The notes under the pieces: model-generated
Told to the model about the DNA's origin: nothing
Databases searched by the model: none
The model's input: only the letters and a program-made list of their open reading frames with translations
Made by a program: the position numbers and the translations under genes
In this document: piece after piece, positions 1 through 64,000 of the stretch
How positions within the stretch are numbered: the first letter of the stretch is position 1
How the letters are laid out: every line of letters begins with the position of its first letter
Source: Candidatus Micrarchaeia archaeon
GTDB taxonomy: Archaea; Micrarchaeota; Micrarchaeia; CABMEP01
Assembly (NCBI GenBank): GCA_038886535.1
Contig: JAVZXS010000001.1
Span: forward strand, 180,636-244,635
Reading direction: 5' to 3'
DNA: 64,000 nucleotides

Positions 1-921
1 CTTTCCGCTTTCTCTGGTGAATCTGCTTAAGAGTTCCCATTCTCCTTCGTCAAATGGATCTTCTATAGAGATGATTGGATATCTTTTTATCAATTCCTGA
101 TATTTTCTCATCAATTCTATTCCAGAGATTGTTTTTCCATCTATTCTATAGTATCCAAGCTCATGGAAAGATGAAGCTGCAGCGTCCAATGCAATAAATA
201 TCTTCTTTTGATATCCTGCCTCCTCTATAGCCTTCATAAGGAAATCCAACGCTTCCTCAGTTGTTCTTATCTGTGGAGCATATCCGCCTTCATCACCCAC
301 ATTCCTTCCACTTTGCCCGTATTTTTTGACTATAAGATTTCCTAATATATGATAGACCTCTACTCCAGCTCTTAGCGCTTCTGAAAATGAATCAAAATTC
401 TTCGGTACAATCATAAATTCCTGAATCGCAAGCCCGCTTCCGGCATGCTTTCCTCCATTTATTACATTCATCATTGGCACAGGCATTATTCTTGCATTTG
501 GATTTAGATATCTGTAGATTGGAATTCCAACTGTATTCGCTGCTGCAGAACAAACAGCTAAGGAAATCGCTGTTGTGGTGTTACCTCCAACTTTAGATTT
601 CTGTTCTCCTCCCATTTCGATAAGAATCTTATCAATCTTATTTTGTTCACGTACATCCATTCCCTTAAGTCTTTTCTTAATCTCTGCAACTTTCTTGATC
701 GCTTTTTTAACTCCTTTACCAAGAAATCTTTTATCATTATCTCTAAGCTCTAATGCTTCATTTTTACCTGTTGAAGCCCCAGAAGGAGCAACCCCTCTTC
801 CGCATCCTGATTTAGTGAATACATCTACCTCTATAGTGGGATTTCCTCTTGAATCTAATATCTCTCTAGCCTTCATATCTATTATCCTATATTCTTTATC
901 TGTTTCAGATCCTGTTTTCAT
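1..921 (-). CDS. eno: Enolase (phosphopyruvate hydratase), N-terminal ~307 aa; the 3' end runs off the window
   Basis: Reverse translation gives MKTGSETDKEYRIIDMKAREILDSRGNPT..., KKYGQSGRNVGDEGGYAPQI and EDPFDEGEW at the window edge. These are canonical enolase motifs. The + strand ORF 575..958 is antisense noise. Confidence 0.85.
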   Translation of the reverse strand, partial: MKTGSETDKEYRIIDMKAREILDSRGNPTIEVDVFTKSGCGRGVAPSGASTGKNEALELRDNDKRFLGKGVKKAIKKVAEIKKRLKGMDVREQNKIDKILIEMGGEQKSKVGGNTTTAISLAVCSAAANTVGIPIYRYLNPNARIMPVPMMNVINGGKHAGSGLAIQEFMIVPKNFDSFSEALRAGVEVYHILGNLIVKKYGQSGRNVGDEGGYAPQIRTTEEALDFLMKAIEEAGYQKKIFIALDAAASSFHELGYYRIDGKTISGIELMRKYQELIKRYPIISIEDPFDEGEWELLSRFTRESGK

Positions 922-967
922 AAGATCAACCTTTTCCTTTTCATTAAGTAAGAAATAAATATCAGTT

Positions 968-3304
968 TTATTCCAAGGGCGGGGTGGGTACAGTGATTTC
1001 TTCAAGTTCTTCAACCATGCTTGTCTCATTCATCTCTGGATGCCTCATTACTCTTACAAGTTTTCCGCTTGCAGCTTCCTTCATAAGCTCGTCATGCGTT
1101 ATTACAAATGTCTGTTCAACTATTTGCGGTATATGGTCTCTTAATGTCTCTGCCAAAGTGCTTACTGCTTCCTCATCCAAATTGTGAGTAGGTTCATCAA
1201 GTATTAGCCAGCTTAGATTAGGTGTAAGCACCATGGCAAATGCGATTCTTAATGCCAAGCATGCGAGCGCTCTTTCTCCACCTGACCCTATTCCGTCCAC
1301 GCTTATGTAATCATTATTATACTTGAACATCAATTCATAGTCATTCTCAGAAGGTATGAGCTTTATCAATTCGTAGTCAGAATAAGGATATACTTTCTTC
1401 CATATAGTGGCAAGCGCTTCATTTATTGATTCGATTAGTTCTTCTCTTAGATCATGCTGGGTCTCTACAATCGCAGTTGAGAATATCTGCAGCTCTGATA
1501 TCAGTTCAGTATATAATTGGATTTCCTTAGTGTATTCTTTTATCTCTTCCATTCGTTTCTTCTTCTCTTCAAGCATTTTTATTAGGTATTTTTCTTTCTC
1601 AATTCCTTGCTCTATTTTTGATTTTATTTCTGCGCATTTTATACTTAATTCAGTTAGTTCTTTATTCTCTTTCTCCCAAATATCTTCACTAAATTTTATA
1701 TTTGAAATTTCTCTTTCTTTTTCAGCAAGACTTTGCGTTATCAAATTTAATTTCTGTTTCTTATTTTCTAGTTCCTTAATCCTCTCATATTTCTTTGTTA
1801 TTTCCAGGTATTCATTGTTTATTGTTTTCAATTTTTCTTCTAATGATTTTCTTTTTTCATTTATAGATTCGATTTCTTTTTCTATCTGAGAGATTTTATT
1901 TCTGTATTCTATTTCTTTTTCTTCAACTCCTTCATACTCTGATAATAATGAGATTATTTTCTCTGCAGATTCTACATTTATTCGTAAAGATTCTTTTTGC
2001 TTTGTCAGTTCATTTATTTCTTTTTCAACCTTTGAGATCTCGTCTTGCATGCCTTTCTTCATTCCTTCCTTTTTGTTTATAAGCTCTTCTTTATGCTTGT
2101 CATTCAATTCAGAGTCACAAACAGGACAATGAGCACCCGCACTTCTTAATTCGCGAATTGATTTTTCAATCTCTGCAATTTCTGCCTTCAAGTTTGATTG
2201 TTTTTCTTTCAGCTTGTTCAGAGTTTCTTCATCCTTTGATAATCTAACCTTTAAGTTTTCAATGCTTTCATTTTTCAAATACAAATTCAATTTATTTTTT
2301 AAATCCGCCTTTATGCTTTTTTTCTTATCTATATTGTTTATCTCTGATTTCAAGAATGCATGCTGTTTAGTTACTTCTCTGTTTTCTGATTCTATTTCCA
2401 TTTTTTCCTTTTCCAGCTTTTCTTTTTCATTTTTCTTACTGTTTAGAATAATTTCAATCTCTTTTAAACTCTCTTTTATTTCAGAAGAAGAAATTTCTTT
2501 TTCAAGCAATTCTTTGTTATGTTTTAGCCCAGTGATTTCATTTTGAAGTTTCCTGAATTTTTCCATTTGTGCTTTAAGTTCATTAACTATTTTTTCCTTT
2601 TCATTTTTTAACTTCATTTGATTCTGAAATTCTGTATTGTATTTTTCGTTTTCTTTTTTGTTTTCAACATTTTCTATTTCTAATTTTTCAATCTCCTGAC
2701 TGATTTTTGATGCATCTATATTTCTTATGAACGTTTCTTTATCACTTTTCATATTTTTTAGCCTTGATATAACAGTTGTTATATTTTTTCTTGCAATTTC
2801 AAACTTGTCAATTCCTATCAATTCATCTATTTGTCTTTTTCTTTCCCCTCTTCCTAAAGTTAAGAAATAATCAATTCTATTTTGTTCAGAATAAATTGCT
2901 CTTGTGAATAGTTCATAGTCTATTTCAAGAAGATGGGATATATAATCAGATACTCTTTCAGATTGAGGTCCCTCGATCCGGGTAGTACCTTTAAATATTT
3001 CAGCTTCACTTCCACCTTTTTTCTTTATCCTTCTTATGACTTTGTACTCTTCTCCTTTATGTTCAAATACCAAAGTAACTTCCGCTTCATTTTCTTCTTT
3101 CGGTCTATTTTTAATGAAATCAGTTATTTTCAATCTTCTGTGTTGTACTGCAGGAGTTGTGCCAAACAAAGCAAAACAAATACCATCAATAATACTGCTT
3201 TTTCCACCACCCATTCTGCCTACTATTATATTTGTTCCTCTAGAGAAATTAATAGTGCTTAATGAATGTGATCTCCAGTTTTTTAACGTTATGCTTTTTA
3301 TCAT
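968..3304 (-). CDS. rad50: Rad50 DNA double-strand break repair ATPase (SMC-like), short form
   Basis: Walker A GRMGGGKSS, long coiled coil, CPVC zinc hook, ABC signature SGGERALACLAL, Walker B LILDEPT. Confidence 0.85.
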   Translation of the reverse strand: MIKSITLKNWRSHSLSTINFSRGTNIIVGRMGGGKSSIIDGICFALFGTTPAVQHRRLKITDFIKNRPKEENEAEVTLVFEHKGEEYKVIRRIKKKGGSEAEIFKGTTRIEGPQSERVSDYISHLLEIDYELFTRAIYSEQNRIDYFLTLGRGERKRQIDELIGIDKFEIARKNITTVISRLKNMKSDKETFIRNIDASKISQEIEKLEIENVENKKENEKYNTEFQNQMKLKNEKEKIVNELKAQMEKFRKLQNEITGLKHNKELLEKEISSSEIKESLKEIEIILNSKKNEKEKLEKEKMEIESENREVTKQHAFLKSEINNIDKKKSIKADLKNKLNLYLKNESIENLKVRLSKDEETLNKLKEKQSNLKAEIAEIEKSIRELRSAGAHCPVCDSELNDKHKEELINKKEGMKKGMQDEISKVEKEINELTKQKESLRINVESAEKIISLLSEYEGVEEKEIEYRNKISQIEKEIESINEKRKSLEEKLKTINNEYLEITKKYERIKELENKKQKLNLITQSLAEKEREISNIKFSEDIWEKENKELTELSIKCAEIKSKIEQGIEKEKYLIKMLEEKKKRMEEIKEYTKEIQLYTELISELQIFSTAIVETQHDLREELIESINEALATIWKKVYPYSDYELIKLIPSENDYELMFKYNNDYISVDGIGSGGERALACLALRIAFAMVLTPNLSWLILDEPTHNLDEEAVSTLAETLRDHIPQIVEQTFVITHDELMKEAASGKLVRVMRHPEMNETSMVEELEEITVPTPPLE

Positions 3305-3397
3305 TTGCTCACTTGCGGTAGTAATAGATAAATATTCTTATTTAAATATCTATTTTATAAAATAAGTATTAAAAGTATTCTATAGTAAGATTCCATT

Positions 3398-3958
3398 ATG
3401 CAGAAAGAGAATCTTAATACCGTAGGAAAGAAGTTTCTAGTGGACATAATGCTAATAAAACTAGGAAGATGGTTGAGAATACTTGGCTATGACTGCAAGA
3501 TTCCAAAAGAGAGTGAAATAGAAGATGAAGATTTATTGGATATTGCAGAGAAGGAAAATAGAACATTGATAACGATGGACAGATCTCTTTCCAAAAGAAA
3601 AACAAAAACAAGTATAATCTATATTCCTTCAGAATTTAATTCAGTAAAAGCACAACTTGAATTTTTAATTAAAAACAAATATATCGCTAATCCGATAGTT
3701 GGAGGAAATATCGAAGAAAGAGTCGAATCATTAGTAAGATGTTCAAAATGCGGTTCAATTCTTTTTGAGATAACGAAAGAAGAATTAAATGATATATACA
3801 AAAAGAAAATAGAAAAAAATAAAAGAGAGGATATTGATAAAGCCTTATCGTCCTATAATCTGTTTTGGATTTGTAAAAACTGCCATCAGATATACTGGAA
3901 AGGTAGTCACTGGAAGAAAATTATTGAATTTTTGTCAAAACTAGAAGTAAAAGATTAA
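3398..3958 (+). CDS. Mut7-C (DUF82) PIN-like RNase domain protein with C-terminal zinc ribbon
   Basis: FLVDIMLIKLGRWLRILGYDC matches the Mut7-C N-terminal motif. The C terminus carries CSKCGS...CKNCHQ. Confidence 0.6.
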   Translation: MQKENLNTVGKKFLVDIMLIKLGRWLRILGYDCKIPKESEIEDEDLLDIAEKENRTLITMDRSLSKRKTKTSIIYIPSEFNSVKAQLEFLIKNKYIANPIVGGNIEERVESLVRCSKCGSILFEITKEELNDIYKKKIEKNKREDIDKALSSYNLFWICKNCHQIYWKGSHWKKIIEFLSKLEVKD

Positions 3959-3972
3959 GGAAAATTAAAGCT

Positions 3973-5022
3973 CTAAGACACTTCTATGTTTTCATCCCAT
4001 TTTTTCCATGCCTGTTCTCTTCTTTTCATGTAATCAAAGATAAGATCAGCACACATCCAAGGATTAACGAAAAATCCTATCTTTTCTTGTAGGTCTTTAG
4101 GCAGCTCTTTTTTCCTTATGTGTGTTCCATCCTCTCTCTTTTTCCAGCTTTGTGCTATTCTATATATGTCTATTCCAGGAAGATAGCCATTGCTCTTTGT
4201 AGACAAATATGGTTTTTTAAATTTCAGTATCTTTCGAATTAGATTTTTATCATCTTCTGGGACAATTGACAATCTCTCCTTTAATGATTCATAAGAAGTA
4301 GGATATGGATTGCTATTTTTATCTGCAATTATATTTTCATAATACCAATGATTTCTTAGATAATATTCTCCTTGTTGTATTAAGTTTGCAATAAGTGTTG
4401 ATATGTCTGTCTTTTCTATGTTTTCATGAGATAACAGTTGTGCAGCATATGCATTCCTATATCCAATTTCATATGCTGGATATTCAGGGTCATAATCTCG
4501 ATTCCATTTTCCTTTATACAATGCAGCAAATAATTGATATATCTCTGCCTCGTTTAGGACATCATAAAGAGAGTCTGGAAATCCACTGTGTATTTTTAAT
4601 ACATTGTCTATAATAGTCATTCTACTGAATTCATATCCATAGTAAACCCACAATGTTCCTTTTCTGCATTTATAAACGCACTTTTCATTTCTGTCTCCAT
4701 CTTTTCTGTCTAGGTTTTCATAAATATTTTTTTCTATTATTCCAAAATTCTTCCTGTGTATTATTTTTATTTTTGCTTTTTTACCTTCTTCCTTTTTTTC
4801 ATCTAATATGTTTTCTGCCTTTTCCTCTTTTTCTTTAGTTTCATCTGTTTCTTTCTTGCTATCGTCCTTTATTATTATTTTTTCATTTATTATTAGATCG
4901 GGAAATAGGCTTTCTTGCGATACAATTTTGTATCCTTCTTTTGGCTTGTAAAGGTGAGCGTGATCGCTCTCCCACCAGTTAATATTCTTTCTTTTCATAT
5001 TCCTACCATTTTTAATATACAT
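3973..5022 (-). CDS. Hypothetical protein with a K/E-rich low-complexity segment
   Basis: Long ORF with no motif I recognise. Confidence 0.4.
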   Translation of the reverse strand: MYIKNGRNMKRKNINWWESDHAHLYKPKEGYKIVSQESLFPDLIINEKIIIKDDSKKETDETKEKEEKAENILDEKKEEGKKAKIKIIHRKNFGIIEKNIYENLDRKDGDRNEKCVYKCRKGTLWVYYGYEFSRMTIIDNVLKIHSGFPDSLYDVLNEAEIYQLFAALYKGKWNRDYDPEYPAYEIGYRNAYAAQLLSHENIEKTDISTLIANLIQQGEYYLRNHWYYENIIADKNSNPYPTSYESLKERLSIVPEDDKNLIRKILKFKKPYLSTKSNGYLPGIDIYRIAQSWKKREDGTHIRKKELPKDLQEKIGFFVNPWMCADLIFDYMKRREQAWKKWDENIEVS

Positions 5023-5077
5023 CTATACTCTAGATATAATTTACTATACAACTATCATATATAAGCTTTTTTATTAA

Positions 5078-6055
5078 TTGTTCTTATTAGTTTCATCAAA
5101 ATTGTTTTTTCTTTTATTTATGGATTTTAAACTTTTCTTACAATATCTATATATGAGGAATAAAAGTCTAGTTGGTGCAAATTACCTCTTCAGCTTGAAT
5201 GCATTCTTTAAACTAGTAAGAATAGAACATGCGTTAATGTATGCCATTGCAGTGCTTATAGGAGCAGTTATAGTAGGAGGTATTGAAGCAGTTTCGGTAT
5301 TTATTTTAATAGGCGCATTGGCCGCTATGTTTCTTGAATTCGGCGCATTTGCGTTAAATGACTATATTGATTTAAAAGCAGATAGGATTAATGGGAGAAT
5401 TGATAGACCACTAGTTACCGGAGAGATTTCTCCATCTATGGCACTACTGATCGGCTTCTTTTCATTTATTTTTGCAAATTTGATTTCTTTTATTTATCTG
5501 CCTATCCAGGCGTTTTATATCATATTTTTATTTACTATACTATCTTTACTCTACGACTTCATTCTTAAGAATTTGCCGCTTATTGGAAATATTATAATCG
5601 CACTTACTATGGCAGTTCCATTTTTCTTTGGCGCATTCATTCTAGCATTTGAAAAAAGTATTCCATCCACTCAATTCCAGCCTGCATTGTGCCTGTCTGC
5701 AATCGCGTTTTTTGTTGGATTAGGCAGAGAAATAATAAAGGACATCGAAGACATGAAGGGAGACCAGGCTATAGGAGGTAAGACCCTCCCTATTCTTATT
5801 GGAAAACGAAACGCTTCTAGATTTGCGGTTTTACTATTTTTTATCAGCATTGTTCTTTCAATTGTTCCATTCTTTACATTCTTTTCCGGAAGACCTTTGT
5901 ATCTTACAGTTTTAATAACAGATATAATGCTTGCTGATGTTTCTTTACATGTACTAAAAGATCAATCAATTCAAAATTTGAGGAAATCAAGAAAAATGAG
6001 TCTTATTGCAATTGGAATAGGATTAATTTCCTTCCTATTAAGTTCAATCTTTTGA
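5078..6055 (+). CDS. UbiA-family prenyltransferase, probably (S)-2,3-di-O-geranylgeranylglyceryl phosphate synthase
   Basis: NDYIDLKADRINGRIDRPL fits the UbiA motif NDxxDxxxD, and a second Asp-rich motif KDIEDMKGD is present. The protein has multiple TM helices. The true start may be an internal Met. Confidence 0.7.
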   Translation: MFLLVSSKLFFLLFMDFKLFLQYLYMRNKSLVGANYLFSLNAFFKLVRIEHALMYAIAVLIGAVIVGGIEAVSVFILIGALAAMFLEFGAFALNDYIDLKADRINGRIDRPLVTGEISPSMALLIGFFSFIFANLISFIYLPIQAFYIIFLFTILSLLYDFILKNLPLIGNIIIALTMAVPFFFGAFILAFEKSIPSTQFQPALCLSAIAFFVGLGREIIKDIEDMKGDQAIGGKTLPILIGKRNASRFAVLLFFISIVLSIVPFFTFFSGRPLYLTVLITDIMLADVSLHVLKDQSIQNLRKSRKMSLIAIGIGLISFLLSSIF

Positions 6056-6073
6056 TTTTTATAAATTGATTAA

Positions 6074-7930
6074 TTATTTTGTCAGTCTTCTTTTCTTTGC
6101 TTTTGATTCTACTTTGCGTTTTATCTTTCCAATTACAAAAAGAATTACAAATCCAACAAAAATAACCCCTACTAAAAACGTAACTATAGAAATTATCTGA
6201 TATGCAGATATTCTATTCGCTCTTTCTTCTAAGGTTTCTTCTGTTTTATTGCCGCCTATTATAAATTCATTAACAAGAGAATCATTTTCATTTTCCATGC
6301 ATATTTTTTCTGCATCTTTGTAATAATTTTCTAGATTTTCTGCGATTAATGCAATTCTTAATGCAGATAATTTATCTGTTTTGTTTATTTCTTTTGCATG
6401 GTTATTGAATATAACTGGCCAGATATAAGTATAATTTCTATGGATCAAAGAATTAAGGGTGGAATCAATTTTTTCCGGAATGTCATTGTTAGAATTTGAT
6501 GAACTAATCTCTTCAATATCAGAATAGGATTTTATATATGCAGCATCCACAAGTGCAGAGAGATACCTTTCTTCTTCAAAAGCAGCTTCAGCTGATTTCA
6601 TTCTGAATAACATGTCTGAATTGTTTGGGTCCACATCTAATCCTTTCAGAACTTCTTTAACATAATCTCTAAGATTTTCTTCTTTAAATCTATTCTGCAA
6701 ATCAGATTCAAATGTTTCGTTTTCAATTTTGTCAAGCATATGGTTTGCTGCAAGGCACCAGTACTTTGCATTAATTATATTGCTATATTTTGCTAACAAA
6801 GGAGAAATAAATTCATTCTTTTGTTTGCCAGTAGCAATATCGAATATTTCCTTCTCACTAATTGTTTCACTTAATTTAGTTTTTGCCCACATGTATCTAG
6901 TCTCAGCAGGACCTATAATTTGGAAGTTTTTATCGTTAATCTTTTTCTTGATTATGTTGTCCTTTTTCTCAAAAGTTTCTAAACACTCTTTTGTTTTTTT
7001 GTATTCTTCTATCATTCTTTCCTTGCTAAAAAGAGAGACCTCTTTATCTATGGAAAGCAGAAAAGCGATGTTTGCAGATGTGTAATATTGATTTGAATAG
7101 AATGCGTTTTTAGAGTTTTCAAGTCTAGATTGGAAGTTGTCTCTGTATTCGATTTGTGTTTCATTAATGTCTTTTTCTGCATCCAATATCATATTTTCGG
7201 TTACACTTTTTATCCAATCCAAGTAAATATGTGAGAAATTGACATAATTGAATTCATTAATTTTTTCAGGTGATAGCGATAGATTTTCAGAGTAGTTTAT
7301 AGTAGAAGTCAAAATAGTATATGCTTCATTTATATCATCTGCCTGAAGTATCGTGATATTGTAGTATCTCTTAAACATCAGAAGTTCAATCTTTTCGCTG
7401 TTTGTCATTTTTGGAAATATTATTCTTTTAAATCCAAGTTTGTACGCTGCTTCTGCTTTTAAAGGCAGTCCGCCAACACTTCCCACTCTCCCATTTGCAT
7501 CTATAGTTCCAGTCATAGTGGTATCGGATCTCAGGTTTTTATTCTCAAAGCCGCTTAATATCATTGCTGTAAAGAGTGCACCCGCGCTTGGTCCTTCGAT
7601 ATAACTTACTCCATTATTTGATACCTCTAAAATAACGTCGCATTCAGAAATATTAATCCCGTCTTTTTCAGCCATCTTTCTGGCAACACTGTTAGCAATT
7701 AGTATTGATTTTTGGGTTTCTTCTCCTATTATTGGATCAAGGGAATAATATATTTTTCCAGATTCAGAAGAAATGCTTGGTATGATTTTAATATTTATTT
7801 TTATCATTTGACTTGAATTTTCATTAATTACTGCAGGCGCATATATACTTCTTTCAACTTCTATGCATTTAGAGAAATTTAAGCCAATTATCAATAGAAA
7901 AATTAACGTTGTCAATATTTTTTCATCCAT
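6074..7930 (-). CDS. Secreted or membrane-anchored S16 (Lon-like) serine peptidase domain protein lacking an AAA+ module
   Basis: N-terminal signal peptide. GPSAGA (catalytic Ser) and KAEAAYK (catalytic Lys) match the Lon proteolytic domain. There is a C-terminal TM anchor and no Walker motifs. Confidence 0.6.
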   Translation of the reverse strand: MDEKILTTLIFLLIIGLNFSKCIEVERSIYAPAVINENSSQMIKINIKIIPSISSESGKIYYSLDPIIGEETQKSILIANSVARKMAEKDGINISECDVILEVSNNGVSYIEGPSAGALFTAMILSGFENKNLRSDTTMTGTIDANGRVGSVGGLPLKAEAAYKLGFKRIIFPKMTNSEKIELLMFKRYYNITILQADDINEAYTILTSTINYSENLSLSPEKINEFNYVNFSHIYLDWIKSVTENMILDAEKDINETQIEYRDNFQSRLENSKNAFYSNQYYTSANIAFLLSIDKEVSLFSKERMIEEYKKTKECLETFEKKDNIIKKKINDKNFQIIGPAETRYMWAKTKLSETISEKEIFDIATGKQKNEFISPLLAKYSNIINAKYWCLAANHMLDKIENETFESDLQNRFKEENLRDYVKEVLKGLDVDPNNSDMLFRMKSAEAAFEEERYLSALVDAAYIKSYSDIEEISSSNSNNDIPEKIDSTLNSLIHRNYTYIWPVIFNNHAKEINKTDKLSALRIALIAENLENYYKDAEKICMENENDSLVNEFIIGGNKTEETLEERANRISAYQIISIVTFLVGVIFVGFVILFVIGKIKRKVESKAKKRRLTK

Positions 7931-8004
7931 TTAATCCCCGCTTATTAAAGTTTATAACAATTTGTATTTTCTTAATAGCATATTTAATATTCAATTTTAT
8001 AATG

Positions 8005-9285
8005 TTAATCAATAAGATTCATTCGCTTAAGGATTTCATATGTCACAAATCCGATAAATGTAATTGCTAATCCGATTAATATTACATTGACACCTGAGGT
8101 AGTTGCAAGCAGAAAACACGAGGCAGCAGCAAACATCGGAATTAAAGGAACACCGAAAATATCTGGAACTTTGAACGTTCGCTTGGAATAAGGTTTTGTA
8201 TATCTAAACCAAACTAAAGCAAGATTTATGGTTGCAAAAGTGAAGAAGGTTGAAAAATCAGCACTGTATGCAACAAAGCTTATATCTTCACTTAGAACCG
8301 CAAGTAAAGAGAAAAATCCAAGTATCAGTGCAGCGATCCAAGGTGTTCTTCTCTTTTTAGAAACTTCCCCTAACGATCTGAGTATTCTTCCTCCTTCTCC
8401 AAGGCCATATAGGAGACGAGTAGTTGTAATAAGCATCAATAAAACAGTATTCGCAGTTGCAAACAATGCAATTAGTGCAAGTATGATACCTGCATTGCTT
8501 CCCATTGCTTTTGATGCAACTTCTGCTAAAGGAGCATCAGAGTTGGCGAGAACTTGCCAGTCTACAACACTTACAGCTACAATGGAAACAAGGAGATAAA
8601 TAAGAGTAGATATTCCAAGAGAAAGAAGCGTTGCTTTCGGAATTATATTTTCAGCATTTTTTGTTTCCTCTGCCAATCTAGGTATGCTTTCAAATCCAAG
8701 AAATGCAAAGAATAAAAGGGATGCACCAAAGAATAATGCAGAATAATGAGAATCAGGAGGAAGTTCAAAATAGTCTACATTACCTATGTAAGGAAGACCT
8801 AAGAATATAACAATTAACAAACCAGCGATTTCTATGATTCCCCCAATGTTTGCGATTGTTACTGATTCCTTAATTCCATACATGTTTAAAATAGTGAATA
8901 TTATTATTATTGATGAAGCAGCGATCCAATATGGAACTTCTACAAAGTAATTTAAGTATTTTGCAAATCCAAGGCTTACTGTTGCGATACTAAAAACAGT
9001 TCCAACTACAAGGAGCCAATTTACAAGAAATGCCATTCTGTTTCCAAATGAATTTTTAGTATAAACATATTCAGCTCCTGCCTTAGGAAACATCCCAGCT
9101 AATTCAGCATAACTCAAAGCAGTTAATCCAGCAACAATTCCGCCAATTAAGAAAGAAAGCCAGATAGCATTTCCAACAATACCGGCTGAACTTCCGATTA
9201 TTGCATATACTCCCGCTCCTATTATAATCCCAATTCCTGCAACTGTAGTATCAAAAAGATTCAGCTCTCTTTTCAATTTCTGCAT
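8005..9285 (-). CDS. APC-family amino acid permease
   Basis: About 12 TM helices. The N-terminal GAGVYAIIGSSAG and overall layout are typical of amino acid/polyamine transporters. Confidence 0.7.
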   Translation of the reverse strand: MQKLKRELNLFDTTVAGIGIIIGAGVYAIIGSSAGIVGNAIWLSFLIGGIVAGLTALSYAELAGMFPKAGAEYVYTKNSFGNRMAFLVNWLLVVGTVFSIATVSLGFAKYLNYFVEVPYWIAASSIIIIFTILNMYGIKESVTIANIGGIIEIAGLLIVIFLGLPYIGNVDYFELPPDSHYSALFFGASLLFFAFLGFESIPRLAEETKNAENIIPKATLLSLGISTLIYLLVSIVAVSVVDWQVLANSDAPLAEVASKAMGSNAGIILALIALFATANTVLLMLITTTRLLYGLGEGGRILRSLGEVSKKRRTPWIAALILGFFSLLAVLSEDISFVAYSADFSTFFTFATINLALVWFRYTKPYSKRTFKVPDIFGVPLIPMFAAASCFLLATTSGVNVILIGLAITFIGFVTYEILKRMNLID

Positions 9286-9317
9286 TTAATCCCTTTTTAA
9301 CTTATTCCAATATTAAA

Positions 9318-9914
9318 TTACATTCCAAATATTGCAAGTACTCCTTTCTTTATAAATTCTATTCCGAATGCTGCTAGTAGCAGACCCATAAATCTTGATA
9401 TTATTTCTAATGTATTTGTACCTATTAATTTCACTATTTTATTTCCTATAATCATAACAAAGTAAGTTGTGATCAATGCGAGAATTAGTCCTAATATCGA
9501 AGGAACTAAACCATTGCTTTGAGAGATAAGTATCATTGTTGTTATGGATGCGGGTCCCGCAAGTAAAGGCGTCCCTAATAAAAGTGCTATTGTTGTCTTT
9601 TTGTCTTTTTCGTTTTTTTCTTTTATTATCTCTTGTCCTAGTACAATTTGGGTTCCAAGAAGAAACATTAGAATTCCACCTGCTATTTGAAAAGATTCAA
9701 TGGATATCCCAAATAGTTCAAGAAGTTTCATACCTAGGAAAAGTGCCACGAGCATTATTCCGCCAGCGATTATTATTCCTTCCTTCAATGTGGAATTTCT
9801 TTCCTTTTCACTCATTTTTCTTGTCATTGCTAAAAAAGGTGGAGCAGCCATAAATGGATCGAGAATTGCTAAAAGAATAATAAATACGCTTAATATCTGC
9901 GTTAAAATTTCCAT
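9318..9914 (-). CDS. MarC-family (UPF0056) integral membrane protein
   Basis: 198 aa with 6 TM helices. ILDPFMAAPPFLAMT resembles the MarC N-terminal motif. Confidence 0.55.
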   Translation of the reverse strand: MEILTQILSVFIILLAILDPFMAAPPFLAMTRKMSEKERNSTLKEGIIIAGGIMLVALFLGMKLLELFGISIESFQIAGGILMFLLGTQIVLGQEIIKEKNEKDKKTTIALLLGTPLLAGPASITTMILISQSNGLVPSILGLILALITTYFVMIIGNKIVKLIGTNTLEIISRFMGLLLAAFGIEFIKKGVLAIFGM

Positions 9915-9948
9915 TTTATCACATTAGAATCAATCAAATAAAAATAAG

Positions 9949-10022
9949 TGCGGCGGCCGGGATTTGAACCCGGGTCATGAGCTTGGAAGGCTCGCGTCCT
10001 AACCAGGCTAGACTACCGCCGC
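9949..10022 (-). tRNA. tRNA-Gly (anticodon UCC)
   Basis: Cloverleaf folded by hand. 7-bp acceptor stem GCGGCGG/CCGCCGC, T-loop GGTTCAAATCC, anticodon loop CTTCCAA. Confidence 0.85.
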
Positions 10023-10094
10023 TTCATACACCTTAATCTATAATTAAATTAGGAGTTAATATTTTTTAAACTATTCTATTTATTATTTTAAATA

Positions 10095-11186
10095 ATGAAA
10101 TTCGATGTTCTAGTTATTGGTGGAAGTGCAATAGGTGGAGCCGCTGCAGCTGCATGCTCAAAACATGGATTGAAAACTGCTATTCTCGAAGAGGATAAAG
10201 AAGTTGGAAAATATAAAAGATGCACTGCAATATGTTCTGAAAATGGTTTAAAGAAAACAAAGATTCCATATACTGATGCAATTTTAAATAAGATAAAAGG
10301 AGGAGTGATTCATTCTCCAAAAAACGAGGTCAAAATAAAGATGAAAAATAATATAGGAATTGTTTTTGACAGGCAAAAATTCGATGAAAATAGTATTGAT
10401 AGAGCATTGTCTTATGGTTCTGAATTATTTAAGGAAAAAAGGGCTATTTCATTCTATAATTTCAATAGTCATTATTCTGTATTTGCAGGAAATACATTCC
10501 ACTCAAAAATCATAGTTGGAGCAGATGGAGTAACTTCAAAAACCGCTTCAGAATTCAATTTTCCACCACTTAAGAAAATAGCTTATTGTTTTGAAAAAGA
10601 AGTAACAAACGTCGATGTTCCTCATTCGGATTTAGTGGACATATACATAGATAACGAAAATTTACCTGGCTTTTTTGGTTGGTGTGTTCCAGTTGATGAA
10701 AAAACTGTAAGAGTGGGATTTGGAGTCACAAAATTAAATAAGTTTTTAGATGCAAAAACGTTTTTCTACTCACAAAGTTCACTTAACTTTCTTAAGAAAA
10801 AGACAGCAAAAACAATAAGAAAGTTTAATGCAGCCATACCTTTAGGTCCAAGAGAAGTAACGCAAATTAAGGGCGTTCTTTTAGTTGGAGATGCAGCAGG
10901 GCAGACAAAGGCAACAACTGGCGGTGGTTTGGTTTTCGGTTCTCAATGTGCACATATTCTTGGGGAGGCAGTTTCTGATCATATCAATAAAGGTGAAAAA
11001 TTAGAGTACGAAAAGAGATGGAGGAAAGACTTCGGATCAACTTTATATCTTCATAAAATAGTTAGAAGAGGTATTGATTTAGTGCCAAATTATGTTTTAG
11101 ATTTTTCTGTTTCTTTTCTTAAAATTCCATTTATAAATAGATTGTTATCTGAAGCTGCAGATATGGATTATATAATAAGGATATGA
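10095..11186 (+). CDS. Geranylgeranyl reductase family flavoprotein (digeranylgeranylglycerophospholipid reductase-like)
   Basis: FAD-binding DVLVIGGSAIGGAAA, and GDAAGQTKATTGGGL is typical of GGR. Confidence 0.75.
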   Translation: MKFDVLVIGGSAIGGAAAAACSKHGLKTAILEEDKEVGKYKRCTAICSENGLKKTKIPYTDAILNKIKGGVIHSPKNEVKIKMKNNIGIVFDRQKFDENSIDRALSYGSELFKEKRAISFYNFNSHYSVFAGNTFHSKIIVGADGVTSKTASEFNFPPLKKIAYCFEKEVTNVDVPHSDLVDIYIDNENLPGFFGWCVPVDEKTVRVGFGVTKLNKFLDAKTFFYSQSSLNFLKKKTAKTIRKFNAAIPLGPREVTQIKGVLLVGDAAGQTKATTGGGLVFGSQCAHILGEAVSDHINKGEKLEYEKRWRKDFGSTLYLHKIVRRGIDLVPNYVLDFSVSFLKIPFINRLLSEAADMDYIIRI

Positions 11187-11190
11187 ATTT

Positions 11191-12528
11191 TTATGTTCCA
11201 TACATTTTAGCTTTTTTTATTATTCCCATTACTATTGGCATTACATTTAAATGCGTTATATTTCCTAATCCTCCTTTTGCTGTACTCCTTTCATCAAATC
11301 TTTTAACATCGTCGTTACGAATCATATCTCTTGGACCCCATATTAGTATAGGAACAGGATCTGCTGAATGAGATTTCATACTGCACGGGGTAGAATGATC
11401 GCCAGTTAAAACAACAACAGTATCCTTAAGTTTAGTTATAGGTTTTAATGATTTGTCTATTTTTTCTATCATTTTCACTTTCGTTTTCCAATCCCCATCA
11501 TGTCCGGCTATATCTGTTGCTTTTATATGTAAAAATACAAAATCATATCTTTCTAGGGCATTGATAACTGATTTTATTTTACCTTCTAGATCTGTATCAT
11601 ATCCAGCAGTAGCAGTCGGAACATTTATTATATCCATTCCAATATATTTTGCAACCCCTTTATATAATGCTCCTCCTGCAACGCAAGCAGCCTTCATTTC
11701 ATATCTTTCAGAAAACGGAATTACTCTTACTGCCCATCCATATAATCCTCTATATTCTGCTCCTTCTTCTATTCTTCCTTGCATTTTTTCTATCATACTA
11801 GCTCCACGTGTCATTATTGAATTTGCAACTTTCAAATTCTTTCTTTTTCTTTCTTCATTTAACTTGTGTTTTTCAAGTATTCTGTTTATTTCTCTTATTG
11901 TTTCATTTAAAACTTCAGAAGTAATCTCTGCGCTTTCACTTTCGTCTAGTGGTTTAGCCCACTGCATTCTTCCTTCGTGGTGTGAATCTGTATCACTAAT
12001 TAGAGGATTAAGTTTAAAATCTGGATCAAGACTTCTAATTACTAAAACACCTCTATGTGATTTAGTATGATGGAATCTGGATTCAAATTCTCTTGTTTTT
12101 CCATTCTTATCTTTTATTTTGACTTTTATTGAAGAGATAGACTTGGAAATTTCTTTTGCTTCATCATTACTCATTCTGCCAGCTCTCCTATCAGTTATAT
12201 ACCACTCATTTCCTTTTTTTTCTACGGTGCAGAAATTAGATCGGAATGCGATCTCTCCAGGTCTAATTTCTATTCCAGCACCTAGAGCTTCAAGTATCCC
12301 TCTTCCAACATAGAATCTGAATGGATCATATCCAAAAATTGCTAAATGTCCAGTGTCGCTTCCAGGAACCCATCCAGGTCCAACAGGATAACTTATTCCA
12401 GTTATTCCTTCTTTTGCCATTCTATCAATATTCGGTTTTTTTGCAATTTCAAGAGGTGTCTTTCTATTTTTTTCATTTATTGGTCTATCCCCAATTCCAT
12501 CTAAAACAATGAAAACAACTTTAGTCAT
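11191..12528 (-). CDS. apgM: 2,3-bisphosphoglycerate-independent phosphoglycerate mutase, archaeal type
   Basis: VVFIVLDGIGDRP and the SDTGHLAIFGYDP metal-binding motifs. Length is about 445 aa. Confidence 0.8.
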   Translation of the reverse strand: MTKVVFIVLDGIGDRPINEKNRKTPLEIAKKPNIDRMAKEGITGISYPVGPGWVPGSDTGHLAIFGYDPFRFYVGRGILEALGAGIEIRPGEIAFRSNFCTVEKKGNEWYITDRRAGRMSNDEAKEISKSISSIKVKIKDKNGKTREFESRFHHTKSHRGVLVIRSLDPDFKLNPLISDTDSHHEGRMQWAKPLDESESAEITSEVLNETIREINRILEKHKLNEERKRKNLKVANSIMTRGASMIEKMQGRIEEGAEYRGLYGWAVRVIPFSERYEMKAACVAGGALYKGVAKYIGMDIINVPTATAGYDTDLEGKIKSVINALERYDFVFLHIKATDIAGHDGDWKTKVKMIEKIDKSLKPITKLKDTVVVLTGDHSTPCSMKSHSADPVPILIWGPRDMIRNDDVKRFDERSTAKGGLGNITHLNVMPIVMGIIKKAKMYGT

Positions 12529-12619
12529 TTACTCACTAAGAAGTAATCCTTAGCAATATTTTTTAATATTACTTTCTTTATAACCTTTAAGGATTTACAA
12601 TAATCCATGGAGCGGTTTT

Positions 12620-13090
12620 ATGAAGCCTGCAACACTATGTTTCTTTTTCAGGAAAAATAATGGAGAAGAAGAGATTCTTCTTGCAATGAAAAAGAGAAGG
12701 TTTGGAGCTGGAAAATGGAATGGATATGGAGGAAAGATAGAGGAAGGCGAACCTCTTTTAGAGGCGGCATGCAGAGAAATAAAAGAAGAGAGCGGTTTAG
12801 ATGTTGAGCCTTCTTCGTTAATAAAGATTGGTGAGATTGATTTTAAAGTAAAAGATAAGCCAGAGTGGGATCAATTTGTACACGTATTCAAAGTAACTGA
12901 ATGGAATGGAGAGCCGGTAGAGACGGAAGAGATGAGGCCAAAATGGTTTAAGATAAAAGATATTCCTTACGATGAAATGTGGGAAATGGACAGGATTTGG
13001 ATTCCTTACATGTTAAAAGGAAAGTTTATAAATGCAAAATTCATATTAGATTCAGATGGAGAAAGGATATTGTATTATAATATAATTTAG
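12620..13090 (+). CDS. Nudix hydrolase
   Basis: Nudix box GGKIEEGEPLLEAACREIKEESGL. Confidence 0.8.
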   Translation: MKPATLCFFFRKNNGEEEILLAMKKRRFGAGKWNGYGGKIEEGEPLLEAACREIKEESGLDVEPSSLIKIGEIDFKVKDKPEWDQFVHVFKVTEWNGEPVETEEMRPKWFKIKDIPYDEMWEMDRIWIPYMLKGKFINAKFILDSDGERILYYNII

Positions 13091-13113
13091 TTTATTTACT
13101 TAGGGGGGAATTT

Positions 13114-16100
13114 GTGGCTGGTTTAAATCTGAGAATATTTTTTATTTTTTTTATCGTTTTGTTCAATATAAATTATGGTTTATCTTATCTCAATAACTGT
13201 AGTAATTTAAATATTAATGGTGAAACTTATATCCTGACAACTAACGTTTCTTCAACAACTATCTGCTTTAACATATCAGCCAATAATATAACTCTTGATT
13301 GCAATGGGAATACGATTTATAGCTATAATAATGCAGTAGCTAATGCTTCAATAATTACAAATGCTGCGTTAACAGGTATTGTCATTAAAAATTGTAATTT
13401 TATTGGAAATGATTCATACATTCTTTTTTTCCCATATGGTAATTTAAATTCAAAACTTATTAACAATTCATTTAAAAACTGTTATTATTGTAGTTGGATA
13501 CAATCTGATAATAACATTTCTATAATTAACAATTCTTTTTATAATTCTAGAAATGCGATTCATTTTGTTGGAACTAGTGGTTTCAACATCTCTAATAACC
13601 TTTTTTCAAACATCAGCTCCAGATCTATTTCTGCTGGTGGGTTAGATTCTAATCCAAGTTTAGTTAAAGTAATCGAGAACAATTTCTTCCTCAATACTTA
13701 TAGAGGAATTTATAATGGTATGACTTTGACACATATCAATTCAAATGAATTCTATAATTGTGGAGAATATTGTATTTATTTAGCTTCTGCACAAAACAAT
13801 TCAATTTTTAATAACAATATAAGTAATTATTCAATATATGGCTTAATTTTGGATTCATCGTTAGGAACTAATATATCTACAAACATATTTAATTCAACTG
13901 TAGGTAGTGCTATAGTTTTAAGAAGTAGTGATGTAATTTCTGTTTTTAATAATACGATATATGGTCCTTTGATATTAGAGAGCTCTCGGAATGATACTAT
14001 ATTCAACAATACAATTTTGACTGCAGGAATAGCATTACACGCCTATTCTCCCTATTATGAAAACGAGAATAATCAAATATTTAACAATTCAATAGTTAGT
14101 ATTGATTCTTATGCTATTCGATTAGTTAGTTCTAAAAATAACTTAATCTATAATAATATACTGAAAGGATCTGTTCCAGTAGAAGTCGTTGACACTTTAT
14201 ATACTAATTATTGGAATACAACAATTAATTGTTCTGGCGCGAGAAATATAGTTGGCGGTCCGTGTATTGGAGGTAATTTTTATTCTAACCTGAATGAGAC
14301 AGGTTTTTCAGAAAACATTAATGTATGTTCACCACAGTCAAATAAAATATGTGGAAATTCATATACCATACAAACTAACAATATTGATTATGCACCAATA
14401 ACAAATCGTTTGTTAGCACCATCTTGTAGTTCACAATTAAATGAACCAAATACGATTTATATTATGTGGAGTTCTCAAGTTACACCTGGGACGTGTTATA
14501 CAATTACAGCAAATAACGTTACACTCGACTGTAAAGGATATACTATTACATATGCTACAGGATCTAATTATGCGTATGGAATATATTCTGGTGGCTATAA
14601 TAACTCTGTAATTAAAAACTGCAAACTTATTCAAAATACAGCTCCAAGAAATAATGCACATGGAATTTGGTTTGCAGGAAGTTCAAATAATAAAGTTGAA
14701 AATGTTTCTATAAATATTGTTGGAAATCAAAGCAACGGTATTTATTTAACTTATTCTTGGCCCAATCCATCTAATTACAATTTTATTAAAAACACAACTA
14801 TTACTATGTCAGGAGTGCAAGGTCATGGTATAGATATTTATGGATCTTATAATAACTTCTCAAATATTTCAATTGTAACAACTGGAATGTATGGAAATGG
14901 AATTAATTTCGATCCTTCTTCAGATTCAAATTACAACATATTTACAAACATGTCAGTAAAGGATACAGGTTCTTATTCCTTTGCAATTCAATTGCGTGGT
15001 AATGATAATAGATTCTATAATAATTTAATTAATAGTAGTTCTACTTCTCCAGTTTCAGTAACATCTGGTTCTAATTCATTTAATACAACGCTTACAATGG
15101 GAACAAATATAATTGGCGGTAATTATATTGCCGGTAATTTCTGGGCAACTCCTTCAGGAAACGGTTTCTCTGAAACATGTACAGACAATGATGGAAACGG
15201 GATCTGTGATGCAACTTATACTATCAATTCAGATAACATCGACTATCTCCCGCTTGCAGTTCCTCCAATTCAGTTAACAAGTTGCGGTACTCTTGATAAG
15301 ACAGGAAAAACGTACTTATTAATTCAAAACATTACTACCTCTAATGATTGTTTTATAATAAATAAAAGTTATATAACGCTAGATTGTCAGAATAATACTA
15401 TTACAGCAAATAGAGGTGTTTTGATTGGCTTTCCAGGACGGGAAAGTTCTTCAAATATAACCGTTAAGAATTGTATAATAAACAGTGCTTATGATGGAAT
15501 AGACTTAGGGGCTTGGAGTTATAATACTAATATTACTATTTTAGGAAATAAAATTATTAGTCAATATGCGAATGGTATCGCTTTTGGAACTGTAGCAGGT
15601 TCTAATATTAATATATCTAATAATATAATTTATTCCCCTAGATGGGGGATCTATATAGTCAGCGGTTCAGGTTATATAACAAACAATACAATTGTTCAAG
15701 TAGACTGCAATTATGGAGGATATCCTCCTTGTGGTGGTTTAATTTTATATGGTGGTTCAAATTTTAATATATTACATAATTTTATAAACTCAACAAACGC
15801 ACACGGTATTGTTTTTGCAGATTACTTAGGAACTACAGCAGATAACAACTTAGTTATCAATAATCTTATTTATACTAATTATTGTGGTTTTCGTTTTCAA
15901 CCTTATAGTAAATGTGGAGCAAGGAATAATATCATAGCTAATAGTACTATTATAGCAATTGGTACAAACAGCTGTGGAATATATTCAGACTGTCCAATAA
16001 ATACTACGTGGTCTAATATTACAATCAACTCTGAAGGAACAGATTTTATTTCATTATATTCAATAAATAATACTTATTTTAATGTAACATTCAATTCTTC

Positions 16101-19100
16101 TTTCTACCCAACTAAGGTAAGTTTTACTCATAATGGCAGCATTAAAATAAATTCAGCTGATGCAGTTCCTTCTTCAGGATACTACAATGTTTCCAAATAC
16201 CTTAACATCACAAACTCAACACCTGCATGGGTATACATTAATTTCACATACTCAAACGATACAATAGGAGAAAATGAAACAAAACTCAAACTCTATAGAT
16301 GGGATGGGTCTGCATGGAATGAAGTTCCAGGAAGCGGAGTAGATACTGATAATAAGATAGTTTATGGAAATATTACACAATTCAGCATATTTGCTCCACT
16401 TGCAGTTGCAGATGCGATTCCCCCATCAATTCAATTGATATCTCCTGAAAATGATACATATACAAACCAAAACAGTATGACCTTCATTTTCAATGCAACA
16501 GATGATCAGAGTTCTACATTAAACTGCAGCCTTTACATAAATAATGAAATTAACCAGACAAACGAAAGTTTTGTAAATGGTTCAGTTACTTCGTTCTCAT
16601 TGACAAATATTGCAGATGGATATTATACATGGTACGTTAATTGTTCTGACGCTTCTGGCAATAGCAATGTCTCAGAAACAAGAACATTTACAATTGACAC
16701 AATTCCTCCATCAGTCTCTATCACATCTCCATCTTCAAATTCATATCTTAATTCAAAGATAATAACAATAACTGGTACTTCATCTGATCTAAATTACAAT
16801 TTCACAAACATCTCAATCTGGCAGGGAAGCACACTAATTAATTCAACAATCACAACTAGTACTTCATGGTCAGTCCAGCTTGCAGCGCAGGATGACGGAG
16901 TATATAGCATAAGTGCTGTTGCATATGATCTTGCAGGTAATGAAAATTCAAGCAATATAACAGATATAACAATAGATACTACCATACCTCAGGTTACAAT
17001 TATTTCTCCATCGCAATCATCCCCGATTTATTTGAGGAGCAGCGTTCCAGTCCAACTTAAATTCAATTACAATGAAACCAATCCTGCAAACTATACAGCT
17101 CTACTAATAAACAGTTCAGGACAAAGAGTATCAAACATATCAGAGAGTTTAGCTATTAGTGGTGATGTGAATATTACGGCATCACTGTCAACTACTGGAC
17201 TGCCTAATGGAAACTATTCAATCAATGTTACAATTTTTGATAAAGTAGGACACACTGTAACTGTCTCAGAGATCAATAATGTAATTATAGATAATGAAAT
17301 ACCTGGTGTAATAATTAATTCGCCTTCATCTGGCCATTATATTATAGGAGACACAATAGTTTTGAATCTTACAATATTTGATGACAATCTCAATTACACT
17401 CAAATCACGATCTATAACGCATCAGAATCTATTCTAAATTACACCACTAATCAGTCTGGAACATTTACAATAAACTTCACTCTTCCAGATGATATATATA
17501 CAATAAATGTAACCTCCTTTGATCTGTCTGGAAACAATGCAACCGCAACTGTCACTGGTGTAGAATTAGATTCAACATCACCATTCTATCTAAATAACTG
17601 CTTGGACATAACAATGCCAGGAGAATACTATCTTGTAAATAATATTTATTCAACTAATGTCACTTGTATATTCATAGATGCAGATAACGTGACTGTTGAT
17701 GGTCAGGGATATGAAGTACGCAACCTTGGAAACCCAATTATTCCGGGAATATTTGTACAGGATAGGAAAAACATTACGATTCAAAACATAATAATCTCTC
17801 ATTATGATCCAGATATTCAAATGATTAATGTAACTGATGCAAAGATTTACAACGTAACACATAATGGAGGACAAATTGAAATTATATATACTGATGCAGA
17901 AATTAAGAATTCAAGATTTGAGAATAGCAGTTCAGAAGGTATGGTTGCAAATCTTTCAAACATTATCATAAATAATACAATTATCAAAAATAGCCAATCT
18001 GATACATTATATATATCATCTTCTAATGTAAGCATTTTAGGCTCACATATTCAGAACTCTAATGGAGTAAAAGGCATTTCCATTTCTGGACAAAACAGCA
18101 TAATATCAATAGCATCATCAAGTATTATTCTGCAAACAGCAGACAATGCAGATGTAATTGATGTTGATGTTTCATCAACAGATAACCTATATCTATCAAT
18201 TTCAGATTCAAACGTAAGCAACCAAAACAGTTTCATACATTTAAGAAATTCAGCTGGTTTTGAATCCAAGAATATTTCAATTAATGTTTTCAGAAACAAT
18301 ATTTTCAACTTCTCAAAAATTATATCTTCAGATTCACCAGTTAATGGATCAGGAAAGATCTTATTAACCAGTGATATTCATGGAAACTACTGGGGAAGAT
18401 CATCTTACCCATATGTGAATTTATCAGACTTCCAAAATGTTTCAGATGTCTCAGATGAGCTTCCTTATAAAGAAGCAGATGGATGGAATAAGGAAGCAAG
18501 ATTCAGATTAAATTCTTCAAGCTATAATTTTGCATCAAAAGATGGAAAGCTGTCAATTTTAATGCCATACAACCCATCCTCACCAAATGACAATCTTGTC
18601 TTAAGCAGGCTAGAAAATGAAGTCTTCGTAATAACAGATCTTCCTTTAATGCATTTAGCTGCTGAAAACTCAATAGTAAATGCAAGATTGCACTATTTAT
18701 TTGGAACTTACGAATCTGTGTATTTGCCAGTTGAAGAAAGAGAAGGCCTACTTTTAGTAACTCCGTTACCTATTGAAATCAAGGTAAATCTTTCAGATGA
18801 TTTCAACACAAGTGAAGCAGATGATATTTCCTCAATTGAATTCGATGAAAATGGATTTATAAAAGATCTCGGTGGAAAATTCGTTTTTGACTCAAATGAA
18901 GAATCTTTCAAGCTAAAGCTTAACATCATTAATGGTTCAATTGATTTCTTAATAGGAAAGAAGGAATCAGATCTTATACTTTTTGACAATGTAAGCCCAA
19001 CAGTCTCTCTACGTCAATCCGGTTCTATAGTTATTGCAGATTATTTAGATCCATTACAACAAGTGATTCAGAGAAATGATGGAAGAGGCAATGCTTATAA

Positions 19101-21270
19101 GGAAGTGAATTCAGATCAAATTATTCCATTGTTCCTGCCAAATGGGGCAATGGTCAGTAATGCAACGATGACACTTTCACCTCTCTCAGGAACTCCTTCA
19201 TTCAACGTTTCAATCTACTTAAGAAACAACGTGACTTCATTATCTTCAGCTGAAAGATATTACTTTAATGAAATCTCTTCTCTCTCTTCACCTATTACGT
19301 TAGACTTAACTTCAAGTATGCAATCAGCTCTTGGAAATTGCAGCCAATTGCATAATGGTTCATATTGTTTATTCTATATCAGTATCAATGGTTTGAATGA
19401 TGGAGAATTCAATATTTCAGAATTCAATTTCAATTATTCATATTCATCTGGAATCAAGTTGCCAGATGTAAATACCAGTGGTACAATTACATCTCTTGTG
19501 GAAATACCAAAGCATGAACCAGATGTTTTCTATCTAAGCGATGGAGGAACTGATGTCCTAGTTATTTCATTGCCTTTCAAGTCATACATAAAATCAGCAC
19601 AGATAACATTAAGTGGAGAAGAGTGGGAAGGCTCTTATCCATCTAATGTCAATATGTGGATAGGAAACGGATCAACATCACCCAGAACGCCATTTGTTAC
19701 ATATTCTGGTGAATTCAATACTTCCATACAAATAATTGCACCATTTGTTTCTGCTTTAAGGAACTATACATCAAGCGCAGATGCTGACCATAAAGGTAAT
19801 GTCCTAATACCATTAACACTTAATTCATCAACAAAGGGTAAGGTCAGGATCAGTTCTATAAGTGTTGATTATGATTTAAGAAATGCATACGATTTAAACT
19901 CTCCATCGTATATCTATGGATTCAATGATGGAAGTGAAGTTAAAACAGTAACATTTACAAACTCCTCACCATCTACAATCCTCTATATAGATATTCCAAA
20001 GTATTCCAGAGTTTCAAACATCTCAATCATATCAAGCCCTTCAGAGAACATTACATTCAATATTGACTTCCTAAACGATGGAGTTATAGAGATTGAGAAT
20101 AGTACAATGATAAGGCAACTCAATCTTACTCAATACCTACAAAATTGTTCTCCATACAAATTTAGAATTCCATTTGGAAGATTGTGCAAGGTTGCAATTA
20201 ACATAACAGCCAATCTTGATGCGTATCCAAATGTTTATTCAGATTTCGAAGTTACAAGTTCATTTATCTCAATGCCTTGGCGATATGCCGGATCTGATTC
20301 AGAAATAATAAGAGAAAGCGAAAAGAGGTTTGACTTTCTTACTATCCCAACTGGAGCTGCCAAGCGTGCAAGGTCTCTATCATTAGAGCACCGTTCAATC
20401 TACTCATTACAATCAGGTGATATTGTTATCGGCTATGGATTAGATATGGCTGGAAATAGAGGAAGTGGCAATTATACATTTATAGTTGCCGGCCCACCCA
20501 CTCCACCAGCAATAACTCCACCATTAACAAAGATTCCATTATCTGGATGGATGAATTGTACTAATTCATTAGCATATGTAATAACAGAACCAGGTGCTTC
20601 AGTTACTGTTTTGTTTAGGTCAAGCGGCATGTTTGTTACAGGAGGAACAGCGGATTCAAATGGAAGATTTGAGTTTATGCCTTTATTGAGTGGAGACTAT
20701 ATTATCCGTGTATCTAAATCAGGATTTGAAGATAATCAAATTACACTTACTGCAAATATTTGTATTGTTGAGACGCAAATTTCTACAAAGAAGTCACTCA
20801 TCTGTTCTCAAGATAAGTGCAGTATTAATCTTTATCTTGCAACAAACAAGATTTCAGACTTCCAGTTCAGGCTTACAGACTTTATACCGTCGCAAGTAAT
20901 AAAAACAGTTAATTCGATAGTTGACAGATTCGGAAAGGTGTTCTATAGTTATAGCTATACAGATTCTTTAATTTCTATTCCATCCACTCAGAAGATAACG
21001 AGTACATTCTCAGTTATATTAGATACGGTTTTGACCGCTATTCCAAACTACATTGAAAATGAAAATAAATTCATATATTCAATAACTAATACTGCTGCAG
21101 ACGTTGAACTTGATGAGATTATAATACCATTGCCTGAAAATGCAAAAGGAAAGGAAATTGCATCAATCGAGTACATTGATGCAGACGGTTCAAAGATAAA
21201 TATAACGGATTACACAGTGGAATATGACAGGATTATTATCCACCAGTCAGTGATTATTAAGAAACAGTAA
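13114..21270 (+). CDS. Giant (2,718 aa) secreted surface protein built from tandem right-handed parallel beta-helix modules, Ig-like domains and a carboxypeptidase-regulatory-like domain, with very many N-x-S/T sequons
   Basis: Signal peptide MAGLNLRIFFIFFIVLFNINYG. PbH1-type repeats such as NNSIFNNNISN and NNTIYG recur. Four modules open with C..C...(I/V)TLDC. Three Ig-like repeats follow (DTIPPSVSITSPSSNSY, DTTIPQVTIISPSQSS, DNEIPGVIINSPSSGHY). A PPTPPAITPP linker precedes the C-terminal domains. The uninterrupted 8.1-kb ORF in AT-rich DNA is itself strong evidence of coding. Confidence 0.8.
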   Translation: MAGLNLRIFFIFFIVLFNINYGLSYLNNCSNLNINGETYILTTNVSSTTICFNISANNITLDCNGNTIYSYNNAVANASIITNAALTGIVIKNCNFIGNDSYILFFPYGNLNSKLINNSFKNCYYCSWIQSDNNISIINNSFYNSRNAIHFVGTSGFNISNNLFSNISSRSISAGGLDSNPSLVKVIENNFFLNTYRGIYNGMTLTHINSNEFYNCGEYCIYLASAQNNSIFNNNISNYSIYGLILDSSLGTNISTNIFNSTVGSAIVLRSSDVISVFNNTIYGPLILESSRNDTIFNNTILTAGIALHAYSPYYENENNQIFNNSIVSIDSYAIRLVSSKNNLIYNNILKGSVPVEVVDTLYTNYWNTTINCSGARNIVGGPCIGGNFYSNLNETGFSENINVCSPQSNKICGNSYTIQTNNIDYAPITNRLLAPSCSSQLNEPNTIYIMWSSQVTPGTCYTITANNVTLDCKGYTITYATGSNYAYGIYSGGYNNSVIKNCKLIQNTAPRNNAHGIWFAGSSNNKVENVSINIVGNQSNGIYLTYSWPNPSNYNFIKNTTITMSGVQGHGIDIYGSYNNFSNISIVTTGMYGNGINFDPSSDSNYNIFTNMSVKDTGSYSFAIQLRGNDNRFYNNLINSSSTSPVSVTSGSNSFNTTLTMGTNIIGGNYIAGNFWATPSGNGFSETCTDNDGNGICDATYTINSDNIDYLPLAVPPIQLTSCGTLDKTGKTYLLIQNITTSNDCFIINKSYITLDCQNNTITANRGVLIGFPGRESSSNITVKNCIINSAYDGIDLGAWSYNTNITILGNKIISQYANGIAFGTVAGSNINISNNIIYSPRWGIYIVSGSGYITNNTIVQVDCNYGGYPPCGGLILYGGSNFNILHNFINSTNAHGIVFADYLGTTADNNLVINNLIYTNYCGFRFQPYSKCGARNNIIANSTIIAIGTNSCGIYSDCPINTTWSNITINSEGTDFISLYSINNTYFNVTFNSSFYPTKVSFTHNGSIKINSADAVPSSGYYNVSKYLNITNSTPAWVYINFTYSNDTIGENETKLKLYRWDGSAWNEVPGSGVDTDNKIVYGNITQFSIFAPLAVADAIPPSIQLISPENDTYTNQNSMTFIFNATDDQSSTLNCSLYINNEINQTNESFVNGSVTSFSLTNIADGYYTWYVNCSDASGNSNVSETRTFTIDTIPPSVSITSPSSNSYLNSKIITITGTSSDLNYNFTNISIWQGSTLINSTITTSTSWSVQLAAQDDGVYSISAVAYDLAGNENSSNITDITIDTTIPQVTIISPSQSSPIYLRSSVPVQLKFNYNETNPANYTALLINSSGQRVSNISESLAISGDVNITASLSTTGLPNGNYSINVTIFDKVGHTVTVSEINNVIIDNEIPGVIINSPSSGHYIIGDTIVLNLTIFDDNLNYTQITIYNASESILNYTTNQSGTFTINFTLPDDIYTINVTSFDLSGNNATATVTGVELDSTSPFYLNNCLDITMPGEYYLVNNIYSTNVTCIFIDADNVTVDGQGYEVRNLGNPIIPGIFVQDRKNITIQNIIISHYDPDIQMINVTDAKIYNVTHNGGQIEIIYTDAEIKNSRFENSSSEGMVANLSNIIINNTIIKNSQSDTLYISSSNVSILGSHIQNSNGVKGISISGQNSIISIASSSIILQTADNADVIDVDVSSTDNLYLSISDSNVSNQNSFIHLRNSAGFESKNISINVFRNNIFNFSKIISSDSPVNGSGKILLTSDIHGNYWGRSSYPYVNLSDFQNVSDVSDELPYKEADGWNKEARFRLNSSSYNFASKDGKLSILMPYNPSSPNDNLVLSRLENEVFVITDLPLMHLAAENSIVNARLHYLFGTYESVYLPVEEREGLLLVTPLPIEIKVNLSDDFNTSEADDISSIEFDENGFIKDLGGKFVFDSNEESFKLKLNIINGSIDFLIGKKESDLILFDNVSPTVSLRQSGSIVIADYLDPLQQVIQRNDGRGNAYKEVNSDQIIPLFLPNGAMVSNATMTLSPLSGTPSFNVSIYLRNNVTSLSSAERYYFNEISSLSSPITLDLTSSMQSALGNCSQLHNGSYCLFYISINGLNDGEFNISEFNFNYSYSSGIKLPDVNTSGTITSLVEIPKHEPDVFYLSDGGTDVLVISLPFKSYIKSAQITLSGEEWEGSYPSNVNMWIGNGSTSPRTPFVTYSGEFNTSIQIIAPFVSALRNYTSSADADHKGNVLIPLTLNSSTKGKVRISSISVDYDLRNAYDLNSPSYIYGFNDGSEVKTVTFTNSSPSTILYIDIPKYSRVSNISIISSPSENITFNIDFLNDGVIEIENSTMIRQLNLTQYLQNCSPYKFRIPFGRLCKVAINITANLDAYPNVYSDFEVTSSFISMPWRYAGSDSEIIRESEKRFDFLTIPTGAAKRARSLSLEHRSIYSLQSGDIVIGYGLDMAGNRGSGNYTFIVAGPPTPPAITPPLTKIPLSGWMNCTNSLAYVITEPGASVTVLFRSSGMFVTGGTADSNGRFEFMPLLSGDYIIRVSKSGFEDNQITLTANICIVETQISTKKSLICSQDKCSINLYLATNKISDFQFRLTDFIPSQVIKTVNSIVDRFGKVFYSYSYTDSLISIPSTQKITSTFSVILDTVLTAIPNYIENENKFIYSITNTAADVELDEIIIPLPENAKGKEIASIEYIDADGSKINITDYTVEYDRIIIHQSVIIKKQ

Positions 21271-22622
21271 TGGTGATTTGGATGGAGAATGAAATGGAGA
21301 AAATAAGTAAAAAAATTAGATTAGGCAAAAAGTTAAGTATTGCATTTATTCTCCTACTGATCCTTTCTCCATTGACGTATGCGCAAAACCAATTTGTAAT
21401 AAATTTCGGAACACTTCCATTTGGAAATTGCACTTATAATTCTCAGTGTACATCAAATCTTTGTGTAGAAGGTCAATGTGTTGCATGCACGGCAGATAAA
21501 AATTGTTCTTCAAACCTATGTGAAAACGGAATCTGTATTTCATGTTCTTCAGATTCTCAATGTAGCAGATCAACTAATTACTGTTTGAACGGTGTTTGTA
21601 CTGCTTGCTTGAGCGATTTGTCATGTTCTACAGGTCTTTGTTTGAATGGAGTATGTACAACATGTTCAAATGATATTCAATGTGCAGCAACAGGTTATCC
21701 TTGTATTTCAGGCAGATGTCAGCCATGCACGTCTGACGATCAATGCAGTGTTGGAATCTGCCAGGCTGGAGGAAGATGTAAATCCTGCAGTGAGATCGGA
21801 TGTCCAAACAACTGGATTTGTAATGCGGATACTGGAAAGTGCAGCTGCAGAAGCAATGGCCAATCATGTACATCAGGGTTAGAGTGTTGCACTGGTACAT
21901 GTAGAGCTGGAAGCTGTGCCTTATGTATACTTAATCAAGAATGTCAATCTGGGCAGGTTTGCTTAAATGGATTCTGCGTTCCAGAATCCGAAGCACAACC
22001 ATCACAACTGCCACCAGTTCCTACAACTACAAGTGGTGGAAGAAAATCTTCATCTTCAGATTATCAACAAGCGATCTCTATTCAGAGGGAAGTTGAAAGA
22101 GAGGCTGCAGCACCATTTATATACTCTATTTTCGGTGTAAGCAAAACAAAAATACAAGCAAGTGCTACATGTATAAAAGGTGCTTTATGTAGCACCAGCG
22201 CAGATTGCTGTGGTGCAGAATGTGTCAATGGCCAATGTTTATGTGCTAAAGGAGCATGTGTAACTTCAGGTGAATGCTGTACAGGTTATTGTGAAAACGG
22301 AGTATGTAGAAATCCACCTGTAATGAGTCTTTTCATTGCAGATGCCTTAAATAAACCGATAACATCCCAATTTGCATGCAGCGGTTTGATTGAAGAATGC
22401 GATCCAACTGAAACGCAATGTATTTCAATATGCAATGGTTTAACTGGTCTTTTAGCTTTGGTTTCTATAGGGTTTGGATTCTTTGTCTGGAGGGAATTTA
22501 ATCATCCAGTTCCCGGTTTGGTTGGTGTATTTGTTCCCATCTTAATAGGATTGATCACCTATCCATTTGTAGGGATAATAGTGGGAATAATAATGTTAGG
22601 ATTAATGCTTGCAAGACAATAG
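21270..22622 (+). CDS. Membrane-anchored cysteine-repeat surface protein (signal peptide, tandem Cys modules, Ser/Thr linker, C-terminal TM helices)
   Basis: Start overlaps the giant gene stop (TAATG). At least six tandem ~19-aa repeats of form C-x4-6-C-x3-4-G-x-C-x2-C. A second Cys-rich domain CCGAEC..CCTGYC follows, then two C-terminal TM helices. Confidence 0.7.
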   Translation: MVIWMENEMEKISKKIRLGKKLSIAFILLLILSPLTYAQNQFVINFGTLPFGNCTYNSQCTSNLCVEGQCVACTADKNCSSNLCENGICISCSSDSQCSRSTNYCLNGVCTACLSDLSCSTGLCLNGVCTTCSNDIQCAATGYPCISGRCQPCTSDDQCSVGICQAGGRCKSCSEIGCPNNWICNADTGKCSCRSNGQSCTSGLECCTGTCRAGSCALCILNQECQSGQVCLNGFCVPESEAQPSQLPPVPTTTSGGRKSSSSDYQQAISIQREVEREAAAPFIYSIFGVSKTKIQASATCIKGALCSTSADCCGAECVNGQCLCAKGACVTSGECCTGYCENGVCRNPPVMSLFIADALNKPITSQFACSGLIEECDPTETQCISICNGLTGLLALVSIGFGFFVWREFNHPVPGLVGVFVPILIGLITYPFVGIIVGIIMLGLMLARQ

Positions 22623-22639
22623 TTTAAAAGAGTGATAAT

Positions 22640-23161
22640 ATGTCAAAATATTCATTAGTGTTGTTTACAATTTTATTAGTATCGTTTGTATTTTCTTTAT
22701 CTGATCTTGGAGGTCCTTGTAAATATACTGGAGAGTGTAGACAAGGATTTTGTCTGAATAATACTTGTAGATTTCCTCAAGTTCTTGAAAAATATACAAT
22801 AGGTGAAAATTGCAGTTACACTGCACAGTGTAAAGATGGCTTTTGTAAAGATGGAGAGTGCATAATTCCATTGAGAGAGGAGACGCAGCTTCTTTCATTT
22901 GGAATTAAATCTGGCTGTGCAGGAATAATCGAGAACTGCACAGGTTATTTCTGTTTACTTTGTGACTTTTCATGGATACTTCTGATTGTCTCTGCAAGTA
23001 TTGCCTCATTCGTTGGAAGAAAGAGAGGAAGGTTACTGCCGGTCTTACTATTCGGTTTGCCTATGTTATTAGGTTTGATAGTTTTTCCAGTTCTTGGTTT
23101 TATGCTTGCACTTATAGAAATTTTAATTCTAGGAATAACAAAGAAAAAAGTATCTGGATAA
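22640..23161 (+). CDS. Small paralogous cysteine-repeat membrane protein
   Basis: Signal peptide. Two Cys modules (CKYTGECRQGFCLNNTC and CSYTAQCKDGFCKDGEC) of the same type as the preceding gene. C-terminal TM helices. Confidence 0.6.
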   Translation: MSKYSLVLFTILLVSFVFSLSDLGGPCKYTGECRQGFCLNNTCRFPQVLEKYTIGENCSYTAQCKDGFCKDGECIIPLREETQLLSFGIKSGCAGIIENCTGYFCLLCDFSWILLIVSASIASFVGRKRGRLLPVLLFGLPMLLGLIVFPVLGFMLALIEILILGITKKKVSG

Positions 23162-23231
23162 AATAGAGGAATCAATTATCATCTGTCGTTTTTAAACGAG
23201 AATGAATATAAAAATTTGCTTATAATATTTA

Positions 23232-24209
23232 TTGAGGCAGTATATGATAGGCGACAATATAAAAAGAGTGGAAGAGATAAGATATCTTATAAGCAAAAAG
23301 ACATTTGAATTAATGAAATACAAACTTTTAGGTAGATCAAATTTAGAAGATTTAGAGTCAGAGTTAAACTTATTAAAACAAGAAATGGCAAATCATCTAT
23401 CTTCCATTCAAGATGCAGGTTATGTATATATCTTAATTAATAAGAGAGAGATAGAAAAATTAAAAGAAGATTTCACAAAACTTTCTCAGGAGGAAAAGAT
23501 AAATGCATTTAAAGAAATAGGAAAAGGTTATGAAATACTTTTTAAATCCAATTTACTTCTTAAGAAAAACTACGAAAATAGAGAAACTATAGCTACACTC
23601 ATACTCTCTCTTCCGGCAGATGACAAGATAGTTCAGATCGTAAAGAATTATTTAGAAGGTTACTCTGATGGTGGAGAATTTAAGTTAGAAAGTCAACTTG
23701 CTTCCTCTAGGATTTCTTCACTTATTTCTTCTTTAGGTTTTATCTCTTCTTTCGAAGGTGAAAATGTTATTTTAGGAAATTCATTTAACAAAAACAAATT
23801 AAAAGAAGAAATAGTTAAAGATGTTTTTCCAATAGATAATGATATAACGGAAACTGGTTCTGATTTAAGACGTCAAGAATTTCTTGATTCGCATATTAGA
23901 GCAGAAATAAATGATATAGAAGAAACAAAGCCAATACCAGCACAAATTTTAGATAAAAATGAAAATAAAGAAAATTATAAGGAGAGTACAGGTCAAAGCC
24001 AATTATCTTCAGAAGATCTTCAACCAAATCTGACATATAATGAAGTATGTCAAAAGATAGAAGAAATTATGAATAATTACAAGATGAAAAGATGGGTTCT
24101 AGGCGCATTTAAGGACGATGAAGAAAAAAAACAATACGAAAAAATACAATCACTTTTAATCAAGCTTATTCGTCTGAAACAGTCAATGGAAGAAAAAGGG
24201 GAGAAATAG
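23232..24209 (+). CDS. Hypothetical coiled-coil protein
   Basis: Long ORF, charged and helical; no motifs I recognise. Confidence 0.4.
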   Translation: MRQYMIGDNIKRVEEIRYLISKKTFELMKYKLLGRSNLEDLESELNLLKQEMANHLSSIQDAGYVYILINKREIEKLKEDFTKLSQEEKINAFKEIGKGYEILFKSNLLLKKNYENRETIATLILSLPADDKIVQIVKNYLEGYSDGGEFKLESQLASSRISSLISSLGFISSFEGENVILGNSFNKNKLKEEIVKDVFPIDNDITETGSDLRRQEFLDSHIRAEINDIEETKPIPAQILDKNENKENYKESTGQSQLSSEDLQPNLTYNEVCQKIEEIMNNYKMKRWVLGAFKDDEEKKQYEKIQSLLIKLIRLKQSMEEKGEK

Positions 24210-24240
24210 GTAAAAAGAAACAAAAGACAAAAATAAAAGT

Positions 24241-25431
24241 TTAGAATTTTAATTGTGTACCTAGAACTAATTTTGAATCCTGTCTGTTTTCTTCGTTGTA
24301 AAGTCTGATTATTTTCTGGAGCGTATGTGTATATCCGATCTTAATCGCAAAGTTTCTTATAATCTCTCTTTTATAATAGAAATTAATTGTGTCTATAACT
24401 TCTTTTTCTAGGAAGTTATTAAATGATCCGTCTGTATCATTATATTTTCTAGTTGTTTTGGTGTACTCTCCTACAACTAAGTTCTTTCCTAATGTTATAG
24501 GTAATCTTACTCCAATTTCAGTTTTACTTGTCTTTATATCATTGTTTCTTTTGTGTGTTTCAAATACAAAATAATAAGCACCAGGTTGGCAGCTTCCAAG
24601 ATAGCATATATCCCCTTGAATTGCATATTCATCAATATCGTCTAAGGAATGATTTATAGTTCCTTTAGCCTTGATAAACCAAATTATGGGAGTTATATTT
24701 TGATTTATTATATATTGTAAATAAAATTTGTTTCCCATATAAGATGCATTCATATCTTCATTTAACATCTCGTTATTATTTTTATCTCCATATATAGTTA
24801 TTGGGTTTCCATTTACATCATAACCTATGAGTAAACCTACATCCTTACGTAAAGAGTTGTATTTCATAACCCACTTTTTCTGTATTTCTTCATTGTAGTA
24901 ACCAATTCCAAATTTTATTTTTTCATTAACCCCATCTGGCGCTATACTTGTGCCAATACCAAAAAATCCACCAGTTAATTTTGTTTCGTCATTATTTTTA
25001 TAATCGGTGTAATCTCCATATATAGATTTACCTGTATATTTTGAATCTATGGATTCTTTTCCTCTGTTTATTTCGATCTGTAAAAATGTTCTTCCAACTA
25101 CTTCATTCTTCCAATAAATAGAAACATTAGAATATGTATTTGAGACATTGTCTTTGCTATTAAAATAGTTATCTTTTTGGATTTCAGAAATATTTTTATC
25201 ATCTATATGATATTCGTATTCTATTACAGTTCCATTTTCATAATGCTCCTTTATGAATGGAGTTTTAATTGGATCTTCGGCCTTAATGTTCCTTCCAAAA
25301 ACCATCAAACTAAGACCAAGAATCCCTATTTTTGCAGCTTTCCATATTCTATTTTCTTTTCCCATATTTTTAGGTCTAACATTCTCACAATTTTTTTCAA
25401 TATTTTCCATATTCCTCCCACCAATAATCAA
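24241..25431 (-). CDS. Secreted beta-rich protein with outer-membrane-barrel-like features; likely start at the internal MGKEN (about 25365)
   Basis: Signal peptide KAAKIGILGLSLMVFG. Y/G/N-rich alternating strands (KIKFGIGYYN, VGLLIGYDVNG, FAIKIGYTHTL). Terminal residues VLGTQLKF end in Phe. Confidence 0.5.
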   Translation of the reverse strand: MIIGGRNMENIEKNCENVRPKNMGKENRIWKAAKIGILGLSLMVFGRNIKAEDPIKTPFIKEHYENGTVIEYEYHIDDKNISEIQKDNYFNSKDNVSNTYSNVSIYWKNEVVGRTFLQIEINRGKESIDSKYTGKSIYGDYTDYKNNDETKLTGGFFGIGTSIAPDGVNEKIKFGIGYYNEEIQKKWVMKYNSLRKDVGLLIGYDVNGNPITIYGDKNNNEMLNEDMNASYMGNKFYLQYIINQNITPIIWFIKAKGTINHSLDDIDEYAIQGDICYLGSCQPGAYYFVFETHKRNNDIKTSKTEIGVRLPITLGKNLVVGEYTKTTRKYNDTDGSFNNFLEKEVIDTINFYYKREIIRNFAIKIGYTHTLQKIIRLYNEENRQDSKLVLGTQLKF

Positions 25432-25606
25432 TTTACATTACTTTTTGGACACAAATGAGATATATAAACTTTTCGTTTTAGTGGTTTATCAGCCATAAAA
25501 ATCAGTTGTTTTAGGATCTTAATCCTGATCTAGCCTCTAATTAGCTTTATCTTGTAATAAAAATAGTAGCAGTCTAAGAGATTCAAATTAAATGAAAAAG
25601 AGTATT

Positions 25607-26083
25607 TCATTTCTTTGTTTTCTGGATAAGCTGTTTTTCAACATACTCAAGCTTGTTTGCAAGTTTTTCTATTTCTTTTCGTATCAATGAGATCTCACTA
25701 GAAATTTTAGTTTTAAATTCTGTAGTTTTTCCTGCTTCTTTTATTGATTCAAGACGTTCATTAAGTCTTTCTAATGTCTTTTTAGAAGCAGAAAGATCGT
25801 ATAAAATCATGTTTTGGAATGCCTGTGTAGTTATCGGAATTATTACGGGTTTGAAGCCACTTATGCTTTCTATTTTTGCTTCTTCTATCTTCTCTGCCTG
25901 CGCGGTCTCTTTTGCAATCTTCTTTACCATTTTCTTAAGCGTACTAAGATTTAGCATTCTAATATCTGTTTTTTTGAGTATTTCATCTTTAAGTTCTTCC
26001 ATCTTTGCTTTACTTATTTTCTTTGTTTTTACTCCCTTAAGAAAAGCGACAATTATTTCACGAGTTTTTTGATCTATCTCCAT
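25607..26083 (-). CDS. Hypothetical coiled-coil protein
   Basis: 158-aa charged ORF. Confidence 0.4.
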   Translation of the reverse strand: MEIDQKTREIIVAFLKGVKTKKISKAKMEELKDEILKKTDIRMLNLSTLKKMVKKIAKETAQAEKIEEAKIESISGFKPVIIPITTQAFQNMILYDLSASKKTLERLNERLESIKEAGKTTEFKTKISSEISLIRKEIEKLANKLEYVEKQLIQKTKK

Positions 26084-26183
26084 ATCGCTCTACCCTCTCA
26101 ATCAATATATCTCCTGTCATTTATATTATATTTTAATATTGTCTGAAAAGATTTTTAAATTGTATAAAGTGTAAACGATTTAA

Positions 26184-27353
26184 CTAACAGAAAAAAGAGT
26201 TTAGAGAGACCTGAATCCCTCTTTGCGATATTTCCTTTAAAAGTTTACTTTCTTTTATCCAATCTTTTATTTTAATAGTTAATCTACTATTAACATATCT
26301 TAATGTTTCTTTTAAAGTTTGGAATTTTACAGGCTCTTTCTTTAGTGCTTCTCTCACACATTCTCTTGTTAACCATACTCCAAGTGGTATGTAATCCTTG
26401 TATGCCTCTCTAAGGATTATTACAGCTGCCTGCTTTTTCTTTTTTTCAAGTAATTCACTTACTGCAAGTCTACAGCTGTAGTAACATCCTCCTATTAATG
26501 CGTATTCTTTTTTCTTATGATAAAGTTCATAATCGCTGAATATATCCACTTTAGTGCCATCTTCTGAATAAAACGCCTCCATAGATTCATAACTCCATTG
26601 CTGGGGAATAAATATTATAACAAATTTATTTCTCATATGTTCATATTCGTAAACAAGGTACTCCTCTAGTTGCGGATATTCTCTTATATTTTCCAGCATT
26701 CTTTCGCTTATTGTACTATCAACCGCTGTAATCGACCACCTAGTTGGAACGAGTTTTCTATTTTTCTTTAATCCAAATGCACCTACACTTAAGGCTCTTT
26801 GAATTGCACTAACGTTTACACCTTTTTTATACAATTCAAATACTGCATCAGATGCCTTTAGGTCTGTATCGTAATACATTTTCTCTATTTTTTCATCGTA
26901 TTTACTGTTGCCAATGTACCAATTTTTTATTGGTGCGGAAGGACCAAAAGGCTGCAATTCTTCATGGAAAAATCCTCCAGTAGGCTTCTTTGCAAATTCA
27001 AGTTCTACTTCAGTTGAAAATTTTGAAAGCGCAATATCTCTAATATTGTCAATGAATCTATTTTCTTCTTTTATTCCGACTAACTTTTTACCTCTTACAA
27101 GCTGAAGCCTTAGATTTACAATCTCTTCAGGATTTGACATTTTATTTAACCAACATTCCGGTAGATCCATTATTTTTGTATCACCATGCAATGGTGGTGT
27201 CATAGGTCCGACATAAACTTTTGGATAACCATAACTGCCTATAAATACAGAAGGAGGAGTTGCTCCATCCATTTTTTCACTTACGTCTACTGATTTGAAG
27301 AATCTTGTCTTTTCGTATATTCTTGCAAGAAGTGCAGCCTTTCCCTTTATCAT
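26184..27353 (-). CDS. Putative Nre-family DNA repair protein with a C-terminal PCNA-interacting (PIP) box
   Basis: 4 bp downstream of the XPF gene. The C terminus QVSLNSFF fits PIP consensus Qxx[LIM]xxF[FY]. Family assignment (Nre_N/Nre_C) is from memory and is inferred. Confidence 0.45.
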   Translation of the reverse strand: MIKGKAALLARIYEKTRFFKSVDVSEKMDGATPPSVFIGSYGYPKVYVGPMTPPLHGDTKIMDLPECWLNKMSNPEEIVNLRLQLVRGKKLVGIKEENRFIDNIRDIALSKFSTEVELEFAKKPTGGFFHEELQPFGPSAPIKNWYIGNSKYDEKIEKMYYDTDLKASDAVFELYKKGVNVSAIQRALSVGAFGLKKNRKLVPTRWSITAVDSTISERMLENIREYPQLEEYLVYEYEHMRNKFVIIFIPQQWSYESMEAFYSEDGTKVDIFSDYELYHKKKEYALIGGCYYSCRLAVSELLEKKKKQAAVIILREAYKDYIPLGVWLTRECVREALKKEPVKFQTLKETLRYVNSRLTIKIKDWIKESKLLKEISQRGIQVSLNSFFC

Positions 27354-27357
27354 AGAT

Positions 27358-28059
27358 TCACTCTTTATTAGAATGTATAAGCAGATATACTCTTTTTGCT
27401 TTTGCCTTTCCTATTACTCTCTCAATCTCCTTTATATCAGAAGTGAAGAATCTTTCTAAAGTTCCAAATTCCTGAAGTATCTTTTCTGCTGTCGATGGCC
27501 CTATTGATGGAAAGGATTGAAGAACCCTTAACTGTTCATCCCTAAATGAAAATGTTTTAGTCTTTACCAAGAGTCTTAACGGTCGTGATTCTTGCATCTG
27601 TTCTTTTTTTGCTATTAAGGATATGTATTTTGCAGTTTCTTCAATATTTTTTGTGTTTATTACATGAATTCCGTAATTCATTATAATCGAGAGATATGCA
27701 CCTATAAATGCGTTTTGTCTTATTCTTTCTGCCTTCATATGTCCTTCTATTATAAGAATAGGGATCTCATAGTTCTCACTCATTTTTGTTGCCTGTTCAA
27801 AAAGACGATTATCTATTATACTTGACTCGAAATCACTTGAAGTTTTTCTTTCTATTACTATTCGATTCGATATGATAATATCTCCGATTTCTAATTGTTT
27901 TAAGTTAACTTTTATGTCATGTTTTTCTACTAATTCTATAAGTTCTTCAGATTCTCGAGAATCAATAAAAATTTCAACATTCTTTTCTTTATAAAATTCA
28001 GATATTTGGGACTGTTCTACTCTTTCGTATTTACTTTGTTCATTCTGTTCTTTTTCCAT
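27358..28059 (-). CDS. xpf: Short-form XPF/ERCC4 structure-specific endonuclease (nuclease plus HhH2)
   Basis: ERCC4 motif GDIIISNRIVIERKTSSD (GDxn-ERKxxxD). C-terminal tandem helix-hairpin-helix LQSFPSIGPSTAEKILQEFG. Confidence 0.75.
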   Translation of the reverse strand: MEKEQNEQSKYERVEQSQISEFYKEKNVEIFIDSRESEELIELVEKHDIKVNLKQLEIGDIIISNRIVIERKTSSDFESSIIDNRLFEQATKMSENYEIPILIIEGHMKAERIRQNAFIGAYLSIIMNYGIHVINTKNIEETAKYISLIAKKEQMQESRPLRLLVKTKTFSFRDEQLRVLQSFPSIGPSTAEKILQEFGTLERFFTSDIKEIERVIGKAKAKRVYLLIHSNKE

Positions 28060-28121
28060 AGGTAAAATTTAGATTTGATATTATTAATCTTTTCTATACT
28101 AAACTTCTAGTGATCTGAGGA

Positions 28122-28847
28122 TTAAACTATTCTTGACAATTCCTCTATTTCTTCGAAGCTTATCGAACAGCCATTGAATTTTAGAGCATATAAAGCAGCT
28201 TTGTAAGCTTCTCTCTCAAGATCTCCAAATTTCTTGAAATACCCTTTAGATTTTGCAAGTGCAAGAATCTCACTGCTTCTTATTACATTTATTCCAGCTG
28301 TCATCTCTCTAAATCTTCTAAAAAGGAGGTCATTAATATTCATTTTAATTCTAAATTCATTTTCTATGTGCTTTTTTAATTCAAATGGTGATTCTATGAG
28401 CATTCTTGTAGTTCTTTCATCCATCAACACAAATCCAACTTTATTATCTATTGCTGTAGCTAGCATCTCTGCTTCCCCATGATTAACAAGATGAAAGGGT
28501 CTATCTGTGTAGAACATGTTATTTGTGACTCTGAGTATCTCATCATAAGTACTTTTTTCATACTTTCCAATTCTAAATGCTCCAGATTTGAGTGCTCTTT
28601 TTATTCTTATTGCTGAAAATGCATATTCTGGTTTTTTAATTGGAGTGTTTATACTTTCATCAATCACCCCTTCAGTAATGATGAGATCTCCTTTTATCTC
28701 TTTTCTTAACATCATGAGTGCACCTAAAAGACCAGCATCCGTAAGAGAAATAAGCGAAGATGAATCACAAACTACTGAATTTGGATTTATTCGCCTTTCT
28801 CTATCTTCTTTAAAATATTCTGTTCTATCAATATCTTCTCGTACCAT
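28122..28847 (-). CDS. PIN-domain nuclease-like protein with C-terminal extension
   Basis: N-terminal VVCDSSSLISLTDAGLL fits the PIN first-strand/Asp pattern. Confidence 0.45.
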   Translation of the reverse strand: MVREDIDRTEYFKEDRERRINPNSVVCDSSSLISLTDAGLLGALMMLRKEIKGDLIITEGVIDESINTPIKKPEYAFSAIRIKRALKSGAFRIGKYEKSTYDEILRVTNNMFYTDRPFHLVNHGEAEMLATAIDNKVGFVLMDERTTRMLIESPFELKKHIENEFRIKMNINDLLFRRFREMTAGINVIRSSEILALAKSKGYFKKFGDLEREAYKAALYALKFNGCSISFEEIEELSRIV

Positions 28848-29425
28848 TAAGATACCTCTTTCTTATTTCTTTCTTTAAGAATTTTCTTTGCAATATTAAA
28901 TCTTTCTTTAGCGCTTATTGTTCTTCCTACTCTATCAGACATCACTGTCTTACCTGAATAATTAAGTACTTCTTGTTTTTGTGCACCTGTTATTGAAATA
29001 GTTCTACTTAGTGACAGACCTTGTGCATATAGACTTGCAGCTATTTTTGTTCTTCCTTTTTCTATTATACCGATTATATATCTTTTATCTTTTTCATCAA
29101 AATCTGTAATTGTTTCAAGTGTTTTCCATACAGAACTTATCAGTGCAATTTCATCCTTAGATTTTGCAAATTGAACCGCCTGTGTAAGATTAATGTCTAT
29201 CTTTTGATATAGGGAAGCATTTCTAAATCTAGCCTTTACGAGAATCTTAGAAAGAGTATAGGAAAGTAAAGCTAGTGTAAAGAATAATTTTTCATCAAGA
29301 AGAATATTTTTTTCACATTTATTGTTAATTTCCCTTAATTTTTTTATATCATAATCCTTAAATGCGAGCTTGATCTGATTTATACATTCTATCATTTCTA
29401 GTTCCTTATTTATTTCTTTTATCAT
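28847..29425 (-). CDS. Hypothetical protein; its stop overlaps the start of the PIN gene
   Basis: ORF translationally coupled to the downstream PIN gene. Confidence 0.4.
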   Translation of the reverse strand: MIKEINKELEMIECINQIKLAFKDYDIKKLREINNKCEKNILLDEKLFFTLALLSYTLSKILVKARFRNASLYQKIDINLTQAVQFAKSKDEIALISSVWKTLETITDFDEKDKRYIIGIIEKGRTKIAASLYAQGLSLSRTISITGAQKQEVLNYSGKTVMSDRVGRTISAKERFNIAKKILKERNKKEVS

Positions 29426-29495
29426 GAATTGTTTTTGATGGTTATAATTTTAAATCTTCTTTTTATGCATAAATTTGTAATCAAAATAGTTCCTA

Positions 29496-29620
29496 TTTTT
29501 GGAAGCGAAAAATGTCGCTTCGACGTAAAAGAAAAAGCAAAGCTTTATAAATCTTAACTGTCATGATAGTATCATGACACATAAATTAGAATCATGATTG
29601 GTATGGTTCCAATCGTGATC
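29496..29620. promoter_or_regulatory. Cluster of inverted repeats in a divergent intergenic region (hairpin GAAGCGA-n7-TCGCTTC; perfect 21-bp palindrome TGTCATGATAGTATCATGACA; imperfect ATCATGATTGG-n7-CCAATCGTGAT)
   Basis: Palindromes read directly from the sequence. They share a TCATGA core and lie upstream of the winged-helix regulator gene. Confidence 0.5.
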
Positions 29621-29741
29621 TGTTTTGTGTGTCTTAATAGTATATGTTCATATGGGCTTAAAAAGCTTGCGGTATGGGCGACAAGGCGGAAATGCAAAAC
29701 GCATGAATGCCGGCAGATCGCCAATATAGACAAGTGGGAAT

Positions 29742-30257
29742 ATGAAACCACAAGAAAACAAAAATGAAGAGTTCGAAAATACGCTTGAATACAAGGTTGC
29801 GAATTTCAAGAAAGAGGCAAACGAAGAAATCGCAGCTCTTGAAAGAGAGATCGCTAAGCTAAGAGATCCCACCGTCCATTCCGCTCTTATGTATCTTTCA
29901 GTTAAAGAAAAGGAGAACACTAATCGATTATTAAAAAATATATACGCGAGGCTTGACCAGCTCGAGGAAAAATTGAAGCAGATGGAACAGAAATTAAGCA
30001 GCGTTGGCACTGTACCCTCAAATTCAGCGCCAGCGCTCTTGCTCTCATCAGTTGATCAAAAGATAATCGATTACATAAAAGAAAACGGTCCCTCCTCTGC
30101 AGAGACCATACAAAAGGTTTTTGCATACAAGGGAAGAAATGCCGCATCTGCAAGATTGAATAAACTTGCAACATTCGGCTATCTTGTAAAGCAGAGGGCA
30201 GGAAAAGTAATTTATTATGCTTACCCAGATAATCAAAGCGAGGCGAATTTGAGGTAG
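29742..30257 (+). CDS. Winged-helix DNA-binding protein (N-terminal coiled coil, C-terminal wHTH), in a compositionally atypical segment
   Basis: C-terminal DQKIIDYIKENGPSSAETIQKVFAYKGRNAASARLNKLATFGYLVKQRAGKVIYYA is wHTH-like. Local GC is visibly higher than the flanks. Three overlapping minus ORFs here are antisense noise. Confidence 0.55.
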   Translation: MKPQENKNEEFENTLEYKVANFKKEANEEIAALEREIAKLRDPTVHSALMYLSVKEKENTNRLLKNIYARLDQLEEKLKQMEQKLSSVGTVPSNSAPALLLSSVDQKIIDYIKENGPSSAETIQKVFAYKGRNAASARLNKLATFGYLVKQRAGKVIYYAYPDNQSEANLR

Positions 30258-30267
30258 TGTGCGAGGC

Positions 30268-30345
30268 GACAAAGAGGCGGGGGTTATGACCAACCCCCAA
30301 TCATACTTATGGGCGGGTGAGAACTCCCACACATTCCCGCCCTAC
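30268..30345 (+). terminator. Two GC-rich hairpins (GGGGGTT-n8-AACCCCC and GGGCGGG-n18-CCCGCCC) followed by a T-rich tract
   Basis: Inverted repeats read directly, sitting just after the stop of the wHTH gene. Confidence 0.4.
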
Positions 30346-30390
30346 TCTAATTTTATTTTATTACTTATTGCGATCATTGATAAAGGATTT

Positions 30391-31263
30391 TTAGTTATCT
30401 TTTTCGTTTGTTTTTCCATCTTTTTTTGATTCATCACTTTGAAATTCACCTTCGTTTTGTTTATTTTTATTTTTTTCCATTTCTATTTTTTTTGTCTTAA
30501 TCAATCGTTCTTTACCGGTCTTTAAAACATGAAATAGATGTGTTATCCAATATAGATCCATGCATTTGTTAACGAAACTTATTACTGTATTTGGTTCTTC
30601 CTTCATTAAAATATCAAATATAATAAATTCATTTTGTATTTCCTTTTTGTATTCTTTTGTCTTTTCAATTAATTCATTTATCCATTTTCTGGATTCGATA
30701 CAAGTACATATCGTATTTTTACACATATACAAATGATTAATAAATTCATGTCCTTCCTTTGTATCAAGTATATTAAATAATGGATCTATTATTTCTATTT
30801 CCGATGCATATTTATTTTTGAGGCCGATGGCATTAAGCCATCCAATTTCTTCAGGAGTAATAGTGAAAAATTTACTTCCCATTATAGAATACATTGTTCT
30901 TGTAAGTTCCCAGTAGGGTTTCTCAATCTTCTTATTTTTTTTACCAAAGAATAAATTGAATATCATCTTTGGGTTAGAACCAGAACGTCTAACTGCAGTT
31001 AATACATCTTCTGCCGCATTCATTTTTCTTTCCCATATAACAGAATTTGATTTAGCCTTTGATAACACTTCAATAAGTTTTTCCTTTTCCAATTCTTTAT
31101 AATTCACTTTAGAAAAAGTATCTCCTATACTTAGTATTATTTCTTCCACGGGAACTTGTTTTTTTAACTTCAGATAGATCTCCTTTTCTTTCGCACTTAA
31201 TTTGAAAAAAACATTTTTATCAAGTTGTCTACTATATTTTTCATTGTCAAAATTAAATTTCAT
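30391..31263 (-). CDS. Hypothetical protein
   Basis: 290-aa ORF with a K/E-rich tail. Confidence 0.4.
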   Translation of the reverse strand: MKFNFDNEKYSRQLDKNVFFKLSAKEKEIYLKLKKQVPVEEIILSIGDTFSKVNYKELEKEKLIEVLSKAKSNSVIWERKMNAAEDVLTAVRRSGSNPKMIFNLFFGKKNKKIEKPYWELTRTMYSIMGSKFFTITPEEIGWLNAIGLKNKYASEIEIIDPLFNILDTKEGHEFINHLYMCKNTICTCIESRKWINELIEKTKEYKKEIQNEFIIFDILMKEEPNTVISFVNKCMDLYWITHLFHVLKTGKERLIKTKKIEMEKNKNKQNEGEFQSDESKKDGKTNEKDN

Positions 31264-31382
31264 AGTCTCAAATTTTAAACGCAGTATATATTTTTAAATA
31301 TTCTTATTTTGATACCAAAAACACAACTAATAGTATCAAATTTAGCTTAATAAGACAATCGATTCCACATAAAAGTAGATAA

Positions 31383-31457
31383 TGGGCCGGGGGAGATTTG
31401 AACTCCCGACCTCGTGATTATCAGTCACGCGCTCCAACCTGGCTAAGCTACCGGCCC
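31383..31457 (-). tRNA. tRNA-Ile (anticodon GAU)
   Basis: Acceptor GGGCCGG/CCGGCCC, anticodon arm CGTGA-CTGATAA-TCACG, T-loop GGTTCAAATCC(rc). Confidence 0.85.
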
Positions 31458-31609
31458 TTTAAAGTGATCTATTAAAATAATTTTATTACATATTGTAGTG
31501 AAACTTAAAATATCTTTCTTTTTGAATCTCTATTTCTACCCATTGAACCTTTATAAATTTATTTAATAATTATTTATCTGGCACCAATTGAATTATCAAG
31601 AGGCAGACG

Positions 31610-32590
31610 ATGAGAATAACACTTTCAGATGGAAGAGTATTAGGTATAGAAACATCTAAAGATGCAGATATAGTGTATATATCACATGCTCATTCTGATC
31701 ATTCTAGAAAGGGAAACATATTTTCATCGCAGCAAACCTTCGATCTTCTTAATTTAGATGGAAAGACGTCGATATTACATAAAATAGATAAAGATGTTAA
31801 TCTATACCCTGCAGGACATATTCTTGGCTCTACTCAAATAGAATTTACAAATGGCCATTCGGTTGTATATACTGGAGATATGAAACTTAGAGAAGGTTTT
31901 ACTAGTGAGAGAGCAGAAATAATAAGATGTGATGAGTTACATATAGATTGTACATTTGGCCATCCTGATTTTGAATTTGATTCAAAAGAGGTAATTGCTG
32001 ATAGAATAGACAGATGGACAAGAACAAGGTTAATGGTCGGGAATAATGTAGTTTTTGGAGCCTATTCAACAGGAAAGGCACAGGAGCTTATCTATATATT
32101 AAACAAGTATTCAAATATTACTCCTGTCGTTGATCAAAGCATAGAAGAAAAATGTAAAATATACGAAAAATATGGAATAAGGCTTGATAGAGTTGTTATT
32201 GGTAGTAAAGAAGCTGCTGAAATAATGAAAGATAAGTTTGTTTATATAATTCCATTTAATCTTGTTAATCCACAATCCGAAAAATGGTTAACTACTCAAT
32301 ATAAACAAGTTTCATTTGCAATTGTTACAGGTTGGGCTAAGAAATATAGATATAAGTATCATGCTTTTCCTTTAAGCGATCATGCAGGTTTCTCTGAAAT
32401 ATTAGCTTATATTGAGGAGTCTGATGCAAAAGAGATTATTTGTCATTATGGAAATGCTATGTTTATGAGTAAATACTTACGCTCAAAAGGTTATAATTCA
32501 TTCACAGATAAAGAATGGGAATACAGAAATAGATTTAATGAACCTTTAACAAAAAGTTCAATTAAAGAACAATTAACGATTTCAATTTGA
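31610..32590 (+). CDS. Metallo-beta-lactamase fold, beta-CASP-like hydrolase (putative nucleic-acid processing nuclease)
   Basis: HxHxDH motif ISHAHSDHS. C-terminal PLSDHAGFSEIL resembles beta-CASP motifs. Confidence 0.5.
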   Translation: MRITLSDGRVLGIETSKDADIVYISHAHSDHSRKGNIFSSQQTFDLLNLDGKTSILHKIDKDVNLYPAGHILGSTQIEFTNGHSVVYTGDMKLREGFTSERAEIIRCDELHIDCTFGHPDFEFDSKEVIADRIDRWTRTRLMVGNNVVFGAYSTGKAQELIYILNKYSNITPVVDQSIEEKCKIYEKYGIRLDRVVIGSKEAAEIMKDKFVYIIPFNLVNPQSEKWLTTQYKQVSFAIVTGWAKKYRYKYHAFPLSDHAGFSEILAYIEESDAKEIICHYGNAMFMSKYLRSKGYNSFTDKEWEYRNRFNEPLTKSSIKEQLTISI

Positions 32591-32615
32591 AGTTGATCTA
32601 ACTTTACTCTTAAAT

Positions 32616-33677
32616 TTAGCAGCTCATATGTTTCCTTAAAAATTTGTAAGCATAAATTATTGAACTTATTAATCCAATTGTTTCAATTATATTTTCTTTC
32701 CATTTTTTAAGGTCTCCATGTATGCCTTTTCCTGGTATTAAAACAAGCTCTACTTTTTTATTTTCTTGCTTTAGTGTTTTATATATCTTCAATGAACCAG
32801 TAACTGGAACTATATCATCCATGATACCATGTTCGATTAATAACGGTACTTTTAAATCCTTACAATAAGTAATTGGTGATCCATTAGTAAACAGATAACT
32901 ATCAGAAGTATCGGTTATTCCTAGACTTTCAACATATTTATTATAATCCGATAAAACTCTACGAGTATTTTCAGGTATATCTCTTTCTTTAAGTTTGTTT
33001 TTCATATAATTAAATTGCTCTGCTAAATCATCAAAAGGTGAAATAGATATTCCACATTTGATGTTATGTCTTTCTACGAACTCTTGTGAAGAACAGGCTT
33101 TGTACACAATAATGTTTCCACCACTAAGTCCAATTATTGCACTTTTATTCTCTAGCAGTTCTTTTTCTTGATATTTAGTTTTAAGAAAATCAAATGCATC
33201 CATGTAATCTTCTGCCTCTGTGCTTTTTAGTTCATTTCTTGATCTTACGCTAAATACACGATAACCAAGACAGGCAATAATTTTACCAACCATTGAAAAG
33301 TTAAAAAGATCTCTTTTATATCCGCTATCAAACGCAATTAGAGGTAAAGGATTTTTTGTATCTGAACTGTATATTATTCCTTCTATGGCTTCTTTATTTC
33401 TATTGAGGTACCAGAACCGCTTAGATTTTATTTCATTTATTTTTCTTAACTTCAAGATTACACTTGGAAGATAAAATGTAGTTTGAAGAGTAAAGTTAAT
33501 CAAAGAAGGAGTATCATTTATCACATATATATCTTCTATTTTTTTCTTTCTATATGTTTGATTAAAAAATTCGCCTATTTGTTCTATTGCTAATTTTATG
33601 ATTTTAAATACATTTTGATTATTTTCATTGGAAATTTCATTTTTTAATTTGTATTTTGCCATATGAAAATAAAACAT
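32616..33677 (-). CDS. Alpha/beta-hydrolase (esterase or S9-peptidase-like)
   Basis: Nucleophile elbow GLSGG. C-terminal Asp/His region HGIMDDIVP...GKGIHGD. Confidence 0.6.
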   Translation of the reverse strand: MFYFHMAKYKLKNEISNENNQNVFKIIKLAIEQIGEFFNQTYRKKKIEDIYVINDTPSLINFTLQTTFYLPSVILKLRKINEIKSKRFWYLNRNKEAIEGIIYSSDTKNPLPLIAFDSGYKRDLFNFSMVGKIIACLGYRVFSVRSRNELKSTEAEDYMDAFDFLKTKYQEKELLENKSAIIGLSGGNIIVYKACSSQEFVERHNIKCGISISPFDDLAEQFNYMKNKLKERDIPENTRRVLSDYNKYVESLGITDTSDSYLFTNGSPITYCKDLKVPLLIEHGIMDDIVPVTGSLKIYKTLKQENKKVELVLIPGKGIHGDLKKWKENIIETIGLISSIIYAYKFLRKHMSC

Positions 33678-33799
33678 TTGGTATATATAAATATTATTTA
33701 AAGGCTACAATTTGGTTTGTTGAAAATTGTGTAATTAATCAGAAAAAATAAAAAAACAAAAAAAGAAACCCACAAGGATTTATTAACGCATTGTGAATT

Positions 33800-34045
33800 T
33801 TATATTTTTTCTCCTACTGCGCTTTTTCCACGAACTTGTGTTATTTTTACTTTACAAGATTCTCCTGCAGATGTTCCAGGGACGAATATAACAAATCCTT
33901 GGATTTTTCCTATTCCATCTCCCTTCCCACCAACAGCTTCTATTGTAAGGTCGACTTCGTCACCTTCCTTTACAGGTTTAGGTGCAAAATTTCCGCGGCC
34001 GCGGAATCTTCCGCGTCTGAATCCGCCACGTCTTTCTTCTTCCAT
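33800..34045 (-). CDS. Small TRAM-domain RNA-binding protein with RGG-rich N terminus
   Basis: EGDEVDLTIEAVGGKGDGIGKIQGFVIFVPGTSAGESCKVKITQV is typical of archaeal stand-alone TRAM proteins. Confidence 0.7.
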   Translation of the reverse strand: MEEERRGGFRRGRFRGRGNFAPKPVKEGDEVDLTIEAVGGKGDGIGKIQGFVIFVPGTSAGESCKVKITQVRGKSAVGEKI

Positions 34046-34294
34046 TATTTCACACTCCAGATTCTGTCTTTAGTGGGACGTATTCTTTTTCTCAATCAAG
34101 CAAAGCAAAATCAGCAATCATCTTAGATGTACTGTTTGTTTTCTTGTGAGAATTAGTATTTTAATCCCACATACTTTGTAATATAATATCAGATAATGTT
34201 TATATATCTATGTATCTTTTATGTGCAGCCTGATTGTAATTATTAAGTTTTTAAATTTAATCTGACATTAATTAATAGAAGATAGGGTGGTATT

Positions 34295-34978
34295 TTGCCA
34301 AATAACAAAAAAGATGAGAAACTAGATATTCAAGAGGAAACAGCTTCTTTTTTAGACATTAATCCAAAAGAGATGAAACGTTCTCTAATTTCAAATATAA
34401 AGAAACAATTAATTCTTTTTTCTATATCTCCCTTTACTACAGATGTCGTTCTTTCATATAAAATAGTCTATGATTTTCTAACTTCAAATCCAAATAAAAA
34501 GGCAGTATGGTTTTCAATCGACAAGCCAGTTAACAAAGTTGTTAAGGAATTCAAAGATAATGGATTTGATATTCAAGACCATAGCGAAAGAATAATCTTT
34601 ATTGATGCAATTAGTAAACCAATTGCAGATTCAAAGAATAATAAAAATTTTACTGTCAACTTTATAGAAAATCCGGACAATCTAGTTGAGATCTCAATGA
34701 CGCTTCAAGATATATTTTCCGATCCGGCAATTGAAATTGCAGTGATTGATTCTTTAAATGGACTTCTCGCATTCAACAGTGAAAAAAATGTGTTAAAATT
34801 TATGCGTTTCTTATCAACTATTGCAGAAGAAACAGACACAGCCATTATATCAGTTTTTTATAAAGATGAATATCCTAAGGAATTAGAATCAGCATTTCAA
34901 ATTCCTTGTGATGGATTGCTTCAAGTAAACGAAGATAAAATAGTCTTAAAAAAGAAATTAGAGACAATAACAATTTGA
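34295..34978 (+). CDS. Hypothetical protein, possibly a degenerate KaiC/RecA-like domain without a Walker A motif
   Basis: Weak resemblance only (AVWFSIDKP...IIFIDAIS). Confidence 0.3.
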   Translation: MPNNKKDEKLDIQEETASFLDINPKEMKRSLISNIKKQLILFSISPFTTDVVLSYKIVYDFLTSNPNKKAVWFSIDKPVNKVVKEFKDNGFDIQDHSERIIFIDAISKPIADSKNNKNFTVNFIENPDNLVEISMTLQDIFSDPAIEIAVIDSLNGLLAFNSEKNVLKFMRFLSTIAEETDTAIISVFYKDEYPKELESAFQIPCDGLLQVNEDKIVLKKKLETITI

Positions 34979-35017
34979 CTTATATATGGTCATAGTTGTT
35001 ATTGATAGAGTGATTTA

Positions 35018-36058
35018 ATGAAAAGATTTATTCTATTGCTTGCTTTTTGTATGATTTTTCTTCCATCAATTCATTTACAAATAGCAAATGAGCAGCTCTT
35101 TGTAAGTATCAAATCAATAGACACGATTATTAATATAAATTCAACCACAAATTTAAGTAAAATAATCCCTAATTACGAATATATTATTCCAATAACAATT
35201 AGTTGGAATGTTCCTGATACTTCTCTAAAAAATATAAATGCGGAAAATATTACTATATTTATTAAAGCCACAATTGAAAGCGGAAATGAATTTGTCTATT
35301 TTAAAGATGACAATAAAAGAGTTAATACTAGCTATATTATACTAGTTTGTCATCTAGATAAAAAATCATTAAGTGAGTCATTATGTAGTTTTAATTCAAG
35401 CTTGACAAAATCAATAAATGCCTATGTTTATTTAAACAGTTCAAAATCAAATGAAATAAATTCAACTATACTTTTTAGTGCAAGTTTAACTCCATTTGAG
35501 GATTTTATTCCAATATATCAAGAATCTCTGTCTCTTCGAAAAGAATTGGATGAAATTAAAAAGAATGTAAACATTTCAGATCCAGTACTAGAAACTAAAA
35601 TTAACGAAATAGAGGAAGCCATCAACGCTTTTCATGTAGAAGAAGCAAGAACAGGAATTACAGATCTTAATTTAAAGACAGGAAATCTACTTGGTTTATT
35701 TTCTTTGATACCTGCTAAAATTAATTCACTTTTGATGTCGCTCTTTAGTTTCTTAGCTCCAACTTCAAAAGTTTATATTCCAATTTTCTTATCAATTATA
35801 ATAATTATATCTGCTCTGATTCTAAATCTAAGAAGAGGATCAAAATACGGAATAATAATAGCTGCAATATTGGTTATTTTTGCATCTTTATTTTCATTAT
35901 TAGACCAATTAATTTTGATTTTAATTGATTTATTACTAGTTATATTAATTCTTTCTATCATATATGCCAGAAAAAATAACGGTAAGAGAAGATTCAGAGC
36001 AAGCGACAATTATTTAGATTCTGATTATGAGGAACTTATAAAGAGAAGAAATAGGTAA
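35018..36058 (+). CDS. Secreted membrane protein (signal peptide, C-terminal TM helices)
   Basis: Hydrophobic N terminus and three C-terminal hydrophobic helices. Confidence 0.45.
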   Translation: MKRFILLLAFCMIFLPSIHLQIANEQLFVSIKSIDTIININSTTNLSKIIPNYEYIIPITISWNVPDTSLKNINAENITIFIKATIESGNEFVYFKDDNKRVNTSYIILVCHLDKKSLSESLCSFNSSLTKSINAYVYLNSSKSNEINSTILFSASLTPFEDFIPIYQESLSLRKELDEIKKNVNISDPVLETKINEIEEAINAFHVEEARTGITDLNLKTGNLLGLFSLIPAKINSLLMSLFSFLAPTSKVYIPIFLSIIIIISALILNLRRGSKYGIIIAAILVIFASLFSLLDQLILILIDLLLVILILSIIYARKNNGKRRFRASDNYLDSDYEELIKRRNR

Positions 36059-36079
36059 GTAAGAATCTAAAAATATAAT

Positions 36080-36370
36080 GGAGCGGCAGACTATAGTCGA
36101 TCTTTTGTATATGCAGCATTCGACTAAGCGGCTCAAAGGCCTTGCATCTCATCGTGTGATGTGAGTCGTTTCATTCAACTGTATCGTCTCCTTTCGTCAT
36201 TCTCATCCTTTACAGTTGATTCGTTTCTAGTCTCACATCATGCCCTTAAAGCATTTTTTCACTCGATGGATCGAACTTCCTCAGAAATAACAGAGTTTTT
36301 CGAACTCTTTAGCACATCTGCTATTTGAGATCGATAACTGTTATTTCCGTTAGCTGCAGTCCACCACTCC
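36080..36370 (-). ncRNA. rnpB: Candidate RNase P RNA
   Basis: On the minus strand there is a 14-bp terminal helix (GGAGUGGUGGACUG / CAGUCUGCCGCUCC). A 10-bp P3-like hairpin (GAAAUAACAG...CUGUUAUUUC) is immediately followed by GAGGAAGUUCGAUCC, close to the universal P4 5' strand AGGAAAGUCCGG. GUGAAAAAAUGC..UAAGGGCAU resembles GGUGAAA..GGUAAG of CR-II/III. CCGCUUAGUCGAAU can pair with the P4 5' strand. GC is raised relative to the flanks. The overlapping minus ORF 36259..36444 is judged spurious. Confidence 0.55.
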
Positions 36371-36459
36371 AAAGTATTTACTAAATCAGAGTATATAAAT
36401 CTAACTTTTAATCTAAAAATTGTAAGCAAAGATAAATAGAACAAATTAAAAAGAAATCG

Positions 36460-36651
36460 TTAATCTTTTGTACCTAGTGCTTTGGAGATTATATCTAAGA
36501 TACAGAATCCAGTAAATGCACCCTGTATCATCATCAAAGCCACAAAAGCAGCGAGTGCAATACCTATGGTTACATTACCACTATAAGCCAAAAACGCCCC
36601 TATAAGAATAAGTAATCCTCTTCCAAGGTCCCTAATTTGTGCCATTTTCAT
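36460..36651 (-). CDS. Small DUF2892-like (YgaP-type) membrane protein
   Basis: 63 aa, two TM helices, conserved GAFTGFC. Confidence 0.45.
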   Translation of the reverse strand: MKMAQIRDLGRGLLILIGAFLAYSGNVTIGIALAAFVALMMIQGAFTGFCILDIISKALGTKD

Positions 36652-36679
36652 ATTTTCTCCACCTTCGCAATGTTTTTAG

Positions 36680-36754
36680 CGGGCCCGAGGGGATTTGAAC
36701 CCCTGACCTGCCGGTTAAAAGCCGGACGCTCTGGCCAAGCTGAGCTACGGGCCC
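36680..36754 (-). tRNA. tRNA-Lys (anticodon UUU)
   Basis: Acceptor GGGCCCG/CGGGCCC, anticodon arm TCCGG-CTTTTAA-CCGGC, T-loop GGTTCAAATCC(rc). Confidence 0.8.
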
Positions 36755-37294
36755 ATAAAGATATAAAAGAGATTAGTAAATATTATTGCCAGATTATTTT
36801 ATTAAATGTTTCTATTTTAACTAAACGGACGTTAGAAATTTTTGTATATTATTTTTGTTATTTTTATATGTAGTTTTCAAAGAAAGATGAAAGAATCAGC
36901 TAGTTTGGAAAAGGACATTAAATTTCAAAAATCAATTTCTGAGAATATCGATGATAAATTTAGTAAGATACTTCCTTTAGGAATAGTTGATTTTTGTTTA
37001 AAATCTGATGAGCCAATAGATTTTTCTTTTATTATATCTAATGGAATTGATAATATTAAAATTATTCGATTAAATTCATACAAATGATAATTTTTTCCTT
37101 TGTTGCAAGAAAAACATGCAAGCAAATAAAAATAACTTTATAAGAAAGATATCTAAAACAGATGAATTGTGCCACAATGCAGAAATTATGACTTTGAAAA
37201 CGCTTTTAATTACTTATGCATATGCTTCTAGTCATGATCCATTTAAAATAGATTCAATTCAAGATAAAATAAAATTAGAAGTTAGTTCAGTCTG

Positions 37295-38764
37295 TTATAT
37301 TTCTATCTTCTTAAATAGCATTACTGCTTTTAATTCATGCCCTTCTTTTAGAACTGGTTTTTCAACATCTTTCCATTCAGGTTTTATACCGAGTGATTCA
37401 CATGCGATTTTTCCAGAATTTGGCATGAATGGATAATATAAAAGTACAGATGTCCTAAGAAGCTGAGCTCCGAAATTAAGGACTGAACCTGCCTTTTCTT
37501 TATCTTCCTTAATTATTTTCCAAGGTTCATTTTCTTGGATGTATTTATTTGCGATTGTTGAAACCTCTACTGCAGTTGAAAGCGCTTTTGTAAGTTCATA
37601 TTCCTGCATTTCGCTTTCATATCTTTTTACAAGAGAGGAGATCTGATTAAGAATTTCATTTTCCTTTTCGCCATATTTTGCTGAAGGAAGCTTTCCATTA
37701 TAGTTTTTCTGTATAAAGGAAGTTATTCTATAGAAAAGATTGCTATAATTTGCAACAACCTCGTTATTTATTCTCTCTTTAAGTGCAACTTCTGAGAAAT
37801 CTCCATCCTCACCAAGAGAAATGTCTCTTAACATGTAATATCTAATTCCATCAATTGTATATTTTTCAGAGAGACTAACAGGGTCTATTACATTTCCTAA
37901 AGATTTAGACATCTTTTGACCGTTTACTGTAAAGAATCCATGCACATACATAGTTTTTGGTAGAGGATATCCTGCAGACATCAGCATACCTATCCAAGTT
38001 ATGCAATGGAATCTCGCAATATCTTTTCCAAGAAGTTGGACCTCTGGTGGCCAGTATTTTTCAGGTAATAGATAATTAATCAATGCATCAAACCATACCC
38101 AAAACTTGTGATCCTTGTCTATAGGAAGATCTATTCCCCATTTTAAACCTGGTCTTGAGATAGATGTATCAATTAAACCTTGCTTAAGGAAGCTAATTAT
38201 TTCATTTCTTCTTTTTTCTGGCTTTATGAAATCAGGGTTTTTTTCTATATGTTCCAATATCTTGTCTCTATACTTAGATAGTTTAAAATAGTAATTTTCT
38301 TCTCTTATCTTCTTTAGCTGTTTTTTGTGAATAGGACACAACCCATCTGGTGCATCTTTTTCCAGTTTAAACTCTTCACATCCGTCGCAATATAATCCTT
38401 CATACACTCCTTTATATATATCTCCCTTTTCATAGATTTTGGTAAAGAACTTGATAACATTTTTCTTATGTCTTTCCTCTGTAGTTCTTATGAAGTCATC
38501 ATAAGTAAGATTTAGCTTCTGCCACGCGTTTTTCCATTTTTCAGCCATTTCATCTGTGTATTTTTGTATATCACTGTATCCCTTTGCCTCTGCAGCCTGA
38601 ACCGTCTTTACTGAATTTTCATCAAGTCCAGTTAAGAAGAAAGTATCGTCCCCTTTCATTCTATGCCATATTGCAAGAATGTCTGCAATTATTGTAGTGT
38701 ATGCGCTTCCAATATGTGGTAGATCATTAATATAATATATTGGAGTTGTAACATAGAATTTCAT
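37295..38764 (-). CDS. metG: Methionyl-tRNA synthetase (catalytic core, short form)
   Basis: HIGH motif PHIGSAYT, KMSKS motif [10 protein letters not shown], Zn-knuckle CDGCEE..CPIH. Confidence 0.9.
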   Translation of the reverse strand: MKFYVTTPIYYINDLPHIGSAYTTIIADILAIWHRMKGDDTFFLTGLDENSVKTVQAAEAKGYSDIQKYTDEMAEKWKNAWQKLNLTYDDFIRTTEERHKKNVIKFFTKIYEKGDIYKGVYEGLYCDGCEEFKLEKDAPDGLCPIHKKQLKKIREENYYFKLSKYRDKILEHIEKNPDFIKPEKRRNEIISFLKQGLIDTSISRPGLKWGIDLPIDKDHKFWVWFDALINYLLPEKYWPPEVQLLGKDIARFHCITWIGMLMSAGYPLPKTMYVHGFFTVNGQKMSKSLGNVIDPVSLSEKYTIDGIRYYMLRDISLGEDGDFSEVALKERINNEVVANYSNLFYRITSFIQKNYNGKLPSAKYGEKENEILNQISSLVKRYESEMQEYELTKALSTAVEVSTIANKYIQENEPWKIIKEDKEKAGSVLNFGAQLLRTSVLLYYPFMPNSGKIACESLGIKPEWKDVEKPVLKEGHELKAVMLFKKIEI

Positions 38765-39011
38765 TCTATCCCCTGTTCATAATCACCAGAAATATGGTTA
38801 TAAAAAATATATAAATTACACAATATATTTATCAGTTGATATATTTTATAATTTAACTGTTTAATTCGTCTGTTCAAATAAGTTATTAATTTATTCGAAT
38901 AAAGATTATTAGTAGTGGGGGGTCAGATTAAGTTTATTAAGATATCGCTGTTGAAATTTTAAATGTTTAAAGTATCTTTATTTTCTAGTCTGTGATATTT
39001 AATGTGATAAA

Positions 39012-41054
39012 ATGATTCAACCAGATCTTTCTCCAATAACTCAAAAATTCGAAGAATTCTTTACAGACAAATATAGTAAGGAGTTTCAGATCTTGAAGAA
39101 TCTTTATCCGGAGAAAAGAAGTTTTTATTTTTCATATAAAGAATTGCACAAATATGACCATGAATTCGCAGAGAAATTAATTGACAATCCAGATACATAT
39201 TTAAAGGCAGCAGAATTAGCTCTCATTTCTATGGCTGGAGAAGAAAAGAAAAACTTTGAACCTCATGCGAGAGTTGAAGAAGTTGAGACAGCTGAAAAAA
39301 CAGTTCTAATTCAAGACATAGGATCAGAACATATTCATAAATTGATAAGTGTAACAGGTGTGGTAACAAAACGTGCAGAAATAAGACCAAAAGTGAATGT
39401 TGCAATTTATAATTGTACAAACTGTGGAAATACTGAGAAGGTTGTAATGGAGAAAGGAGTATATATTCCAGATACATGTAGCAACTGTAGAAAAAGAACT
39501 CTTGAACTTGATGAAAAAGCCTCAAAATTTATGAATATTCAGCGTGCAGAAATACAAGAACTTCTTGAAAGAGTAAGGAGCGGTTCTCCAGCAAGCCATA
39601 TCGAGCTTTTCTTAGATGATGATCTTTGTAATACAATAATCCCTGGGGATACAATTGAAGTTGTAGGAATTGTAAGATTAAGGCACGTAGGTAAGGCAAA
39701 AGATCCTATCTATTCAAAGTATATAGATGTAGTTTCAATAAGAAATACTCAAAGAGAATTTGAAGAAGTTGAATTGACAAAAGAAGATATTAAAAAAATA
39801 CAGGAATTTGCAAGGCAACCTAATGTATTTGAGATAATAACTAACTCAATTGCTCCTTCAATTTATGGTCATAGAGAGATGAAGCAAGCAATTGCACTTC
39901 AATTATTTGGAGGGAATCCAGATAAAGTTCTTCCAGAAGGTGGAAGAATAAGAAGTGACATCCATATATTATTAATAGGAGATCCTGGTGCTGCAAAGAC
40001 AAGGATGCTTCAATATGTGACTTCATTGGCACCTAAGAGCATTTATGTAAGTGGTAAGTCGGTATCAGGGGTAGGTCTTACTGCGAGTGCAGAGAAAGAC
40101 GATTTAGGAGAGGGCTGGACGCTCAAGGCAGGAGCATTAGTCCTTGCATCAGGAGGTCTTGCAGCTGTCGATGAGTTTGATAAAATAGACGATACAGAAA
40201 GAGCAGCTCTCCATGAAGTAATGGAGTCTGGAACCGTTTCAATAGCAAAAGCAGGAATTGTTGCTAAGTTCAAGGCAAAAACATCAATTCTTGCAGCTGC
40301 AAATCCTAAATTCGGAAGATTTGATCCTAATCAGCTTATTGCAATTCAATTCGATATTCCACCAACTCTTCAAAGTAGATTTGATTTAATATTTCCAATT
40401 AGAGATGTAATAGATGAGAATTCAGATAGAAAATTAGCAAGATACCTTTTAGAAACACACAAAAATGCAGCAGAGAATATAATTCCAGAGTCTAAAGAAG
40501 AAAAAGTTGATACTGATTTCTTGAGGAAGTATATTGCTTACGCACGGAAAAACATCAAGCCTAAACTATCACCAGAAGCTCAGAATAGGATCGAGTCATT
40601 TTATGTTCAATTAAGAGAGATGGGTAAAAGACAGGGTGCAGTTCCAATTACTCCGCGTCAAATTGAAGGTATAATTCGTTTAAGCGAGGCAAGTGCAAAG
40701 TCAAGGCTGTCTGAAGTTGTTGAGCTTAGAGACGCAGAGCTTGCAATTAGCTTAATGGAATATGTACTAAAAGAGATTGCTTTGGATAGAAGCACAGGTG
40801 CAATCAACATAGATATAATTGCAACAGGTCAACCTAAATCAAAACAGCAACAGTACTATGATTTATATGGTGCTATGAGGGAATTAAGCAAGCAATTTGA
40901 TCCAATACCTAAAGAAAAAATATACGAAGAAGGAATTAACAACCTGAAGCTTGAAGAAAGAACAATAAGAATGATTTTGGATGAAATGCTTAAGAAAGGA
41001 GAGATCTTTGAACCTAAGCCAGGCCACTTTAAGATAGTGCACACGTATGAATAA
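39012..41054 (+). CDS. mcm: MCM replicative helicase
   Basis: C4 zinc finger CTNCGN..CSNCRK, Walker A GDPGAAKT, Walker B VDEFDKI, arginine finger SRFDL, C-terminal wH. Confidence 0.9.
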   Translation: MIQPDLSPITQKFEEFFTDKYSKEFQILKNLYPEKRSFYFSYKELHKYDHEFAEKLIDNPDTYLKAAELALISMAGEEKKNFEPHARVEEVETAEKTVLIQDIGSEHIHKLISVTGVVTKRAEIRPKVNVAIYNCTNCGNTEKVVMEKGVYIPDTCSNCRKRTLELDEKASKFMNIQRAEIQELLERVRSGSPASHIELFLDDDLCNTIIPGDTIEVVGIVRLRHVGKAKDPIYSKYIDVVSIRNTQREFEEVELTKEDIKKIQEFARQPNVFEIITNSIAPSIYGHREMKQAIALQLFGGNPDKVLPEGGRIRSDIHILLIGDPGAAKTRMLQYVTSLAPKSIYVSGKSVSGVGLTASAEKDDLGEGWTLKAGALVLASGGLAAVDEFDKIDDTERAALHEVMESGTVSIAKAGIVAKFKAKTSILAAANPKFGRFDPNQLIAIQFDIPPTLQSRFDLIFPIRDVIDENSDRKLARYLLETHKNAAENIIPESKEEKVDTDFLRKYIAYARKNIKPKLSPEAQNRIESFYVQLREMGKRQGAVPITPRQIEGIIRLSEASAKSRLSEVVELRDAELAISLMEYVLKEIALDRSTGAINIDIIATGQPKSKQQQYYDLYGAMRELSKQFDPIPKEKIYEEGINNLKLEERTIRMILDEMLKKGEIFEPKPGHFKIVHTYE

Positions 41055-41161
41055 CTAATCTAACAATTGATATGCTTCTAATTTTGAATATTATTTTAAA
41101 TTTATCATTTCAAATAAAAAATAAGAGAATAATATGAGTTAATGTCAGATTAATTATTTAA

Positions 41162-42052
41162 GTGATTAGAATGAAGGCATTAGATATTGTTTTGATTTTG
41201 TTTCTGTTGGCGCAGCTAATTTCGTTAGGCGTTGGCGTTCTTCTTATTGAGGGAGCGAAAACAAATCCGGCTCTTTCTGCATTGAACATTGCTCCAGACG
41301 AATCTTATTCAATATCAAATTCGTTCTATCTTTTAATCTCAATTCTTATAGGTGCAGCTTTGATACTAATTCTATTATTAATGCCTTTCAAAAAATACTT
41401 GATACTCATAGTTGAATTTATCTCAGCTATGTTTGCTTCATTCGTCGTCTTTTTCGTTTTCCTATCTGCATTTAATATAAGCTATGCAGATTTTATAGCA
41501 CTTATACTTTCTTTATTATTGTTTATATTAAGGATGGTTTTCATTTCTTTCAGGAATCTTCTTGCAATAATTGCGGCAGCAGGCATAGGTGCAGTGATCG
41601 CATTCTCAATTGATCCGATTCCTTTATTTATATTCGTTATCTTACTTGCAATTTATGATATACTCGCTGTAAGATGGACGAAGCATATGGTAAAGTTCGC
41701 CCAGTACTTTATGAAAGAGAAGACATCTTTTTCAATTGGATTTGAAGGAATAAGACAAATAAAGGTCAGGGAAGAAGGAAAGATAATAACTAAGGAACAG
41801 CCTTGGCATATCGAACTGGGAACAGGTGATGCTGCTGTTGCGTCCATGATAACAGTAGTATCTTATAAGCTTGGAGGCTTAATCTTTCCAACTGTTTCAA
41901 TGCTTGCTGCAACATTTGGACTTTATCTAGTTTTTGTTAATGCAGCCAGAAGGAAAGAGATAATGCCAGCCCTACCATTCATTGTTGGAGCATCACTCAT
42001 TGCAATATTAATAGTTTCAGGATTGCTGAGTATATTAAATATATCTTTTTAA
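41162..42052 (+). CDS. Presenilin / signal-peptide-peptidase family intramembrane aspartyl protease homologue
   Basis: Polytopic protein with YD (LAIYDILAV), GxGD (ELGTGDAAV) and PAL (MPALPF) motifs in the canonical order. Confidence 0.65.
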   Translation: MIRMKALDIVLILFLLAQLISLGVGVLLIEGAKTNPALSALNIAPDESYSISNSFYLLISILIGAALILILLLMPFKKYLILIVEFISAMFASFVVFFVFLSAFNISYADFIALILSLLLFILRMVFISFRNLLAIIAAAGIGAVIAFSIDPIPLFIFVILLAIYDILAVRWTKHMVKFAQYFMKEKTSFSIGFEGIRQIKVREEGKIITKEQPWHIELGTGDAAVASMITVVSYKLGGLIFPTVSMLAATFGLYLVFVNAARRKEIMPALPFIVGASLIAILIVSGLLSILNISF

Positions 42053-42151
42053 TTTACTTTGCTTAAATAAATGCAGCAGCACGGTAAGGCTTATTCTTTA
42101 TAAACCTTCATAACAATATTATAATACTGTAAATATTTAGTTTGTGATTTT

Positions 42152-42574
42152 ATGAGCATCGATGTAAATGATTATGAAAAATTGCTAGATAAGGCATATT
42201 CAGAACTTCCAGAAAAAAGAGTTACAAAAGAACGTTTAGAAATTCCACTTCCAGAGACGCTTGTTCAAGGAAATAGGACTATAGTAAAGAATTTTGAATC
42301 AATAACCAACAAGATGAGAAGAGATCCAAGGCATGTTGGAAAGTTCCTTGCAAAGGAATTGGCAACAAGTTTTAATATAGAAGGAGGAAAGCTTGTCTTA
42401 AATACAAAAGTTAATGATAAGCTCTTAAATGAAAAGCTCAAGCAATACATGGAGATATTCCTCTACTGCAAGCAATGCAAGCTTCCAGATACAAGGTTAG
42501 AAGAGGTTGAAAGAGGCCTTATGTTAATGGTTTGCGAAGCATGCGGTGCTCGTTCGTCAGTTCCAAAAGTCTGA
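42152..42574 (+). CDS. eif2b: Translation initiation factor 2 beta subunit
   Basis: Whole-length similarity. C-terminal zinc ribbon CKQC...CEACG. Confidence 0.85.
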   Translation: MSIDVNDYEKLLDKAYSELPEKRVTKERLEIPLPETLVQGNRTIVKNFESITNKMRRDPRHVGKFLAKELATSFNIEGGKLVLNTKVNDKLLNEKLKQYMEIFLYCKQCKLPDTRLEEVERGLMLMVCEACGARSSVPKV

Positions 42575-42617
42575 TTAATTATATTTATTAGTTTATTTCA
42601 TTTAATATGGTGGTTTA

Positions 42618-42923
42618 TTGACAGAACAAAATCAAGGAGAACAGGTACTTAGAGTTAGAACGCCTAAAGATAAGGAGGTTTTGGGCCTTATTATCGGAAG
42701 AGTAGGTGGAAGTAGATTCATAGTGTTATGCTCAGATAAGAAAGAAAGACTTTGCAGGGTGCCAGGAAAAATAAAACATGACATCTGGGTTAAGGAAGGG
42801 GATTATGTTATAGTAGAGCCATGGGCAATTGAGAGCGATAAGAAAGGAGACATAATTTGGAGATATACAAAGATTCAAGCAGATTGGCTTAGAAGACACG
42901 GATTTTTGAAGGATCTCGAATAA
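42618..42923 (+). CDS. eif1a: Translation initiation factor 1A
   Basis: RVRTPKDKEV...RLCRVPGKIKHDIWVKEGDYVIVEPW...DIIWRYTKIQADWLRRHGFL is highly conserved aIF1A sequence. Confidence 0.9.
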   Translation: MTEQNQGEQVLRVRTPKDKEVLGLIIGRVGGSRFIVLCSDKKERLCRVPGKIKHDIWVKEGDYVIVEPWAIESDKKGDIIWRYTKIQADWLRRHGFLKDLE

Positions 42924-42933
42924 TCTCATATCT

Positions 42934-43767
42934 TTGTTTCCTATTGTTAGATTTGGGATGATTATGCCTCTTGATGAATTCGAATTTTTAGATAAGGCAA
43001 TAAAAGCAAAGAAAGAAAAGAAAAAGATCGAGAGTGAAGTTTTTGATCCGAAGGTTTTAGACATCTTGATTCATCTTTTAAATAACAAGTATATAGAGAG
43101 CATAGACTTTCCAATTTCAAAAGGAAAGGAAGCATATGTTTTCAGAGCAACTAAGGGAAGCAAACTCCTGAATCAAGATTTAAAGAAGAAAAAGTCTAAG
43201 TTTGCTGCTTTAAAGATATATATGATAGAAACATCTGACTTTAAGCACATGCAGAATTATATAAGAGGGGATCCAAGATTTAGAAAAGTACCGCATTCCA
43301 AGAAAGAGATAGTATATGAATGGACTAAAAAGGAATTTAGGAATCTAAGACTTTGCTATGAAGAGGGAATAAGTGTTCCAGAGCCATATTACTTTAGAAA
43401 TAATGTTCTTTTAATGGATTTTATAGGAGATGAAAACGGCACTCCAGCCCCTTTGCTTAAAAAAGTAGGACCGCCAGAGCCAAAGAAAAATTTCAATCAA
43501 ATAATAAAGGAAATAAAGAAGCTTTATTCGATTGGACTTGTACACAGTGATCTAAGCGAATACAACATTCTTGTAACTACAGATTCAGAAGGGAAAAAAA
43601 GTAAGCTACATATAATAGATGTGGGACAAACTGTGTTATTAGATCATCCAATGGCTAACGAATTTTTTGAAAGGGATATTAGAAATCTAGTAAGATATTT
43701 CTCAGAATTTGGTGTTAAGGCAGATGCAGATAAAATAATAAAAGAGATAAAAGAAACAAAAAGATAG
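42934..43767 (+). CDS. RIO-type serine/threonine kinase (Rio1-like)
   Basis: LVHSDLSEYNILV catalytic loop and IDVGQTV metal-binding loop. The conserved position after aIF1A supports the call. Confidence 0.8.
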   Translation: MFPIVRFGMIMPLDEFEFLDKAIKAKKEKKKIESEVFDPKVLDILIHLLNNKYIESIDFPISKGKEAYVFRATKGSKLLNQDLKKKKSKFAALKIYMIETSDFKHMQNYIRGDPRFRKVPHSKKEIVYEWTKKEFRNLRLCYEEGISVPEPYYFRNNVLLMDFIGDENGTPAPLLKKVGPPEPKKNFNQIIKEIKKLYSIGLVHSDLSEYNILVTTDSEGKKSKLHIIDVGQTVLLDHPMANEFFERDIRNLVRYFSEFGVKADADKIIKEIKETKR

Positions 43768-43782
43768 TTTTTAGTTATTTCT

Positions 43783-44103
43783 TTATTTTTTTAACCTCAT
43801 TATTGCCTCTGCAACATCACCATTACTTTCTTCTAACGCCTTCCTTGCGGTTTCTTCATCTACTCCCGCTTGATTAGATACTAATTCTATATCTTCTTTT
43901 GACACCATCATTTCTTCTTTTATTTCTTCAGCACTTATCTGGAAAGAGATATCTCCTTTTGCATTTATCTTTATTATTTTTGGATTGTTAAGAATTATCT
44001 TTTTGTCATCCTGTTCAATTATAACTCGATTTGCAGATATTTCTTCCGTATCAATTCCCATCTGTTTCATCATTCTTTGAAGTTGTCTTGGATCTATTTG
44101 CAT
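43783..44103 (-). CDS. nac: Nascent polypeptide-associated complex protein (NAC domain plus UBA)
   Basis: MQIDPRQLQRMMKQMGI..., and a C-terminal UBA-like EETARKALEESNGDVAEAIMRL. Confidence 0.85.
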   Translation of the reverse strand: MQIDPRQLQRMMKQMGIDTEEISANRVIIEQDDKKIILNNPKIIKINAKGDISFQISAEEIKEEMMVSKEDIELVSNQAGVDEETARKALEESNGDVAEAIMRLKK

Positions 44104-44155
44104 ATAATCACTTGCTTATAAATTATTTATGAAGGTTAAAAAACTTTTACTCTTA

Positions 44156-44163
44156 TTTATATA
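44156..44163 (+). promoter_or_regulatory. TATA-box-like TTTATATA about 20-26 nt upstream of tRNA-Cys
   Basis: Archaeal promoter-like element read directly. Confidence 0.35.
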
Positions 44164-44181
44164 GTATCAATTCTTTTTGTT

Positions 44182-44252
44182 GCCAGGTTGGCAGAGCGGC
44201 GATGCACCCGCCTGCAGAGCGGGAAAGGGGGGTTCGACTCCCTCACCTGGCT
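44182..44252 (+). tRNA. tRNA-Cys (anticodon GCA)
   Basis: Acceptor GCCAGGT/ACCTGGC, anticodon arm CCCGC-CTGCAGA-GCGGG, T-arm GGGGG-TTCGACT-CCCTC. Confidence 0.8.
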
Positions 44253-44295
44253 TTTTCTTCTTGTAAGTTACTCAATTTATTCTATAGGTTTAGTT

Positions 44296-44619
44296 ATGGA
44301 AAAAGAGATGAATCACGTTTCAAACAAAATAAAAGCTAGAATAATAGTTTCTGGTTCTGTTCAGGGCGTAGGATACCGATTTAGGACAGCAAGGCAAGCT
44401 CGAAAATTAGGAATAAGAGGTTTTGTAAGAAATCTAGATAATAATGATGTTGAGATTTTTTGTGAAGCCGATTCAAAGGAGCAGTTCGATGAATTTATAA
44501 GACAGATTTCTTTGAATGAATTTTTAATAGTAGTCGAAGAAGTTAAGGTTTTCTTTCCTTCAGATAAAAATTATATCGATTATAAGTTAAAAGAAGATCT
44601 ATTCTACATTGAATACTGA
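44296..44619 (+). CDS. acyP: Acylphosphatase
   Basis: IIVSGSVQGVGYRFRTARQARKLGIRGFVRNLDNNDVEI matches the acylphosphatase signatures. The listed ORF start at 44188 lies inside the tRNA, so the start is reassigned to the ATG at 44296. Confidence 0.8.
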   Translation: MEKEMNHVSNKIKARIIVSGSVQGVGYRFRTARQARKLGIRGFVRNLDNNDVEIFCEADSKEQFDEFIRQISLNEFLIVVEEVKVFFPSDKNYIDYKLKEDLFYIEY

Positions 44620-44660
44620 TTTTTTTTAATTATAATACCCGAAAAGTTTTTATATGTGTT

Positions 44661-45539
44661 TTGTTTCTTTATCAGTGTTATTTAAATTTTAGTGGTGGTA
44701 AGATGGAAAACTTTAAAAAGGTAAAAGAGGAGAGATCTGAAAAAGAGATTGAATCATTTAAAGACATGAAAAAAGATGACATCTCTAAAATAGAGGATTA
44801 TGATGAAAAAAGAGATCAAAAGCTGTGGGACTTCTATTACGCAATTGTAGACAATGATATAAAAACGATAAAGGAATTTTTAAAGGAAGGTTTTAGTCCT
44901 AATGAAGAACTTCCATTTCCATCAGAAAATACAGTATTCTTTGAATCCCTTCCTTATGTGTCTTTGGAAGCACTTGAAATTCTGTACAATCATGGAGCAC
45001 AAGTTGTAGAATATGATTCTGACGGAAACGTTTTTCATACAGCTTTTCAAGAATTGATAGCTTTAGACAGACCCGAAATAATTGAAAAATTGATTGATTT
45101 AGGTGCAGATTGGAAGGTTAAGAATTTGGGTTGCTCAATGTTATATTATGCATCTAGCTCCGCAAGTTCTCTAAAGGTATTTCTTGAGAAAACAGATCTT
45201 GATGTAAACGAAGAAGCAGAAGATGGCACTACCCCAATTTACATGGCAGCTGTTCATCATGATAGAGATGCAATTAAGATGCTATTAGAACACGGTGCTT
45301 TAATAAACAAACAAGATAAAAATGGATTCACTGCTTTGCACCATATCTTCAAATCTGATGATTTAAGAGATGAAAACAAAAGAATAGAAGCGATTAGGCT
45401 ACTTCTTGAAAATGGCGCAGATCCAAATATAAAATCAAATGAAGGCAAAACACCTCTTGATTATGCTATCGAAAATAAGTTTCTAGAAGAGGCAGAGGTT
45501 TTGCGAAATAAAGGCGCAAAATTAGGGAAAGAAATCTAA
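44661..45539 (+). CDS. Ankyrin-repeat protein (likely start at MENFKK, about 44703)
   Basis: Several canonical ANK repeats (TPIYMAAVHHDRDAIKMLLEHGALINKQDKNGFTALHH, ...GKTPLDYAIENKFLEEAEVLRNKGA). Confidence 0.75.
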   Translation: MFLYQCYLNFSGGKMENFKKVKEERSEKEIESFKDMKKDDISKIEDYDEKRDQKLWDFYYAIVDNDIKTIKEFLKEGFSPNEELPFPSENTVFFESLPYVSLEALEILYNHGAQVVEYDSDGNVFHTAFQELIALDRPEIIEKLIDLGADWKVKNLGCSMLYYASSSASSLKVFLEKTDLDVNEEAEDGTTPIYMAAVHHDRDAIKMLLEHGALINKQDKNGFTALHHIFKSDDLRDENKRIEAIRLLLENGADPNIKSNEGKTPLDYAIENKFLEEAEVLRNKGAKLGKEI

Positions 45540-45590
45540 TTTTTCTATCATCTTTTTATATTTTTTTGCTCATTTTTTATTTGTGATCCT

Positions 45591-47006
45591 ATGCTAGTTT
45601 ATAATACATTATCAAGAAAACTTGAGCATTTCAAACCTTTGGAAGATAATCATGTAAAAATGTATTGTTGTGGCCCAACTGTATATAACTATGCTCATCT
45701 AGGAAATCTTCGTGCATTTACATTTTATGATGTAGTAAGAAGAACTTTAATCCATAAAGGATACAAACTCACTTTTGTGATGAATCTTACAGATGTCGAC
45801 GATAAAACAATAAAAGGTTCGCAGCAGGAGGGAATCTCTCTAAAAGAATTTACAGAAAGATACATCCAAATTTTCTTTAAGGATCTTGAGACATTGAACA
45901 TAAAGAAAGCAGATATCCATCCAAAGGCTACAGAACATATAAAAGAGATGGTAAATCTAATAAAAAGGTTGATGAATCTTGGAATTGCATACAAAGGCGC
46001 AGACGGTTCAATATATTATAAAGTTTCTGCATTTAAAGAATACGGTAAACTTTCTCATATGGATATTTCACAGCTTAAGGCAGGGGCCAGTGGAAGAGTA
46101 AGTGCAGACGAATATGCAAAAGACCAAGTTTTTGATTTTGCACTATGGAAGGCATGGACTCCTGAAGATGGAGATGTTTATTGGGATACTGAAATAGGAA
46201 GAGGGAGACCTGGTTGGCATATAGAATGTTCAGCAATGTCAATGAAGTACCTAGGAGAGTCTTTTGATATACATTGTGGGGGAGTCGATCTGATCTTTCC
46301 ACACCATGAAAATGAGATTGCACAGTCAGAGGGAGCAACAGGAAAGCCATTTGTAAAATATTGGCTACATAATGCACATATTCTCATAAATGGTCAAAAG
46401 ATGTCAAAGTCATTAGGTAATTTCTGGACCCTTAAAGATGTTCTTGATAAGGGAGTAAAGCCAGAAGCAGTTAGATTCCTATTCATTTCATCCCACTATA
46501 GGGAACAATTAAATCTCTCAATGGAAGCACTCGAAGCTGCACAGAATTCAGTCAATAGGATTTTTGAATTCATGCGAAACCTTGATCGAGTAAAGAATGA
46601 ATATAATAATCCAGATGTAAAGCAAATTATAGAAGACGCAAAGAATAAATTTGATATGGCATTGGAAAATGATTTCAATACTCCTCAAGCAATCGCAATA
46701 GTATTTGATTTTATCAAAGAAATAAATATTCTTATGAATGAAAAATTATTAGGAATCGATAATGCAAGAGAAGTAAAGAAGGCAATGTTTTATTTCGATG
46801 AGGTTTTAGGAATCCTTGACTATATGAAGAAAAAAGAAGAACAACTTCCTATTCCAAAGGAAGAAATTGAAAGATTAATACAAGAAAGAAATGAGGCAAG
46901 GAAGCAAAAAGATTTTGCTAAGGCAGATGAAATAAGAAATAAGCTTAAAGAAAAGGGAATCCTGCTTGATGATACTAAAGAAGGAACAGTTTGGAAACTC
47001 GCTTAA
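45591..47006 (+). CDS. cysS: Cysteinyl-tRNA synthetase
   Basis: HIGH region [28 protein letters not shown], zinc-binding Cys/His positions. Confidence 0.9.
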
Positions 47007-47030
47007 TCTATATTTTCGTTTTTTCGTTAG

Positions 47031-48269
47031 TTGCCGAATAGAGATAGAAATATTTATATATTTCATCTGATTGTTTTAATCATGGGAATGTGGGAGTTCT
47101 TTAAGAAGAGAAAGGAACAAGAAAGATTAGACAAGAAAGATAGAGATCCATTCCAGAATAGGATTTCAGATTCAACTAATTTCAATACTAATTACTATAA
47201 TTTCGGCGTACCAAAAGAAGAGAGATATTATTTTTCAAATAATATTCCAACTCCAGAACAGATTGATTCTGTCAACTTAAATATACCGATAGATATTTCT
47301 AAAATGATAACCACATCTTCAACTCTTGATCATAGGATAGGTTCTATGATCCTTTCAAATATATTTTTAATTCCAAAAAATATGAAGAGAGTAGAAGATT
47401 CTTGGCCTTATTATCATGAAAACATTGAGACTAATAAGAAAATTCAGATAGAACTTATGGAAAGAAAAGCAAAGGAAGATCTAATTGCATTGAAGGGTAA
47501 GGGAAAGAAAGTAAGAAATCAATTCTATCAATTATTAAGAGAAAAAAGAGAGATCATGAATAACTATTATGAAGAATATTTAAAGATATTAAGTTCAAAT
47601 ATACAGAAAATAAGAGTAGAAATAATACCTATTGAAAAAGAAATTTCAGAATCAAAATACAAACTTAATGATATAAAACAGAAATTGAATGGAAATCGGG
47701 TAATGCAGTTGGAAAAGATCAAAGAATATAACCAGCTTTTAGATTCAAATGTTAAATCACTCACAAAAATAAAAGATGCCGTTAAAAATATTCTTTCTTT
47801 AAAGAAATTATGGCAGGCAGCACATATAGTTGCATCATATATAGTTGCATTTTTCGGTGCAACTGAATTGGTCAAGACAGAACAATTTAAATTATTTATC
47901 AAAGACAAACTAGCAAAATTTTCATTAGTTGGCGACTTTATATCAGCTAACTTTACCATAGTACAAGGTCTTGCTGCCGCATTAATCTTTTTAGTTACAG
48001 TTGGCATGTATGATAAATTTGTAATCGATTATCTAAAGAGAAGAGCTATTAAAAGAGAAATAAATGAATTAGCAAAGAAAGAAAGGGAATATACAGAGGA
48101 ACTTAATTCTATCGAACAAAAGATATCAGTACTAAAAGAAGAGAGAAATAATAAAGTAAAGTTAGAGATTCAAAGGACTGAACAAGATCTTGAATTTCTT
48201 TATGAAGAATACAAATCTCAAATGTCAGATATCCAAAAGCAGATGTCAGTGTTATTAAAAGAAGAATAG
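47031..48269 (+). CDS. Hypothetical coiled-coil protein with two internal hydrophobic helices
   Basis: ORF only. The true start is probably the internal MGMWEFF. Confidence 0.4.
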   Translation: MPNRDRNIYIFHLIVLIMGMWEFFKKRKEQERLDKKDRDPFQNRISDSTNFNTNYYNFGVPKEERYYFSNNIPTPEQIDSVNLNIPIDISKMITTSSTLDHRIGSMILSNIFLIPKNMKRVEDSWPYYHENIETNKKIQIELMERKAKEDLIALKGKGKKVRNQFYQLLREKREIMNNYYEEYLKILSSNIQKIRVEIIPIEKEISESKYKLNDIKQKLNGNRVMQLEKIKEYNQLLDSNVKSLTKIKDAVKNILSLKKLWQAAHIVASYIVAFFGATELVKTEQFKLFIKDKLAKFSLVGDFISANFTIVQGLAAALIFLVTVGMYDKFVIDYLKRRAIKREINELAKKEREYTEELNSIEQKISVLKEERNNKVKLEIQRTEQDLEFLYEEYKSQMSDIQKQMSVLLKEE

Positions 48270-48302
48270 CAAAAAATGTATAACAAAACTTTTATGCTTT
48301 GA

Positions 48303-49388
48303 TTAGATTTCAATATAGTCACTTATTTTTACTTCAGAAACATCTTTTTTCTTATTTTTATTTTTTAAATTAGAGATTTTTAACCCAATAAGTCTAATCT
48401 TTTTTTCAAATGGATAAAATTCAGATAATAGATTCAATCCTATTTTCTTTATATCCTCTTTTCTTTTTGAATACTGATCTAAAGTTATACTTCTTGTATG
48501 CGTTTCAAATCCTTTGAATCTCACTTTCAAAGTAACAGTTTTGAATTCTACATTCTCTTTTATACATTCATCTTGTAATTCACTACATATGGCATCAATC
48601 ACTTCAACTATCTCATCCATATTATCAGTATCTTTTTCAAAAGTATGTTCTCTGCTAAAAGATTTTGGAGAGTATTCAGTTATCAATTCAGAATCATCAA
48701 TTCCTCTTGCATAATAATATACATCTTCTCCAAATTTACCTAGCCATTCTTTTAATGTTAATTTACTAATCATCTTTAAGTCAGAGATCGTTTCTATATT
48801 TCTCTCTTTAAGAAATTCACTTGTCTTAGGTCCTATTCCAGGAATAACTCGCACGTTTAATGGATTTAAGAATTCGTCAACTTCATTTGGTTTTACTATA
48901 GTTAAACCATCTGGCTTATTGTAATCAGATGCAATTTTTGCAATTAATTTATTTGGTCCTATTCCGATCGAACAAGTTAAGCCCATTTTTCTTATTTCGT
49001 TTTTTATATTTTCTGTAATTTTCTTAGCATCTTCGTAATCGCCCGCGTGGCTTATATCAATATATGCTTCATCTATACTTGCTATTTCAATCTTGTTGCT
49101 GAATTTTTGCAATAATCTCATTACTTTATCTGAAATCTCTAAGTAGTATTCAAAGTCAACTGGAAGAAATATACATTGCGGACATTTACGATAAGCGATA
49201 GAGATAGGCATTCCTGATTTAATTCCGAATTTTCTTGCTTCATAAGAGGCAGTGCTCACGACACCTCTTCCTTTTCCTCCTTTTGGATCTGCACCTACGA
49301 TTATAGGCTTTCCTTTGAGCTCTGGTCTTCTCAATACTTCACATGCTGTAAAGAAACTATCCATATCTATATGCGCTATTATACGCAT
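48303..49388 (-). CDS. dbh: Y-family DNA polymerase IV (Dpo4/Dbh)
   Basis: N-terminal IIAHIDMDSFFTACE, and SIDEAYIDIS catalytic motifs. Confidence 0.9.
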   Translation of the reverse strand: MRIIAHIDMDSFFTACEVLRRPELKGKPIIVGADPKGGKGRGVVSTASYEARKFGIKSGMPISIAYRKCPQCIFLPVDFEYYLEISDKVMRLLQKFSNKIEIASIDEAYIDISHAGDYEDAKKITENIKNEIRKMGLTCSIGIGPNKLIAKIASDYNKPDGLTIVKPNEVDEFLNPLNVRVIPGIGPKTSEFLKERNIETISDLKMISKLTLKEWLGKFGEDVYYYARGIDDSELITEYSPKSFSREHTFEKDTDNMDEIVEVIDAICSELQDECIKENVEFKTVTLKVRFKGFETHTRSITLDQYSKRKEDIKKIGLNLLSEFYPFEKKIRLIGLKISNLKNKNKKKDVSEVKISDYIEI

Positions 49389-49399
49389 TTTTTCATCCT

Positions 49400-50035
49400 T
49401 TATCTAATCGCCTTTAGAATTCTTTGTATTGCACTTATATTAGATAAGATCGCGAGTATTATAATTAAATACTGAAAAATAGTCACATTAAACTGTGCTA
49501 TAATTAAACTTAAAGTGTAAAGTCCTACTCTCTCAGCTCTTTCAAGTATTCCGCCTCTAAGTTCCTTTTTTAACTTCTTTTCTGCTGCAGCTGATTTTAC
49601 ATATGTAGTTATCATAGATCCAAATAAAAACAAAAAGATCCACGCTTGAAAATCAAATATGATAGGTTGCCACTGGATAAATACGAGTGGAAATATAAAG
49701 AGAAATTCATTATACCTGTCAACTACAGTATCTAAAAACGCACCGAATCTAGTAACTTTTTTAGTTTTCCTTGCAACTGCACCATCAATCAAATCTATTA
49801 AGCCAGAAACAGTTATTAAAAATGCACCAACTAAAAAATATCTATTGATTATGGAAAGAAATGCTGTAATTGCAACAGCTAGAGATGCAATAGTCCAAGT
49901 GTTTGGAGATATATTTAATTTTGCAAAATTTATTCCTATCCATTCTCTAATTTTTTTAAGTGTTTTATTTTCAGATTTTTCAAAAAGCATTTTATCACTC
50001 ATATAACTAATAACATTCATTAAGATAGTGTTCAC
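49400..50035 (-). CDS. CDP-alcohol phosphatidyltransferase (archaetidyl-inositol-phosphate or -serine synthase-like)
   Basis: Motif DLIDGAVARKTKKVTRFGAFLDTVVDR fits D-G-x2-A-R-x8-G-x3-D-x3-D. Confidence 0.75.
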   Translation of the reverse strand: MNTILMNVISYMSDKMLFEKSENKTLKKIREWIGINFAKLNISPNTWTIASLAVAITAFLSIINRYFLVGAFLITVSGLIDLIDGAVARKTKKVTRFGAFLDTVVDRYNEFLFIFPLVFIQWQPIIFDFQAWIFLFLFGSMITTYVKSAAAEKKLKKELRGGILERAERVGLYTLSLIIAQFNVTIFQYLIIILAILSNISAIQRILKAIR

Positions 50036-50179
50036 TAGAAATGAAGTTAGAAAAGAAATATAAAATGTTTCTTGTAAGAATTAATCTAGTGATGATACGA
50101 GGTATTGCTGAGCTGCAATTTTGCAAGCCGTGAAGATAAGAGGATAAGCTGATCTTTAAAATCCTCTTGAATATCTCAT

Positions 50180-51214
50180 GTGTGTGGGAAAATGATCGAT
50201 TTAAAAAAGTTAGATCAACTTAGATTTGCTGCTAGATATCCATTTTCAAAAACAGCAAAACAGATTCTATCACAGGGCAGCTTTAAGATTGATTATGAAA
50301 AAATCCAATTTGCAAAGAAACGCGTAATGGAAGCTCTTTTTGAGGATAAAGTTTCAGTTTTGGTAATCGGAGATGAATCACTCTATGAGAAATATCTTGT
50401 TTCATATCCACTATCAAGAATGATAATTTCACTTTTCGATTCACAAATAAGAAATAAGTTCATAAACAATGAAGTCAAGCGTGCATTAGCAAATATAACT
50501 GCAGATAATGATGACTATATTGAAGAAGCTAAAAGAGTTGCAAGAGATATGGATATAGAATTGGATGGTTTAAAGATATCTGTAGAGAAATATCTTCTCT
50601 ATGTTCCCAAAACAGAAGAAGGAAGACTAGTTTTTCAAAATCTCAAGGATGGAATGGTATTACTAAATGAAGCTACATTCATGTCCTTTATTTCAGAAGT
50701 TATACGGCAAAACATAGAATCAGGTATCCCAATTCCAAAAGAGAATTTTCCTAAAGAGATATTGAGCGATATAGAACAGGTAGCAAAGGAAATAGAGGCA
50801 GAGGTTAACAGAAGAAGAGAGGCAAAGGAAAAAGTAGCAGTTATGTTTGCGAAGTCTACAGGAGAAATAGCTCCGTGTATGGCTAAGATTTTAGAAAGAG
50901 CGAGAAATGGAGAAAATCTTCCACATTTTGCAAGAGTTGCGATCGCATCTTATCTGCTTAAGAGAGGGAAATCTATAGATGAAGTAGTTGAAGTGTTTAC
51001 CAATACCCCAAACTTTGATGAGAAGATAGCTAGATACCAGGTTGAGTTTATAGCAAAGAAGGGTTATAATCCGCCTTCATGTCAGACGATGGAATCGTAT
51101 GGTTTGAGACTTCCAGAATGTGGTTGCCTTGGTGAAAAAGGGCATAAGAACCCAATTCAATACGGTACAAGATTAATTAAAACAAGCAGATTAAGAACAA
51201 GTAAGAGGTCTTAG
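50180..51214 (+). CDS. priL: DNA primase large subunit PriL
   Basis: C-terminal Fe-S domain with CMAKI...PSCQTMESYGLRLPECGC. Confidence 0.8.
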   Translation: MCGKMIDLKKLDQLRFAARYPFSKTAKQILSQGSFKIDYEKIQFAKKRVMEALFEDKVSVLVIGDESLYEKYLVSYPLSRMIISLFDSQIRNKFINNEVKRALANITADNDDYIEEAKRVARDMDIELDGLKISVEKYLLYVPKTEEGRLVFQNLKDGMVLLNEATFMSFISEVIRQNIESGIPIPKENFPKEILSDIEQVAKEIEAEVNRRREAKEKVAVMFAKSTGEIAPCMAKILERARNGENLPHFARVAIASYLLKRGKSIDEVVEVFTNTPNFDEKIARYQVEFIAKKGYNPPSCQTMESYGLRLPECGCLGEKGHKNPIQYGTRLIKTSRLRTSKRS

Positions 51215-51222
51215 GTGTTTTT

Positions 51223-52371
51223 ATGGATGAAGAAACATTTATAACAGAGAAGTTTAGACATTATTATTCTAATCATTGGACAAAAGCACCAAAAAAAATT
51301 CATAATAGAGAGTTTGGCTTTGGAGGTTGGTCTAAAAAGATTGAATCAAGACATTATTCATTTTCAAGCGAAAAGGAACTAAATGCTTATTTGGGAAGAA
51401 ACGCACCACTTTTTATTTCATATTCGGAGGCGTATTATAAGTATCCGGCAGCTAGACCTATCGAAAAGAAGGAGTGGATTCAAGGTGATTTGGTTTTTGA
51501 TATAGATGCAAATGAATTAGGAATGTCATGTACTGAGAAGCATGGTAAAGAATGGGTTTGCGAAAAATGTATGGATAGAGCTAAGGAATGTGCATTACGA
51601 TTGATCGATGATTTTCTTGTGAAAGATTTCAACATACCAAAAGAAGAGATAGAAGTTAATTTTAGTGGAAACAGAGGTTATCATATCCATATATCAACGA
51701 GGTTTCAATCGTTAAAGACGTATGGGAGAAAAGAAATCGCAGATTATGTTAATGCCAACGGTTTGGAGTATGAACGTTTCTTTTATCCAGATCCAATTCA
51801 TAAACGAATCATAGGTCCAAAAGTAACAGATGGTGGTTGGAAAGGAAGAATTGCAAATTTTGTAGTTAAGCATATAAAAGAAAGATCTCTTGAAAAAATA
51901 GGAATTCATAAAAAAACTGCTGAAAGATTTTATTCAAGAGTTGATGCAGCAGAACAAATATCAAATGGAAACTGGGAGGCAGTTTATGTATCAGATAAGA
52001 AGAAGTTCTTTTCTCAGATTGTTGAGGCGATAAAGAAGGACCAGGCTGCATTTGTAGACGAAGGAGTAACATTTGACACAAGTAAGCTTATAAGAATGCC
52101 AGATAGTATTCACGGAGAAACTGGCTTACTCGCACAGAGATTCGATGTAAAGAGTTTTGACAAGTACGATTGGACATCAATGCCAATTATATTTTCAGAA
52201 GATCCCATGAAGATTTATGTACATTCATGTAAAGAATTCATTCTTAAAAACCAAACATTTGGTCCTTATAATAACCAAGTTGTAGAACTGCCAGAATATG
52301 CAGCTATTTATTTAATATGTAAAAAAGTCGCAGTGCTTCTAGAAAATAAAGACAGACCAATATTTAATTAA
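51223..52371 (+). CDS. priS: DNA primase small catalytic subunit PriS
   Basis: LVFDIDANE (catalytic Asp), zinc knuckle CTEKHGKEWVCEKC, SGNRGYHIHI. Confidence 0.85.
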   Translation: MDEETFITEKFRHYYSNHWTKAPKKIHNREFGFGGWSKKIESRHYSFSSEKELNAYLGRNAPLFISYSEAYYKYPAARPIEKKEWIQGDLVFDIDANELGMSCTEKHGKEWVCEKCMDRAKECALRLIDDFLVKDFNIPKEEIEVNFSGNRGYHIHISTRFQSLKTYGRKEIADYVNANGLEYERFFYPDPIHKRIIGPKVTDGGWKGRIANFVVKHIKERSLEKIGIHKKTAERFYSRVDAAEQISNGNWEAVYVSDKKKFFSQIVEAIKKDQAAFVDEGVTFDTSKLIRMPDSIHGETGLLAQRFDVKSFDKYDWTSMPIIFSEDPMKIYVHSCKEFILKNQTFGPYNNQVVELPEYAAIYLICKKVAVLLENKDRPIFN

Positions 52372-52630
52372 ATTCTAAATTTAAACTATAGCTTTATTTA
52401 TTTCAAAGCTTCTTATTTTTGTGATAAAATGATTTTTGATCAAAGAAATAGCTCTAATGGATTCTCTGGAAACGATGAAATTTGGAAATAATTTTTCATG
52501 CAGTAATGAATAGATAATATCCGCGTATAAACAGTATAATTATTCACTTGCACAATATGTAAAGAAAGGTCTAATAAGTGAAGATCAAATTCAATTAGTA
52601 AGAAATTTATTAAGGAAAAAAGATCCTGAA

Positions 52631-53008
52631 TTGGCAAAAAGATTGAAGTGGCAGACATTGTCTTATTTAATTAAAGATTCGAATCCAGGGGTTAGAAGAA
52701 TTATATCGTATGCACTCAGATCGTACTCCGATTATGAAAAAGTTAGTCTTATACTAATTAGTTCATTAAAGAGAGAGAAAGATTGGATTGTGAAGGAAGA
52801 AATGATAAATTCTCTATCTGAGGCATGTTTAAAATTTGAAAAAGAGAATCAAATAAGAGAAGAAATCGAACTTTTTATAACCCATTTTCTTTTAGATAAG
52901 CGCCACGTTATTTGGATTGCGTCTAGTGAGGCAGTTTCAAACCTAAAAATAATAGAAGCAAAAACTCAATTAGAACCAATTTCAATTAGATCCTGTATTG
53001 AGTGTTAG
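52631..53008 (+). CDS. HEAT/PBS-like repeat protein (TTG start predicted; start uncertain)
   Basis: DSNPGVRRIISYAL is a HEAT-like repeat. No upstream in-frame ATG. Confidence 0.3.
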   Translation: MAKRLKWQTLSYLIKDSNPGVRRIISYALRSYSDYEKVSLILISSLKREKDWIVKEEMINSLSEACLKFEKENQIREEIELFITHFLLDKRHVIWIASSEAVSNLKIIEAKTQLEPISIRSCIEC

Positions 53009-53182
53009 AGAGAAAGCATTGAATGTTTTGCAAGATCTTATAGATAAAAAGTAAGATGATAATTTCTAAGTTACAGTTAATTATTGTGAATAGTTGAACA
53101 ACCTAAAGTAATAATTAATATATATTTCTATTTAATTTAATTTTACTTTCCTATAAGATTTTCTTATCTTTAAGATGATTAT

Positions 53183-53731
53183 ATGGAAGAACTTACTTAT
53201 GATGAACTTATGAGAATACATGCAAGAGAAAAAGGTTCGAGGCTTTCAGCTATACCTTCAAATTTCTATCAACTTGCAGGAAGATTGCTTGCATCTTATG
53301 ATAAATCCGATCCAAGTGGGATGAGAGAATATAATAATGTATTGAAAATGATAAAGTACATTTATCAGAGAAGATTGGAGAAGATATTTAATTATATTCT
53401 TAGTTATGATAAGGAAATTGAACTTCCTCCAGAAATGCTCGATAGAGAAAGAGAGATATATAATCAAATAGTTCCAATTATTAAAAAATTCAACAGTGAA
53501 ACAGATCATGAGCTAGTTTGTCAGAAAAAAGAGTGCAATGATACAGAACAATTATCGGTTTTAAAGGCAAAGAGTAATAAGTTGAAGATAATACTTCTTA
53601 AAGATGTAGATGAGTTTGTAAGTGCCAACGGTTCAGTAATAGGTCCTTTTAAGCAACAAACAGAAGTAGAATTGACATATGAAGATGCAGAAATGTTAAT
53701 TCAAATAGGGGTAGCTAAAAGGGTGGAATAA
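53183..53731 (+). CDS. Putative GINS subunit (Gins51/Gins15-like)
   Basis: About 180 aa, helical N domain plus a small C domain, encoded right after priL-priS as in other archaea. Weak resemblance to the GINS A domain, so the family call is inferred. Confidence 0.4.
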   Translation: MEELTYDELMRIHAREKGSRLSAIPSNFYQLAGRLLASYDKSDPSGMREYNNVLKMIKYIYQRRLEKIFNYILSYDKEIELPPEMLDREREIYNQIVPIIKKFNSETDHELVCQKKECNDTEQLSVLKAKSNKLKIILLKDVDEFVSANGSVIGPFKQQTEVELTYEDAEMLIQIGVAKRVE

Positions 53732-53881
53732 GATTCTACCACTAAAAATGCTAAGTCTAGCAAATCTGCTGATATACCAATATTTTTATATTTATATGTA
53801 AATATTAATATAACAATCTCCTAATTGTGAACATTTCACTATGGAATTGTTGTATTTTTGCTACTTAAAGGAGCTGATATT

Positions 53882-54169
53882 ATGAAGATGGTTGATACGA
53901 TTAGAACATATTGTCCAAGTTGTAATAAACATACCACACAAAAGGTTAAGCTTTACAAGAAAGGAAAGCAATCACCTTTTTCAGTAGGTCAGGCAAGATA
54001 CGACAGAAAACTTACAGGTTATGTAGGTAAGGTCAAGGGTAAGAAATCTGTTAAGAAAATGGGTAAACATCAGAAAGTGATTCTTGAATGTACCGAATGC
54101 AAGAAGAAACAAGAGAGAGTAATTGGGACAAGAACAAGAAAAGTCCTTGAGATAACCAAGAAAGAATAA
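53882..54169 (+). CDS. rpl44e: Ribosomal protein L44e (eL42)
   Basis: MKMVDTIRTYCPSCNKHT...CTECKK zinc-ribbon ribosomal protein. The listed ORF extends upstream to a TTG. Confidence 0.85.
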   Translation: MKMVDTIRTYCPSCNKHTTQKVKLYKKGKQSPFSVGQARYDRKLTGYVGKVKGKKSVKKMGKHQKVILECTECKKKQERVIGTRTRKVLEITKKE

Positions 54170-54198
54170 TGGTTATTTCACACTTTTGAGGTGGTATA

Positions 54199-54372
54199 AT
54201 GAAGACATCATCAAATTCAAAATTCTTATTAGTTAAACACGAATGTGGAAATGAACAATACGTTTTTAATACCGCTAAAAGAACTGTTTTATGTAGCTTA
54301 TGCAAGAAACCGCTTGCAAGACCTACAGGTGGCTATGCAAAGATACTTGGTAAAATAATGAAAGTGGTTTAA
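54199..54372 (+). CDS. rps27e: Ribosomal protein S27e (57 aa; too short for the ORF track)
   Basis: My translation: MKTSSNSKFLLVKHECGNEQYVFNTAKRTVLCSLCKKPLARPTGGYAKILGKIMKVV, with a C4 zinc ribbon. It sits in the conserved position between L44e and aIF2 alpha. Confidence 0.8.
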   Translation: MKTSSNSKFLLVKHECGNEQYVFNTAKRTVLCSLCKKPLARPTGGYAKILGKIMKVV

Positions 54373-54396
54373 TTTAAAATTATTAAAGGTAATTAG

Positions 54397-55179
54397 ATGG
54401 AGAAAAAGAAAAGTGTCCCAGAATTAGATGAGCTAGTTGTTGTAACTGTTACAAAAGTTTTTCCTTATGGGGCATTTTGCAAAATGGAAGACTATAACAT
54501 GGATGCATTTCTCCATGTTTCCGAAGTCTCATCTGGGTGGGTAAAGAATATAAGAAACTTCCTTAAAGAAGGCCAGAGACTTGTGGTTAGGGTACATAGA
54601 GTGGTTCCTGAAAAAAACATGGTGGATGTATCTCTAAAAAGAGTTACAGAAGCAGAACAGAAAAGAAAACTTGAGGAAGTTAAAAGAGACAAGAGAGCAT
54701 TAAAGCTCCTTGAAGTTGCAAAAGAAAAGATAAAAAATGCAAATAAAACCACAAAACTTTCAATTGAAGAAGTTAAATCTATTCTTGAATCACATTTTGA
54801 TGATTCGTTTTCTGCATTTGAAGAAGTTGTTAGAGAAGGAGAATCTGTTCTAAAAAAGACAAAACTTCCACAAGAATGGGTCGAAGCAATCGTTGAAACC
54901 GCAAATGAGAATATAAAGAAGCAAGTTAGGTTAATAAAAGGGAAACTATTATTAAGATGTACAAAGGAAGGTGGAATAAACATAATAAAAGATTTGCTTT
55001 CAGTAGATCCGAATTCAGGTATTCATGTTCACTATTTAGGAGCACCCTACTATCAGATAACTGTTCAAGATGATGATTTCAAAAAATGCGAGAAGAAATT
55101 AAAACAGTTTGTTGATAATATTACTAAATTAGCTTCGAAAAATGAATGTGAAGTCAAATTTGAAAGAGAGGAAGAATAA
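54397..55179 (+). CDS. eif2a: Translation initiation factor 2 alpha subunit
   Basis: N-terminal S1 domain (ELVVVTVTKVFPYGAFCKMEDY...HVSEVSSGWVKNIRNF). Confidence 0.85.
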   Translation: MEKKKSVPELDELVVVTVTKVFPYGAFCKMEDYNMDAFLHVSEVSSGWVKNIRNFLKEGQRLVVRVHRVVPEKNMVDVSLKRVTEAEQKRKLEEVKRDKRALKLLEVAKEKIKNANKTTKLSIEEVKSILESHFDDSFSAFEEVVREGESVLKKTKLPQEWVEAIVETANENIKKQVRLIKGKLLLRCTKEGGINIIKDLLSVDPNSGIHVHYLGAPYYQITVQDDDFKKCEKKLKQFVDNITKLASKNECEVKFEREEE

Positions 55180-55242
55180 TTTTTTATTGGTTCATTCTTT
55201 CCGTTTCACTCAAAGAAAAATATCTTTAACGTGGCGATATAA

Positions 55243-55440
55243 ATGAAGAAAATAAGGAAATGTCAATTATGCAATAAATATACTCTTTCAAACATTCACT
55301 GTAATAAAGATACAGTTTCTCCACATCCAATTGCGAGTGGAGTTGAAAAAAATATTAGAGAAAGGTTAAAATCAAGAATTAAGAATTTAGAAGAAAAAGA
55401 AATGCATAAACCGATAGAAAGGGAAAAGATACCTTACTAA
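55243..55440 (+). CDS. nop10: H/ACA ribonucleoprotein component Nop10
   Basis: KIRKCQLCNKYTL..HC zinc ribbon and the conserved SPHP motif. Position after aIF2 alpha is conserved. Confidence 0.75.
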   Translation: MKKIRKCQLCNKYTLSNIHCNKDTVSPHPIASGVEKNIRERLKSRIKNLEEKEMHKPIEREKIPY

Positions 55441-55475
55441 ATCATTCTTTAATTCCTAATTTGTATTGATTAATA

Positions 55476-56372
55476 TTGATTAATAAGATCATTGGTGGTT
55501 TTATGGTCAAAAGATCAGAATCTAAGAAGCAAATTTCACAAAAAGAAGAACAAAAATCAAATCATATACTAGAAAAAGCGTTTCTTTCAACTAAGCATGG
55601 AATAAAAACTAACATAGAAATACACGAAAAAGTTTCTGGATTAGTAAATCCAATACTTGTTGAAGGACTTCCAGGAATAGGTTTTGTAGGTAAACTTGCG
55701 GCAGAACATTTGGTTTCAGAACTAAAGGCTAAGAAAATAGCAACACTATATTCATATCATTTTCCACATCAAGTTTTAATCAACAAAGATGGAACCATAA
55801 AGATGCTTGTAAATGAGTTTTATCTTTACAAAGATCCAAAAAAGAAAAACGATCTAATTATTTTGATTGGAGACGTTCAACCAGTTAGTTCAAGAGCCCA
55901 GTTTGAAGTAATGAATATTATATTAGAATACTTCTCTCTTTTAGGTGGCAAAAGAATAATAACTCTTGGTGGGTATGGAATAGGCAAACTTGTAGAAAAA
56001 CCTAGAGTTTTTGGTGCAGTTATAAATAAAGAAGACGTTGAATTCTATAGGAAATTTGGTGTTACTTTTGGGGAAGTTGAAGGTTCTATAATTGGAGCTG
56101 CAGGTGTTTTGCTTGGACTTGGAAAATTAAAGGGAATGGATGGTATATGTTTAATGGGAGAGACGCATGGAACATATATTGACCATAAATCTGCTCAGAG
56201 GGTAATCGAAGTTCTATCTGAAATAACCGGAATTAAAGTTGATGTTTCTAAGCTTACAGAAAAAGCGAAAGAAAGCGAAGGTATAATTAAGAAATTAGAG
56301 GAAGAATTAAATAGAGGACAAATGCCAATTGAACTTCCAAAGAAACCTGACGAGCTTTCATACATTAGATAA
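55476..56372 (+). CDS. PAC2-family protein (proteasome assembly chaperone-like)
   Basis: LVEGLPGIGFVGKLAAEHLV is a PAC2 signature. Position after Nop10 is conserved. Confidence 0.7.
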   Translation: MINKIIGGFMVKRSESKKQISQKEEQKSNHILEKAFLSTKHGIKTNIEIHEKVSGLVNPILVEGLPGIGFVGKLAAEHLVSELKAKKIATLYSYHFPHQVLINKDGTIKMLVNEFYLYKDPKKKNDLIILIGDVQPVSSRAQFEVMNIILEYFSLLGGKRIITLGGYGIGKLVEKPRVFGAVINKEDVEFYRKFGVTFGEVEGSIIGAAGVLLGLGKLKGMDGICLMGETHGTYIDHKSAQRVIEVLSEITGIKVDVSKLTEKAKESEGIIKKLEEELNRGQMPIELPKKPDELSYIR

Positions 56373-56406
56373 TTTTCGTATACATTTTAGTTTTGAAGGT
56401 TTTTTG

Positions 56407-57129
56407 ATGAAAATTAATAAGTTTAAATGTACTAATTGTGGATACTGTTGTAAAAATATGCAAAATCTTGCACTGTTCGAATGGGAAAAAGATTTACTTC
56501 TTTCTTTAGATCCTTCCATAAAGATAATTCCTGGAAATAAGATAAAATATAAAGATACAGAAATAATTCTTTATTGGGGTTTACAAACTAAACATCAATC
56601 ACTATCTAAAACAAAAGCTACAAAATCTATTCAGAAAGTATCTAAGAATGATAAAATAAAGAAAAGAAGTTTAGAGGAAATGTGCCCTTTTCTTTCTTTT
56701 GAATATGGCGTATCTAAATGCAATATATATGAGAATAGGCCACTTGTTTGTCGTGCTTTTCCTCTCTTTCATTTAGGATTTAAATTTATGGAAGGAATGA
56801 TATCTGTCGATTGTCCAGAACATATAATTCCATTTAATCAAGAGCAGACAATTAGTAGAGAAAAATTTTATTCTTTACTTTATGCAATATATGGCATTGC
56901 ATTCTTAGATGCATTTCGACTCGAACTTGCAAGAGTTTGGATATCTGATATCGCTGAACTTGTTTTAAATCATTTAAAAGAGAACGAAATTGAAATTTCA
57001 GAAAGAGAAATCGGTCTTCTTGAACTTGCAATTAAAATCGGAGTTCTTACCGAAGACGAGATAGAGAAAGAGATAAGCTTCATTTATTCAGAAGAGATTC
57101 AGGATATGCTAAATCAATTGAATCTCTAA
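56407..57129 (+). CDS. YkgJ/UPF0153-family putative Fe-S or Zn-binding protein
   Basis: CTNCGYCC ... CPFLSFEYGVSKCNIYENRPLVCRAFP. Confidence 0.6.
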   Translation: MKINKFKCTNCGYCCKNMQNLALFEWEKDLLLSLDPSIKIIPGNKIKYKDTEIILYWGLQTKHQSLSKTKATKSIQKVSKNDKIKKRSLEEMCPFLSFEYGVSKCNIYENRPLVCRAFPLFHLGFKFMEGMISVDCPEHIIPFNQEQTISREKFYSLLYAIYGIAFLDAFRLELARVWISDIAELVLNHLKENEIEISEREIGLLELAIKIGVLTEDEIEKEISFIYSEEIQDMLNQLNL

Positions 57130-57162
57130 TTATAAATTTAATTTATCCAATAGTTAATTTTG

Positions 57163-57450
57163 TTATTTTTTTATTTTACTCATCAATTCTGTTAAATCTT
57201 TCCCACTTTTTCCTTTTGGGAATACATTTCCATTAGGTGTAAATACAGCTATCTGAAGTTCTTCTGCGAGCCTAACTGCTTCTTTCATGTCTATTATCCT
57301 ATCAGTAAATAGAACTGGATATTCGCCATAAGGTTCTTTTATTATTTTTACTGTAAATATTATCCTTTGAAACATTCCTTTTCTGTGCACTCTGTATTCG
57401 CCTTTTCCATTTCTTAGAACTTCATCTAAAGTTGGTTCACCCTTTTCCAT
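57163..57450 (-). CDS. Hypothetical protein
   Basis: 95-aa ORF. Confidence 0.35.
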   Translation of the reverse strand: MEKGEPTLDEVLRNGKGEYRVHRKGMFQRIIFTVKIIKEPYGEYPVLFTDRIIDMKEAVRLAEELQIAVFTPNGNVFPKGKSGKDLTELMSKIKK

Positions 57451-57492
57451 AAAAAATCACATTTTATAATTATTTAAATGCAAAACATCTAT

Positions 57493-58170
57493 TTATCTTA
57501 AACATGCATTTACATTCGCTTCTATTTCTTCTTTACTCGGCATGATCGTTCCATATCTTTGATTTAGATATGTAATATTTTCAATAACAAAATTTCTCTT
57601 CTTACATATTATTTCTATCATTACTGGTTCTGAGTACGATATAGAAATGATAAGTTCGGGACAAAAAATACCATCACATTTTTGATAATATAATTCAGAT
57701 CTTGTAACTTCTCCTTCCTTTATTGTTGGGAAAAATATCGTAAAAGGAATGAATAACGGATTAATTTTAACACTTTTTTGTGTAATATCTTTTAATTTCC
57801 ATCCAGAAAAGTTATTATTATAAAACTCAATAACTGAACTGTAATTAATATTCGATATCATATATCCAATCGAATATATGTAAGAAGTACCTGTATAAAT
57901 GCTTTCCATTTTTTCTTCGTGAATATCACTAATATTTATATCATATATACCGATTGTCGACCATTTTCTTTCTGCATTTTTTATTATAGGAACATCTTTA
58001 AGGTCACCTTTAATTTCATCGATTGCTGTCGCATTTTCTTCGTATGCATTTATTTTATCGGTTTGATCTTTTTCCATTTTATCTAATAAATTTTTGCTAT
58101 TATCAGAAATAGATTTTCCTATACAACCAACAAAAAGAACTGCCAGTATAATAAAAATCAATTTTTTCAT
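57493..58170 (-). CDS. Putative secreted lipoprotein
   Basis: Signal peptide with lipobox-like FVGC. Confidence 0.45.
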   Translation of the reverse strand: MKKLIFIILAVLFVGCIGKSISDNSKNLLDKMEKDQTDKINAYEENATAIDEIKGDLKDVPIIKNAERKWSTIGIYDINISDIHEEKMESIYTGTSYIYSIGYMISNINYSSVIEFYNNNFSGWKLKDITQKSVKINPLFIPFTIFFPTIKEGEVTRSELYYQKCDGIFCPELIISISYSEPVMIEIICKKRNFVIENITYLNQRYGTIMPSKEEIEANVNACLR

Positions 58171-58321
58171 GACAAATATTTTTTTATAAAAATTTATATT
58201 TTTTTCTTAAAGGATCGCGTATAAAAAAATAACAGGACACAGTATAAATTTTATTTACATACTTTAGCTGCTTAATGGAAAAGTATATATATTTAAATCG
58301 TTCCTTAATTTTGTGATTTTT

Positions 58322-59560
58322 ATGAAGAACATATCTATTTTAGGTTCTACAGGAAGTATAGGTACTCAGACATTAGACGTTATAAGAAATCATAAGAATA
58401 AATTTAGAGTAGTGGGTTTAGCTGCATATGGTACTGATAAAGATATAGATCTTATGGTTGAGCAGATACATGAATTTAAACCTAAAATCGTATCAATGTA
58501 CAGAACCGATGCAGCGATTAAGCTTAAAGAAAGATTGATGCATGATAATTTAGGTTATGGTCAAAAGATAGTGATCCTATCTGGTAATGAAGGTCTTATT
58601 TCAGTTTCTACTTTCCCTATGGTTGATACAGTTGTAACTGCAGTTGTTGGAAGTGTCGGCTTAATTCCTACACTAGAGGCAATAAAGAAAAAGAAAAATA
58701 TAGCTCTTGCAAACAAAGAAACATTAGTGTGTGCTGGAAGCATAGTTATGGAAAATGCAAAAAAGTACGGAGTAAAAATTATGCCAATAGATAGCGAACA
58801 TTCAGCAATTTTTCAGTCTTTACAAGGTAATAAAAAGGAGCAAGTAAAGAGAATAATATTAACATGTTCAGGAGGTCCATTTAGAGATGAAAAATTATGG
58901 CCCGCAGAAAAAATAAATGAAGCGACTCGAGAACAAGCACTTAAACATCCAACCTGGAATATGGGTGGAAAGATTACTATTGACAGTGCAACACTCATGA
59001 ATAAAGGTTTAGAGGTTATAGAAGCTCATTGGCTTTATAATATTCCTTATGAACAAATTTCAGTTGTAATACACCCTCAGTCTATAATTCATTCAATGGT
59101 TGAATATGTTGATGGTTCTATAATGGCTCAGATTGGTGTTCACGATATGCGTATTCCGATTCAATATGCGTTATCCTATCCAGATAGATTACCAAGCGGT
59201 GATTATGCATTTTTAGATTTGATTAAAGTTTGTAATCTTACATTTTTTGAACCAGATACAGTCAGATTTCCAGCTCTATTATATGCATACGAAGCAGGCA
59301 AGATCGGCGGAACAATGCCTACAGTTATGAATGCAGCAAATGAAGTAGCAGTTGTAGAATATTTCTTACAAGGAAAGATTAAATTCGGTGACATAATAAG
59401 AGTAGTAAGACATACGATGGATGTCCATAAGCATACAGTTGTTCAGAATCCAAACCTTCAAGACATTCTTCAAGCAGATATATGGGCAAGAGAACACGTT
59501 CGTTCGGTTTTAAATGTAGTTATACAAGATAAAAGTTGGAAAAATATAAATTCATTCTAA
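58322..59560 (+). CDS. dxr: 1-deoxy-D-xylulose-5-phosphate reductoisomerase homologue
   Basis: NADPH-binding ILGSTGSIGTQTLDVI, LANKETLVCAG, metal and substrate residues MPIDSEHSAIFQ, and full-length colinearity with DXR. The listed ORF starts at a GTG 9 nt upstream. Confidence 0.8.
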   Translation: MKNISILGSTGSIGTQTLDVIRNHKNKFRVVGLAAYGTDKDIDLMVEQIHEFKPKIVSMYRTDAAIKLKERLMHDNLGYGQKIVILSGNEGLISVSTFPMVDTVVTAVVGSVGLIPTLEAIKKKKNIALANKETLVCAGSIVMENAKKYGVKIMPIDSEHSAIFQSLQGNKKEQVKRIILTCSGGPFRDEKLWPAEKINEATREQALKHPTWNMGGKITIDSATLMNKGLEVIEAHWLYNIPYEQISVVIHPQSIIHSMVEYVDGSIMAQIGVHDMRIPIQYALSYPDRLPSGDYAFLDLIKVCNLTFFEPDTVRFPALLYAYEAGKIGGTMPTVMNAANEVAVVEYFLQGKIKFGDIIRVVRHTMDVHKHTVVQNPNLQDILQADIWAREHVRSVLNVVIQDKSWKNINSF

Positions 59561-59640
59561 AGTTATTAAAAATATAGCAAAAATCGATATAATTGAAATA
59601 ATTAGAAAAGAAATAAAATAAAAAAGATTTATGTTCAGAA

Positions 59641-60021
59641 TTATTGTTCTTTCTTCCATAATCCATGGATGTTACAGTATTCTCTTGCATTTATTTTCTT
59701 TGCATTTATTTTGAATTCAGCCTCAGGAGTTTGACCTGGTTTTAGGTAATTTCTATATATTTTATCATCTGCAAGCACTTCTATAAATTCAATGTAATGT
59801 TCGGGTTCCATTGGATGTGGAATAGAACCTATTTTAACTTTAAAGCCACCTCTAATCTTTTCGATTACAGGTACATGTTTTTCATACCCTTGATCTTCTG
59901 TTTTTTCTTCTAGTTTTTCCATATTCTTATTGCAACAGACCAAAGTTCCAACTCCTGCATGAGCTATTTCAACTATATTTCCACATACACTGCATTTATA
60001 TATCTGATTAAGTTCTGTCAT
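59641..60021 (-). CDS. dfx: Desulfoferrodoxin (2Fe superoxide reductase)
   Basis: N-terminal desulforedoxin CSVCGN..LVCC. SOR centre motifs KHVPVIE and EYCNIHGLW. Confidence 0.85.
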
Positions 60022-60047
60022 ATTATCACCATTTTAAATATTTATTT

Positions 60048-60650
60048 TCAATATTCTTCACACTTCAATTGATAGAAAGCTTTAGGATGGTCACAAGATG
60101 GACATTTTTCAGGAGGGAATTTTCCAAAGTGTACATAACCACACTCTCTACATACCCACCAAACTTTATCGTTCTTATTAAAGAATGTACCTTTTTCAAG
60201 CTGTTCAAGTATCTTTTTATATCGTTCTTCATGGTGCTCTTCAGCTTTAGCGATGGCCCTTAATCTCTGTGCTATTTCTTTTAACCCTTCCTTTTCAGCT
60301 ATGTCAGCGAATTCAGGATACATTTTTGCATATTCATAGTTTTCTCCTGCGATTGCAGCTTTAAGATTATCGATAGTATTTCCGAATACGGTTGGAGCGG
60401 ATGCCTCAACTTTTATTTCATTGTACTTCTCTATCTTTTCTCCTCTCTCAGCAGCTTTTTTCTTCAGTTCATTTATCAGTTTAAATAGCCAACTTGCATG
60501 TTCTCTCTCATTATCTGCAGTTATAAGGAATATTTCTGCAATTTGCTCATATCCTTCATTTCTTGCCACTTTCGCATAGAAAGTATATCTATTTCTTGCT
60601 TGACTTTCACCTATAAATGCCTTCGCTAAATTTTCAATCGTCTTCTCCAT
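60048..60650 (-). CDS. rbr: Rubrerythrin (likely start at MEKTIENL)
   Basis: Di-iron motifs ENLAKAFIGESQARNRY and ..NEREHA.. plus a C-terminal rubredoxin domain CRECGY..CPSC. Confidence 0.85.
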   Translation of the reverse strand: MEKTIENLAKAFIGESQARNRYTFYAKVARNEGYEQIAEIFLITADNEREHASWLFKLINELKKKAAERGEKIEKYNEIKVEASAPTVFGNTIDNLKAAIAGENYEYAKMYPEFADIAEKEGLKEIAQRLRAIAKAEEHHEERYKKILEQLEKGTFFNKNDKVWWVCRECGYVHFGKFPPEKCPSCDHPKAFYQLKCEEY

Positions 60651-60827
60651 TCCAACACCTCCAAAATTAGACATATATATTTGATTGAAAATGTTCATAA
60701 ATATATCTATAACTTAATTTGTGATGTTCCTGATGTAAAAGATAAATTAAGCGAGGTATAGTAATATTTATAAATCTAATATAATATTATATATTTAACG
60801 ATTTTTAGATCGTTTCCCGGCAAAGCG

Positions 60828-60877
60828 GTCTCTGCGATCGATTAACGCGAGAGACTCACATATCATTTGATATGTGA
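60828..60877. promoter_or_regulatory. GC-rich hairpin (GUCUCUGCG-loop AUCGAUUAA-CGCgAGAGAC) followed by a perfect 22-bp inverted repeat TCACATATCAttTGATATGTGA, in the divergent rbr / rpl3 promoter region
   Basis: Read directly from the sequence. Confidence 0.45.
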
Positions 60878-60976
60878 CAGGTATACTGCATCTTTGATGC
60901 ACTACCGCGCTATAGAATTGAAAGCATTTCATATATAGTTTAGTATTCATATTCATAATTCAAAAAGTGATGGTAA

Positions 60977-61957
60977 ATGGGAAAAGTTATTAAGCCAAGA
61001 GCAGGTTCTCTTGCATTTAGACCAAGAAAACGTTCGAAAGACATTACTCCAAGAATGCGAACTTGGAGAATCACCGATAAAGTGCAGTTACTGGGATATC
61101 CAGTCTATAAAGTAGGAATGAAGCAAGCAGGAATAATAGATGATTCTAGATCTCCAACTAAGGGAATGGAATTAACAGTACCAGTTACAATTTTAGAAGC
61201 ACCAAAGATAACTATTTATGGAGCAAGGCTTTATCAGAAAACTCTCACTGGAACAAAGTGTTTGGGTGATGCTCTTTCAATCAATACAAAAGTAGCATCA
61301 ATGCTAGGTATGTCAAAGAAAGATAAGAAAAGAAAGGATATAAAATGGCTAGAAGAAAAAATATCTTCATTTAATGATGAAGATAAAAAAGATCTTTATA
61401 TTTCAGTTCTTGCCGTAACTAATACAAAGGAAGCAGGAATTCCAAAGAAGACTGGAGATACAGTTGAAATAGCAATAGGTGGAAATGATATTAAATCTCA
61501 ATTGGAGTATGTCAAATCCATACTTGGAAAGGATATAACTCCAAATGAAGTATTTGAAGAAGGAGAATATGTTGATGCAATAGCAGTAACAAGAGGACAT
61601 GGCTGGCAGGGAGTTATTAGAAGATTCGGTGTTCACAAACAAAGACCTAAGAATACTGGAAGAGTAAGACACAGAGGTACATTAGGTCCATGGCATCCAG
61701 CATATGTTATGTATACTGTTCCACAAGCAGGTCAACATGGATTCCATAGAAGAACTCAATATAATAATAGAATACTTTTGATTGGAGATGATCCATCTAA
61801 AGTTAATATTCCTGGTGGTTACCCACACTATGGAGAAGTCAAATCTTCGTTTATATGTGTTAAGGGTTCAGTTCCAGGAACTCAAAAGAGATTTGTATTC
61901 CTTAGAAAATCCATAAGGAATACTTCTGTGCAGAAACCACAGATTTTATGGTTCTGA
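60977..61957 (+). CDS. rpl3: Ribosomal protein L3
   Basis: MGKVIKPRAGSLAFRPRKRS... is archaeal uL3. Confidence 0.9.
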   Translation: MGKVIKPRAGSLAFRPRKRSKDITPRMRTWRITDKVQLLGYPVYKVGMKQAGIIDDSRSPTKGMELTVPVTILEAPKITIYGARLYQKTLTGTKCLGDALSINTKVASMLGMSKKDKKRKDIKWLEEKISSFNDEDKKDLYISVLAVTNTKEAGIPKKTGDTVEIAIGGNDIKSQLEYVKSILGKDITPNEVFEEGEYVDAIAVTRGHGWQGVIRRFGVHKQRPKNTGRVRHRGTLGPWHPAYVMYTVPQAGQHGFHRRTQYNNRILLIGDDPSKVNIPGGYPHYGEVKSSFICVKGSVPGTQKRFVFLRKSIRNTSVQKPQILWF

Positions 61958-61983
61958 AATTCAAAAGATAATAGGTTGATCAT

Positions 61984-62763
61984 ATGGTAAGTATTTCATT
62001 ATATTCTCAAAATGGTTCACCAACTGGAAAAATAGAGCTTCCAGAGATATTTAGAACAGAGATAAGAGAAGATCTTATCAGAAGAGCAGTTTTATCTGAG
62101 GAATCAGAAAAACTACAACCAAAAGGAGCTTTTCCAAGAGCAGGTTTGCAAACAACTGCAAGGTATATTGGTAGGAAGGATGCTTATCACTCACTCAAAA
62201 ACAGAGGAATTGCAAAGCTTCCAAGAGAACTCTATCCAAAAGGAAGAATCGGAAGAGTAAGGGTAGTTCCATGGGCAGTAAAAGGTAGGAGAGCTCATCC
62301 TCCAAAAGTAGAAAAAGTTCTTATTGAGAGGATAAATAAAAGAGAAAAAAAGAAAGCACTTCATTCTGCAATTGCAGCTACCGCTAATAAGGAAATGGTT
62401 GGCAAGAAACACATATTACCAAAGATAGACATCCCTATTGTTCTTGATGATTCGTGCGAATCTTTATCAAAAACAAAAGAAGTTGTTTCTTTATTTGAAC
62501 ATCTTGATCTTATGAAGGATATTGAAAGAGCTGAACAAAGAACTAAAAGAAATAATGGAAGAAAAGGTGGGGTAAAAACACCTAAGTCAATTCTTTTAAT
62601 CGCTGCGAAGGATTCTAAGCTTCTTAAAGCAGCAAAGAACCTTCCAGGTGTTACAGTTACAACGATAGATAATCTTAAAGTTTCAGATCTTGCACCTGGT
62701 GGAGTACCAGGCAGATTAACAGTTTGGACAAAATCTGCAATCGAAAATTTAAGTAAGGTTTAA
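61984..62763 (+). CDS. rpl4: Ribosomal protein L4
   Basis: uL4 sequence in operon order after L3. Confidence 0.85.
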   Translation: MVSISLYSQNGSPTGKIELPEIFRTEIREDLIRRAVLSEESEKLQPKGAFPRAGLQTTARYIGRKDAYHSLKNRGIAKLPRELYPKGRIGRVRVVPWAVKGRRAHPPKVEKVLIERINKREKKKALHSAIAATANKEMVGKKHILPKIDIPIVLDDSCESLSKTKEVVSLFEHLDLMKDIERAEQRTKRNNGRKGGVKTPKSILLIAAKDSKLLKAAKNLPGVTVTTIDNLKVSDLAPGGVPGRLTVWTKSAIENLSKV

Positions 62764-62786
62764 CTATATATTGAAATGTATAATAA

Positions 62787-63044
62787 GTGGGTGAAATTAT
62801 GATTATATATCCCGTAACAACTGAAAAGGCAATAAATCAAATTTCAAAGAACAATACTTTAGTATTTAATGTTGATCCTAAACAAACTAAGAGATCAATA
62901 AAGGAGTATATCGAAAAAGAATATGGCGTTAAGGTTGCTTCAGTAAATGTACTAAATAATTTCTCAAATAAAAAAGTAGCATACGTTAAGCTTAAAAAGG
63001 AATATTCAGCAATGGATCTTGCGTCAAAACTTAAGATATTGTAA
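62787..63044 (+). CDS. rpl23: Ribosomal protein L23
   Basis: uL23 sequence in operon order. Confidence 0.85.
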   Translation: MGEIMIIYPVTTEKAINQISKNNTLVFNVDPKQTKRSIKEYIEKEYGVKVASVNVLNNFSNKKVAYVKLKKEYSAMDLASKLKIL

Positions 63045-63075
63045 ATTATATTGATAGTTTAATGATTAGATAGGT

Positions 63076-63819
63076 GTGTTTATGGGTAAAATGTTAAATC
63101 AACAAAGAAGAGGAAAGGGAAGTCCAGCATTCTCTGCTCCATCGCATAAATTTAATGCAAAAGTTTCATTTAGATCTTACGATGAAAAAGAAAAGAATTC
63201 TGTAGTTAAAGGAAAAGTTATAGAATTCATCAATAATCCTGCCCACAGTGGTTTAATAATGAATGTAAAGACTGAAGATGGCCAGATAGTTTCACTTCTT
63301 GCCCCAGAAGGAATTGCAATAGGAGATGAGATAGAATTTGGGGCTAATGCAGGAATTAAATTAGGAAATGTTCTTCCTCTTGCAAAGATTCCAGATGGAA
63401 TGTATGTTTATAATATAGAGTTAGTTCCAGGAGACGGTGGAAAGCTAATAAGAGCAGCTGGAACATCAGGAACAGTAATATCTCATACAGATAAAGAGGT
63501 TTATGTTGCATTACCATCAAAGAAGGTTAAAATATTCAATGCTAATTGCAGAGCACAGATCGGATTAATTTCAATGGGTGGAAGATTAATGAGACCTGTT
63601 TTCAAGGCAGGAAAGAAATATCACATGGTGGCTTCAACAGCAAGATATTGGCCAAAAGTCAGAGGAGTTGCAATGTCTGTATATGACCATCCATTCGGTG
63701 GAAAGCAGCACCACCCAGGTCGTTCAACGATTGTTGCAAGGAACGCACCACCGGGAAGAAAGGTTGGTCTTTTGGCAGCAGCTTCTGTTGGAAGAGGAAA
63801 GAAAAGAAAGAAAGTTTAA
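63076..63819 (+). CDS. rpl2: Ribosomal protein L2
   Basis: uL2 motifs (GGRLMRPVFKAGKKYH, HPFGGKQHHPGR). Confidence 0.9.
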   Translation: MFMGKMLNQQRRGKGSPAFSAPSHKFNAKVSFRSYDEKEKNSVVKGKVIEFINNPAHSGLIMNVKTEDGQIVSLLAPEGIAIGDEIEFGANAGIKLGNVLPLAKIPDGMYVYNIELVPGDGGKLIRAAGTSGTVISHTDKEVYVALPSKKVKIFNANCRAQIGLISMGGRLMRPVFKAGKKYHMVASTARYWPKVRGVAMSVYDHPFGGKQHHPGRSTIVARNAPPGRKVGLLAAASVGRGKKRKKV

Positions 63820-63850
63820 TATTTCGAGATGTTCATAAAGGAGTGATTAA

Positions 63851-64000
63851 ATGGCAAGGAAATTTATATTTCGTGGAAAAACTCTTGAAGAGCTTCAGGC
63901 AATGTCTCTTGATGAATTTGCAAATTTAATTAAATCAAGAGCAAGAAGATATATTAAGAAGATGCCAATCAAGTACAAAAAACTTCTAATAAAGGCAGAG
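63851..64000 (+). CDS. rps19: Ribosomal protein S19, N-terminal part (runs off window)
   Basis: MARKFIFRGKTLEELQAMSLDEFANLIKSRARR... is uS19. Confidence 0.85.
   Translation, partial: MARKFIFRGKTLEELQAMSLDEFANLIKSRARRYIKKMPIKYKKLLIKAE

Follow-up and report, generated by a model that had tools for sequence, protein, structure and literature searches.

In S-layers of the SlaA/SlaB type, SlaB contributes a coiled-coil stalk with a single TM helix. The Sulfolobales SlaA/SlaB pair (Veith et al. 2009, as cited in bioRxiv 10.1101/2021.04.28.441871) forms a lattice, and SlaB of Metallosphaera is a trimer (PMC11329633). In the adhesin-like proteins (ALPs) of Methanobrevibacter and Methanosphaera, archaeal surface proteins which have been proposed to bind other microbes, a right-handed beta-helix is followed by Ig-like ('archaeal big') repeats and sometimes accompanied by a CarboxypepD_reg-like domain (PMC11532034). 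The Micrarchaeota S-layer protein SLP_Mh (Micr_00292) is a PF05123 protein of ~101 kDa with almost no sulfur-containing residues (bioRxiv 10.1101/2021.04.28.441871).

A locus with partial likeness to each of these was found in a 64,000-nt stretch of DNA (the window) from a Candidatus Micrarchaeia archaeon (DPANN), a tiny, symbiotic member of the Micrarchaeota, where three ORF calls, g1, g2 and g3, occupy positions 13114-23161 on one strand (Table 1). With a probability of roughly 65%, we read it as a three-subunit cell-surface complex, belonging to a surface-display system that is specific to Micrarchaeota and here occurs in split-gene form. The sequence-only reading had placed three same-strand genes here, with the g1 stop overlapping the g2 start (TAATG) and g3 following after 17 nt, and the ORFs do lie at these positions. 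It had also taken the genes to be translationally coupled. That the genes cluster tightly on one strand is robust, but coupling in the strict sense is no more than a possibility: among the relatives compared, the TAATG overlap is found only in the window and in its closest relative L010, the junctions elsewhere being small ORF-call overlaps or gaps of at most 76 nt (usually 4-40 nt). The N-terminus of g2 is moreover unconserved among relatives, so the true g2 start may be a downstream ATG. DNA tandem repeats were sought at the locus and none were found.

Table 1 Features of the g1-g2-g3 locus and its downstream flank (positions in the window; aa numbering of g1)
Feature	Position	Strand	Description
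g1	13114..21270	+	GTG start, 2,718 aa; secreted giant head protein (ORF call)
g1 distal head	13192..16263	+	aa ~27-1050, three right-handed beta-helix modules (NosD/Beta_helix, N-caps at aa 51, 461, 746)
g1 Ig-like repeat region	16381..17583	+	aa ~1090-1490, Big_13 and Big_7
g1 fourth beta-helix-like module	17593..18513	+	aa ~1494-1800, N-cap motif at aa 1518
g1 conserved proximal region	18310..20523	+	aa 1733-2470, without known domain
g1C	20494..21267	+	aa 2461-2718, CarboxypepD_reg-like domain and ~165-aa terminal domain; candidate docking module for g2/g3
g2	21270..22622	+	450 aa, 54 Cys; stalk-and-anchor protein
g3	22640..23161	+	173 aa, 12 Cys; paralogue of g2 C-terminus
Candidate archaeal terminator	23186..23199	+	T5 run inside 6-bp palindrome TCGTTTTTAAACGA, 25 nt past g3 stop
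g4	23244..24209	+	about 321 aa from ATG at 23244; cytoplasmic, charged, conserved neighbour

The product of g1, with a mass of about 300 kDa, has a single hydrophobic segment at its N-terminus (aa 1-26, mean Kyte-Doolittle 2.19) and no hydrophobic or TM segment at its C-terminus, in agreement with the earlier view that it is secreted with no membrane anchor of its own. Pfam matches comprise NosD (4e-27, four stretches), Beta_helix (five stretches), Big_13 (6e-22, three stretches, best at aa 1112-1196) and Big_7 (aa 1199-1268), while Big_6 (aa 1429-1481), the NCBIfam Ca_tandemer match in the Ig-like region and CarboxypepD_reg (aa 2493-2545; 31.7 bits vs a cut-off of 32.3) stayed below threshold. 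The beta-helix N-cap motif C..I...N[IV]T[LV]DC occurs four times, and internal similarity among the modules (g1 of the window 718-931 vs L003 16-239) supports the fourth one. N-x-S/T sequons number 125 against 66.2±6.8 expected from 2,000 shuffles (z = 8.6), which points to a heavily N-glycosylated protein. The distal head is the fastest-diverging part of g1 (85% identity to L010, vs 97% for g2) and has no colinear match in the giants of L006 or L007. Between giants from different loci, alignment is confined to the C-terminal ~1,000 aa. Within this stretch the proximal region is kept at 33-92% identity in most giants that reach that far; it is unmatched in L028 and in a 312-aa minimal form, and has no match among Pfam and PDB sequences.

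As in the ALPs, beta-helix domains in g1 are followed by Ig-like repeats, and a CarboxypepD_reg-like domain is present. However, g1 is larger, its C-terminal ~1,000 aa carry no known domain, and, whereas ALPs are described as held by one TM or amphipathic helix of their own, in most cases N-terminal, the proposed anchor of the g1 system is either a distinct pair of Cys-rich three-TM proteins or a C-terminal fusion. With SLP_Mh, g1 shares the phylum, secretion and apparent N-glycosylation, but it is about 300 kDa in size and its partners g2 and g3 contain 7-12% Cys. An assignment of g1 to this known Micrarchaeota S-layer protein was rejected, as Pfam finds no PF05123 in g1. The SPEARE proteins of Nanohaloarchaeota, in which a single polypeptide reportedly carries protease, adhesion and restriction-endonuclease domains, are likewise giant proteins that DPANN archaea secrete or bear on their surface and for which a part in host contact has been proposed; domains of these kinds are absent from g1-g2-g3, and SPEARE proteins are not known to have a separate Cys-repeat anchor pair.

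In g2, an N-terminal signal-like hydrophobic segment is followed by Cys-rich modules and C-terminal hydrophobic segments. Six tandem C-x5-C-x4-C-x4-C-x2 units and further Cys modules occupy aa 54-236. A low-confidence linker (aa 243-299), which contains the conserved REVER.AAAPF motif, leads to a second Cys cluster (aa 301-346), and the protein ends in three TM helices preceded by a juxtamembrane 4-Cys motif (aa 370-450). All of its Cys are invariant or nearly so across 15 sequences. The much shorter g3 consists of a signal-like segment, two 4-Cys modules, the motif KSGCAGIIENCxGxxCxxC (invariant in the g3 alignment), TM1, an RKRGR loop and a TM2-TM3 hairpin in which P141, P150 and G153 are invariant and E160 would be membrane-embedded. 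Judged by sequence, g2 and g3 are paralogues (BLASTP, 3e-8) with a common juxtamembrane 4-Cys motif and three predicted TM helices. Signal segments, Cys modules and C-terminal TM helices, as proposed before for both proteins, are retained, with the two proteins now specified as paralogues and the predicted helices as three in each. The AF2 monomer models are of moderate quality (pLDDT 65-71, pTM 0.32-0.35; g3 at pLDDT 71), with pLDDT 71-84 in the g2 repeat region and g2 helices at 387-410, 413-429 and 432-449. The RKRGR loop and C-terminal KKK of g3, together with the modelled helices, would fit an N-out/C-in three-TM topology, and the membrane topology of both proteins is predicted on this basis.

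Profile, sequence and fold searches of g2 and g3 against Pfam, NCBIfam and PDB found no known family, structural matches to g2 being only knottin or Dickkopf-like and insignificant (E > 0.5), and the anchor family is undescribed. The variant-specific surface proteins of Giardia have a single TM helix. Together with the high-cysteine membrane proteins (the subject of, for example, PMC1762436 and bioRxiv 10.1101/2022.03.07.483299) they offer an analogy only, in that a host-dependent cell bears tandem Cys-rich modules with a conserved C-terminal membrane anchor and variable distal parts; they are eukaryotic, and homology to g2/g3 is undetectable. An exhaustive profile search with g3 gave 96 matches among 1.84 billion cluster representatives, in which the true relatives that are named or genome-placed belong to Micrarchaeota/Micrarchaeia MAGs, with the exception of one 4.4-kb contig binned as Thermoplasmata. 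In proteins of 170 to 4,390 aa, the anchor module always lies at the extreme C-terminus.

Far from being widespread and unlinked, these rare Cys-repeat genes occur in a conserved gene order. Among 42 non-redundant g3 loci, 36 were informative (at least 300 nt upstream), and in 33 of these a gene that bears a g2-type anchor lies on the same strand and ends no more than 187 nt upstream of g3. Since the triad spans loci of 28% to 59% GC, recent shared ancestry alone is insufficient to account for it. At the 17 loci where g2 was complete and the contig reached far enough upstream of it, the gene immediately before g2 bore g1C (17/17). The linkage of the Cys-repeat genes to a giant protein, as supposed earlier, is thus true of g1C but not of the giant head: synteny is tied to the C-terminal ~250 residues, and the head is replaceable across loci and even absent in one lineage (L004/L005), where the upstream gene encodes 312 aa with an N-terminal hydrophobic segment, g1C and nothing else of g1. 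The C-terminal 218 aa of g1 contain only one sequon, compared to 7-19 per 250 aa elsewhere, which fits a buried interface. In g1C, g2 and g3 every Cys belongs to a conserved set with an even number of members, a pattern that speaks for disulfides within each protein and for a non-covalent assembly. Identity across triad loci is 45-90% for g3 and 26-93% for g1C, and conservation falls away from the membrane, from the g2 anchor, at least as conserved as g3, to the g2 repeats, then g1C and finally, far below, the g1 head.

In a fusion/fission relationship with this arrangement, other loci encode head, g1C, Cys repeats and anchor in one ORF, which reaches 5,107 aa and is followed by g3, the order of parts being that of g1 then g2. 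Two different fused giants lie on one contig (loci L035 and L036; P0112/P0146, full length 5,107 aa). In both, a module resembling g1C (HMM positions 12-207, i-E 3e-15 and 6e-15) precedes Cys repeats and a g2-type anchor, with g3 starting 10 nt downstream. In the 2,279-aa P0084, which bears the name 'right-handed parallel beta-helix repeat-containing protein [Ca. Micrarchaeota]', and also in P0079, P0086, P0090 and P0128, an extracellular region at the N-terminus is joined to the CarboxypepD_reg-like portion of g1C and to an anchor at the C-terminus; beta-helix and Ig-like repeats make up the N-terminal regions of P0084 and P0079, and g2-like Cys repeats were read in P0084, P0079 and P0086. 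Because relatives carry the same parts fused, g2 and g3 most likely hold g1 on the cell, and the tethering suggested from the sequence alone gains independent support.

Alternatively, g1 could anchor itself by an uncleaved N-terminal signal anchor, which would make tethering unnecessary and leave g2 and g3 as separate co-transcribed Cys-rich membrane proteins, such as a second surface component or receptor. The strong hydrophobicity of aa 1-26 would allow this, most methanogen ALPs are described as anchored by one N-terminal TM helix (PMC11532034), and g3 does not strictly require an adjacent partner, as distant homologues in L015, L017 and L018 are solitary amid housekeeping genes; yet self-anchoring would be at odds with the joining of head and g1C to Cys stalk and anchor in one polypeptide, the invariable linkage to g1C, the near-absence of sequons there and its sole retention in the minimal form, and we consider it unlikely. 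Quite improbable, too, is an S-layer of the SlaA/SlaB type, with g1 as lattice-forming canopy and g2, with or without g3, as membrane stalk. The logic is the same, as adjacent same-strand genes encode, first, a big, glycosylated outer protein that has a signal sequence but lacks a TM segment and, second, a smaller, C-terminally membrane-anchored protein that would act as a stalk in a non-covalent assembly, and Gfrerer et al. call S-layer anchoring in Micrarchaeota unknown and a second stalk protein possible. However, g1-g2-g3 show no sequence or profile similarity to SlaA/SlaB, nor do Pfam, NCBIfam and PDB tie any of them to S-layer families; g1 is about three times larger than the described Micrarchaeota S-layer protein and lacks its domain; the stalk of g2 would be an array of disulfide-knotted Cys repeats, joined to three TM helices and accompanied by the small paralogue g3; and a poorly conserved head, dispensable in one lineage, fused in cis in others and present as two different giants on one contig, is unlike a lattice protein. 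Very unlikely is a role of g3, perhaps with the g2 anchor, as a maturation factor (a membrane thiol-disulfide oxidoreductase or export helper for the adjacent Cys-rich protein), despite the invariant C105-x2-C108 at the start of TM1, the invariant intramembrane Glu, the near-constant proximity of g3 to very Cys-rich proteins and the near-identity of g3 copies with differing partners in one genome (93% vs 66% for the partner anchors on one contig, so that g3 is not tuned to an individual partner), since the same module forms the C-terminal end of the giants themselves, the CxxC spacing is lost in g2 (C-x3-C), the 4-Cys modules that make up the extracellular part of g3 are those of the putative substrate itself, and neither DsbB nor VKOR nor any Pfam family shows similarity to it.

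Archaea use oligo-T terminators, and the T5 run with its palindrome downstream of g3 is a candidate for the end of the g1-g2-g3 unit. Homologues of the following gene, g4, are located just downstream of g3 at about 15 loci (L001, L002, L006, L007, L010-L013, L021, L023, L025-L027, L029 and the window), directly after g3 in most, with other genes intervening in L006, L007, L025, L027 and L029; none is present in L004. No TM segment is found in g4 and no match in Pfam, NCBIfam or PDB, and it is only a putative member of the system.

For the three-subunit display complex, we propose that g1 is exported and forms a variable, heavily N-glycosylated extracellular head of beta-helices and Ig-like domains ending in the conserved, almost sequon-free g1C. 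A type-I-like membrane protein, g2 would form a stalk with its disulfide-knotted Cys-repeat region and an anchor with the 4-Cys motif and the three TM helices at its C-terminus. The small partner anchor subunit g3 would pair with this anchor in the membrane, probably via the invariant intramembrane Glu of g3. On this g2/g3 pedestal, g1C may dock g1 non-covalently. The domain types and the variability gradient suggest an adhesive or host-contact role, in which the ligand of the fastest-evolving distal head would most likely be on a different cell or surface, perhaps that of a Thermoplasmatales-type host. The anchor family could explain how these cells display host-contact proteins.

Open reading frame (ORF) calls place three surface genes exactly where the sequence-only reading had put them, all on the forward strand: g1, encoding the giant head protein, g2, encoding a putative Cys-repeat stalk with a predicted membrane anchor, and g3, encoding a small paralogue of that anchor. 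The g1/g2 junction is a TAATG with a 1-nt overlap, and 17 nt separate g2 from g3. The overlap, earlier read as translational coupling, is real, but only the window and its relative L010 have TAATG, so that coupling is possible without being a conserved feature. A T5 run within a palindrome follows g3 and an AT-rich, TATA-like sequence precedes the downstream neighbour g4, which suggests that g1-g2-g3 form a transcription unit. On the other side, only 23 nt separate the end of a NUDIX hydrolase gene from the start of g1, so the g1 promoter would lie within this gene or the two would be co-transcribed; the adjacency is not conserved, L001 having a divergent MarC gene in that place. The protein repeats of g1-g3 are not mirrored by tandem repeats in the DNA, and neither DNA-level repeats nor phase-variation cassettes were found within 12500-24300. 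The gene content of the window is otherwise archaeal housekeeping (Rad50, MCM, primase, Nre, XPF, aminoacyl-tRNA synthetases and ribosomal protein L3) and the GC content of the source archaeon is ~32%. A viral origin was rejected, as no relatives of g3 were found in IMG/VR; the locus sits on a DPANN archaeal chromosome and not on a mobile element.

Features of the surface locus and of other window genes mentioned in the text
Feature	Position	Strand	Description
NUDIX hydrolase gene	12620-13090	+	
g1	13114-21270	+	ORF, 2,718 aa; GTG start; GGGGGG Shine-Dalgarno-like run before start
g2	21270-22622	+	ORF, 450 aa
g3	22640-23161	+	ORF, 173 aa
T5 run inside 6-bp palindrome	23186-23199	+	3' of g3
g4	23232-24209	+	~320 aa, charged, cytoplasmic; no Pfam, NCBIfam or PDB match
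tRNA-Cys gene	44182-44252		
Ankyrin-repeat protein gene	44661-45539	+	
Dxr gene	58313-59560	+	complete

The two smaller proteins are rich in cysteine (54 in g2, 12 in g3), and each combines an N-terminal signal-like segment, Cys modules and C-terminal hydrophobic segments, which agrees with their earlier description as membrane-anchored proteins, a localization that is itself predicted. By BLASTP the last ~150 aa of g2 align with nearly all of g3 (3e-8), and the two are, judged by sequence, paralogues. What they share is an anchor made of a 4-Cys juxtamembrane motif, a first transmembrane helix (TM1), a basic loop and a Pro-kinked TM2-TM3 hairpin at the extreme C-terminus. An alignment of 22 g3 sequences contains two C-x5-C-x4-C-x4-C modules, an invariant KSGCAGIIENCxGxxCxxC directly preceding TM1, a basic loop of sequence RKRGR, a hydrophobic stretch of 35 residues in which P141, P150, G153 and the Glu E160 do not vary, and a Lys-rich tail. 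Across 15 aligned g2 sequences, 54/54 cysteines are invariant or nearly so, YPFVG at the TM2/TM3 turn is invariant, and the linker holds a conserved non-Cys motif, REVER.AAAPF..IFG. AF2 models are of moderate confidence, with a pLDDT of 71 for g3 and of 65 overall for g2, whose linker is disordered. The g2 model consists of short beta-hairpin Cys modules (pLDDT 71-84 in the Cys-repeat region) and three C-terminal helices at 387-410, 413-429 and 432-449 (77-84), with no long coiled coil. As an N-out/C-in arrangement with three TM helices fits the basic loop and tail, we infer this topology for both proteins.

Against Pfam and NCBIfam, g2, g3 and g4 gave nothing beyond sub-threshold toxin or EB-module noise, and the g2 profile had no significant sequence match in PDB. 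Homology of g2 to knottin toxins was rejected, since Foldseek against PDB gave only 25-residue matches with E > 0.5. In every anchor-region match among the 96 profile hits, giants of 935-4,390 aa included, the anchor lies at the C-terminus or at most ~150 aa from it. Neither a Cys-repeat/three-TM anchor nor the triad was found described in the papers searched on Micrarchaeota and DPANN surface proteins. The anchor is a previously undescribed membrane-protein family, absent from Pfam, NCBIfam and PDB.

The single hydrophobic segment of g1 spans aa 1-26, and the C-terminus has none, which is compatible with the earlier view that the protein has no membrane anchor of its own. Its beta-helix/Ig make-up, likewise anticipated, is borne out by Pfam matches to NosD (4e-27, multiple stretches), Beta_helix (5e-10, multiple stretches), Big_13 (6e-22, 3 stretches) and Big_7 (2.5e-8) and by a beta-helix N-cap motif repeated at aa 51, 461, 746 and 1518; a Big_6 match of 24.5 bits falls under the 27.6-bit cut-off. 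The C-terminal module, g1C (aa 2461-2718), contains a sub-threshold CarboxypepD_reg match at aa 2493-2545, and aa 1731-2718 had no significant sequence match in PDB. Sequons of the N-x-S/T type number 125 against 66.2±6.8 in shuffles (z = 8.6), consistent with glycosylation of g1, and only one of them lies in the last 218 residues. The C-terminus, ...DRIIIHQSVIIKKQ, contains no hydrophobic stretch, and NCBIfam reported no sorting-signal model in g1. Sorting of the PGF-CTERM/archaeosortase type was rejected, as the tripartite signal (motif, TM helix, basic tail) is missing from the C-terminus.

Identity of relatives to the window decreases in the order g2 anchor ≥ g3 > g2 repeats > g1C >> head. 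In L006 these values are 74% for the g2 anchor, 67% for g3, 61% for the g2 repeats and 41% for g1C, and the head has no colinear match; even in L010, the closest relative, the head is 85% identical versus 97% for g2. The giants of relatives align to g1 over the C-terminal ~1,000 aa only, with heads that are rearranged or unrelated. At L004 and L005, where g2 is 46% identical to that of the window, the upstream gene encodes just 312 aa, comprising a hydrophobic N-terminus and a homologue of g1 aa 2474-2702. Because this form keeps only g1C, the invariant set consists of g1C, g2 and g3. At L012, an 85%-identical relative, the giant gene is split into ORFs 3-2789 (at least 928 aa) and 2882-4465 (527 aa) with a 92-nt gap, which could reflect a frameshift, a pseudogene or an assembly error.

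For g2 and g3 the best matches, at 97-100% identity, lie in MAGs named 'Candidatus Micrarchaeia archaeon'. An exhaustive g3 profile search of 1.84 billion cluster representatives gave 96 matches at E ≤ 1e-3 and 48 at ≤ 1e-10, and in a scan of 185,579 species genomes true relatives were confined to Micrarchaeota/Micrarchaeia MAGs. Four Bdellovibrio/Deltaproteobacteria loci (L019, L020, L050, L051) were rejected as relatives, as they have generic Cys-repeat units only and no anchor. Linkage was assessed by calling ORFs in the window and 51 fetched loci and scoring them with HMMs for g3, g2, g4, g1C and the conserved middle of g1 (g1M); the census comprises 42 non-redundant g3 loci, 36 of them with at least 300 nt upstream of g3. 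In 33/36, a same-strand gene with a C-terminal g2-type anchor ends at most 187 nt (usually ≤ 45 nt) upstream of g3, and wherever a complete g2 (~420-460 aa) and upstream DNA are present (17/17 loci), the gene preceding g2 ends in g1C. The Cys-repeat genes are thus linked across genomes to genes that carry g1C, in line with the co-occurrence that the sequence-only reading had proposed to look for. At the three exceptions (L015, L017, L018) a solitary g3 of 35-43% identity lies among ribosomal or other housekeeping genes with no anchor-bearing neighbour, so that its partners, if any, must be encoded elsewhere. The GC content of the loci ranges from 28% to 59%, and the arrangement has therefore survived deep divergence.

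The distribution of g1C was drawn from the locus-based HMM scans and not from a homologue search, in which g1C alone as query gave a single match (P0149), the word index evidently missing giants. One complete g1C-g2-g3 triad, L008 (GCA_038845735.1, contig JAWBQK010000092.1, 4.4 kb), is binned as 'Thermoplasmata archaeon'. Given its GC content of 29.6% and the placement of all other relatives in Micrarchaeota, this contig is probably symbiont DNA mis-binned with the host lineage. Its g2 homologue, P0015, bears the NCBI name 'sodium/calcium exchanger protein', which is unsupported by any profile run on g2 of the window and looks spurious.

Further relatives carry head and anchor in a single chain. 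Proteins of 170-250, 400-700 and 935-4,390 aa all carry the g3-type module at their very C-terminal end. In P0084 (2,279 aa; NCBI name 'right-handed parallel beta-helix repeat-containing protein [Candidatus Micrarchaeota]'), beta-helix repeats are followed by Ig-like domains, a CarboxypepD_reg-like domain, g2-like C-x5-C-x4-C-x4-C repeats and the anchor, and P0079 and P0086 repeat this order on a smaller scale. Two different fused giants, L035 and L036, occur in one genome on JGI contig Ga0315289_10000382 (70 kb); each exceeds 3,300 aa in the fetched locus, and the L036 protein (P0112/P0146) has a full length of 5,107 aa. Both contain a g1C-like module (HMM positions 12-207, i-E 3e-15 and 6e-15 with filters off) followed by Cys repeats and a g2-type anchor (…YPFVG…), and each has its own g3 gene 10 nt downstream. 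Default hmmsearch found g1C in a 2,605-aa fragment of a fused giant and missed it in the longer sequences of 3,300-5,100 aa, that of the same protein included, where --max recovered it. The g3 copies of L035 and L036 are 93% identical whereas the anchors of their giants are only 66% identical, suggesting gene conversion of g3 or strong constraint on it. At L016, a 3,237-aa protein with 220 cysteines and a Glu-type anchor is followed by a g3 homologue 2 nt downstream.

As the fused domain order equals the window gene order of g1 then g2, the classical signature of gene fission or fusion, the parts would form one functional unit. The proposal that g2 and g3 tether or present g1 is supported, as far as sequence comparison reaches, by the fused giants and the conserved triad. 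On the best reading, the locus belongs as a split-gene member to a family of giant surface proteins that has not been described before, is restricted to Micrarchaeota and is mounted on a paired Cys-motif/three-TM anchor.

From these comparative relationships we infer the contacts of g1C with g2 and g3, their topology, glycosylation and an adhesive role. In such a scheme g1 would be exported and glycosylated, and its sequon-poor g1C would dock non-covalently on a pedestal of g2 and g3. The cysteines of g1C, g2 and g3 all fall in conserved even sets, and C2482 occurs only where C2550 does and vice versa, patterns that point to internal disulfides. The Cys-repeat array of g2 may serve as a rigid, protease- and acid-resistant stalk. 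Since polar residues promote the association of TM helices, the invariant intramembrane Glu of g3 would be the likely driver of an association of the two three-TM anchors in the membrane. The part that makes contact would then be the variable beta-helix/Ig head, whose most plausible ligands are glycans or proteins of another cell. In its widest form, to which we assign a probability of roughly 0.3, this would be a phylum-specific modular display machine, in which a disulfide-knotted heteromeric pair of g2-type and g3 anchors, with its intramembrane Glu in g3, carries interchangeable giant heads, cis-fused or docked in trans via g1C. A rigid Cys-repeat stalk would hold the head outward, possibly spanning the pseudo-periplasm, which measures 20-25 nm in Ca. 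Micrarchaeum harzensis, and a fast-evolving head would determine attachment to, and specificity for, wall-less Thermoplasmatales hosts.

It is unlikely that g1 anchors itself by its N-terminal helix and that g2 and g3 are functionally unrelated to it. The aa 1-26 segment may be a cleaved signal peptide or a signal anchor, and g1 has no C-terminal helix. The g1 head shares its domain vocabulary (beta-helix, tandem Big repeats, CarboxypepD_reg) with the adhesin-like proteins (ALPs) of methanogens. ALPs combine beta-helix, Big repeats and occasional CarboxypepD_reg domains and are thought to anchor via their own helix (PMC11532034). The fused giants together with the conserved triad favour tethering by g2 and g3.

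Slightly less probable still is an S-layer of the SlaA/SlaB kind, known from Sulfolobales as a large canopy protein on a membrane stalk (PMC11329633). The locus resembles it in pairing, on the same strand, a large outer protein without a C-terminal TM helix with an adjoining smaller one that has C-terminal TM helices. The two differ in that sequence and structural similarity is lacking, the stalk chemistry is another one, and the head is here variable or absent. SlaB has a coiled-coil stalk and a single C-terminal TM helix; membership fails on the lack of similarity, the three C-terminal helices and the lack of a long coiled coil in the g2 model. More generally, no S-layer family appears among the Pfam and NCBIfam hits of the locus proteins, and PDB sequences gave no match to the g2 profile or to g1 aa 1731-2718, so the view that the locus corresponds to no known S-layer still stands. 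The described S-layer protein of Micrarchaeota, SLP_Mh, has a mass of ~101 kDa, carries PF05123 and is nearly free of sulfur-containing residues (bioRxiv 10.1101/2021.04.28.441871). A g1 of this type was rejected, as PF05123 is absent from it at E ≤ 0.1 and its length is 2,718 aa against ~100 kDa.

That g3 is a disulfide or export maturation factor, as its invariant C-x2-C and the 93% identity of two copies on one contig with partner anchors at only 66% might suggest, is the least probable reading, since the same module forms the C-terminal end of the giants themselves and g2 has C-x3-C at the paralogous position and so does not keep the spacing. A DsbB/VKOR-like oxidoreductase identity of g3 is not supported, as neither g2 nor g3 has a Pfam or NCBIfam match and a redox CxxC is not common to all members.

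Homologues of g4 lie downstream of g3 in ~15 loci (L001, L002, L006, L007, L010-L013, L021, L023, L025-L027, L029 and the window), directly after g3 in most, with other genes intervening in L006, L007, L025, L027 and L029; L004 has none. Because the homologues begin MIxDN, translation of g4 probably starts at the ATG at 23244. We do not count g4 as a member of the system, and it may, for example, be a cytoplasmic partner of the basic loops of the anchor. Elsewhere in the window lies a gene for Dxr (1-deoxy-D-xylulose-5-phosphate reductoisomerase; PF02670, PF08436 and PF13288, E 1e-39 to 1e-43). As archaea normally make isoprenoids by the mevalonate route, this bacterial-type enzyme of the MEP pathway is unexpected, and it was possibly acquired horizontally. 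The window further encodes an ankyrin-repeat protein (Ank_2, 2e-35), with a tRNA-Cys gene just upstream; such repeats are a typical feature of effectors in host interaction, and the genome here is that of a reduced symbiont.

What is new, and open to experiment, is the anchor family together with the fusion/fission series; the principle, that of two-component or anchored surface proteins, is not. In this family a disulfide motif next to the membrane goes together with three TM helices, an invariant intramembrane Glu and an obligatory small paralogous partner. From a minimal 312-aa form through the split 2,718 + 450 aa to a fused protein of 5,107 aa, the loci provide a natural series in which the mounting of heads can be tested. 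Together, g1C, the Cys-repeat anchor and g3 make up a compact, recognisable gene set that flags the phylum's major giant surface proteins and predicts which of their ends is buried and which exposed. A g3 profile could serve as a practical handle for tracing the locus in co-cultures of cultivated Micrarchaeota. Little is established about how DPANN archaea identify their hosts and attach to them. Cryo-ET of Micrarchaeota has revealed contact sites and filaments, to which the literature searched assigns no molecule. If true, the display machine would be the missing molecular handle on recognition between Micrarchaeota and their hosts.

Follow-up and report, generated by a model that had tools for sequence, protein, structure and literature searches.

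A conserved helix-turn-helix, PIN and XPF gene trio in Micrarchaeota, with an nreA gene apparently inserted beside it in one clade

Does an nreA gene placed directly behind the gene for a short XPF nuclease mark a linked DNA repair module, or only a local insertion? The question is raised by a four-gene operon in a 64,000-nucleotide stretch of Micrarchaeota DNA (the window), the features of which are collected in Table 1. The operon had been predicted to encode, all on one strand, a hypothetical protein, a PIN protein, a short XPF and an Nre-like protein with a terminal PIP box. The four ORFs are indeed co-directional on the minus strand; their coordinates and the 4-bp gap between the XPF and Nre genes were confirmed, and the three protein identities proved correct. 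The ATG of the PIN gene overlaps the TAA of the gene for the 192-aa protein by 1 nt (TAATG).

Table 1. Coordinates of the operon, its neighbours and associated sequence elements in the window
Feature	Position	Strand	Remarks
192-aa protein gene	28847-29425	-	first gene of operon
PIN-fold protein gene, 241 aa	28122-28847	-	
Short XPF gene, 233 aa	27358-28059	-	62 bp after PIN gene
NreA gene, 389 aa	26184-27353	-	4 bp after XPF gene
PIP box QVSLNSFF, NreA residues 381-388 of 389	26190..26213	-	followed by Cys and stop codon
Coiled-coil protein, 158 aa	25607-26083	-	directly 3' of XPF in more distant Micrarchaeota
Coiled-coil and winged-helix protein, 171 aa	29742..30257	+	divergent from operon; candidate transcriptional regulator
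Metallo-beta-lactamase/beta-CASP nuclease, 326 aa	31610..32590	+	co-operonic neighbour of XPF in other Micrarchaeota
Perfect 21-bp palindrome TGTCATGATAGTATCATGACA, core TCATGA-N5-TCATGA	29559..29579	.	candidate operator in shared divergent promoter region

When the 389-aa protein was searched with the Pfam models, both Nre domains matched strongly, Nre_N (PF04894) at 7.1e-87 and Nre_C (PF04895) at 1.5e-36, each far above its gathering score. The NF041387 (NreA_Halo) model matched at 1.2e-59, yet under its equivalog cut-off. The terminal QVSLNSFF had been called a canonical PCNA-interacting peptide, and its conservation bears this out. The PIP box is retained in 9/9 of the closest full-length Nre orthologues, down to 60% identity, and when 81 Nre proteins (that of the window and those of 80 genome loci spread over the archaea) were screened with a strict regular expression, 49 had it and most of the rest held a near-match. 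Because the PIP box is conserved in orthologues, the terminal PIP of NreA is not a chance match. An NreA that bears a PIP at its C-terminus was already known, this being the published definition of NreA (MacNeill 2016; PMC4929162). Function is known from two species only: A. fulgidus NreA binds PCNA in the two-hybrid assay, and mitomycin C repair in Hfx. volcanii requires the NreA PIP (PMC4929162). Like NreA (Giroux and MacNeill 2016, reviewed in PMC4929162), the window protein is archaeal, about 400 aa long, and carries Nre_N, Nre_C and a C-terminal Qxx[LI]xxF[FL] PIP; like haloarchaeal NreA, it is without the optional N-terminal Cys4 module. The sole difference from published NreA is the position of its gene, directly after XPF in the window clade. 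The window NreA is ordinary, and NreA is a known PCNA-tethered archaeal repair factor.

The 233-aa protein matched the Pfam families ERCC4 (3.1e-28) and HHH_5 (2.6e-08), and its best solved relative is Aeropyrum pernix XPF (2BGW, 1.5e-38), the alignment running over residues 29-223 and taking in both the nuclease and (HhH)2. The GDx(n)ERKxxxD motif reads IGDIIISNRIVIERKTSSDF, and D33, D60, R71 and K72, all of them within the motif or a little upstream of it, are invariant in 57/57 orthologues. The architecture, an ERCC4 nuclease and (HhH)2 only, with no helicase domain and with an intact ERK motif, is that of the crenarchaeal short XPFs (A. pernix 2BGW; Sulfolobus). Unlike these, Micrarchaeota XPF is co-operonic with a PIN nuclease pair and has no C-terminal PIP. 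The window XPF ends in ...RVYLLIHSNKE, and when Qxx[LIMV]xx[FYW][FYWL] was sought in the last 30 residues, no canonical PIP was found in any of the 54 complete Micrarchaeota orthologues, so that the absence originally predicted for the window XPF extends to its relatives. Judged from its sequence, the window XPF is a catalytically intact, PIP-less variant of archaeal short-form XPF. The archaeal short XPF has so far been understood as a PCNA-dependent enzyme, and Roberts et al. are said to have found, in 2003, that crenarchaeal XPF enzymes are dependent on a C-terminal PCNA-binding tail. That XPF is PIP-less throughout a phylum, and is accompanied there by a PIN nuclease pair, suggests that it is targeted or partnered in some other manner. 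A PIP was also sought in the proteins that might supply one to XPF, namely the 192-aa, PIN and coiled-coil proteins, and none was found; the one internal match, QLDILSFL in the near-identical loci L110 and L111, is due to chance.

The original prediction offered NreA as the supplier: XPF and Nre would be a linked module in which the NreA PIP brings the PIP-less XPF to PCNA, with PIN as an added nuclease of the same module. The 4-bp gap, the presence of a PIP on Nre and its absence from XPF, the need for the NreA PIP in Haloferax mitomycin C repair (PMC4929162), and the persistence of the adjacency down to about 72-78% Nre identity are all consistent with this proposal. The neighbourhoods of the two genes argue against it. 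The surroundings of Nre were sampled in 80 species-level genomes (Methanobacteriaceae, Methanothrix, Bathyarchaeota, Aenigmatarchaeota, further Micrarchaeota and others). In 77 of the loci, among them L012, L025 and L055 of Micrarchaeota, neither XPF nor Hef had a homologue within ±8 kb; one did lie in that range in the 2 loci that are at least 90% identical to the window. Seen from XPF, Nre came directly after it in only 2 of the 43 Micrarchaeota loci having the same XPF and at least 700 bp of downstream sequence, though all of those XPFs are PIP-less; in 11 of the 43, a homologue of the 158-aa coiled-coil gene stood directly after XPF and Nre was absent. Further, in Haloferax an nreA deletion is additive with a hef deletion and epistatic with uvrABC, and the additivity implies that the NreA pathway differs from that of the XPF-family nuclease (PMC4929162). 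We consider it highly unlikely that NreA serves XPF in this way.

The survey of short XPF genes gave a divided answer, linkage to the PIN and 192-aa genes being widespread in Micrarchaeota and linkage to Nre being confined to a narrow clade (L001, L002, L006, L082, L084 and L085). The XPF-Nre gap is 4-7 bp in the closest relatives only and 68-80 bp in L084 and L085, and in L091, L092 and L094 the synteny on both sides is intact without Nre. The gene order suggests that Nre entered between XPF and the conserved coiled-coil gene, and did so in the window's genus-level clade only. In the XPF-Nre pairing, two repair genes that were already known have come to stand side by side, locally and recently. 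The published Nre gene linkage is that of NreB with SplB-like genes, the review naming SplB only (PMC4929162), and no report of XPF-Nre linkage was found in the literature searched. As NreA and XPF are each ordinary, their adjacency in the window adds little to present knowledge. We read the locus as a whole as a composite, in which a recent insertion, NreA, has joined a conserved operon.

The deeply conserved unit in Micrarchaeota is 192-aa helix-turn-helix (HTH) protein-PIN-XPF, not XPF-Nre. Of 64 loci, 49 have XPF no more than 150 bp downstream of PIN and another 7 have it at a greater distance; the 192-aa gene is found no more than 150 bp upstream of PIN in 60 of 67, and the median gaps of the trio are 4 and 7 bp across PIN identities of 38-88%. 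The PIN and the coupled gene upstream of it were thus present as predicted; rather than being added, both are conserved partners of XPF. The PIN sample consists of the 80 best-scoring relatives only, perhaps all of one class, so shared ancestry might account for part of the trio's conservation. In genomes as compact as those of DPANN archaea, short gaps alone are no proof of functional coupling. No description of the trio was found in the literature searched, and it is undescribed so far. In 10 of 32 loci a beta-CASP nuclease gene extends the unit, on the same strand and downstream of XPF; in L117, L118, L152 and L155 only 22-35 bp separate the two. The 326-aa window protein of this type matches TIGR04122 at 5e-42, below the family cut-off, and is related to the ligase-associated DNA damage response exonuclease; its matches in the PDB, to CPSF73, Apollo and SNM1A, are weak.

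What are the two partners of XPF? The 241-aa protein has no significant family in current Pfam-A (hmmscan) or in NCBIfam. Its AlphaFold2 model (pLDDT 91.7) has a PIN core at about residues 24-165 and a helical C-terminal extension at 170-241, and its best Foldseek matches are mostly VapC/PIN structures (5x3t_B, E 6.5e-4, prob 1.0). A precomputed match to PF11848 (DUF3368), unmarked, exists for the exact protein and for most homologues; hmmscan missed it even at E<=10. Of the 92 orthologues, 91 have D28 and all have E64, E125, D143, E144, R148, E152, R190, S191, G226 and C227. We conclude that the protein has the PIN fold with its acidic active site intact, and that it is probably a nuclease of the COG2405/DUF3368 type. 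The 192-aa protein is modelled by AF2 (pLDDT 87) as all-helical, an N-terminal bundle being followed by a small UPF0175-like HTH and a C-terminal helix; the HTH of the family has the conserved sequence EKGRTKIAAxLYAQGLSL..TGAxKxEVLNYxGKT. The protein itself has no significant Pfam or NCBIfam family, Foldseek of its model found no match in the PDB better than E 0.5, and profile searches of the PIN and 192-aa families against PDB sequences gave no match. Its family has 696 representatives at E<=1e-3 (clusters at 50% identity), and the best 150 of these are mostly about 170-200 aa long. The top recurrent Pfam match of the family is UPF0175, which was found in 21 of 67 members, always weakly (E<=1, best 3.9e-4), and not in the window protein. 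Three independent clusters (P0332, P0368 and P0412), of which one comes from Woesearchaeota, have the 192-aa protein and PIN joined in a single polypeptide, as was checked on two contigs.

The 192-aa and PIN proteins resemble a diverged UPF0175-COG2405 (toxin-antitoxin-like) pair. PIN proteins of the COG2405/DUF3368 group have been predicted to be toxins, and UPF0175 occurs exclusively next to them (Matelska et al. 2017, PMC5499597). As in those pairs, a VapC-group PIN follows an HTH gene, here one of a family weakly similar to UPF0175, and the genes overlap. The pair might be a genuine type II toxin-antitoxin module, with a UPF0175 antitoxin and a COG2405 toxin, that lies upstream of XPF by chance and has no repair role. 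The published association of the two families, the antitoxin-like gene coming first with its stop codon overlapping the next start, and the weak UPF0175 matches in 21/67 members would fit such a module. Against it, the pair shows vertical, syntenic conservation over 80 loci, down to 38% identity, and no relatives were found in 72,556 plasmids or in viral contigs. A sporadic, mobile and often multicopy distribution is expected of type II modules, such as the UPF0175-COG2405 pairs; the Micrarchaeota pair is chromosomal, syntenic, vertically inherited and tied to DNA repair genes, and in the window it is single copy, with no paralogue. The proteins, at 192 and 241 aa, carry extra domains and are far longer than typical members, the two are fused in the three clusters described above, including some Woesearchaeota, and the candidate operator (below) goes with a separate winged-helix gene and not with the antitoxin-like gene. 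We therefore regard a free-standing toxin-antitoxin module as quite improbable.

The neighbours of the pair outside the XPF-linked clade bear on a further explanation, that the pair is a DPANN housekeeping nuclease for RNA processing, for example in rRNA or tRNA maturation, and that its adjacency to XPF is inherited gene order without shared function. Most of the VapC-type PIN domains characterised so far cut RNA, and the nearest structural matches of the 241-aa model are the RNA-cleaving PIN domains of VapC20, Nob1 and Utp23. A SpoU RNA methyltransferase gene flanks the pair in L165, L167 and L169, the gene for ribosomal protein S2 does so in L164, and in L170 the pair is within a metabolic operon, all of which would suit a role in RNA processing. 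Other contexts speak for DNA repair. Its immediate same-strand neighbours include FEN1 (477.8 bits) and Rad3/XPD (278.8 bits), and same-strand Mre11-like and HerA-like genes occur near it, each with one small ORF between. DNA repair or replication genes are thus the neighbours in 4 of 7 distinct non-XPF contexts; the other 3 are a SpoU methyltransferase/GNAT context, a RuBisCO/AMP-pathway operon, and unrelated genes. By a rough estimate, in which about 4% of genes are taken to be of this class, 4 of 7 would arise by chance with a probability of about 1e-3. With XPF included, five different same-strand repair or replication neighbours are known, and a beta-CASP nuclease of repair type is in the same operon in the 10/32 loci noted above. 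An RNA-processing role is, on balance, somewhat unlikely.

The reading that we favour, and to which we give about half of our confidence, is that the PIN unit is a domesticated nuclease that cooperates with XPF when DNA is repaired. The 192-aa and PIN proteins would form one two-subunit nuclease, descended from a toxin-antitoxin-like UPF0175-COG2405 pair and now a vertically inherited cellular factor. The role of the HTH subunit would be to hold nucleic acid, to keep the PIN active site in check, or both. Branched or damaged DNA would be the joint substrate of this unit and the XPF homodimer, and the unit would either cut a second time or take over from PCNA the targeting of XPF. NreA would act via PCNA as it does elsewhere, its co-transcription with XPF being a local convenience and not an obligate partnership. 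If this is true, the pair would be a clear example of a toxin-antitoxin-type PIN module recruited to cellular housekeeping. A more ambitious version, which we consider unlikely as a whole, would have the domesticated pair be a DPANN-wide accessory DNA repair nuclease that joins each lineage's structure-specific enzyme, XPF in Micrarchaeota and FEN1, XPD or Mre11-/HerA-like enzymes elsewhere; in Micrarchaeota it would stand in for PCNA as the tether of XPF and would make, jointly with NreA and the beta-CASP nuclease, a compact machine for crosslink or fork repair under a dedicated winged-helix regulator. The linkage to FEN1, XPD, Mre11-like and HerA-like genes in other DPANN is a concrete, testable lead for two families of unknown function, the 192-aa family (roughly 700 clusters at 50% identity) and its PIN-fold partner. 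By analogy only, the locus is reminiscent of eukaryotic XPF-ERCC1 with XPG or SNM1A, in that an XPF-family nuclease is encoded with a nuclease of the PIN-like superfamily, with or without a beta-CASP nuclease. Unlike XPG, the window PIN belongs to the VapC/COG2405 group and not to the FEN/XPG group, and the resemblance to the eukaryotic paired-nuclease systems is one of composition, not of system homology, with dual incision not implied.

The gene divergent from the operon encodes a 171-aa protein with weak ArsR/MobC winged-helix-turn-helix matches at residues 106-164, and of the 35 Micrarchaeota loci that extend far enough upstream, 24 have a homologue of it in the same divergent position ahead of the 192-aa gene. 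The intergenic region is enlarged; an ncRNA there was considered and rejected, as Rfam gave only sub-threshold, hairpin-like microRNA matches, which are caused by the palindrome listed in Table 1. This 21-mer occurs once in the window, where 0.01 occurrences are expected, and is kept exactly in L002, L006, L082, L084 and L085. Among 172 loci (1.68 Mb), 46 contain its core dyad, each a single time; the dyad is found in none of the 77 Nre-only loci, and beside the start of the winged-helix homologue in 37 of the 41 loci with room for it. From these sequence patterns, the dyad probably lets the winged-helix regulator control both divergent transcription units, and TCATGA-N5-TCATGA gives a way into the study of transcriptional regulation in organisms still beyond the reach of genetic manipulation.

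The original prediction had placed a PIN-domain protein, a short XPF nuclease and an Nre-like protein in a single repair operon. Four minus-strand ORFs fill exactly that interval, and all three gene names were right. The window is AT-rich (GC ~32%) and the operon's setting is chromosomal: its neighbors include MCM, tRNA genes, an aminoacyl-tRNA synthetase and a giant 2718-aa ORF, whose product is probably an adhesion or surface protein like those common in DPANN symbionts.

Features of the window (window coordinates) and of two comparison loci (coordinates of those loci)
Feature	Coordinates	Strand	Remarks
2718-aa ORF	13114-21270	+	NosD/beta-helix and several bacterial Ig-like domains
158-aa gene	25607-26083	-	coiled-coil protein of unknown function
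389-aa gene (NreA)	26184-27353	-	gap to 233-aa gene 4 bp
233-aa gene (short XPF)	27358-28059	-	gap to 241-aa gene 62 bp
241-aa gene (PIN)	28122-28847	-	TAATG: start and upstream stop share 1 nt
192-aa gene (UPF0175-like)	28847-29425	-	first gene of the four
Palindrome	29559-29579		perfect, 21 bp, intergenic between wHTH gene and operon
171-aa gene (wHTH)	29742-30257	+	N-terminal coiled coil, C-terminal winged helix
326-aa gene (beta-CASP nuclease)	31610-32590	+	2.2 kb upstream of operon
227-aa gene	34295-34978	+	KaiC/RecA-superfamily ATPase
Fused 192-aa/PIN gene, locus L162	6001-7290
Fused 192-aa/PIN gene, locus L163	6001-7254

The 389-aa protein is a full-length Nre (HMM search: Nre_N 7.1e-87, Nre_C 1.5e-36), as predicted, and its C-terminal end, QVSLNSFF-C, is a genuine PCNA-interacting peptide (PIP) conserved in orthologues. 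Previous work showed that almost all archaea encode an NreA carrying a PIP at the C terminus, that the A. fulgidus protein interacts with PCNA by two-hybrid assay, and that in Haloferax PIP deletion phenocopies nreA deletion for mitomycin C repair (MacNeill review, PMC4929162). The literature thus already treats a C-terminal PIP as the hallmark of NreA, and the finding is to that extent known.

The prediction also joined XPF and Nre in a repair module. Nre homologues number in the thousands in archaea, and Nre neighborhoods (+/-8 kb) were sampled from 80 species-level genomes, including methanogens, Bathyarchaeota, Aenigmatarchaeota, relatives of Thermoplasmatales and several Micrarchaeota. 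When all ORFs of these 80 loci were searched with the window's XPF as query, an XPF homologue was found near Nre only in two loci, each sharing 90% or more identity with the window. A second sample consisted of 80 metagenomic loci encoding the best-scoring PIN relatives, at identities from 88% down to 38%. Among the 43 of these with enough downstream sequence, Nre directly followed XPF in two (L084 and L085); Nre likewise followed XPF in the truncated locus L082, which lies outside this count. The proposed XPF-Nre module thus finds no support outside the window's narrow clade. In 11 of the 43, XPF was directly followed by a homologue of the 158-aa coiled-coil gene, and three loci (L091, L092 and L094) kept the flanking synteny on both sides without Nre. 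These gene orders are most simply read as an insertion of Nre, in the ancestor of the window's narrow clade, that placed it between XPF and the coiled-coil gene. An obligate XPF-NreA partnership is unlikely, given the clade-limited linkage, the synteny kept without Nre, and the additive effect of nreA and hef deletions in Haloferax (PMC4929162). In more distant Micrarchaeota the coiled-coil gene comes straight after XPF, and the ancestral operon may have included it as a fourth member.

The real interest lies in a Micrarchaeota locus in which a divergent 171-aa coiled-coil/winged-helix (wHTH) gene precedes 192-aa, PIN and XPF genes, with or without a beta-CASP nuclease, and whose function we infer from context. 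The order of the wHTH gene and the trio is deeply conserved. Of 64 loci in the PIN sample with room for it, 49 had XPF no more than 150 bp downstream of PIN, and 7 more had it farther off; the 192-aa gene lay within 150 bp upstream in 60/67, and the median gaps in the trio were 4 and 7 bp. Among the window's genes is one for a compact beta-CASP nuclease of the metallo-beta-lactamase type (326 aa), related to the ligase-associated DNA damage response exonuclease (TIGR04122 at 5e-42, short of the cut-off) and weakly matching Apollo/SNM1A. In 10 of 32 other Micrarchaeota loci a beta-CASP nuclease gene comes next after XPF, co-oriented with it and at times only 22-35 bp away, and it belongs to the neighborhood of the conserved unit. 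The locus combines known kinds of protein, COG2405 PIN pairs and a short XPF; neither it nor the repair linkage of the PIN pair in DPANN described below was found in the literature searched.

The 233-aa protein is a short XPF (ERCC4 3.1e-28, HHH_5 2.6e-08) that aligns over both domains with Aeropyrum pernix XPF (2BGW, 1.5e-38), and its ERK motif is intact and invariant across orthologues. The lack of a PIP, already seen in the window's XPF, extends to all 54 complete Micrarchaeota orthologues, none of which has a canonical C-terminal PIP. Nor does the 192-aa, PIN or coiled-coil protein carry one. The natural candidate for a partner that would target this XPF is the conserved PIN pair. Many distant Micrarchaeota XPFs (loci L102-L161) end in an acidic Y-x-x-E-E-D-like tail after (HhH)2; this tail, lost in the window's clade, could be an interaction motif.

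The 241-aa protein, identical (100%) to P0121 of a Candidatus Micrarchaeia MAG, gave no significant family in our own HMM scans. AlphaFold2 models it with confidence (pLDDT 91.7), and the leading Foldseek matches are the PIN domains of VapC, VapC20, Nob1 and PAE0151. Of 92 orthologues, 91-92 keep each of seven invariant residues (D28, E64, E125, D143, E144, R148, E152). Fold and residues uphold the predicted PIN domain, and the invariant residues make an active nuclease likely. Precomputed database annotation assigns this protein and most homologues to PF11848 (DUF3368), which comprises VapC-like PIN domains of the COG2405 group; hmmscan against current Pfam-A gave no PF11848 match for it even at E<=10, a discrepancy that may reflect a version or model difference.

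The 192-aa protein model is all-helical (pLDDT 87) and had no fold match in the PDB. The most conserved segment, EKGRTKIAAxLYAQGLSL..TGAxKxEVLNYxGKT, forms a small helix-turn-helix. Clustered at 50%, the family comprises 696 representatives, and of the best 150 most are ~170-200 aa; by far its commonest Pfam match, a weak one, is UPF0175 (21 of 67 diverse members, best 3.9e-4). UPF0175 is reported to adjoin COG2405 PIN proteins exclusively, with which it is predicted to form an antitoxin-toxin pair (Matelska et al., PMC5499597). A classical mobile toxin-antitoxin system is argued against by three observations. The two modules are fused into a single polypeptide in three independent clusters (P0332, P0368 and P0412), one of them from Woesearchaeota; plasmid and viral collections held no relatives of the pair; and the 64-kb window holds no paralogue. 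The fusion was confirmed on two Woesearchaeota-type contigs, as genes of 417-429 aa. For the same reasons we argue that the pair is a stable two-subunit cellular factor.

Tight 192-aa/PIN coupling was kept outside the XPF-linked clade, and there the neighbors differ. FEN1 lies directly upstream in L165/166, with stop and start overlapping (477.8 bits), and a Rad3/XPD helicase upstream in L162 (278.8 bits). One small ORF separates the pair from a downstream Mre11-like phosphoesterase in L164 and from a HerA-like ATPase in L163. Other neighbors are a SpoU methyltransferase and GNAT (L167, L169), a RuBisCO/AMP-pathway operon (L170) and unrelated genes (L172). DNA repair or replication enzymes thus adjoin the pair in four of seven distinct non-XPF contexts, a small sample for which a rough estimate (~1e-3) suggests an excess over chance. 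In DPANN more widely, the PIN pair recurs in linkage with repair genes. Ogg and PolX are also near the L162 fusion gene.

The palindrome TGTCATGATAGTATCATGACA is exactly kept in relatives whose proteins are only ~70% identical. Across the 172 loci fetched, 1.68 Mb in all, its core, TCATGA-N5-TCATGA, is present as exactly one copy in 46, in intergenic regions of loci between L002 and L171; the 77 Nre-only loci have none. Of 41 loci with room for it, 37 have it beside the wHTH gene start, among them L105 and L165/166, in which the wHTH gene and the PIN pair are not adjacent. On this distribution, the dyad is probably an autoregulatory operator of the wHTH protein, and in Micrarchaeota it would be positioned to control the PIN-XPF operon as well. 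The wHTH protein has only weak ArsR/MobC matches; across Micrarchaeota its gene keeps a divergent position upstream of the PIN operon, and it is present also where the pair is elsewhere. The 227-aa ATPase (PF06745, 1.1e-07), encoded at a distance of a few kb from these repair genes, is possibly RadB-like, and its homologues were detected in loci L006 and L085 too.

Follow-up and report, generated by a model that had tools for sequence, protein, structure and literature searches.

A Micrarchaeia locus narrowly below the Rfam cut-off very probably encodes a type-M-like RNase P RNA with an expanded P3 hairpin

Results

Features of the locus

Judged from its sequence, the minus strand at positions 36081-36369 of the 64-kb window (the whole stretch of DNA that was analysed) very probably holds rnpB (RPR), the gene for the catalytic subunit of the ribonucleoprotein (RNP) form of RNase P, in a member of the Micrarchaeia (DPANN). 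Homology, secondary structure, covariation and a conserved promoter position support this reading. The features of the locus are as follows, RNA position 1 being window position 36369.

36259-36444, minus strand: open reading frame of 61 codons with a TTG start, which runs across the promoter and into the 5' third of the RNA
36392-36399, minus strand: TATA box TTTATATA, 23-30 nt upstream of the RNA 5' end, a putative archaeal promoter
36081-36369, minus strand: rnpB/RPR, 289 nt as matched by Rfam, identified by a full-length RF00373 match, orthologues and covariation
36358-36369, minus strand: P1 5' strand, RNA 1-12, pairing with RNA 278-289 (36081-36092) in 12 of 12 positions
36353-36357, minus strand: P2, GCAGC at RNA 13-17, pairing with GCUGC at RNA 253-257 (36113-36117)
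36282-36349, minus strand: P3, an expanded, irregular 68-nt hairpin, RNA 21-88, with a 56-nt insertion relative to the Rfam consensus
36269-36282, minus strand: P4 5' strand and CR-I, GAGGAAGUUCGAUC, RNA 88-101, pairing with 36095-36102 (RNA 268-275)
36240-36254, minus strand: P9 hairpin, RNA 116-130, 100% paired, with two compensatory pairs
36221-36228, minus strand: CR-II, AGAAACGA, RNA 142-149, the T-loop recognition module of the S domain
36175-36219, minus strand: P12, RNA 151-195, a 9-bp stem with a GA-rich distal module
36166-36174, minus strand: CR-III, AUGAAACGA, RNA 196-204, invariant, doubling as a scan anchor
36130-36141, minus strand: P15 mini-hairpin GGC-CUUUGA-GCC, RNA 229-240
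36093-36129, minus strand: J15/2 (GCUUAGUCGAAU), P2 3' strand and CR-V (ACAAAAGAUCGACUAU), which holds the P4 3' strand, RNA 241-277
36069-36073, minus strand: T5 run, 8 nt past the RNA 3' end, a putative archaeal terminator read from the sequence

At its ends the mature RNA may extend 1-2 nt beyond the Rfam match (36079/80 to 36370/71). The original prediction had placed an RNase P RNA on the minus strand at 36080-36370, nearly the exact interval matched by the Rfam model. The raised GC content that had drawn attention to the region is evident, at 0.42 in the RNA as compared with 0.19-0.28 in the flanks and 0.32 in the window. The whole RNA (289 nt, minus strand) folds at -87.4 kcal/mol (z = -5.0), and none of 200 shuffled sequences is as good.

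A full-length match below the gathering cut-off

The search of the locus with Rfam models, proposed at the outset as a check, supports the assignment. In an E-value-threshold search, RF00373 aligns over its full length (model positions 1-288) at 80.7 bits, with E = 9.5e-23 in a 551-nt search and 1.1e-20 in the whole 64-kb window. This is the best non-tRNA hit of the whole window, and the RF00373 search returned no other RNase P candidate in these 64 kb. The score lies 3.3 bits below the curated gathering cut-off of 84 bits, an operational annotation threshold rather than a biological criterion, and for this reason a gathering-threshold Rfam scan of the whole window reports only four tRNAs and not the RNase P RNA. 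The original prediction was to be given up if no Rfam hit exceeded the threshold and a better rnpB existed elsewhere in the genome: the first is literally what we observe (80.7 versus 84 bits), and the second is not seen within the window. Genuine archaeal RNAs have been reported to score 53.6-228.6 bits with RF00373 and randomised genomes at most 14.3 bits, under an older Infernal version (PMC3579882). The size of the P3 insertion and the low G+C content likely lie behind the narrow miss.

Two other matches were rejected. A Pistol ribozyme match (14.2 bits, E = 5.5) is attributable to chance. At 6740-6849 on the plus strand, the yeast H/ACA snoRNA family snR82 matches at 26.5 bits versus a cut-off of 60 (E = 0.086); a 618-aa open reading frame occupies the opposite strand, and chance is the most likely explanation of the match.

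Orthologues in related genomes

The MetRS encoded 1 kb from rnpB shares 97% identity with a protein from a Candidatus Micrarchaeia MAG, and its next matches come from Micrarchaeota and other DPANN. The three loci at 97% MetRS identity (L001-L003) keep the order MetRS, tRNA-Lys, 63-aa membrane protein, gap and 347-aa protein; the RNA is present in the gap at 81.1 bits, left uncalled by the MAG annotators. Where MetRS is 75% identical (L004), the RNA directly follows tRNA-Lys and scores 88.2 bits, above the cut-off. At 66-68% MetRS identity (L005-L007) synteny is gone, and rnpB lies on another contig of that genome (L028).

With RF00373, the orthologues L004, L012 and L028 score 88-90 bits, and 17 relatives besides L004 score 89-116 bits. 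A pattern scan with three conserved motifs, CR-III among its anchors, detects the RNA in 50 species-representative genomes (about 42 labelled Micrarchaeota), with one locus per genome; all 18 scan loci tested give full-length RF00373 matches, at 78-116 bits. Scores below 84 bits are confined to the AT-rich subclade of the window (80.7 in the window, 81.1 in L001 and 78.1 in L049). Because the relatives score 78-116 bits, the locus belongs to a family that Rfam recognises, within a lineage whose scores fall just short of the threshold. The gene is thus a further, sub-threshold member of a known family, functionally an ordinary and expected housekeeping gene. The literature found gives no account of an RNase P RNA from Micrarchaeota or DPANN.

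Several side observations concern these genomes. The gene between tRNA-Lys and rnpB in the window (36460-36651, minus strand) encodes a 63-aa YgaP-like transmembrane protein that is kept in L001-L003 and missing at this position in L004. MCM of L004 (6392-9826) has 1144 aa and carries an intein (Intein_splicing and LAGLIDADG endonuclease domains), and MCM of the window (39012-41054) has 680 aa and no intein. Near another Micrarchaeota rnpB, a tRNA match extends over 116 nt (L010, 3677-3792, plus strand), presumably an intron-containing gene. Micrarchaeota-type RNase P RNAs also occur in L030 (contig JARVJS010000049.1, the same as L003), L017, L036 and L055, the last two more divergent, whose bins are labelled 'Nitrososphaeria archaeon', 'bacterium' and 'uncultured Methanosarcinales'; these MAGs are likely mis-binned or mislabelled.

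Conserved regions and covariation of the core helices

The conserved regions CR-I to CR-V occur in canonical order (GAGGAAGUUC, AGAAACGA, AUGAAACGA, GCAAG...CGCUUAGUCGAAUGC and ACAAAAGAUCGACUAU) and match the upper-case Rfam consensus. In CR-V, ACAAAAG replaces the ACAGAAG of the consensus, a change shared by at least nine related species. The motifs GAGGAA, AGAAACGA, AUGAAACGA, GCAAG, CGCUUAGUCGAAUGC and ACA(G/A)AAG are invariant or nearly so, an invariance that is not fully independent since two of these single-stranded motifs served to find the sequences. CR-II, which matches the upper-case Rfam consensus, is unchanged in 34 of 34 aligned RNAs. The invariance of CGCUUAGUCGAAUGC, which also matches the Rfam consensus, is only partly independent because the species-genome pattern required it exactly; it is unchanged also in the metagenome-scan loci, whose pattern did not include it. 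The original prediction had assigned a GUGAAA..UAAGG element (RNA 108-126) to CR-II/III, and this part of it proved wrong: the element is made up of P7, the linker from there to P9, and the P9 loop.

P1 stacks on the 5-bp P2. Within the clade of the window, 100% of P1 cells are paired and two pairs show compensatory change. With two further pairs outside the matched interval, 36370/36080 (G-C) and 36371/36079 (U-A), its 12 bp become the 14-bp terminal helix originally described. P2 is invariant in the clade, and over 35 RNAs its pairs take the types GC/AU, CG/UA and GC/AU, in a set selected for this pairing and hence not independent. P4, the pseudoknot of the catalytic core, is formed by RNA 93-101 with 268-275; it comprises G94-C274, U95-A273 and C97-G272 through C101-G268 and leaves U96 bulged, as expected for the conserved U. 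The near match to the universal P4 strand noted earlier, GAGGAAGUUCG at RNA 88-98, is indeed the P4 5' strand. Over 35 RNAs at fixed offsets, 280 of 280 P4 pairs are standard, three to five pair types occur at three of the eight positions and one or two at the others; three P4 pairs are compensatory within the clade. In the same tally, P5 (RNA 102-105 with 222-225) is paired in 139 of 140 instances and P15 in 105 of 105. P7 is formed by RNA 108-110 with 214-216, and P10/11 by RNA 131-138 with 205-212. The P12 stem shows compensatory change in six of nine pairs, and AUGAC...GGAGA is nearly invariant.

Covariation was assessed in two ways, with MAFFT alignments of the subsets that could be aligned and, free of any fitting, with fixed offsets from GAGGAA and CUA, both invariant motifs. 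In the MAFFT alignment of 34 RNAs, the P1/P2 5' strand of the window clade was about four columns off, and that alignment was left out of the pair counts; P1 was excluded from the fixed-offset tallies since the length of the P1-P2 junction varies between clades. For the window clade, represented by eight distinct RNAs, standard pairs account for 97.4% of cells and 20 of 63 pairs are compensatory, located in P1, P3, P4, P7, P9, P10/11 and P12. Sliding the structure by 1-3 columns leaves one to seven compensatory pairs, and none of 500 column shuffles reaches the observed values. RNAalifold recovered these helices in an independent set of 22 short-P3 Micrarchaeota RNAs, where 36 of 61 pairs are compensatory. 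Covariation thus maintains a two-domain fold, with a C domain of P1-P5 and P15 and an S domain of P7-P12. The check for covariation in relatives proposed with the original prediction therefore came out in its favour, every core helix being supported, the P4 pseudoknot included.

These data bear on whether the locus is a decaying, non-functional rnpB copy, with RNase P activity supplied by another RNA copy or a protein-only enzyme elsewhere in the genome. A reading as degeneration could draw on the sub-threshold Rfam score, the size of the P3 insertion and the absence of P8 and P16-17, and the window represents only 64 kb of the genome. Yet no conserved region is damaged, P4 pairs without exception in 35 genomes, and the promoter is conserved. 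Since the helices are maintained by compensatory substitutions, the fold is under selection. Furthermore, other Micrarchaeota RNAs with this reduced architecture score 95-116 bits, the pattern scan found a single locus per genome, and the protein-only enzyme HARP has not been found in DPANN (PMC6380272). We consider decay very improbable and take the locus to be a probable working rnpB.

Putative promoter and terminator, and overlapping reading frames

A TATA-like box lies at the same distance from the gene in nearly all 34 related genomes, GC-rich ones included, and T-runs are located 3' of the gene in many relatives. The 61-codon reading frame starts with its TTG upstream of the TATA box.

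Could the locus instead encode a small protein, its RNA similarity being incidental? Two open reading frames do exist, one of 61 aa (36259-36444) and one of 55 aa (36161-36328). There is no Pfam match, and the TTG start upstream of the TATA box argues against the longer frame, which neither L004 nor L012 conserves in frame, start or length. No gene is called over the RNA gap in the three closest MAGs, and the substitutions are compensatory pair by pair rather than codon by codon. We therefore give a protein-coding origin almost no credence, and the 61-codon frame is considered spurious, as had been suspected originally.

A type-M-like architecture

In the Rfam alignment the P8 columns are deleted, and a 5-nt linker, AAAAA (36255-36259), joins P7 to P9. 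L15, P16, P17 and P6 are also missing; P15 has 6 nt versus 39 in the consensus, and J15/2 follows directly. Type M RNase P RNAs are defined by the lack of P8 and the lack of L15, P16, P17 and P6 (PMC3001054). As read from the sequence, both defining features are present and the architecture is type-M-like. Most of the Micrarchaeota RNAs recovered measure only 235-245 nt and have a 5-bp P3. The recovery pattern demanded a short P15, so the share of mini-P15 among the recovered RNAs need not match its share in the phylum. A well-aligned P8 hairpin accompanies the mini-P15 in L009 (6343-6621, minus strand), which hints at losses of P8 within the phylum. L034 and L045 share the mini-P15 and have extra inserts or a P8 hairpin between P7 and P9.

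In the literature found, type M is reported only from Archaeoglobus and Methanococcales (PMC3579882). With the type M RNAs of Methanocaldococcus jannaschii, Methanococcus maripaludis and Archaeoglobus fulgidus, the window RNA has in common the universal core of P1-P5, the bulged U of P4 and CR-I to CR-V. The lack of P8, a short-loop P15 without L15, P16, P17 and P6 and a length of about 235-290 nt are likewise shared, and GA-rich K-turn-like motifs in P12 are a candidate further similarity. The known hosts of type M are euryarchaea, whereas the RNA described here comes from DPANN Micrarchaeia, with a P3 expansion of 40-56 nt in the subclade and a P15 of 3 bp and 6 nt. The type A RNAs of Pyrococcus furiosus and Methanothermobacter belong to the same family model and have the same catalytic core and S-domain modules. 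In contrast to the window RNA, they carry P8 in a P7-P10 cruciform and the P15-L15-P16-P17-P6 element that binds the tRNA 3'-RCCA. The P8-bearing variant of type M in Archaeoglobus profundus, A. veneficus and Ferroglobus placidus (PMC3579882) parallels the variation in P8 seen with L009, although the window RNA itself is without P8. Type T RNAs of Pyrobaculum and other Thermoproteaceae (RF02357) are reduced archaeal RNase P RNAs as well, but they lack most of the specificity domain; the window RNA keeps P7, P9, P10/11, P12, CR-II and CR-III in a covarying S domain.

Inspection of the distal part of P12 points to candidate tandem G.A pairs (G166.A183/A167.G182 and G172.A181/A173.G180) and a GAAA loop. 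P12 of euryarchaeal RNAs contains a double K-turn that binds two copies of L7Ae (PMC5499556). By inspection only, the distal module resembles this element and is a candidate for a similar one.

An expanded P3 hairpin

P3 measures 40-71 nt in the subclade of the window versus about 15-20 nt in most Micrarchaeota. The long P3-like hairpin of the original prediction is borne out by its stability relative to shuffled sequences (68 nt at RNA 21-88, z = -6.7). In a set of 11 distinct variants, six of them from a metagenome scan, every P3 folds alone into a single unbranched rod (z from -2.1 to -6.7), and at most four of 200 shuffles are as stable. The rod often ends in a GAAA (GNRA) cap and has a purine-rich asymmetric internal loop on its 3' side; the sequences are widely divergent. 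The basal pairs covary in the window clade. RNAalifold on a MAFFT alignment gave a weak consensus, with five of 15 pairs compensatory and a covariation term of +0.45. Because the alignment of the inner part is too poor for a firm consensus, the P3 claim rests on the separate folding of each variant, and the inner fold as modelled is provisional. We regard P3 as a structurally maintained, subclade-specific expansion segment.

The P3 of eukaryotic RNases P and MRP is a helix-loop-helix. The expanded P3 is superficially similar, which raises the question of whether the locus encodes a structured RNA that descends from RNase P RNA as a paralogue and serves another role, as RNase MRP does in eukaryotes. 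No second RNase P-like locus is found in any of the related genome stretches, and the tRNA-elbow modules CR-II and CR-III are invariant. RNase MRP is not known in Archaea, which also counts against a paralogue. We judge it very improbable and retain the assignment as RNase P RNA.

One broader scenario is speculative, and we hold it to be rather unlikely as a whole. In it, the type-M-like form of about 235-245 nt would be standard across much of Micrarchaeota, independently of euryarchaeal type M. The P3 rod would have been newly gained as a tertiary strut or protein-binding platform that compensates for the lost helices, functionally analogous to the eukaryotic helix-loop-helix P3.

Proposed function and protein partners

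Transcription, protein partners, catalysis, protein dependence and the role of the P3 expansion are only what we infer for this RNA. The gene would be transcribed from its own TATA-box promoter, with transcription ending at the T-run. In the catalytic domain, made up of P1-P2-P3, the P4 pseudoknot with its bulged U, P5 and P15, the P4 core is predicted to position metal ions. In the specificity domain (P7, P9, P10/11 and P12), CR-II and CR-III would read the tRNA elbow. Together with POP5-RPP30, RPP21-RPP29 and L7Ae, the RNA may remove the 5' leader of pre-tRNA by Mg2+-dependent hydrolysis. If Methanocaldococcus RNase P is a guide, the RNA would bind its substrate poorly without protein, on which it would depend strongly. 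Such type-M-like behaviour is expected because L15, which pairs with the tRNA 3'-RCCA, and P8, part of the T-loop-binding cruciform, are missing. Type M RNAs are inactive in trans without POP5-RPP30 and RPP21-RPP29 (PMC3001054).

RNP-type RNase P is near-universal in Archaea, and HARP has not been found in DPANN (PMC6380272); an rnpB is therefore expected in this genome. Pfam scans found no gene for an RNase P protein subunit among the 33 open reading frames of the window that were scanned, which has little bearing on the rest of the genome. A conserved ribosomal protein cluster begins at the end of the window (60977-63819, plus strand), with L4 and L2 identified by Pfam among the frames scanned there; other frames precede L4 and separate it from L2. 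In many archaea the Rpp29 gene is located further along this cluster, which here would be beyond the end of the window.

Implications for annotation and other observations

In this lineage rnpB scores 3-6 bits under the Rfam cut-off, and automated pipelines will report the RNase P RNA as missing. In a reduced DPANN genome the missing annotation could pass for gene loss. A true loss of RNase P RNA is found in Nanoarchaeum. The gap would close if these sequences entered the seed alignment or if Micrarchaeota had a model of their own. The data extend type-M-like reduced RNase P RNA as a widespread form outside Euryarchaeota, with P8 and P3 variable within one phylum, and provide extra natural examples of RNase P RNAs that shed or gain peripheral helices while proteins take over. 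They leave the understanding of the RNase P mechanism unchanged, and the architecture is of modest evolutionary interest.

Two regions of the window away from rnpB were also recorded. A giant open reading frame of 2718 aa occupies 13114-21270 on the plus strand. Its product combines NosD/right-handed beta-helix repeats with several bacterial Ig-like domains and one carboxypeptidase-regulatory-like domain, and probably acts at the cell surface or in adhesion, as very large proteins of this kind, common in DPANN episymbionts, do. At 59641-60698 on the minus strand, a desulfoferrodoxin gene adjoins one for rubrerythrin, an oxidative-stress pair of the anaerobe type.

Follow-up and report, generated by a model that had tools for sequence, protein, structure and literature searches.

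MEP-pathway genes in archaea are relevant to the 'lipid divide' and to the question of how, and whether, DPANN symbionts make their own membranes. A few DPANN archaea have been reported to possess MEP enzymes, which were attributed to horizontal gene transfer (HGT; Hoshino and Gaucher 2018, PMC6107057), and the pathway was found to be widespread, with co-located genes, in a clade of 52 Woesearchaeota, in a study that also cites an earlier report from 2018 (Castelle et al. 2021, PMC8204110); the woesearchaeal dxr is most related to Firmicutes (Huang et al. 2021, PMC8421398). In light of these three studies, the initial annotation of the present locus started from a premise, archaeal isoprenoid synthesis via mevalonate, that no longer holds for DPANN. 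A 2025 study (PMC12892359) reports the MEP pathway in the Micrarchaeota orders Norongarragalinales, Zaosheniarchaeales and Micrarchaeales, with most of the genes except dxs acquired horizontally. MEP genes are therefore already known in this archaeal group, in DPANN since 2018 and in Zaosheniarchaeales since 2025.

The dxr gene described here lies in a 64,000-nucleotide stretch of archaeal DNA (hereafter, the window). Its lineage and MAG collection (PRJNA544494) are those covered by PMC12892359, it leads to the same conclusion of an HGT-derived MEP pathway, and it has a counterpart 76% identical at the DXR level in a MAG of that dataset. Because the pathway has been published for the order and the protein already carries a DXR annotation in GenBank, the finding as such is known. 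What is added is genomic detail, namely, a solitary dxr locked beside a ribosomal-protein operon over deep divergence, a position that the available text of PMC12892359 does not describe, and a related archaeon in which the same type of dxr is embedded in a full, mosaic-looking cluster. Compared with Woesearchaeota and other DPANN, the window dxr is likewise of a bacterial type attributable to bacterial transfer, and the Firmicutes affinity of the woesearchaeal gene resembles the clostridial bacterial matches obtained here, whereas the MEP genes of those archaea are clustered and the window dxr stands alone.

Judged by its sequence, the window gene is a genuine, intact dxr, encoding the second enzyme of the MEP pathway. 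The initial annotation had placed a full-length, motif-intact DXR at this position, and the ORF, the three Pfam domains and the motifs (Table 1) all bear this out. The ATG at 58322, which yields the N-terminus MKNISILGSTGSIG, is a likelier start than the alternative in-frame GTG at 58313 because MKNISILGSTGSIG aligns with solved DXRs from residue 1. Pfam searches returned PF02670 (E = 3e-43, residues 4-139), PF08436 (E = 1e-39, residues 153-239) and PF13288 (E = 5e-39, residues 271-391), so that the NADPH-binding, catalytic and C-terminal helical domains of DXR are each represented over approximately the full profile length. The protein passed the cut-offs of the NCBIfam equivalog models TIGR00243 Dxr (513.4 bits, cut-off 315.7) and NF009114 (522.8 bits, cut-off 461) and scored below that of the narrower model NF003938 (434, cut-off 515). 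All 29 distinct PDB sequences matched at E <= 1e-20 are DXRs, the best solved structure being 6mh4 (365 bits).

Relative to bacterial DXR/IspC (E. coli Dxr, PDB 1k5h; TIGR00243), the window protein shares the domain architecture, the NADPH motif, the metal triad, the phosphate-binding residues and the flap, and its length is within ~20 residues. It differs in that its host is archaeal, its identity to the nearest bacterial sequences is only 55-57% and there are no adjacent partner genes of bacterial type. The metal triad of the E. coli enzyme, D150, E152 and E231, and its substrate-phosphate ligands, S186, S222, N227 and K228, have counterparts in D157, E159 and E231 and in S183, S222, N227 and K228 of the window protein, respectively. 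Neither these residues nor those of the flap vary among the 25 members of the DXR clade defined below, with the sole exception of S222, which is replaced by C in three of them. The H, W and M of the flexible flap, H209, W212 and M214 in E. coli, are invariant in 121 of 121 aligned sequences. The predicted reaction would thus be the NADPH- and metal-dependent conversion of 1-deoxy-D-xylulose 5-phosphate (DXP) to 2-C-methyl-D-erythritol 4-phosphate (MEP).

Table 1. Features of the window and sequence motifs of the encoded DXR (positions in the window unless given as residues; scores against model cut-offs).
Feature	Position	Strand	Remarks
dxr	58322..59560	+	ATG to stop, 412 aa
GSTGSIG (NADPH motif)	DXR residues 8-14		conserved in the clade, minor variation at T10
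LANKE	DXR residue 129
DSEH	DXR residue 157
SGGPF	DXR residue 183
HPTWNMG (flap)	DXR residues 209-215
DSATLMNKGLE	DXR residue 221
HPQS	DXR residue 251
DMRIP	DXR residue 275
TATA-like A/T-rich element aaagtatatatattt	58282..58296	+	~27-40 nt upstream of the dxr ATG
Desulfoferrodoxin	59641-60021	-	between dxr and the L3 operon
Rubrerythrin	60048-60698	-	between dxr and the L3 operon
Archaeal L3-L4-L23-L2-S19-L22-S3 operon	directly downstream of the dxr region
MCM, aIF2-beta, aIF1A, RIO kinase, NAC	within the window		archaeal markers
PriL, PriS, GINS, aIF2-alpha, PAC2	within the window		archaeal markers
L44e, S27e, Nop10	within the window		archaeal markers
Nre, ERCC4 nuclease, Rad50	within the window
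UbiA-family prenyltransferase	5078..6055	+	nearest to DGGGP-synthase-type models; NF009523 236 bits, cut-off 269
Geranylgeranyl-reductase-family protein	10095..11186	+	TIGR02032 171 bits, cut-off 159, passed
CDP-alcohol phosphatidyltransferase	49400..50035	-	nearest to archaetidylinositol-phosphate synthase; NF040950 145 bits, cut-off 180
tRNA Gly-TCC	9948-10022		ARAGORN, no introns
tRNA Ile-GAT	31383-31457		ARAGORN, no introns
tRNA Lys-TTT	36679-36754		ARAGORN, no introns
tRNA Cys-GCA	44182-44252		ARAGORN, no introns

The surroundings of dxr are archaeal, as the initial annotation had noted, with MCM, aIF2, primase and ribosomal-operon genes all identified in the window. The gene order CDP-alcohol transferase-PriL-PriS-GINS-L44e-S27e-aIF2-alpha-Nop10-PAC2 is conserved, and after a handful of small genes that vary it continues with dxr and the L3 operon. 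This block recurs in relatives with DXRs 73% (GCA_020723065.1), 69%, 62% and 57% identical to that of the window; the last of these contigs, CABMEP010000004.1, belongs to the genome that gave the order its name. A shorter contig, with a DXR 63% identical, likewise has dxr just upstream of the L3 operon. In all syntenic relatives dxr is solitary, with the PAC2/aIF2-alpha block on one side and the L3 operon on the other. The block conserved across the order includes the CDP-alcohol phosphatidyltransferase, and the adjacency of desulfoferrodoxin and rubrerythrin to dxr is kept in the closer relatives (the window subgroup; L009, L010 and L014). The GC-rich CABMEP01 subgroup carries instead one or two PfkB-family sugar kinases in two of three contigs (L012, L013), with MgtC upstream.

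The nearest DXR homologues are annotated as Candidatus Micrarchaeia or Micrarchaeota, and the archaeal relatives (57-96% identity) rank ahead of every bacterial match, the best of which are Clostridia (55-57%). In neighbour-joining (NJ) distance trees, for which the sampling was biased toward the query, the window DXR and P0001-P0024 formed one clade (bootstrap support 93%), which splits into the window subgroup (98%) and the CABMEP01 subgroup (92%) and is set apart from Clostridia as well as from a separate Nanoarchaeota/Woesearchaeota clade (100%). The grouping of all archaeal DXRs together with one Patescibacteria sequence received a support of only 32%, and the NJ trees single out no bacterial donor; a bacterial direction of transfer is inferred from the overwhelmingly bacterial distribution of the family and from the literature. 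Several DXR loci (L016, L018, L054, L029), whose entries name either an 'uncultured Methanosarcinales archaeon' or a 'Thaumarchaeota archaeon', group with the DXRs of Nanoarchaeota/Woesearchaeota or Iainarchaeum; the NCBI bin names may be wrong, or MEP genes may extend beyond DPANN.

In a scan of genome contigs keyed to six exact 8-residue peptides of the window DXR, the closest of the species-representative genomes among the matches listed was DRTY-6_201705_bins_89 (JAVZCX, L014), which encodes a DXR 76% identical to that of the window, displays the same ORF layout and has been classified as o__CABMEP01; f__CABMEP01; g__DTQF01 in two papers. The order CABMEP01 has been named Zaosheniarchaeales, with a reported GC content of 32-43%, in PMC12892359; that of the window is ~32%. 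A contig sharing the window DXR (JAWAAD, see below) falls within the accession range JAVYKE-JAWCTO, which corresponds to 2,949 archaeal MAGs from Tengchong hot springs (PRJNA544494). From synteny, DXR phylogeny and GC content, the host is most probably a small hot-spring DPANN archaeon of the class Micrarchaeia, order CABMEP01 (Zaosheniarchaeales). The genomes sharing the dxr synteny (L009-L014 and the window) have GC values of 0.32-0.58, a range that is very wide for a single order.

Two further explanations of dxr on this contig involve an artefact or a recent event. In the first, a bacterial fragment would have been joined to archaeal DNA during assembly or binning; the initial annotation had itself raised the possibility that the contig is chimeric or bacterial at this point. 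Apart from the bacterial affinity of the gene family, nothing speaks for such an artefact, to which we assign next to no probability. The GC content stays within 0.28-0.37 throughout the window with no break at dxr, and archaeal genes flank dxr on both sides within 3 kb. An identical DXR with the same neighbours is present on the 78-kb NCBI contig JAWAAD010000004.1 (GCA_038885315.1) and in two independent Logan assemblies (SRR27730032, SRR27730033), so that the junctions are common to three independent assemblies; an identical DXR is on record in three NCBI MAGs (MEM4133820.1, MEM4159737.1 and MEM4218807.1). The longest contig bearing it measures 278 kb, and coordinate offsets place the window on that contig rather than on JAWAAD010000004.1. 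The position of dxr is, moreover, repeated in at least 8 further contigs of related archaea. The independent assemblies, the recurring neighbourhood and the uniform GC content led us to reject a chimera. A recent, strain-specific transfer from a bacterium such as Clostridium, for which one could invoke the 55-57% identity to the top bacterial matches, is only marginally less improbable: the archaeal relatives are closer than any bacterium and group in one clade whose synteny is conserved, and the composition of dxr fits the host. We rejected this scenario as well. Since the proteins of the clade have diverged to 57% identity while the gene occupies one and the same position, dxr is an old, fixed acquisition rather than a recent arrival. 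The horizontal acquisition proposed in the initial annotation is thus supported by the NJ phylogeny and the synteny, although not as a recent event but as an old one that became fixed in a whole archaeal order. Taken together, the comparisons indicate that dxr is an old resident of the lineage, vertically inherited and under purifying selection for DXR activity. An ancestor of the lineage would have taken the gene from bacteria long ago, after which it would have been passed on vertically, fixed just upstream of the ribosomal-protein L3 operon.

The question of which pathway this enzyme serves turns on the other MEP genes. Annotation of the 64-kb window with Pfam and NCBIfam revealed no dxs and none of ispD-H, in agreement with the initial annotation, which had seen no neighbouring MEP genes, and the syntenic relatives showed no other MEP gene within ~10 kb of their dxr. 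A related complete cluster is nevertheless present on the 360-kb JGI contig Ga0373626_0000011 (L004), where it is surrounded by the archaeal genes Hjc, PTH2, S3Ae and TrmB. This cluster (7151-15873) consists of dxs, ispE, dxr, ispG, ispD, ispF and an ispH-NUDIX fusion, together with a polyprenyl synthase, and all seven MEP enzymes score above the TIGRFAM equivalog cut-offs. Its DXR (P0022) belongs to the same clade as that of the window, to which it is 62% identical, and is 71% identical to the syntenic P0018. The two loci differ in organization and composition: in L004, dxr is part of a full MEP cluster in a locus of 57% GC, whereas in the window it is alone at 32% GC. Within the L004 cluster, a dxr of the Micrarchaeia type is combined with an IspG that shares 65-76% identity with proteins of Patescibacteria/Parcubacteria and an IspH nearest to other Micrarchaeota among the matches listed; the cluster looks mosaic, and its genes may stem from different donors. 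The fusion of IspH with a C-terminal NUDIX-like domain (L004 13441-14685 (-), P0122 and P0400) is represented by three deep lineages with ~48% mutual identity, one of which (P0122) is annotated as Micrarchaeota; a simple regular-expression check of the fused domains found no canonical Nudix box.

Using the IspH and IspG of L004 as queries, we found no protein traceable to the MAGs of this lineage among the best 120-150 matches listed, in which the names are those of cluster representatives. The IspG list is uninformative because the best 120 matches ran to Patescibacteria. The IspH matches listed included Micrarchaeota of other projects only, and none of the IspH candidates listed has a MEM accession, as the records of the window DXR do. 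Two of these candidates were discarded, P0128 owing to its bacterial genomic context and P0124 as belonging to an unrelated MAG. A search of a library of representatives at 50% identity with the Micrarchaeota IspH P0123 yielded one further IspH-NUDIX fusion, P0400, for which the JGI scan gave a contig of 1.5 kb; its GC3 of 0.56 departs from the 0.71-0.78 of the syntenic dxr contigs named in the same Ga03152xx range. Screening the listed matches for the amino-acid composition of low-GC genomes produced no MEP candidate either; composition cannot discriminate among candidates in an order whose GC content runs from 32 to 58%.

PMC12892359 nonetheless credits Zaosheniarchaeales with a complete bacterial MEP pathway, in an order-level summary in which a gene is counted even if it is present in one MAG. 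We favour, with a probability of about 77%, a complete but dispersed MEP pathway that includes the window dxr, the other six genes being inferred from this order-level statement. The enzyme would catalyse step 2 of a bacterial-type pathway whose remaining genes are scattered elsewhere in the genome, and the pathway would feed IPP and DMAPP to archaeal enzymes of ether-lipid synthesis whose genes lie in the window as well; the UbiA-family prenyltransferase, the geranylgeranyl-reductase-family protein and the CDP-alcohol phosphatidyltransferase are candidate consumers of isoprenoid precursors. The hybrid isoprenoid route contemplated in the initial annotation is, in this sense, plausible, and it has already been reported for Micrarchaeota (PMC12892359).

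Two other functions have to be weighed against a dispersed pathway. A reduced symbiont could have kept dxr as its only MEP gene, with DXP or MEP being exchanged with a host or neighbour, or with the enzyme playing a non-isoprenoid role, while IPP is obtained via mevalonate/IPK or from the host. The gene is solitary throughout the lineage, no IspH or IspG could be traced to these MAGs among the matches listed, and PMC12892359 portrays Zaosheniarchaeales as host-dependent archaea with few genes and mentions a route to IPP based on IPK, all of which would fit. However, the same source gives the order a complete MEP pathway, a member of the DXR clade has the full pathway (L004), and the negative IspH and IspG searches are low-powered; catalytic residues that remain invariant down to 57% identity are hard to explain if there is no pathway to feed. 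We consider such a reduced symbiont unlikely, and a shade less likely still the stricter version, in which dxr would be the sole MEP gene retained, under strong purifying selection, and fixed beside the ribosomal-protein operon through the history of the order. If true, this would point to a metabolic hand-off between symbiont and host or partner, with DXP coming in or MEP going out, or else to an unrecognised role of DXR. The second possibility, also put forward in the initial annotation, is that the protein acts on another substrate, either as a neofunctionalised homologue of DXR or as an enzyme of the DXR-like (DRL) type. DRL enzymes, which occur in Brucella and some other bacteria, form a sequence family distinct from DXR; they catalyse the same reaction but are not known to carry the DXR Pfam domain architecture. 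The solitary genomic position would be compatible with a changed function, as would the length of the protein, which at 412 aa slightly exceeds that of typical DXRs and includes a short C-terminal extension. The Dxr equivalog cut-offs were passed, though, the metal, phosphate and flap residues are kept in the clade, and the PDB matches at E <= 1e-20 are without exception DXRs, making a different substrate very improbable; with the canonical DXR domains present and the equivalog thresholds exceeded, the protein is a canonical DXR and not a DRL.

Several further features of the window are worth recording. The gap between dxr and the divergent upstream ORF is 151 nt long and contains aaagtatatatattt, which may represent an archaeal-type promoter, a weak candidate because the GC content of the genome is 31%. 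A giant ORF of 2,718 aa (13114-21270 (+)) contains NosD/beta-helix, bacterial Ig-like and carboxypeptidase-regulatory-like domains, and its predicted product is probably a surface or adhesion protein; the ORF probably breaks assemblies, because the 78-kb NCBI contig starts inside it, at approximately position 19424 of the window. Sizeable ORFs with no Pfam or NCBIfam match are located at 3973-5022, 21270-25431, 28122-31263, 35018-36058, 47031-48269 and 57163-58170. No record matches the exact protein sequence encoded by 24241-25428 (-), probably owing to a differing start-codon call.
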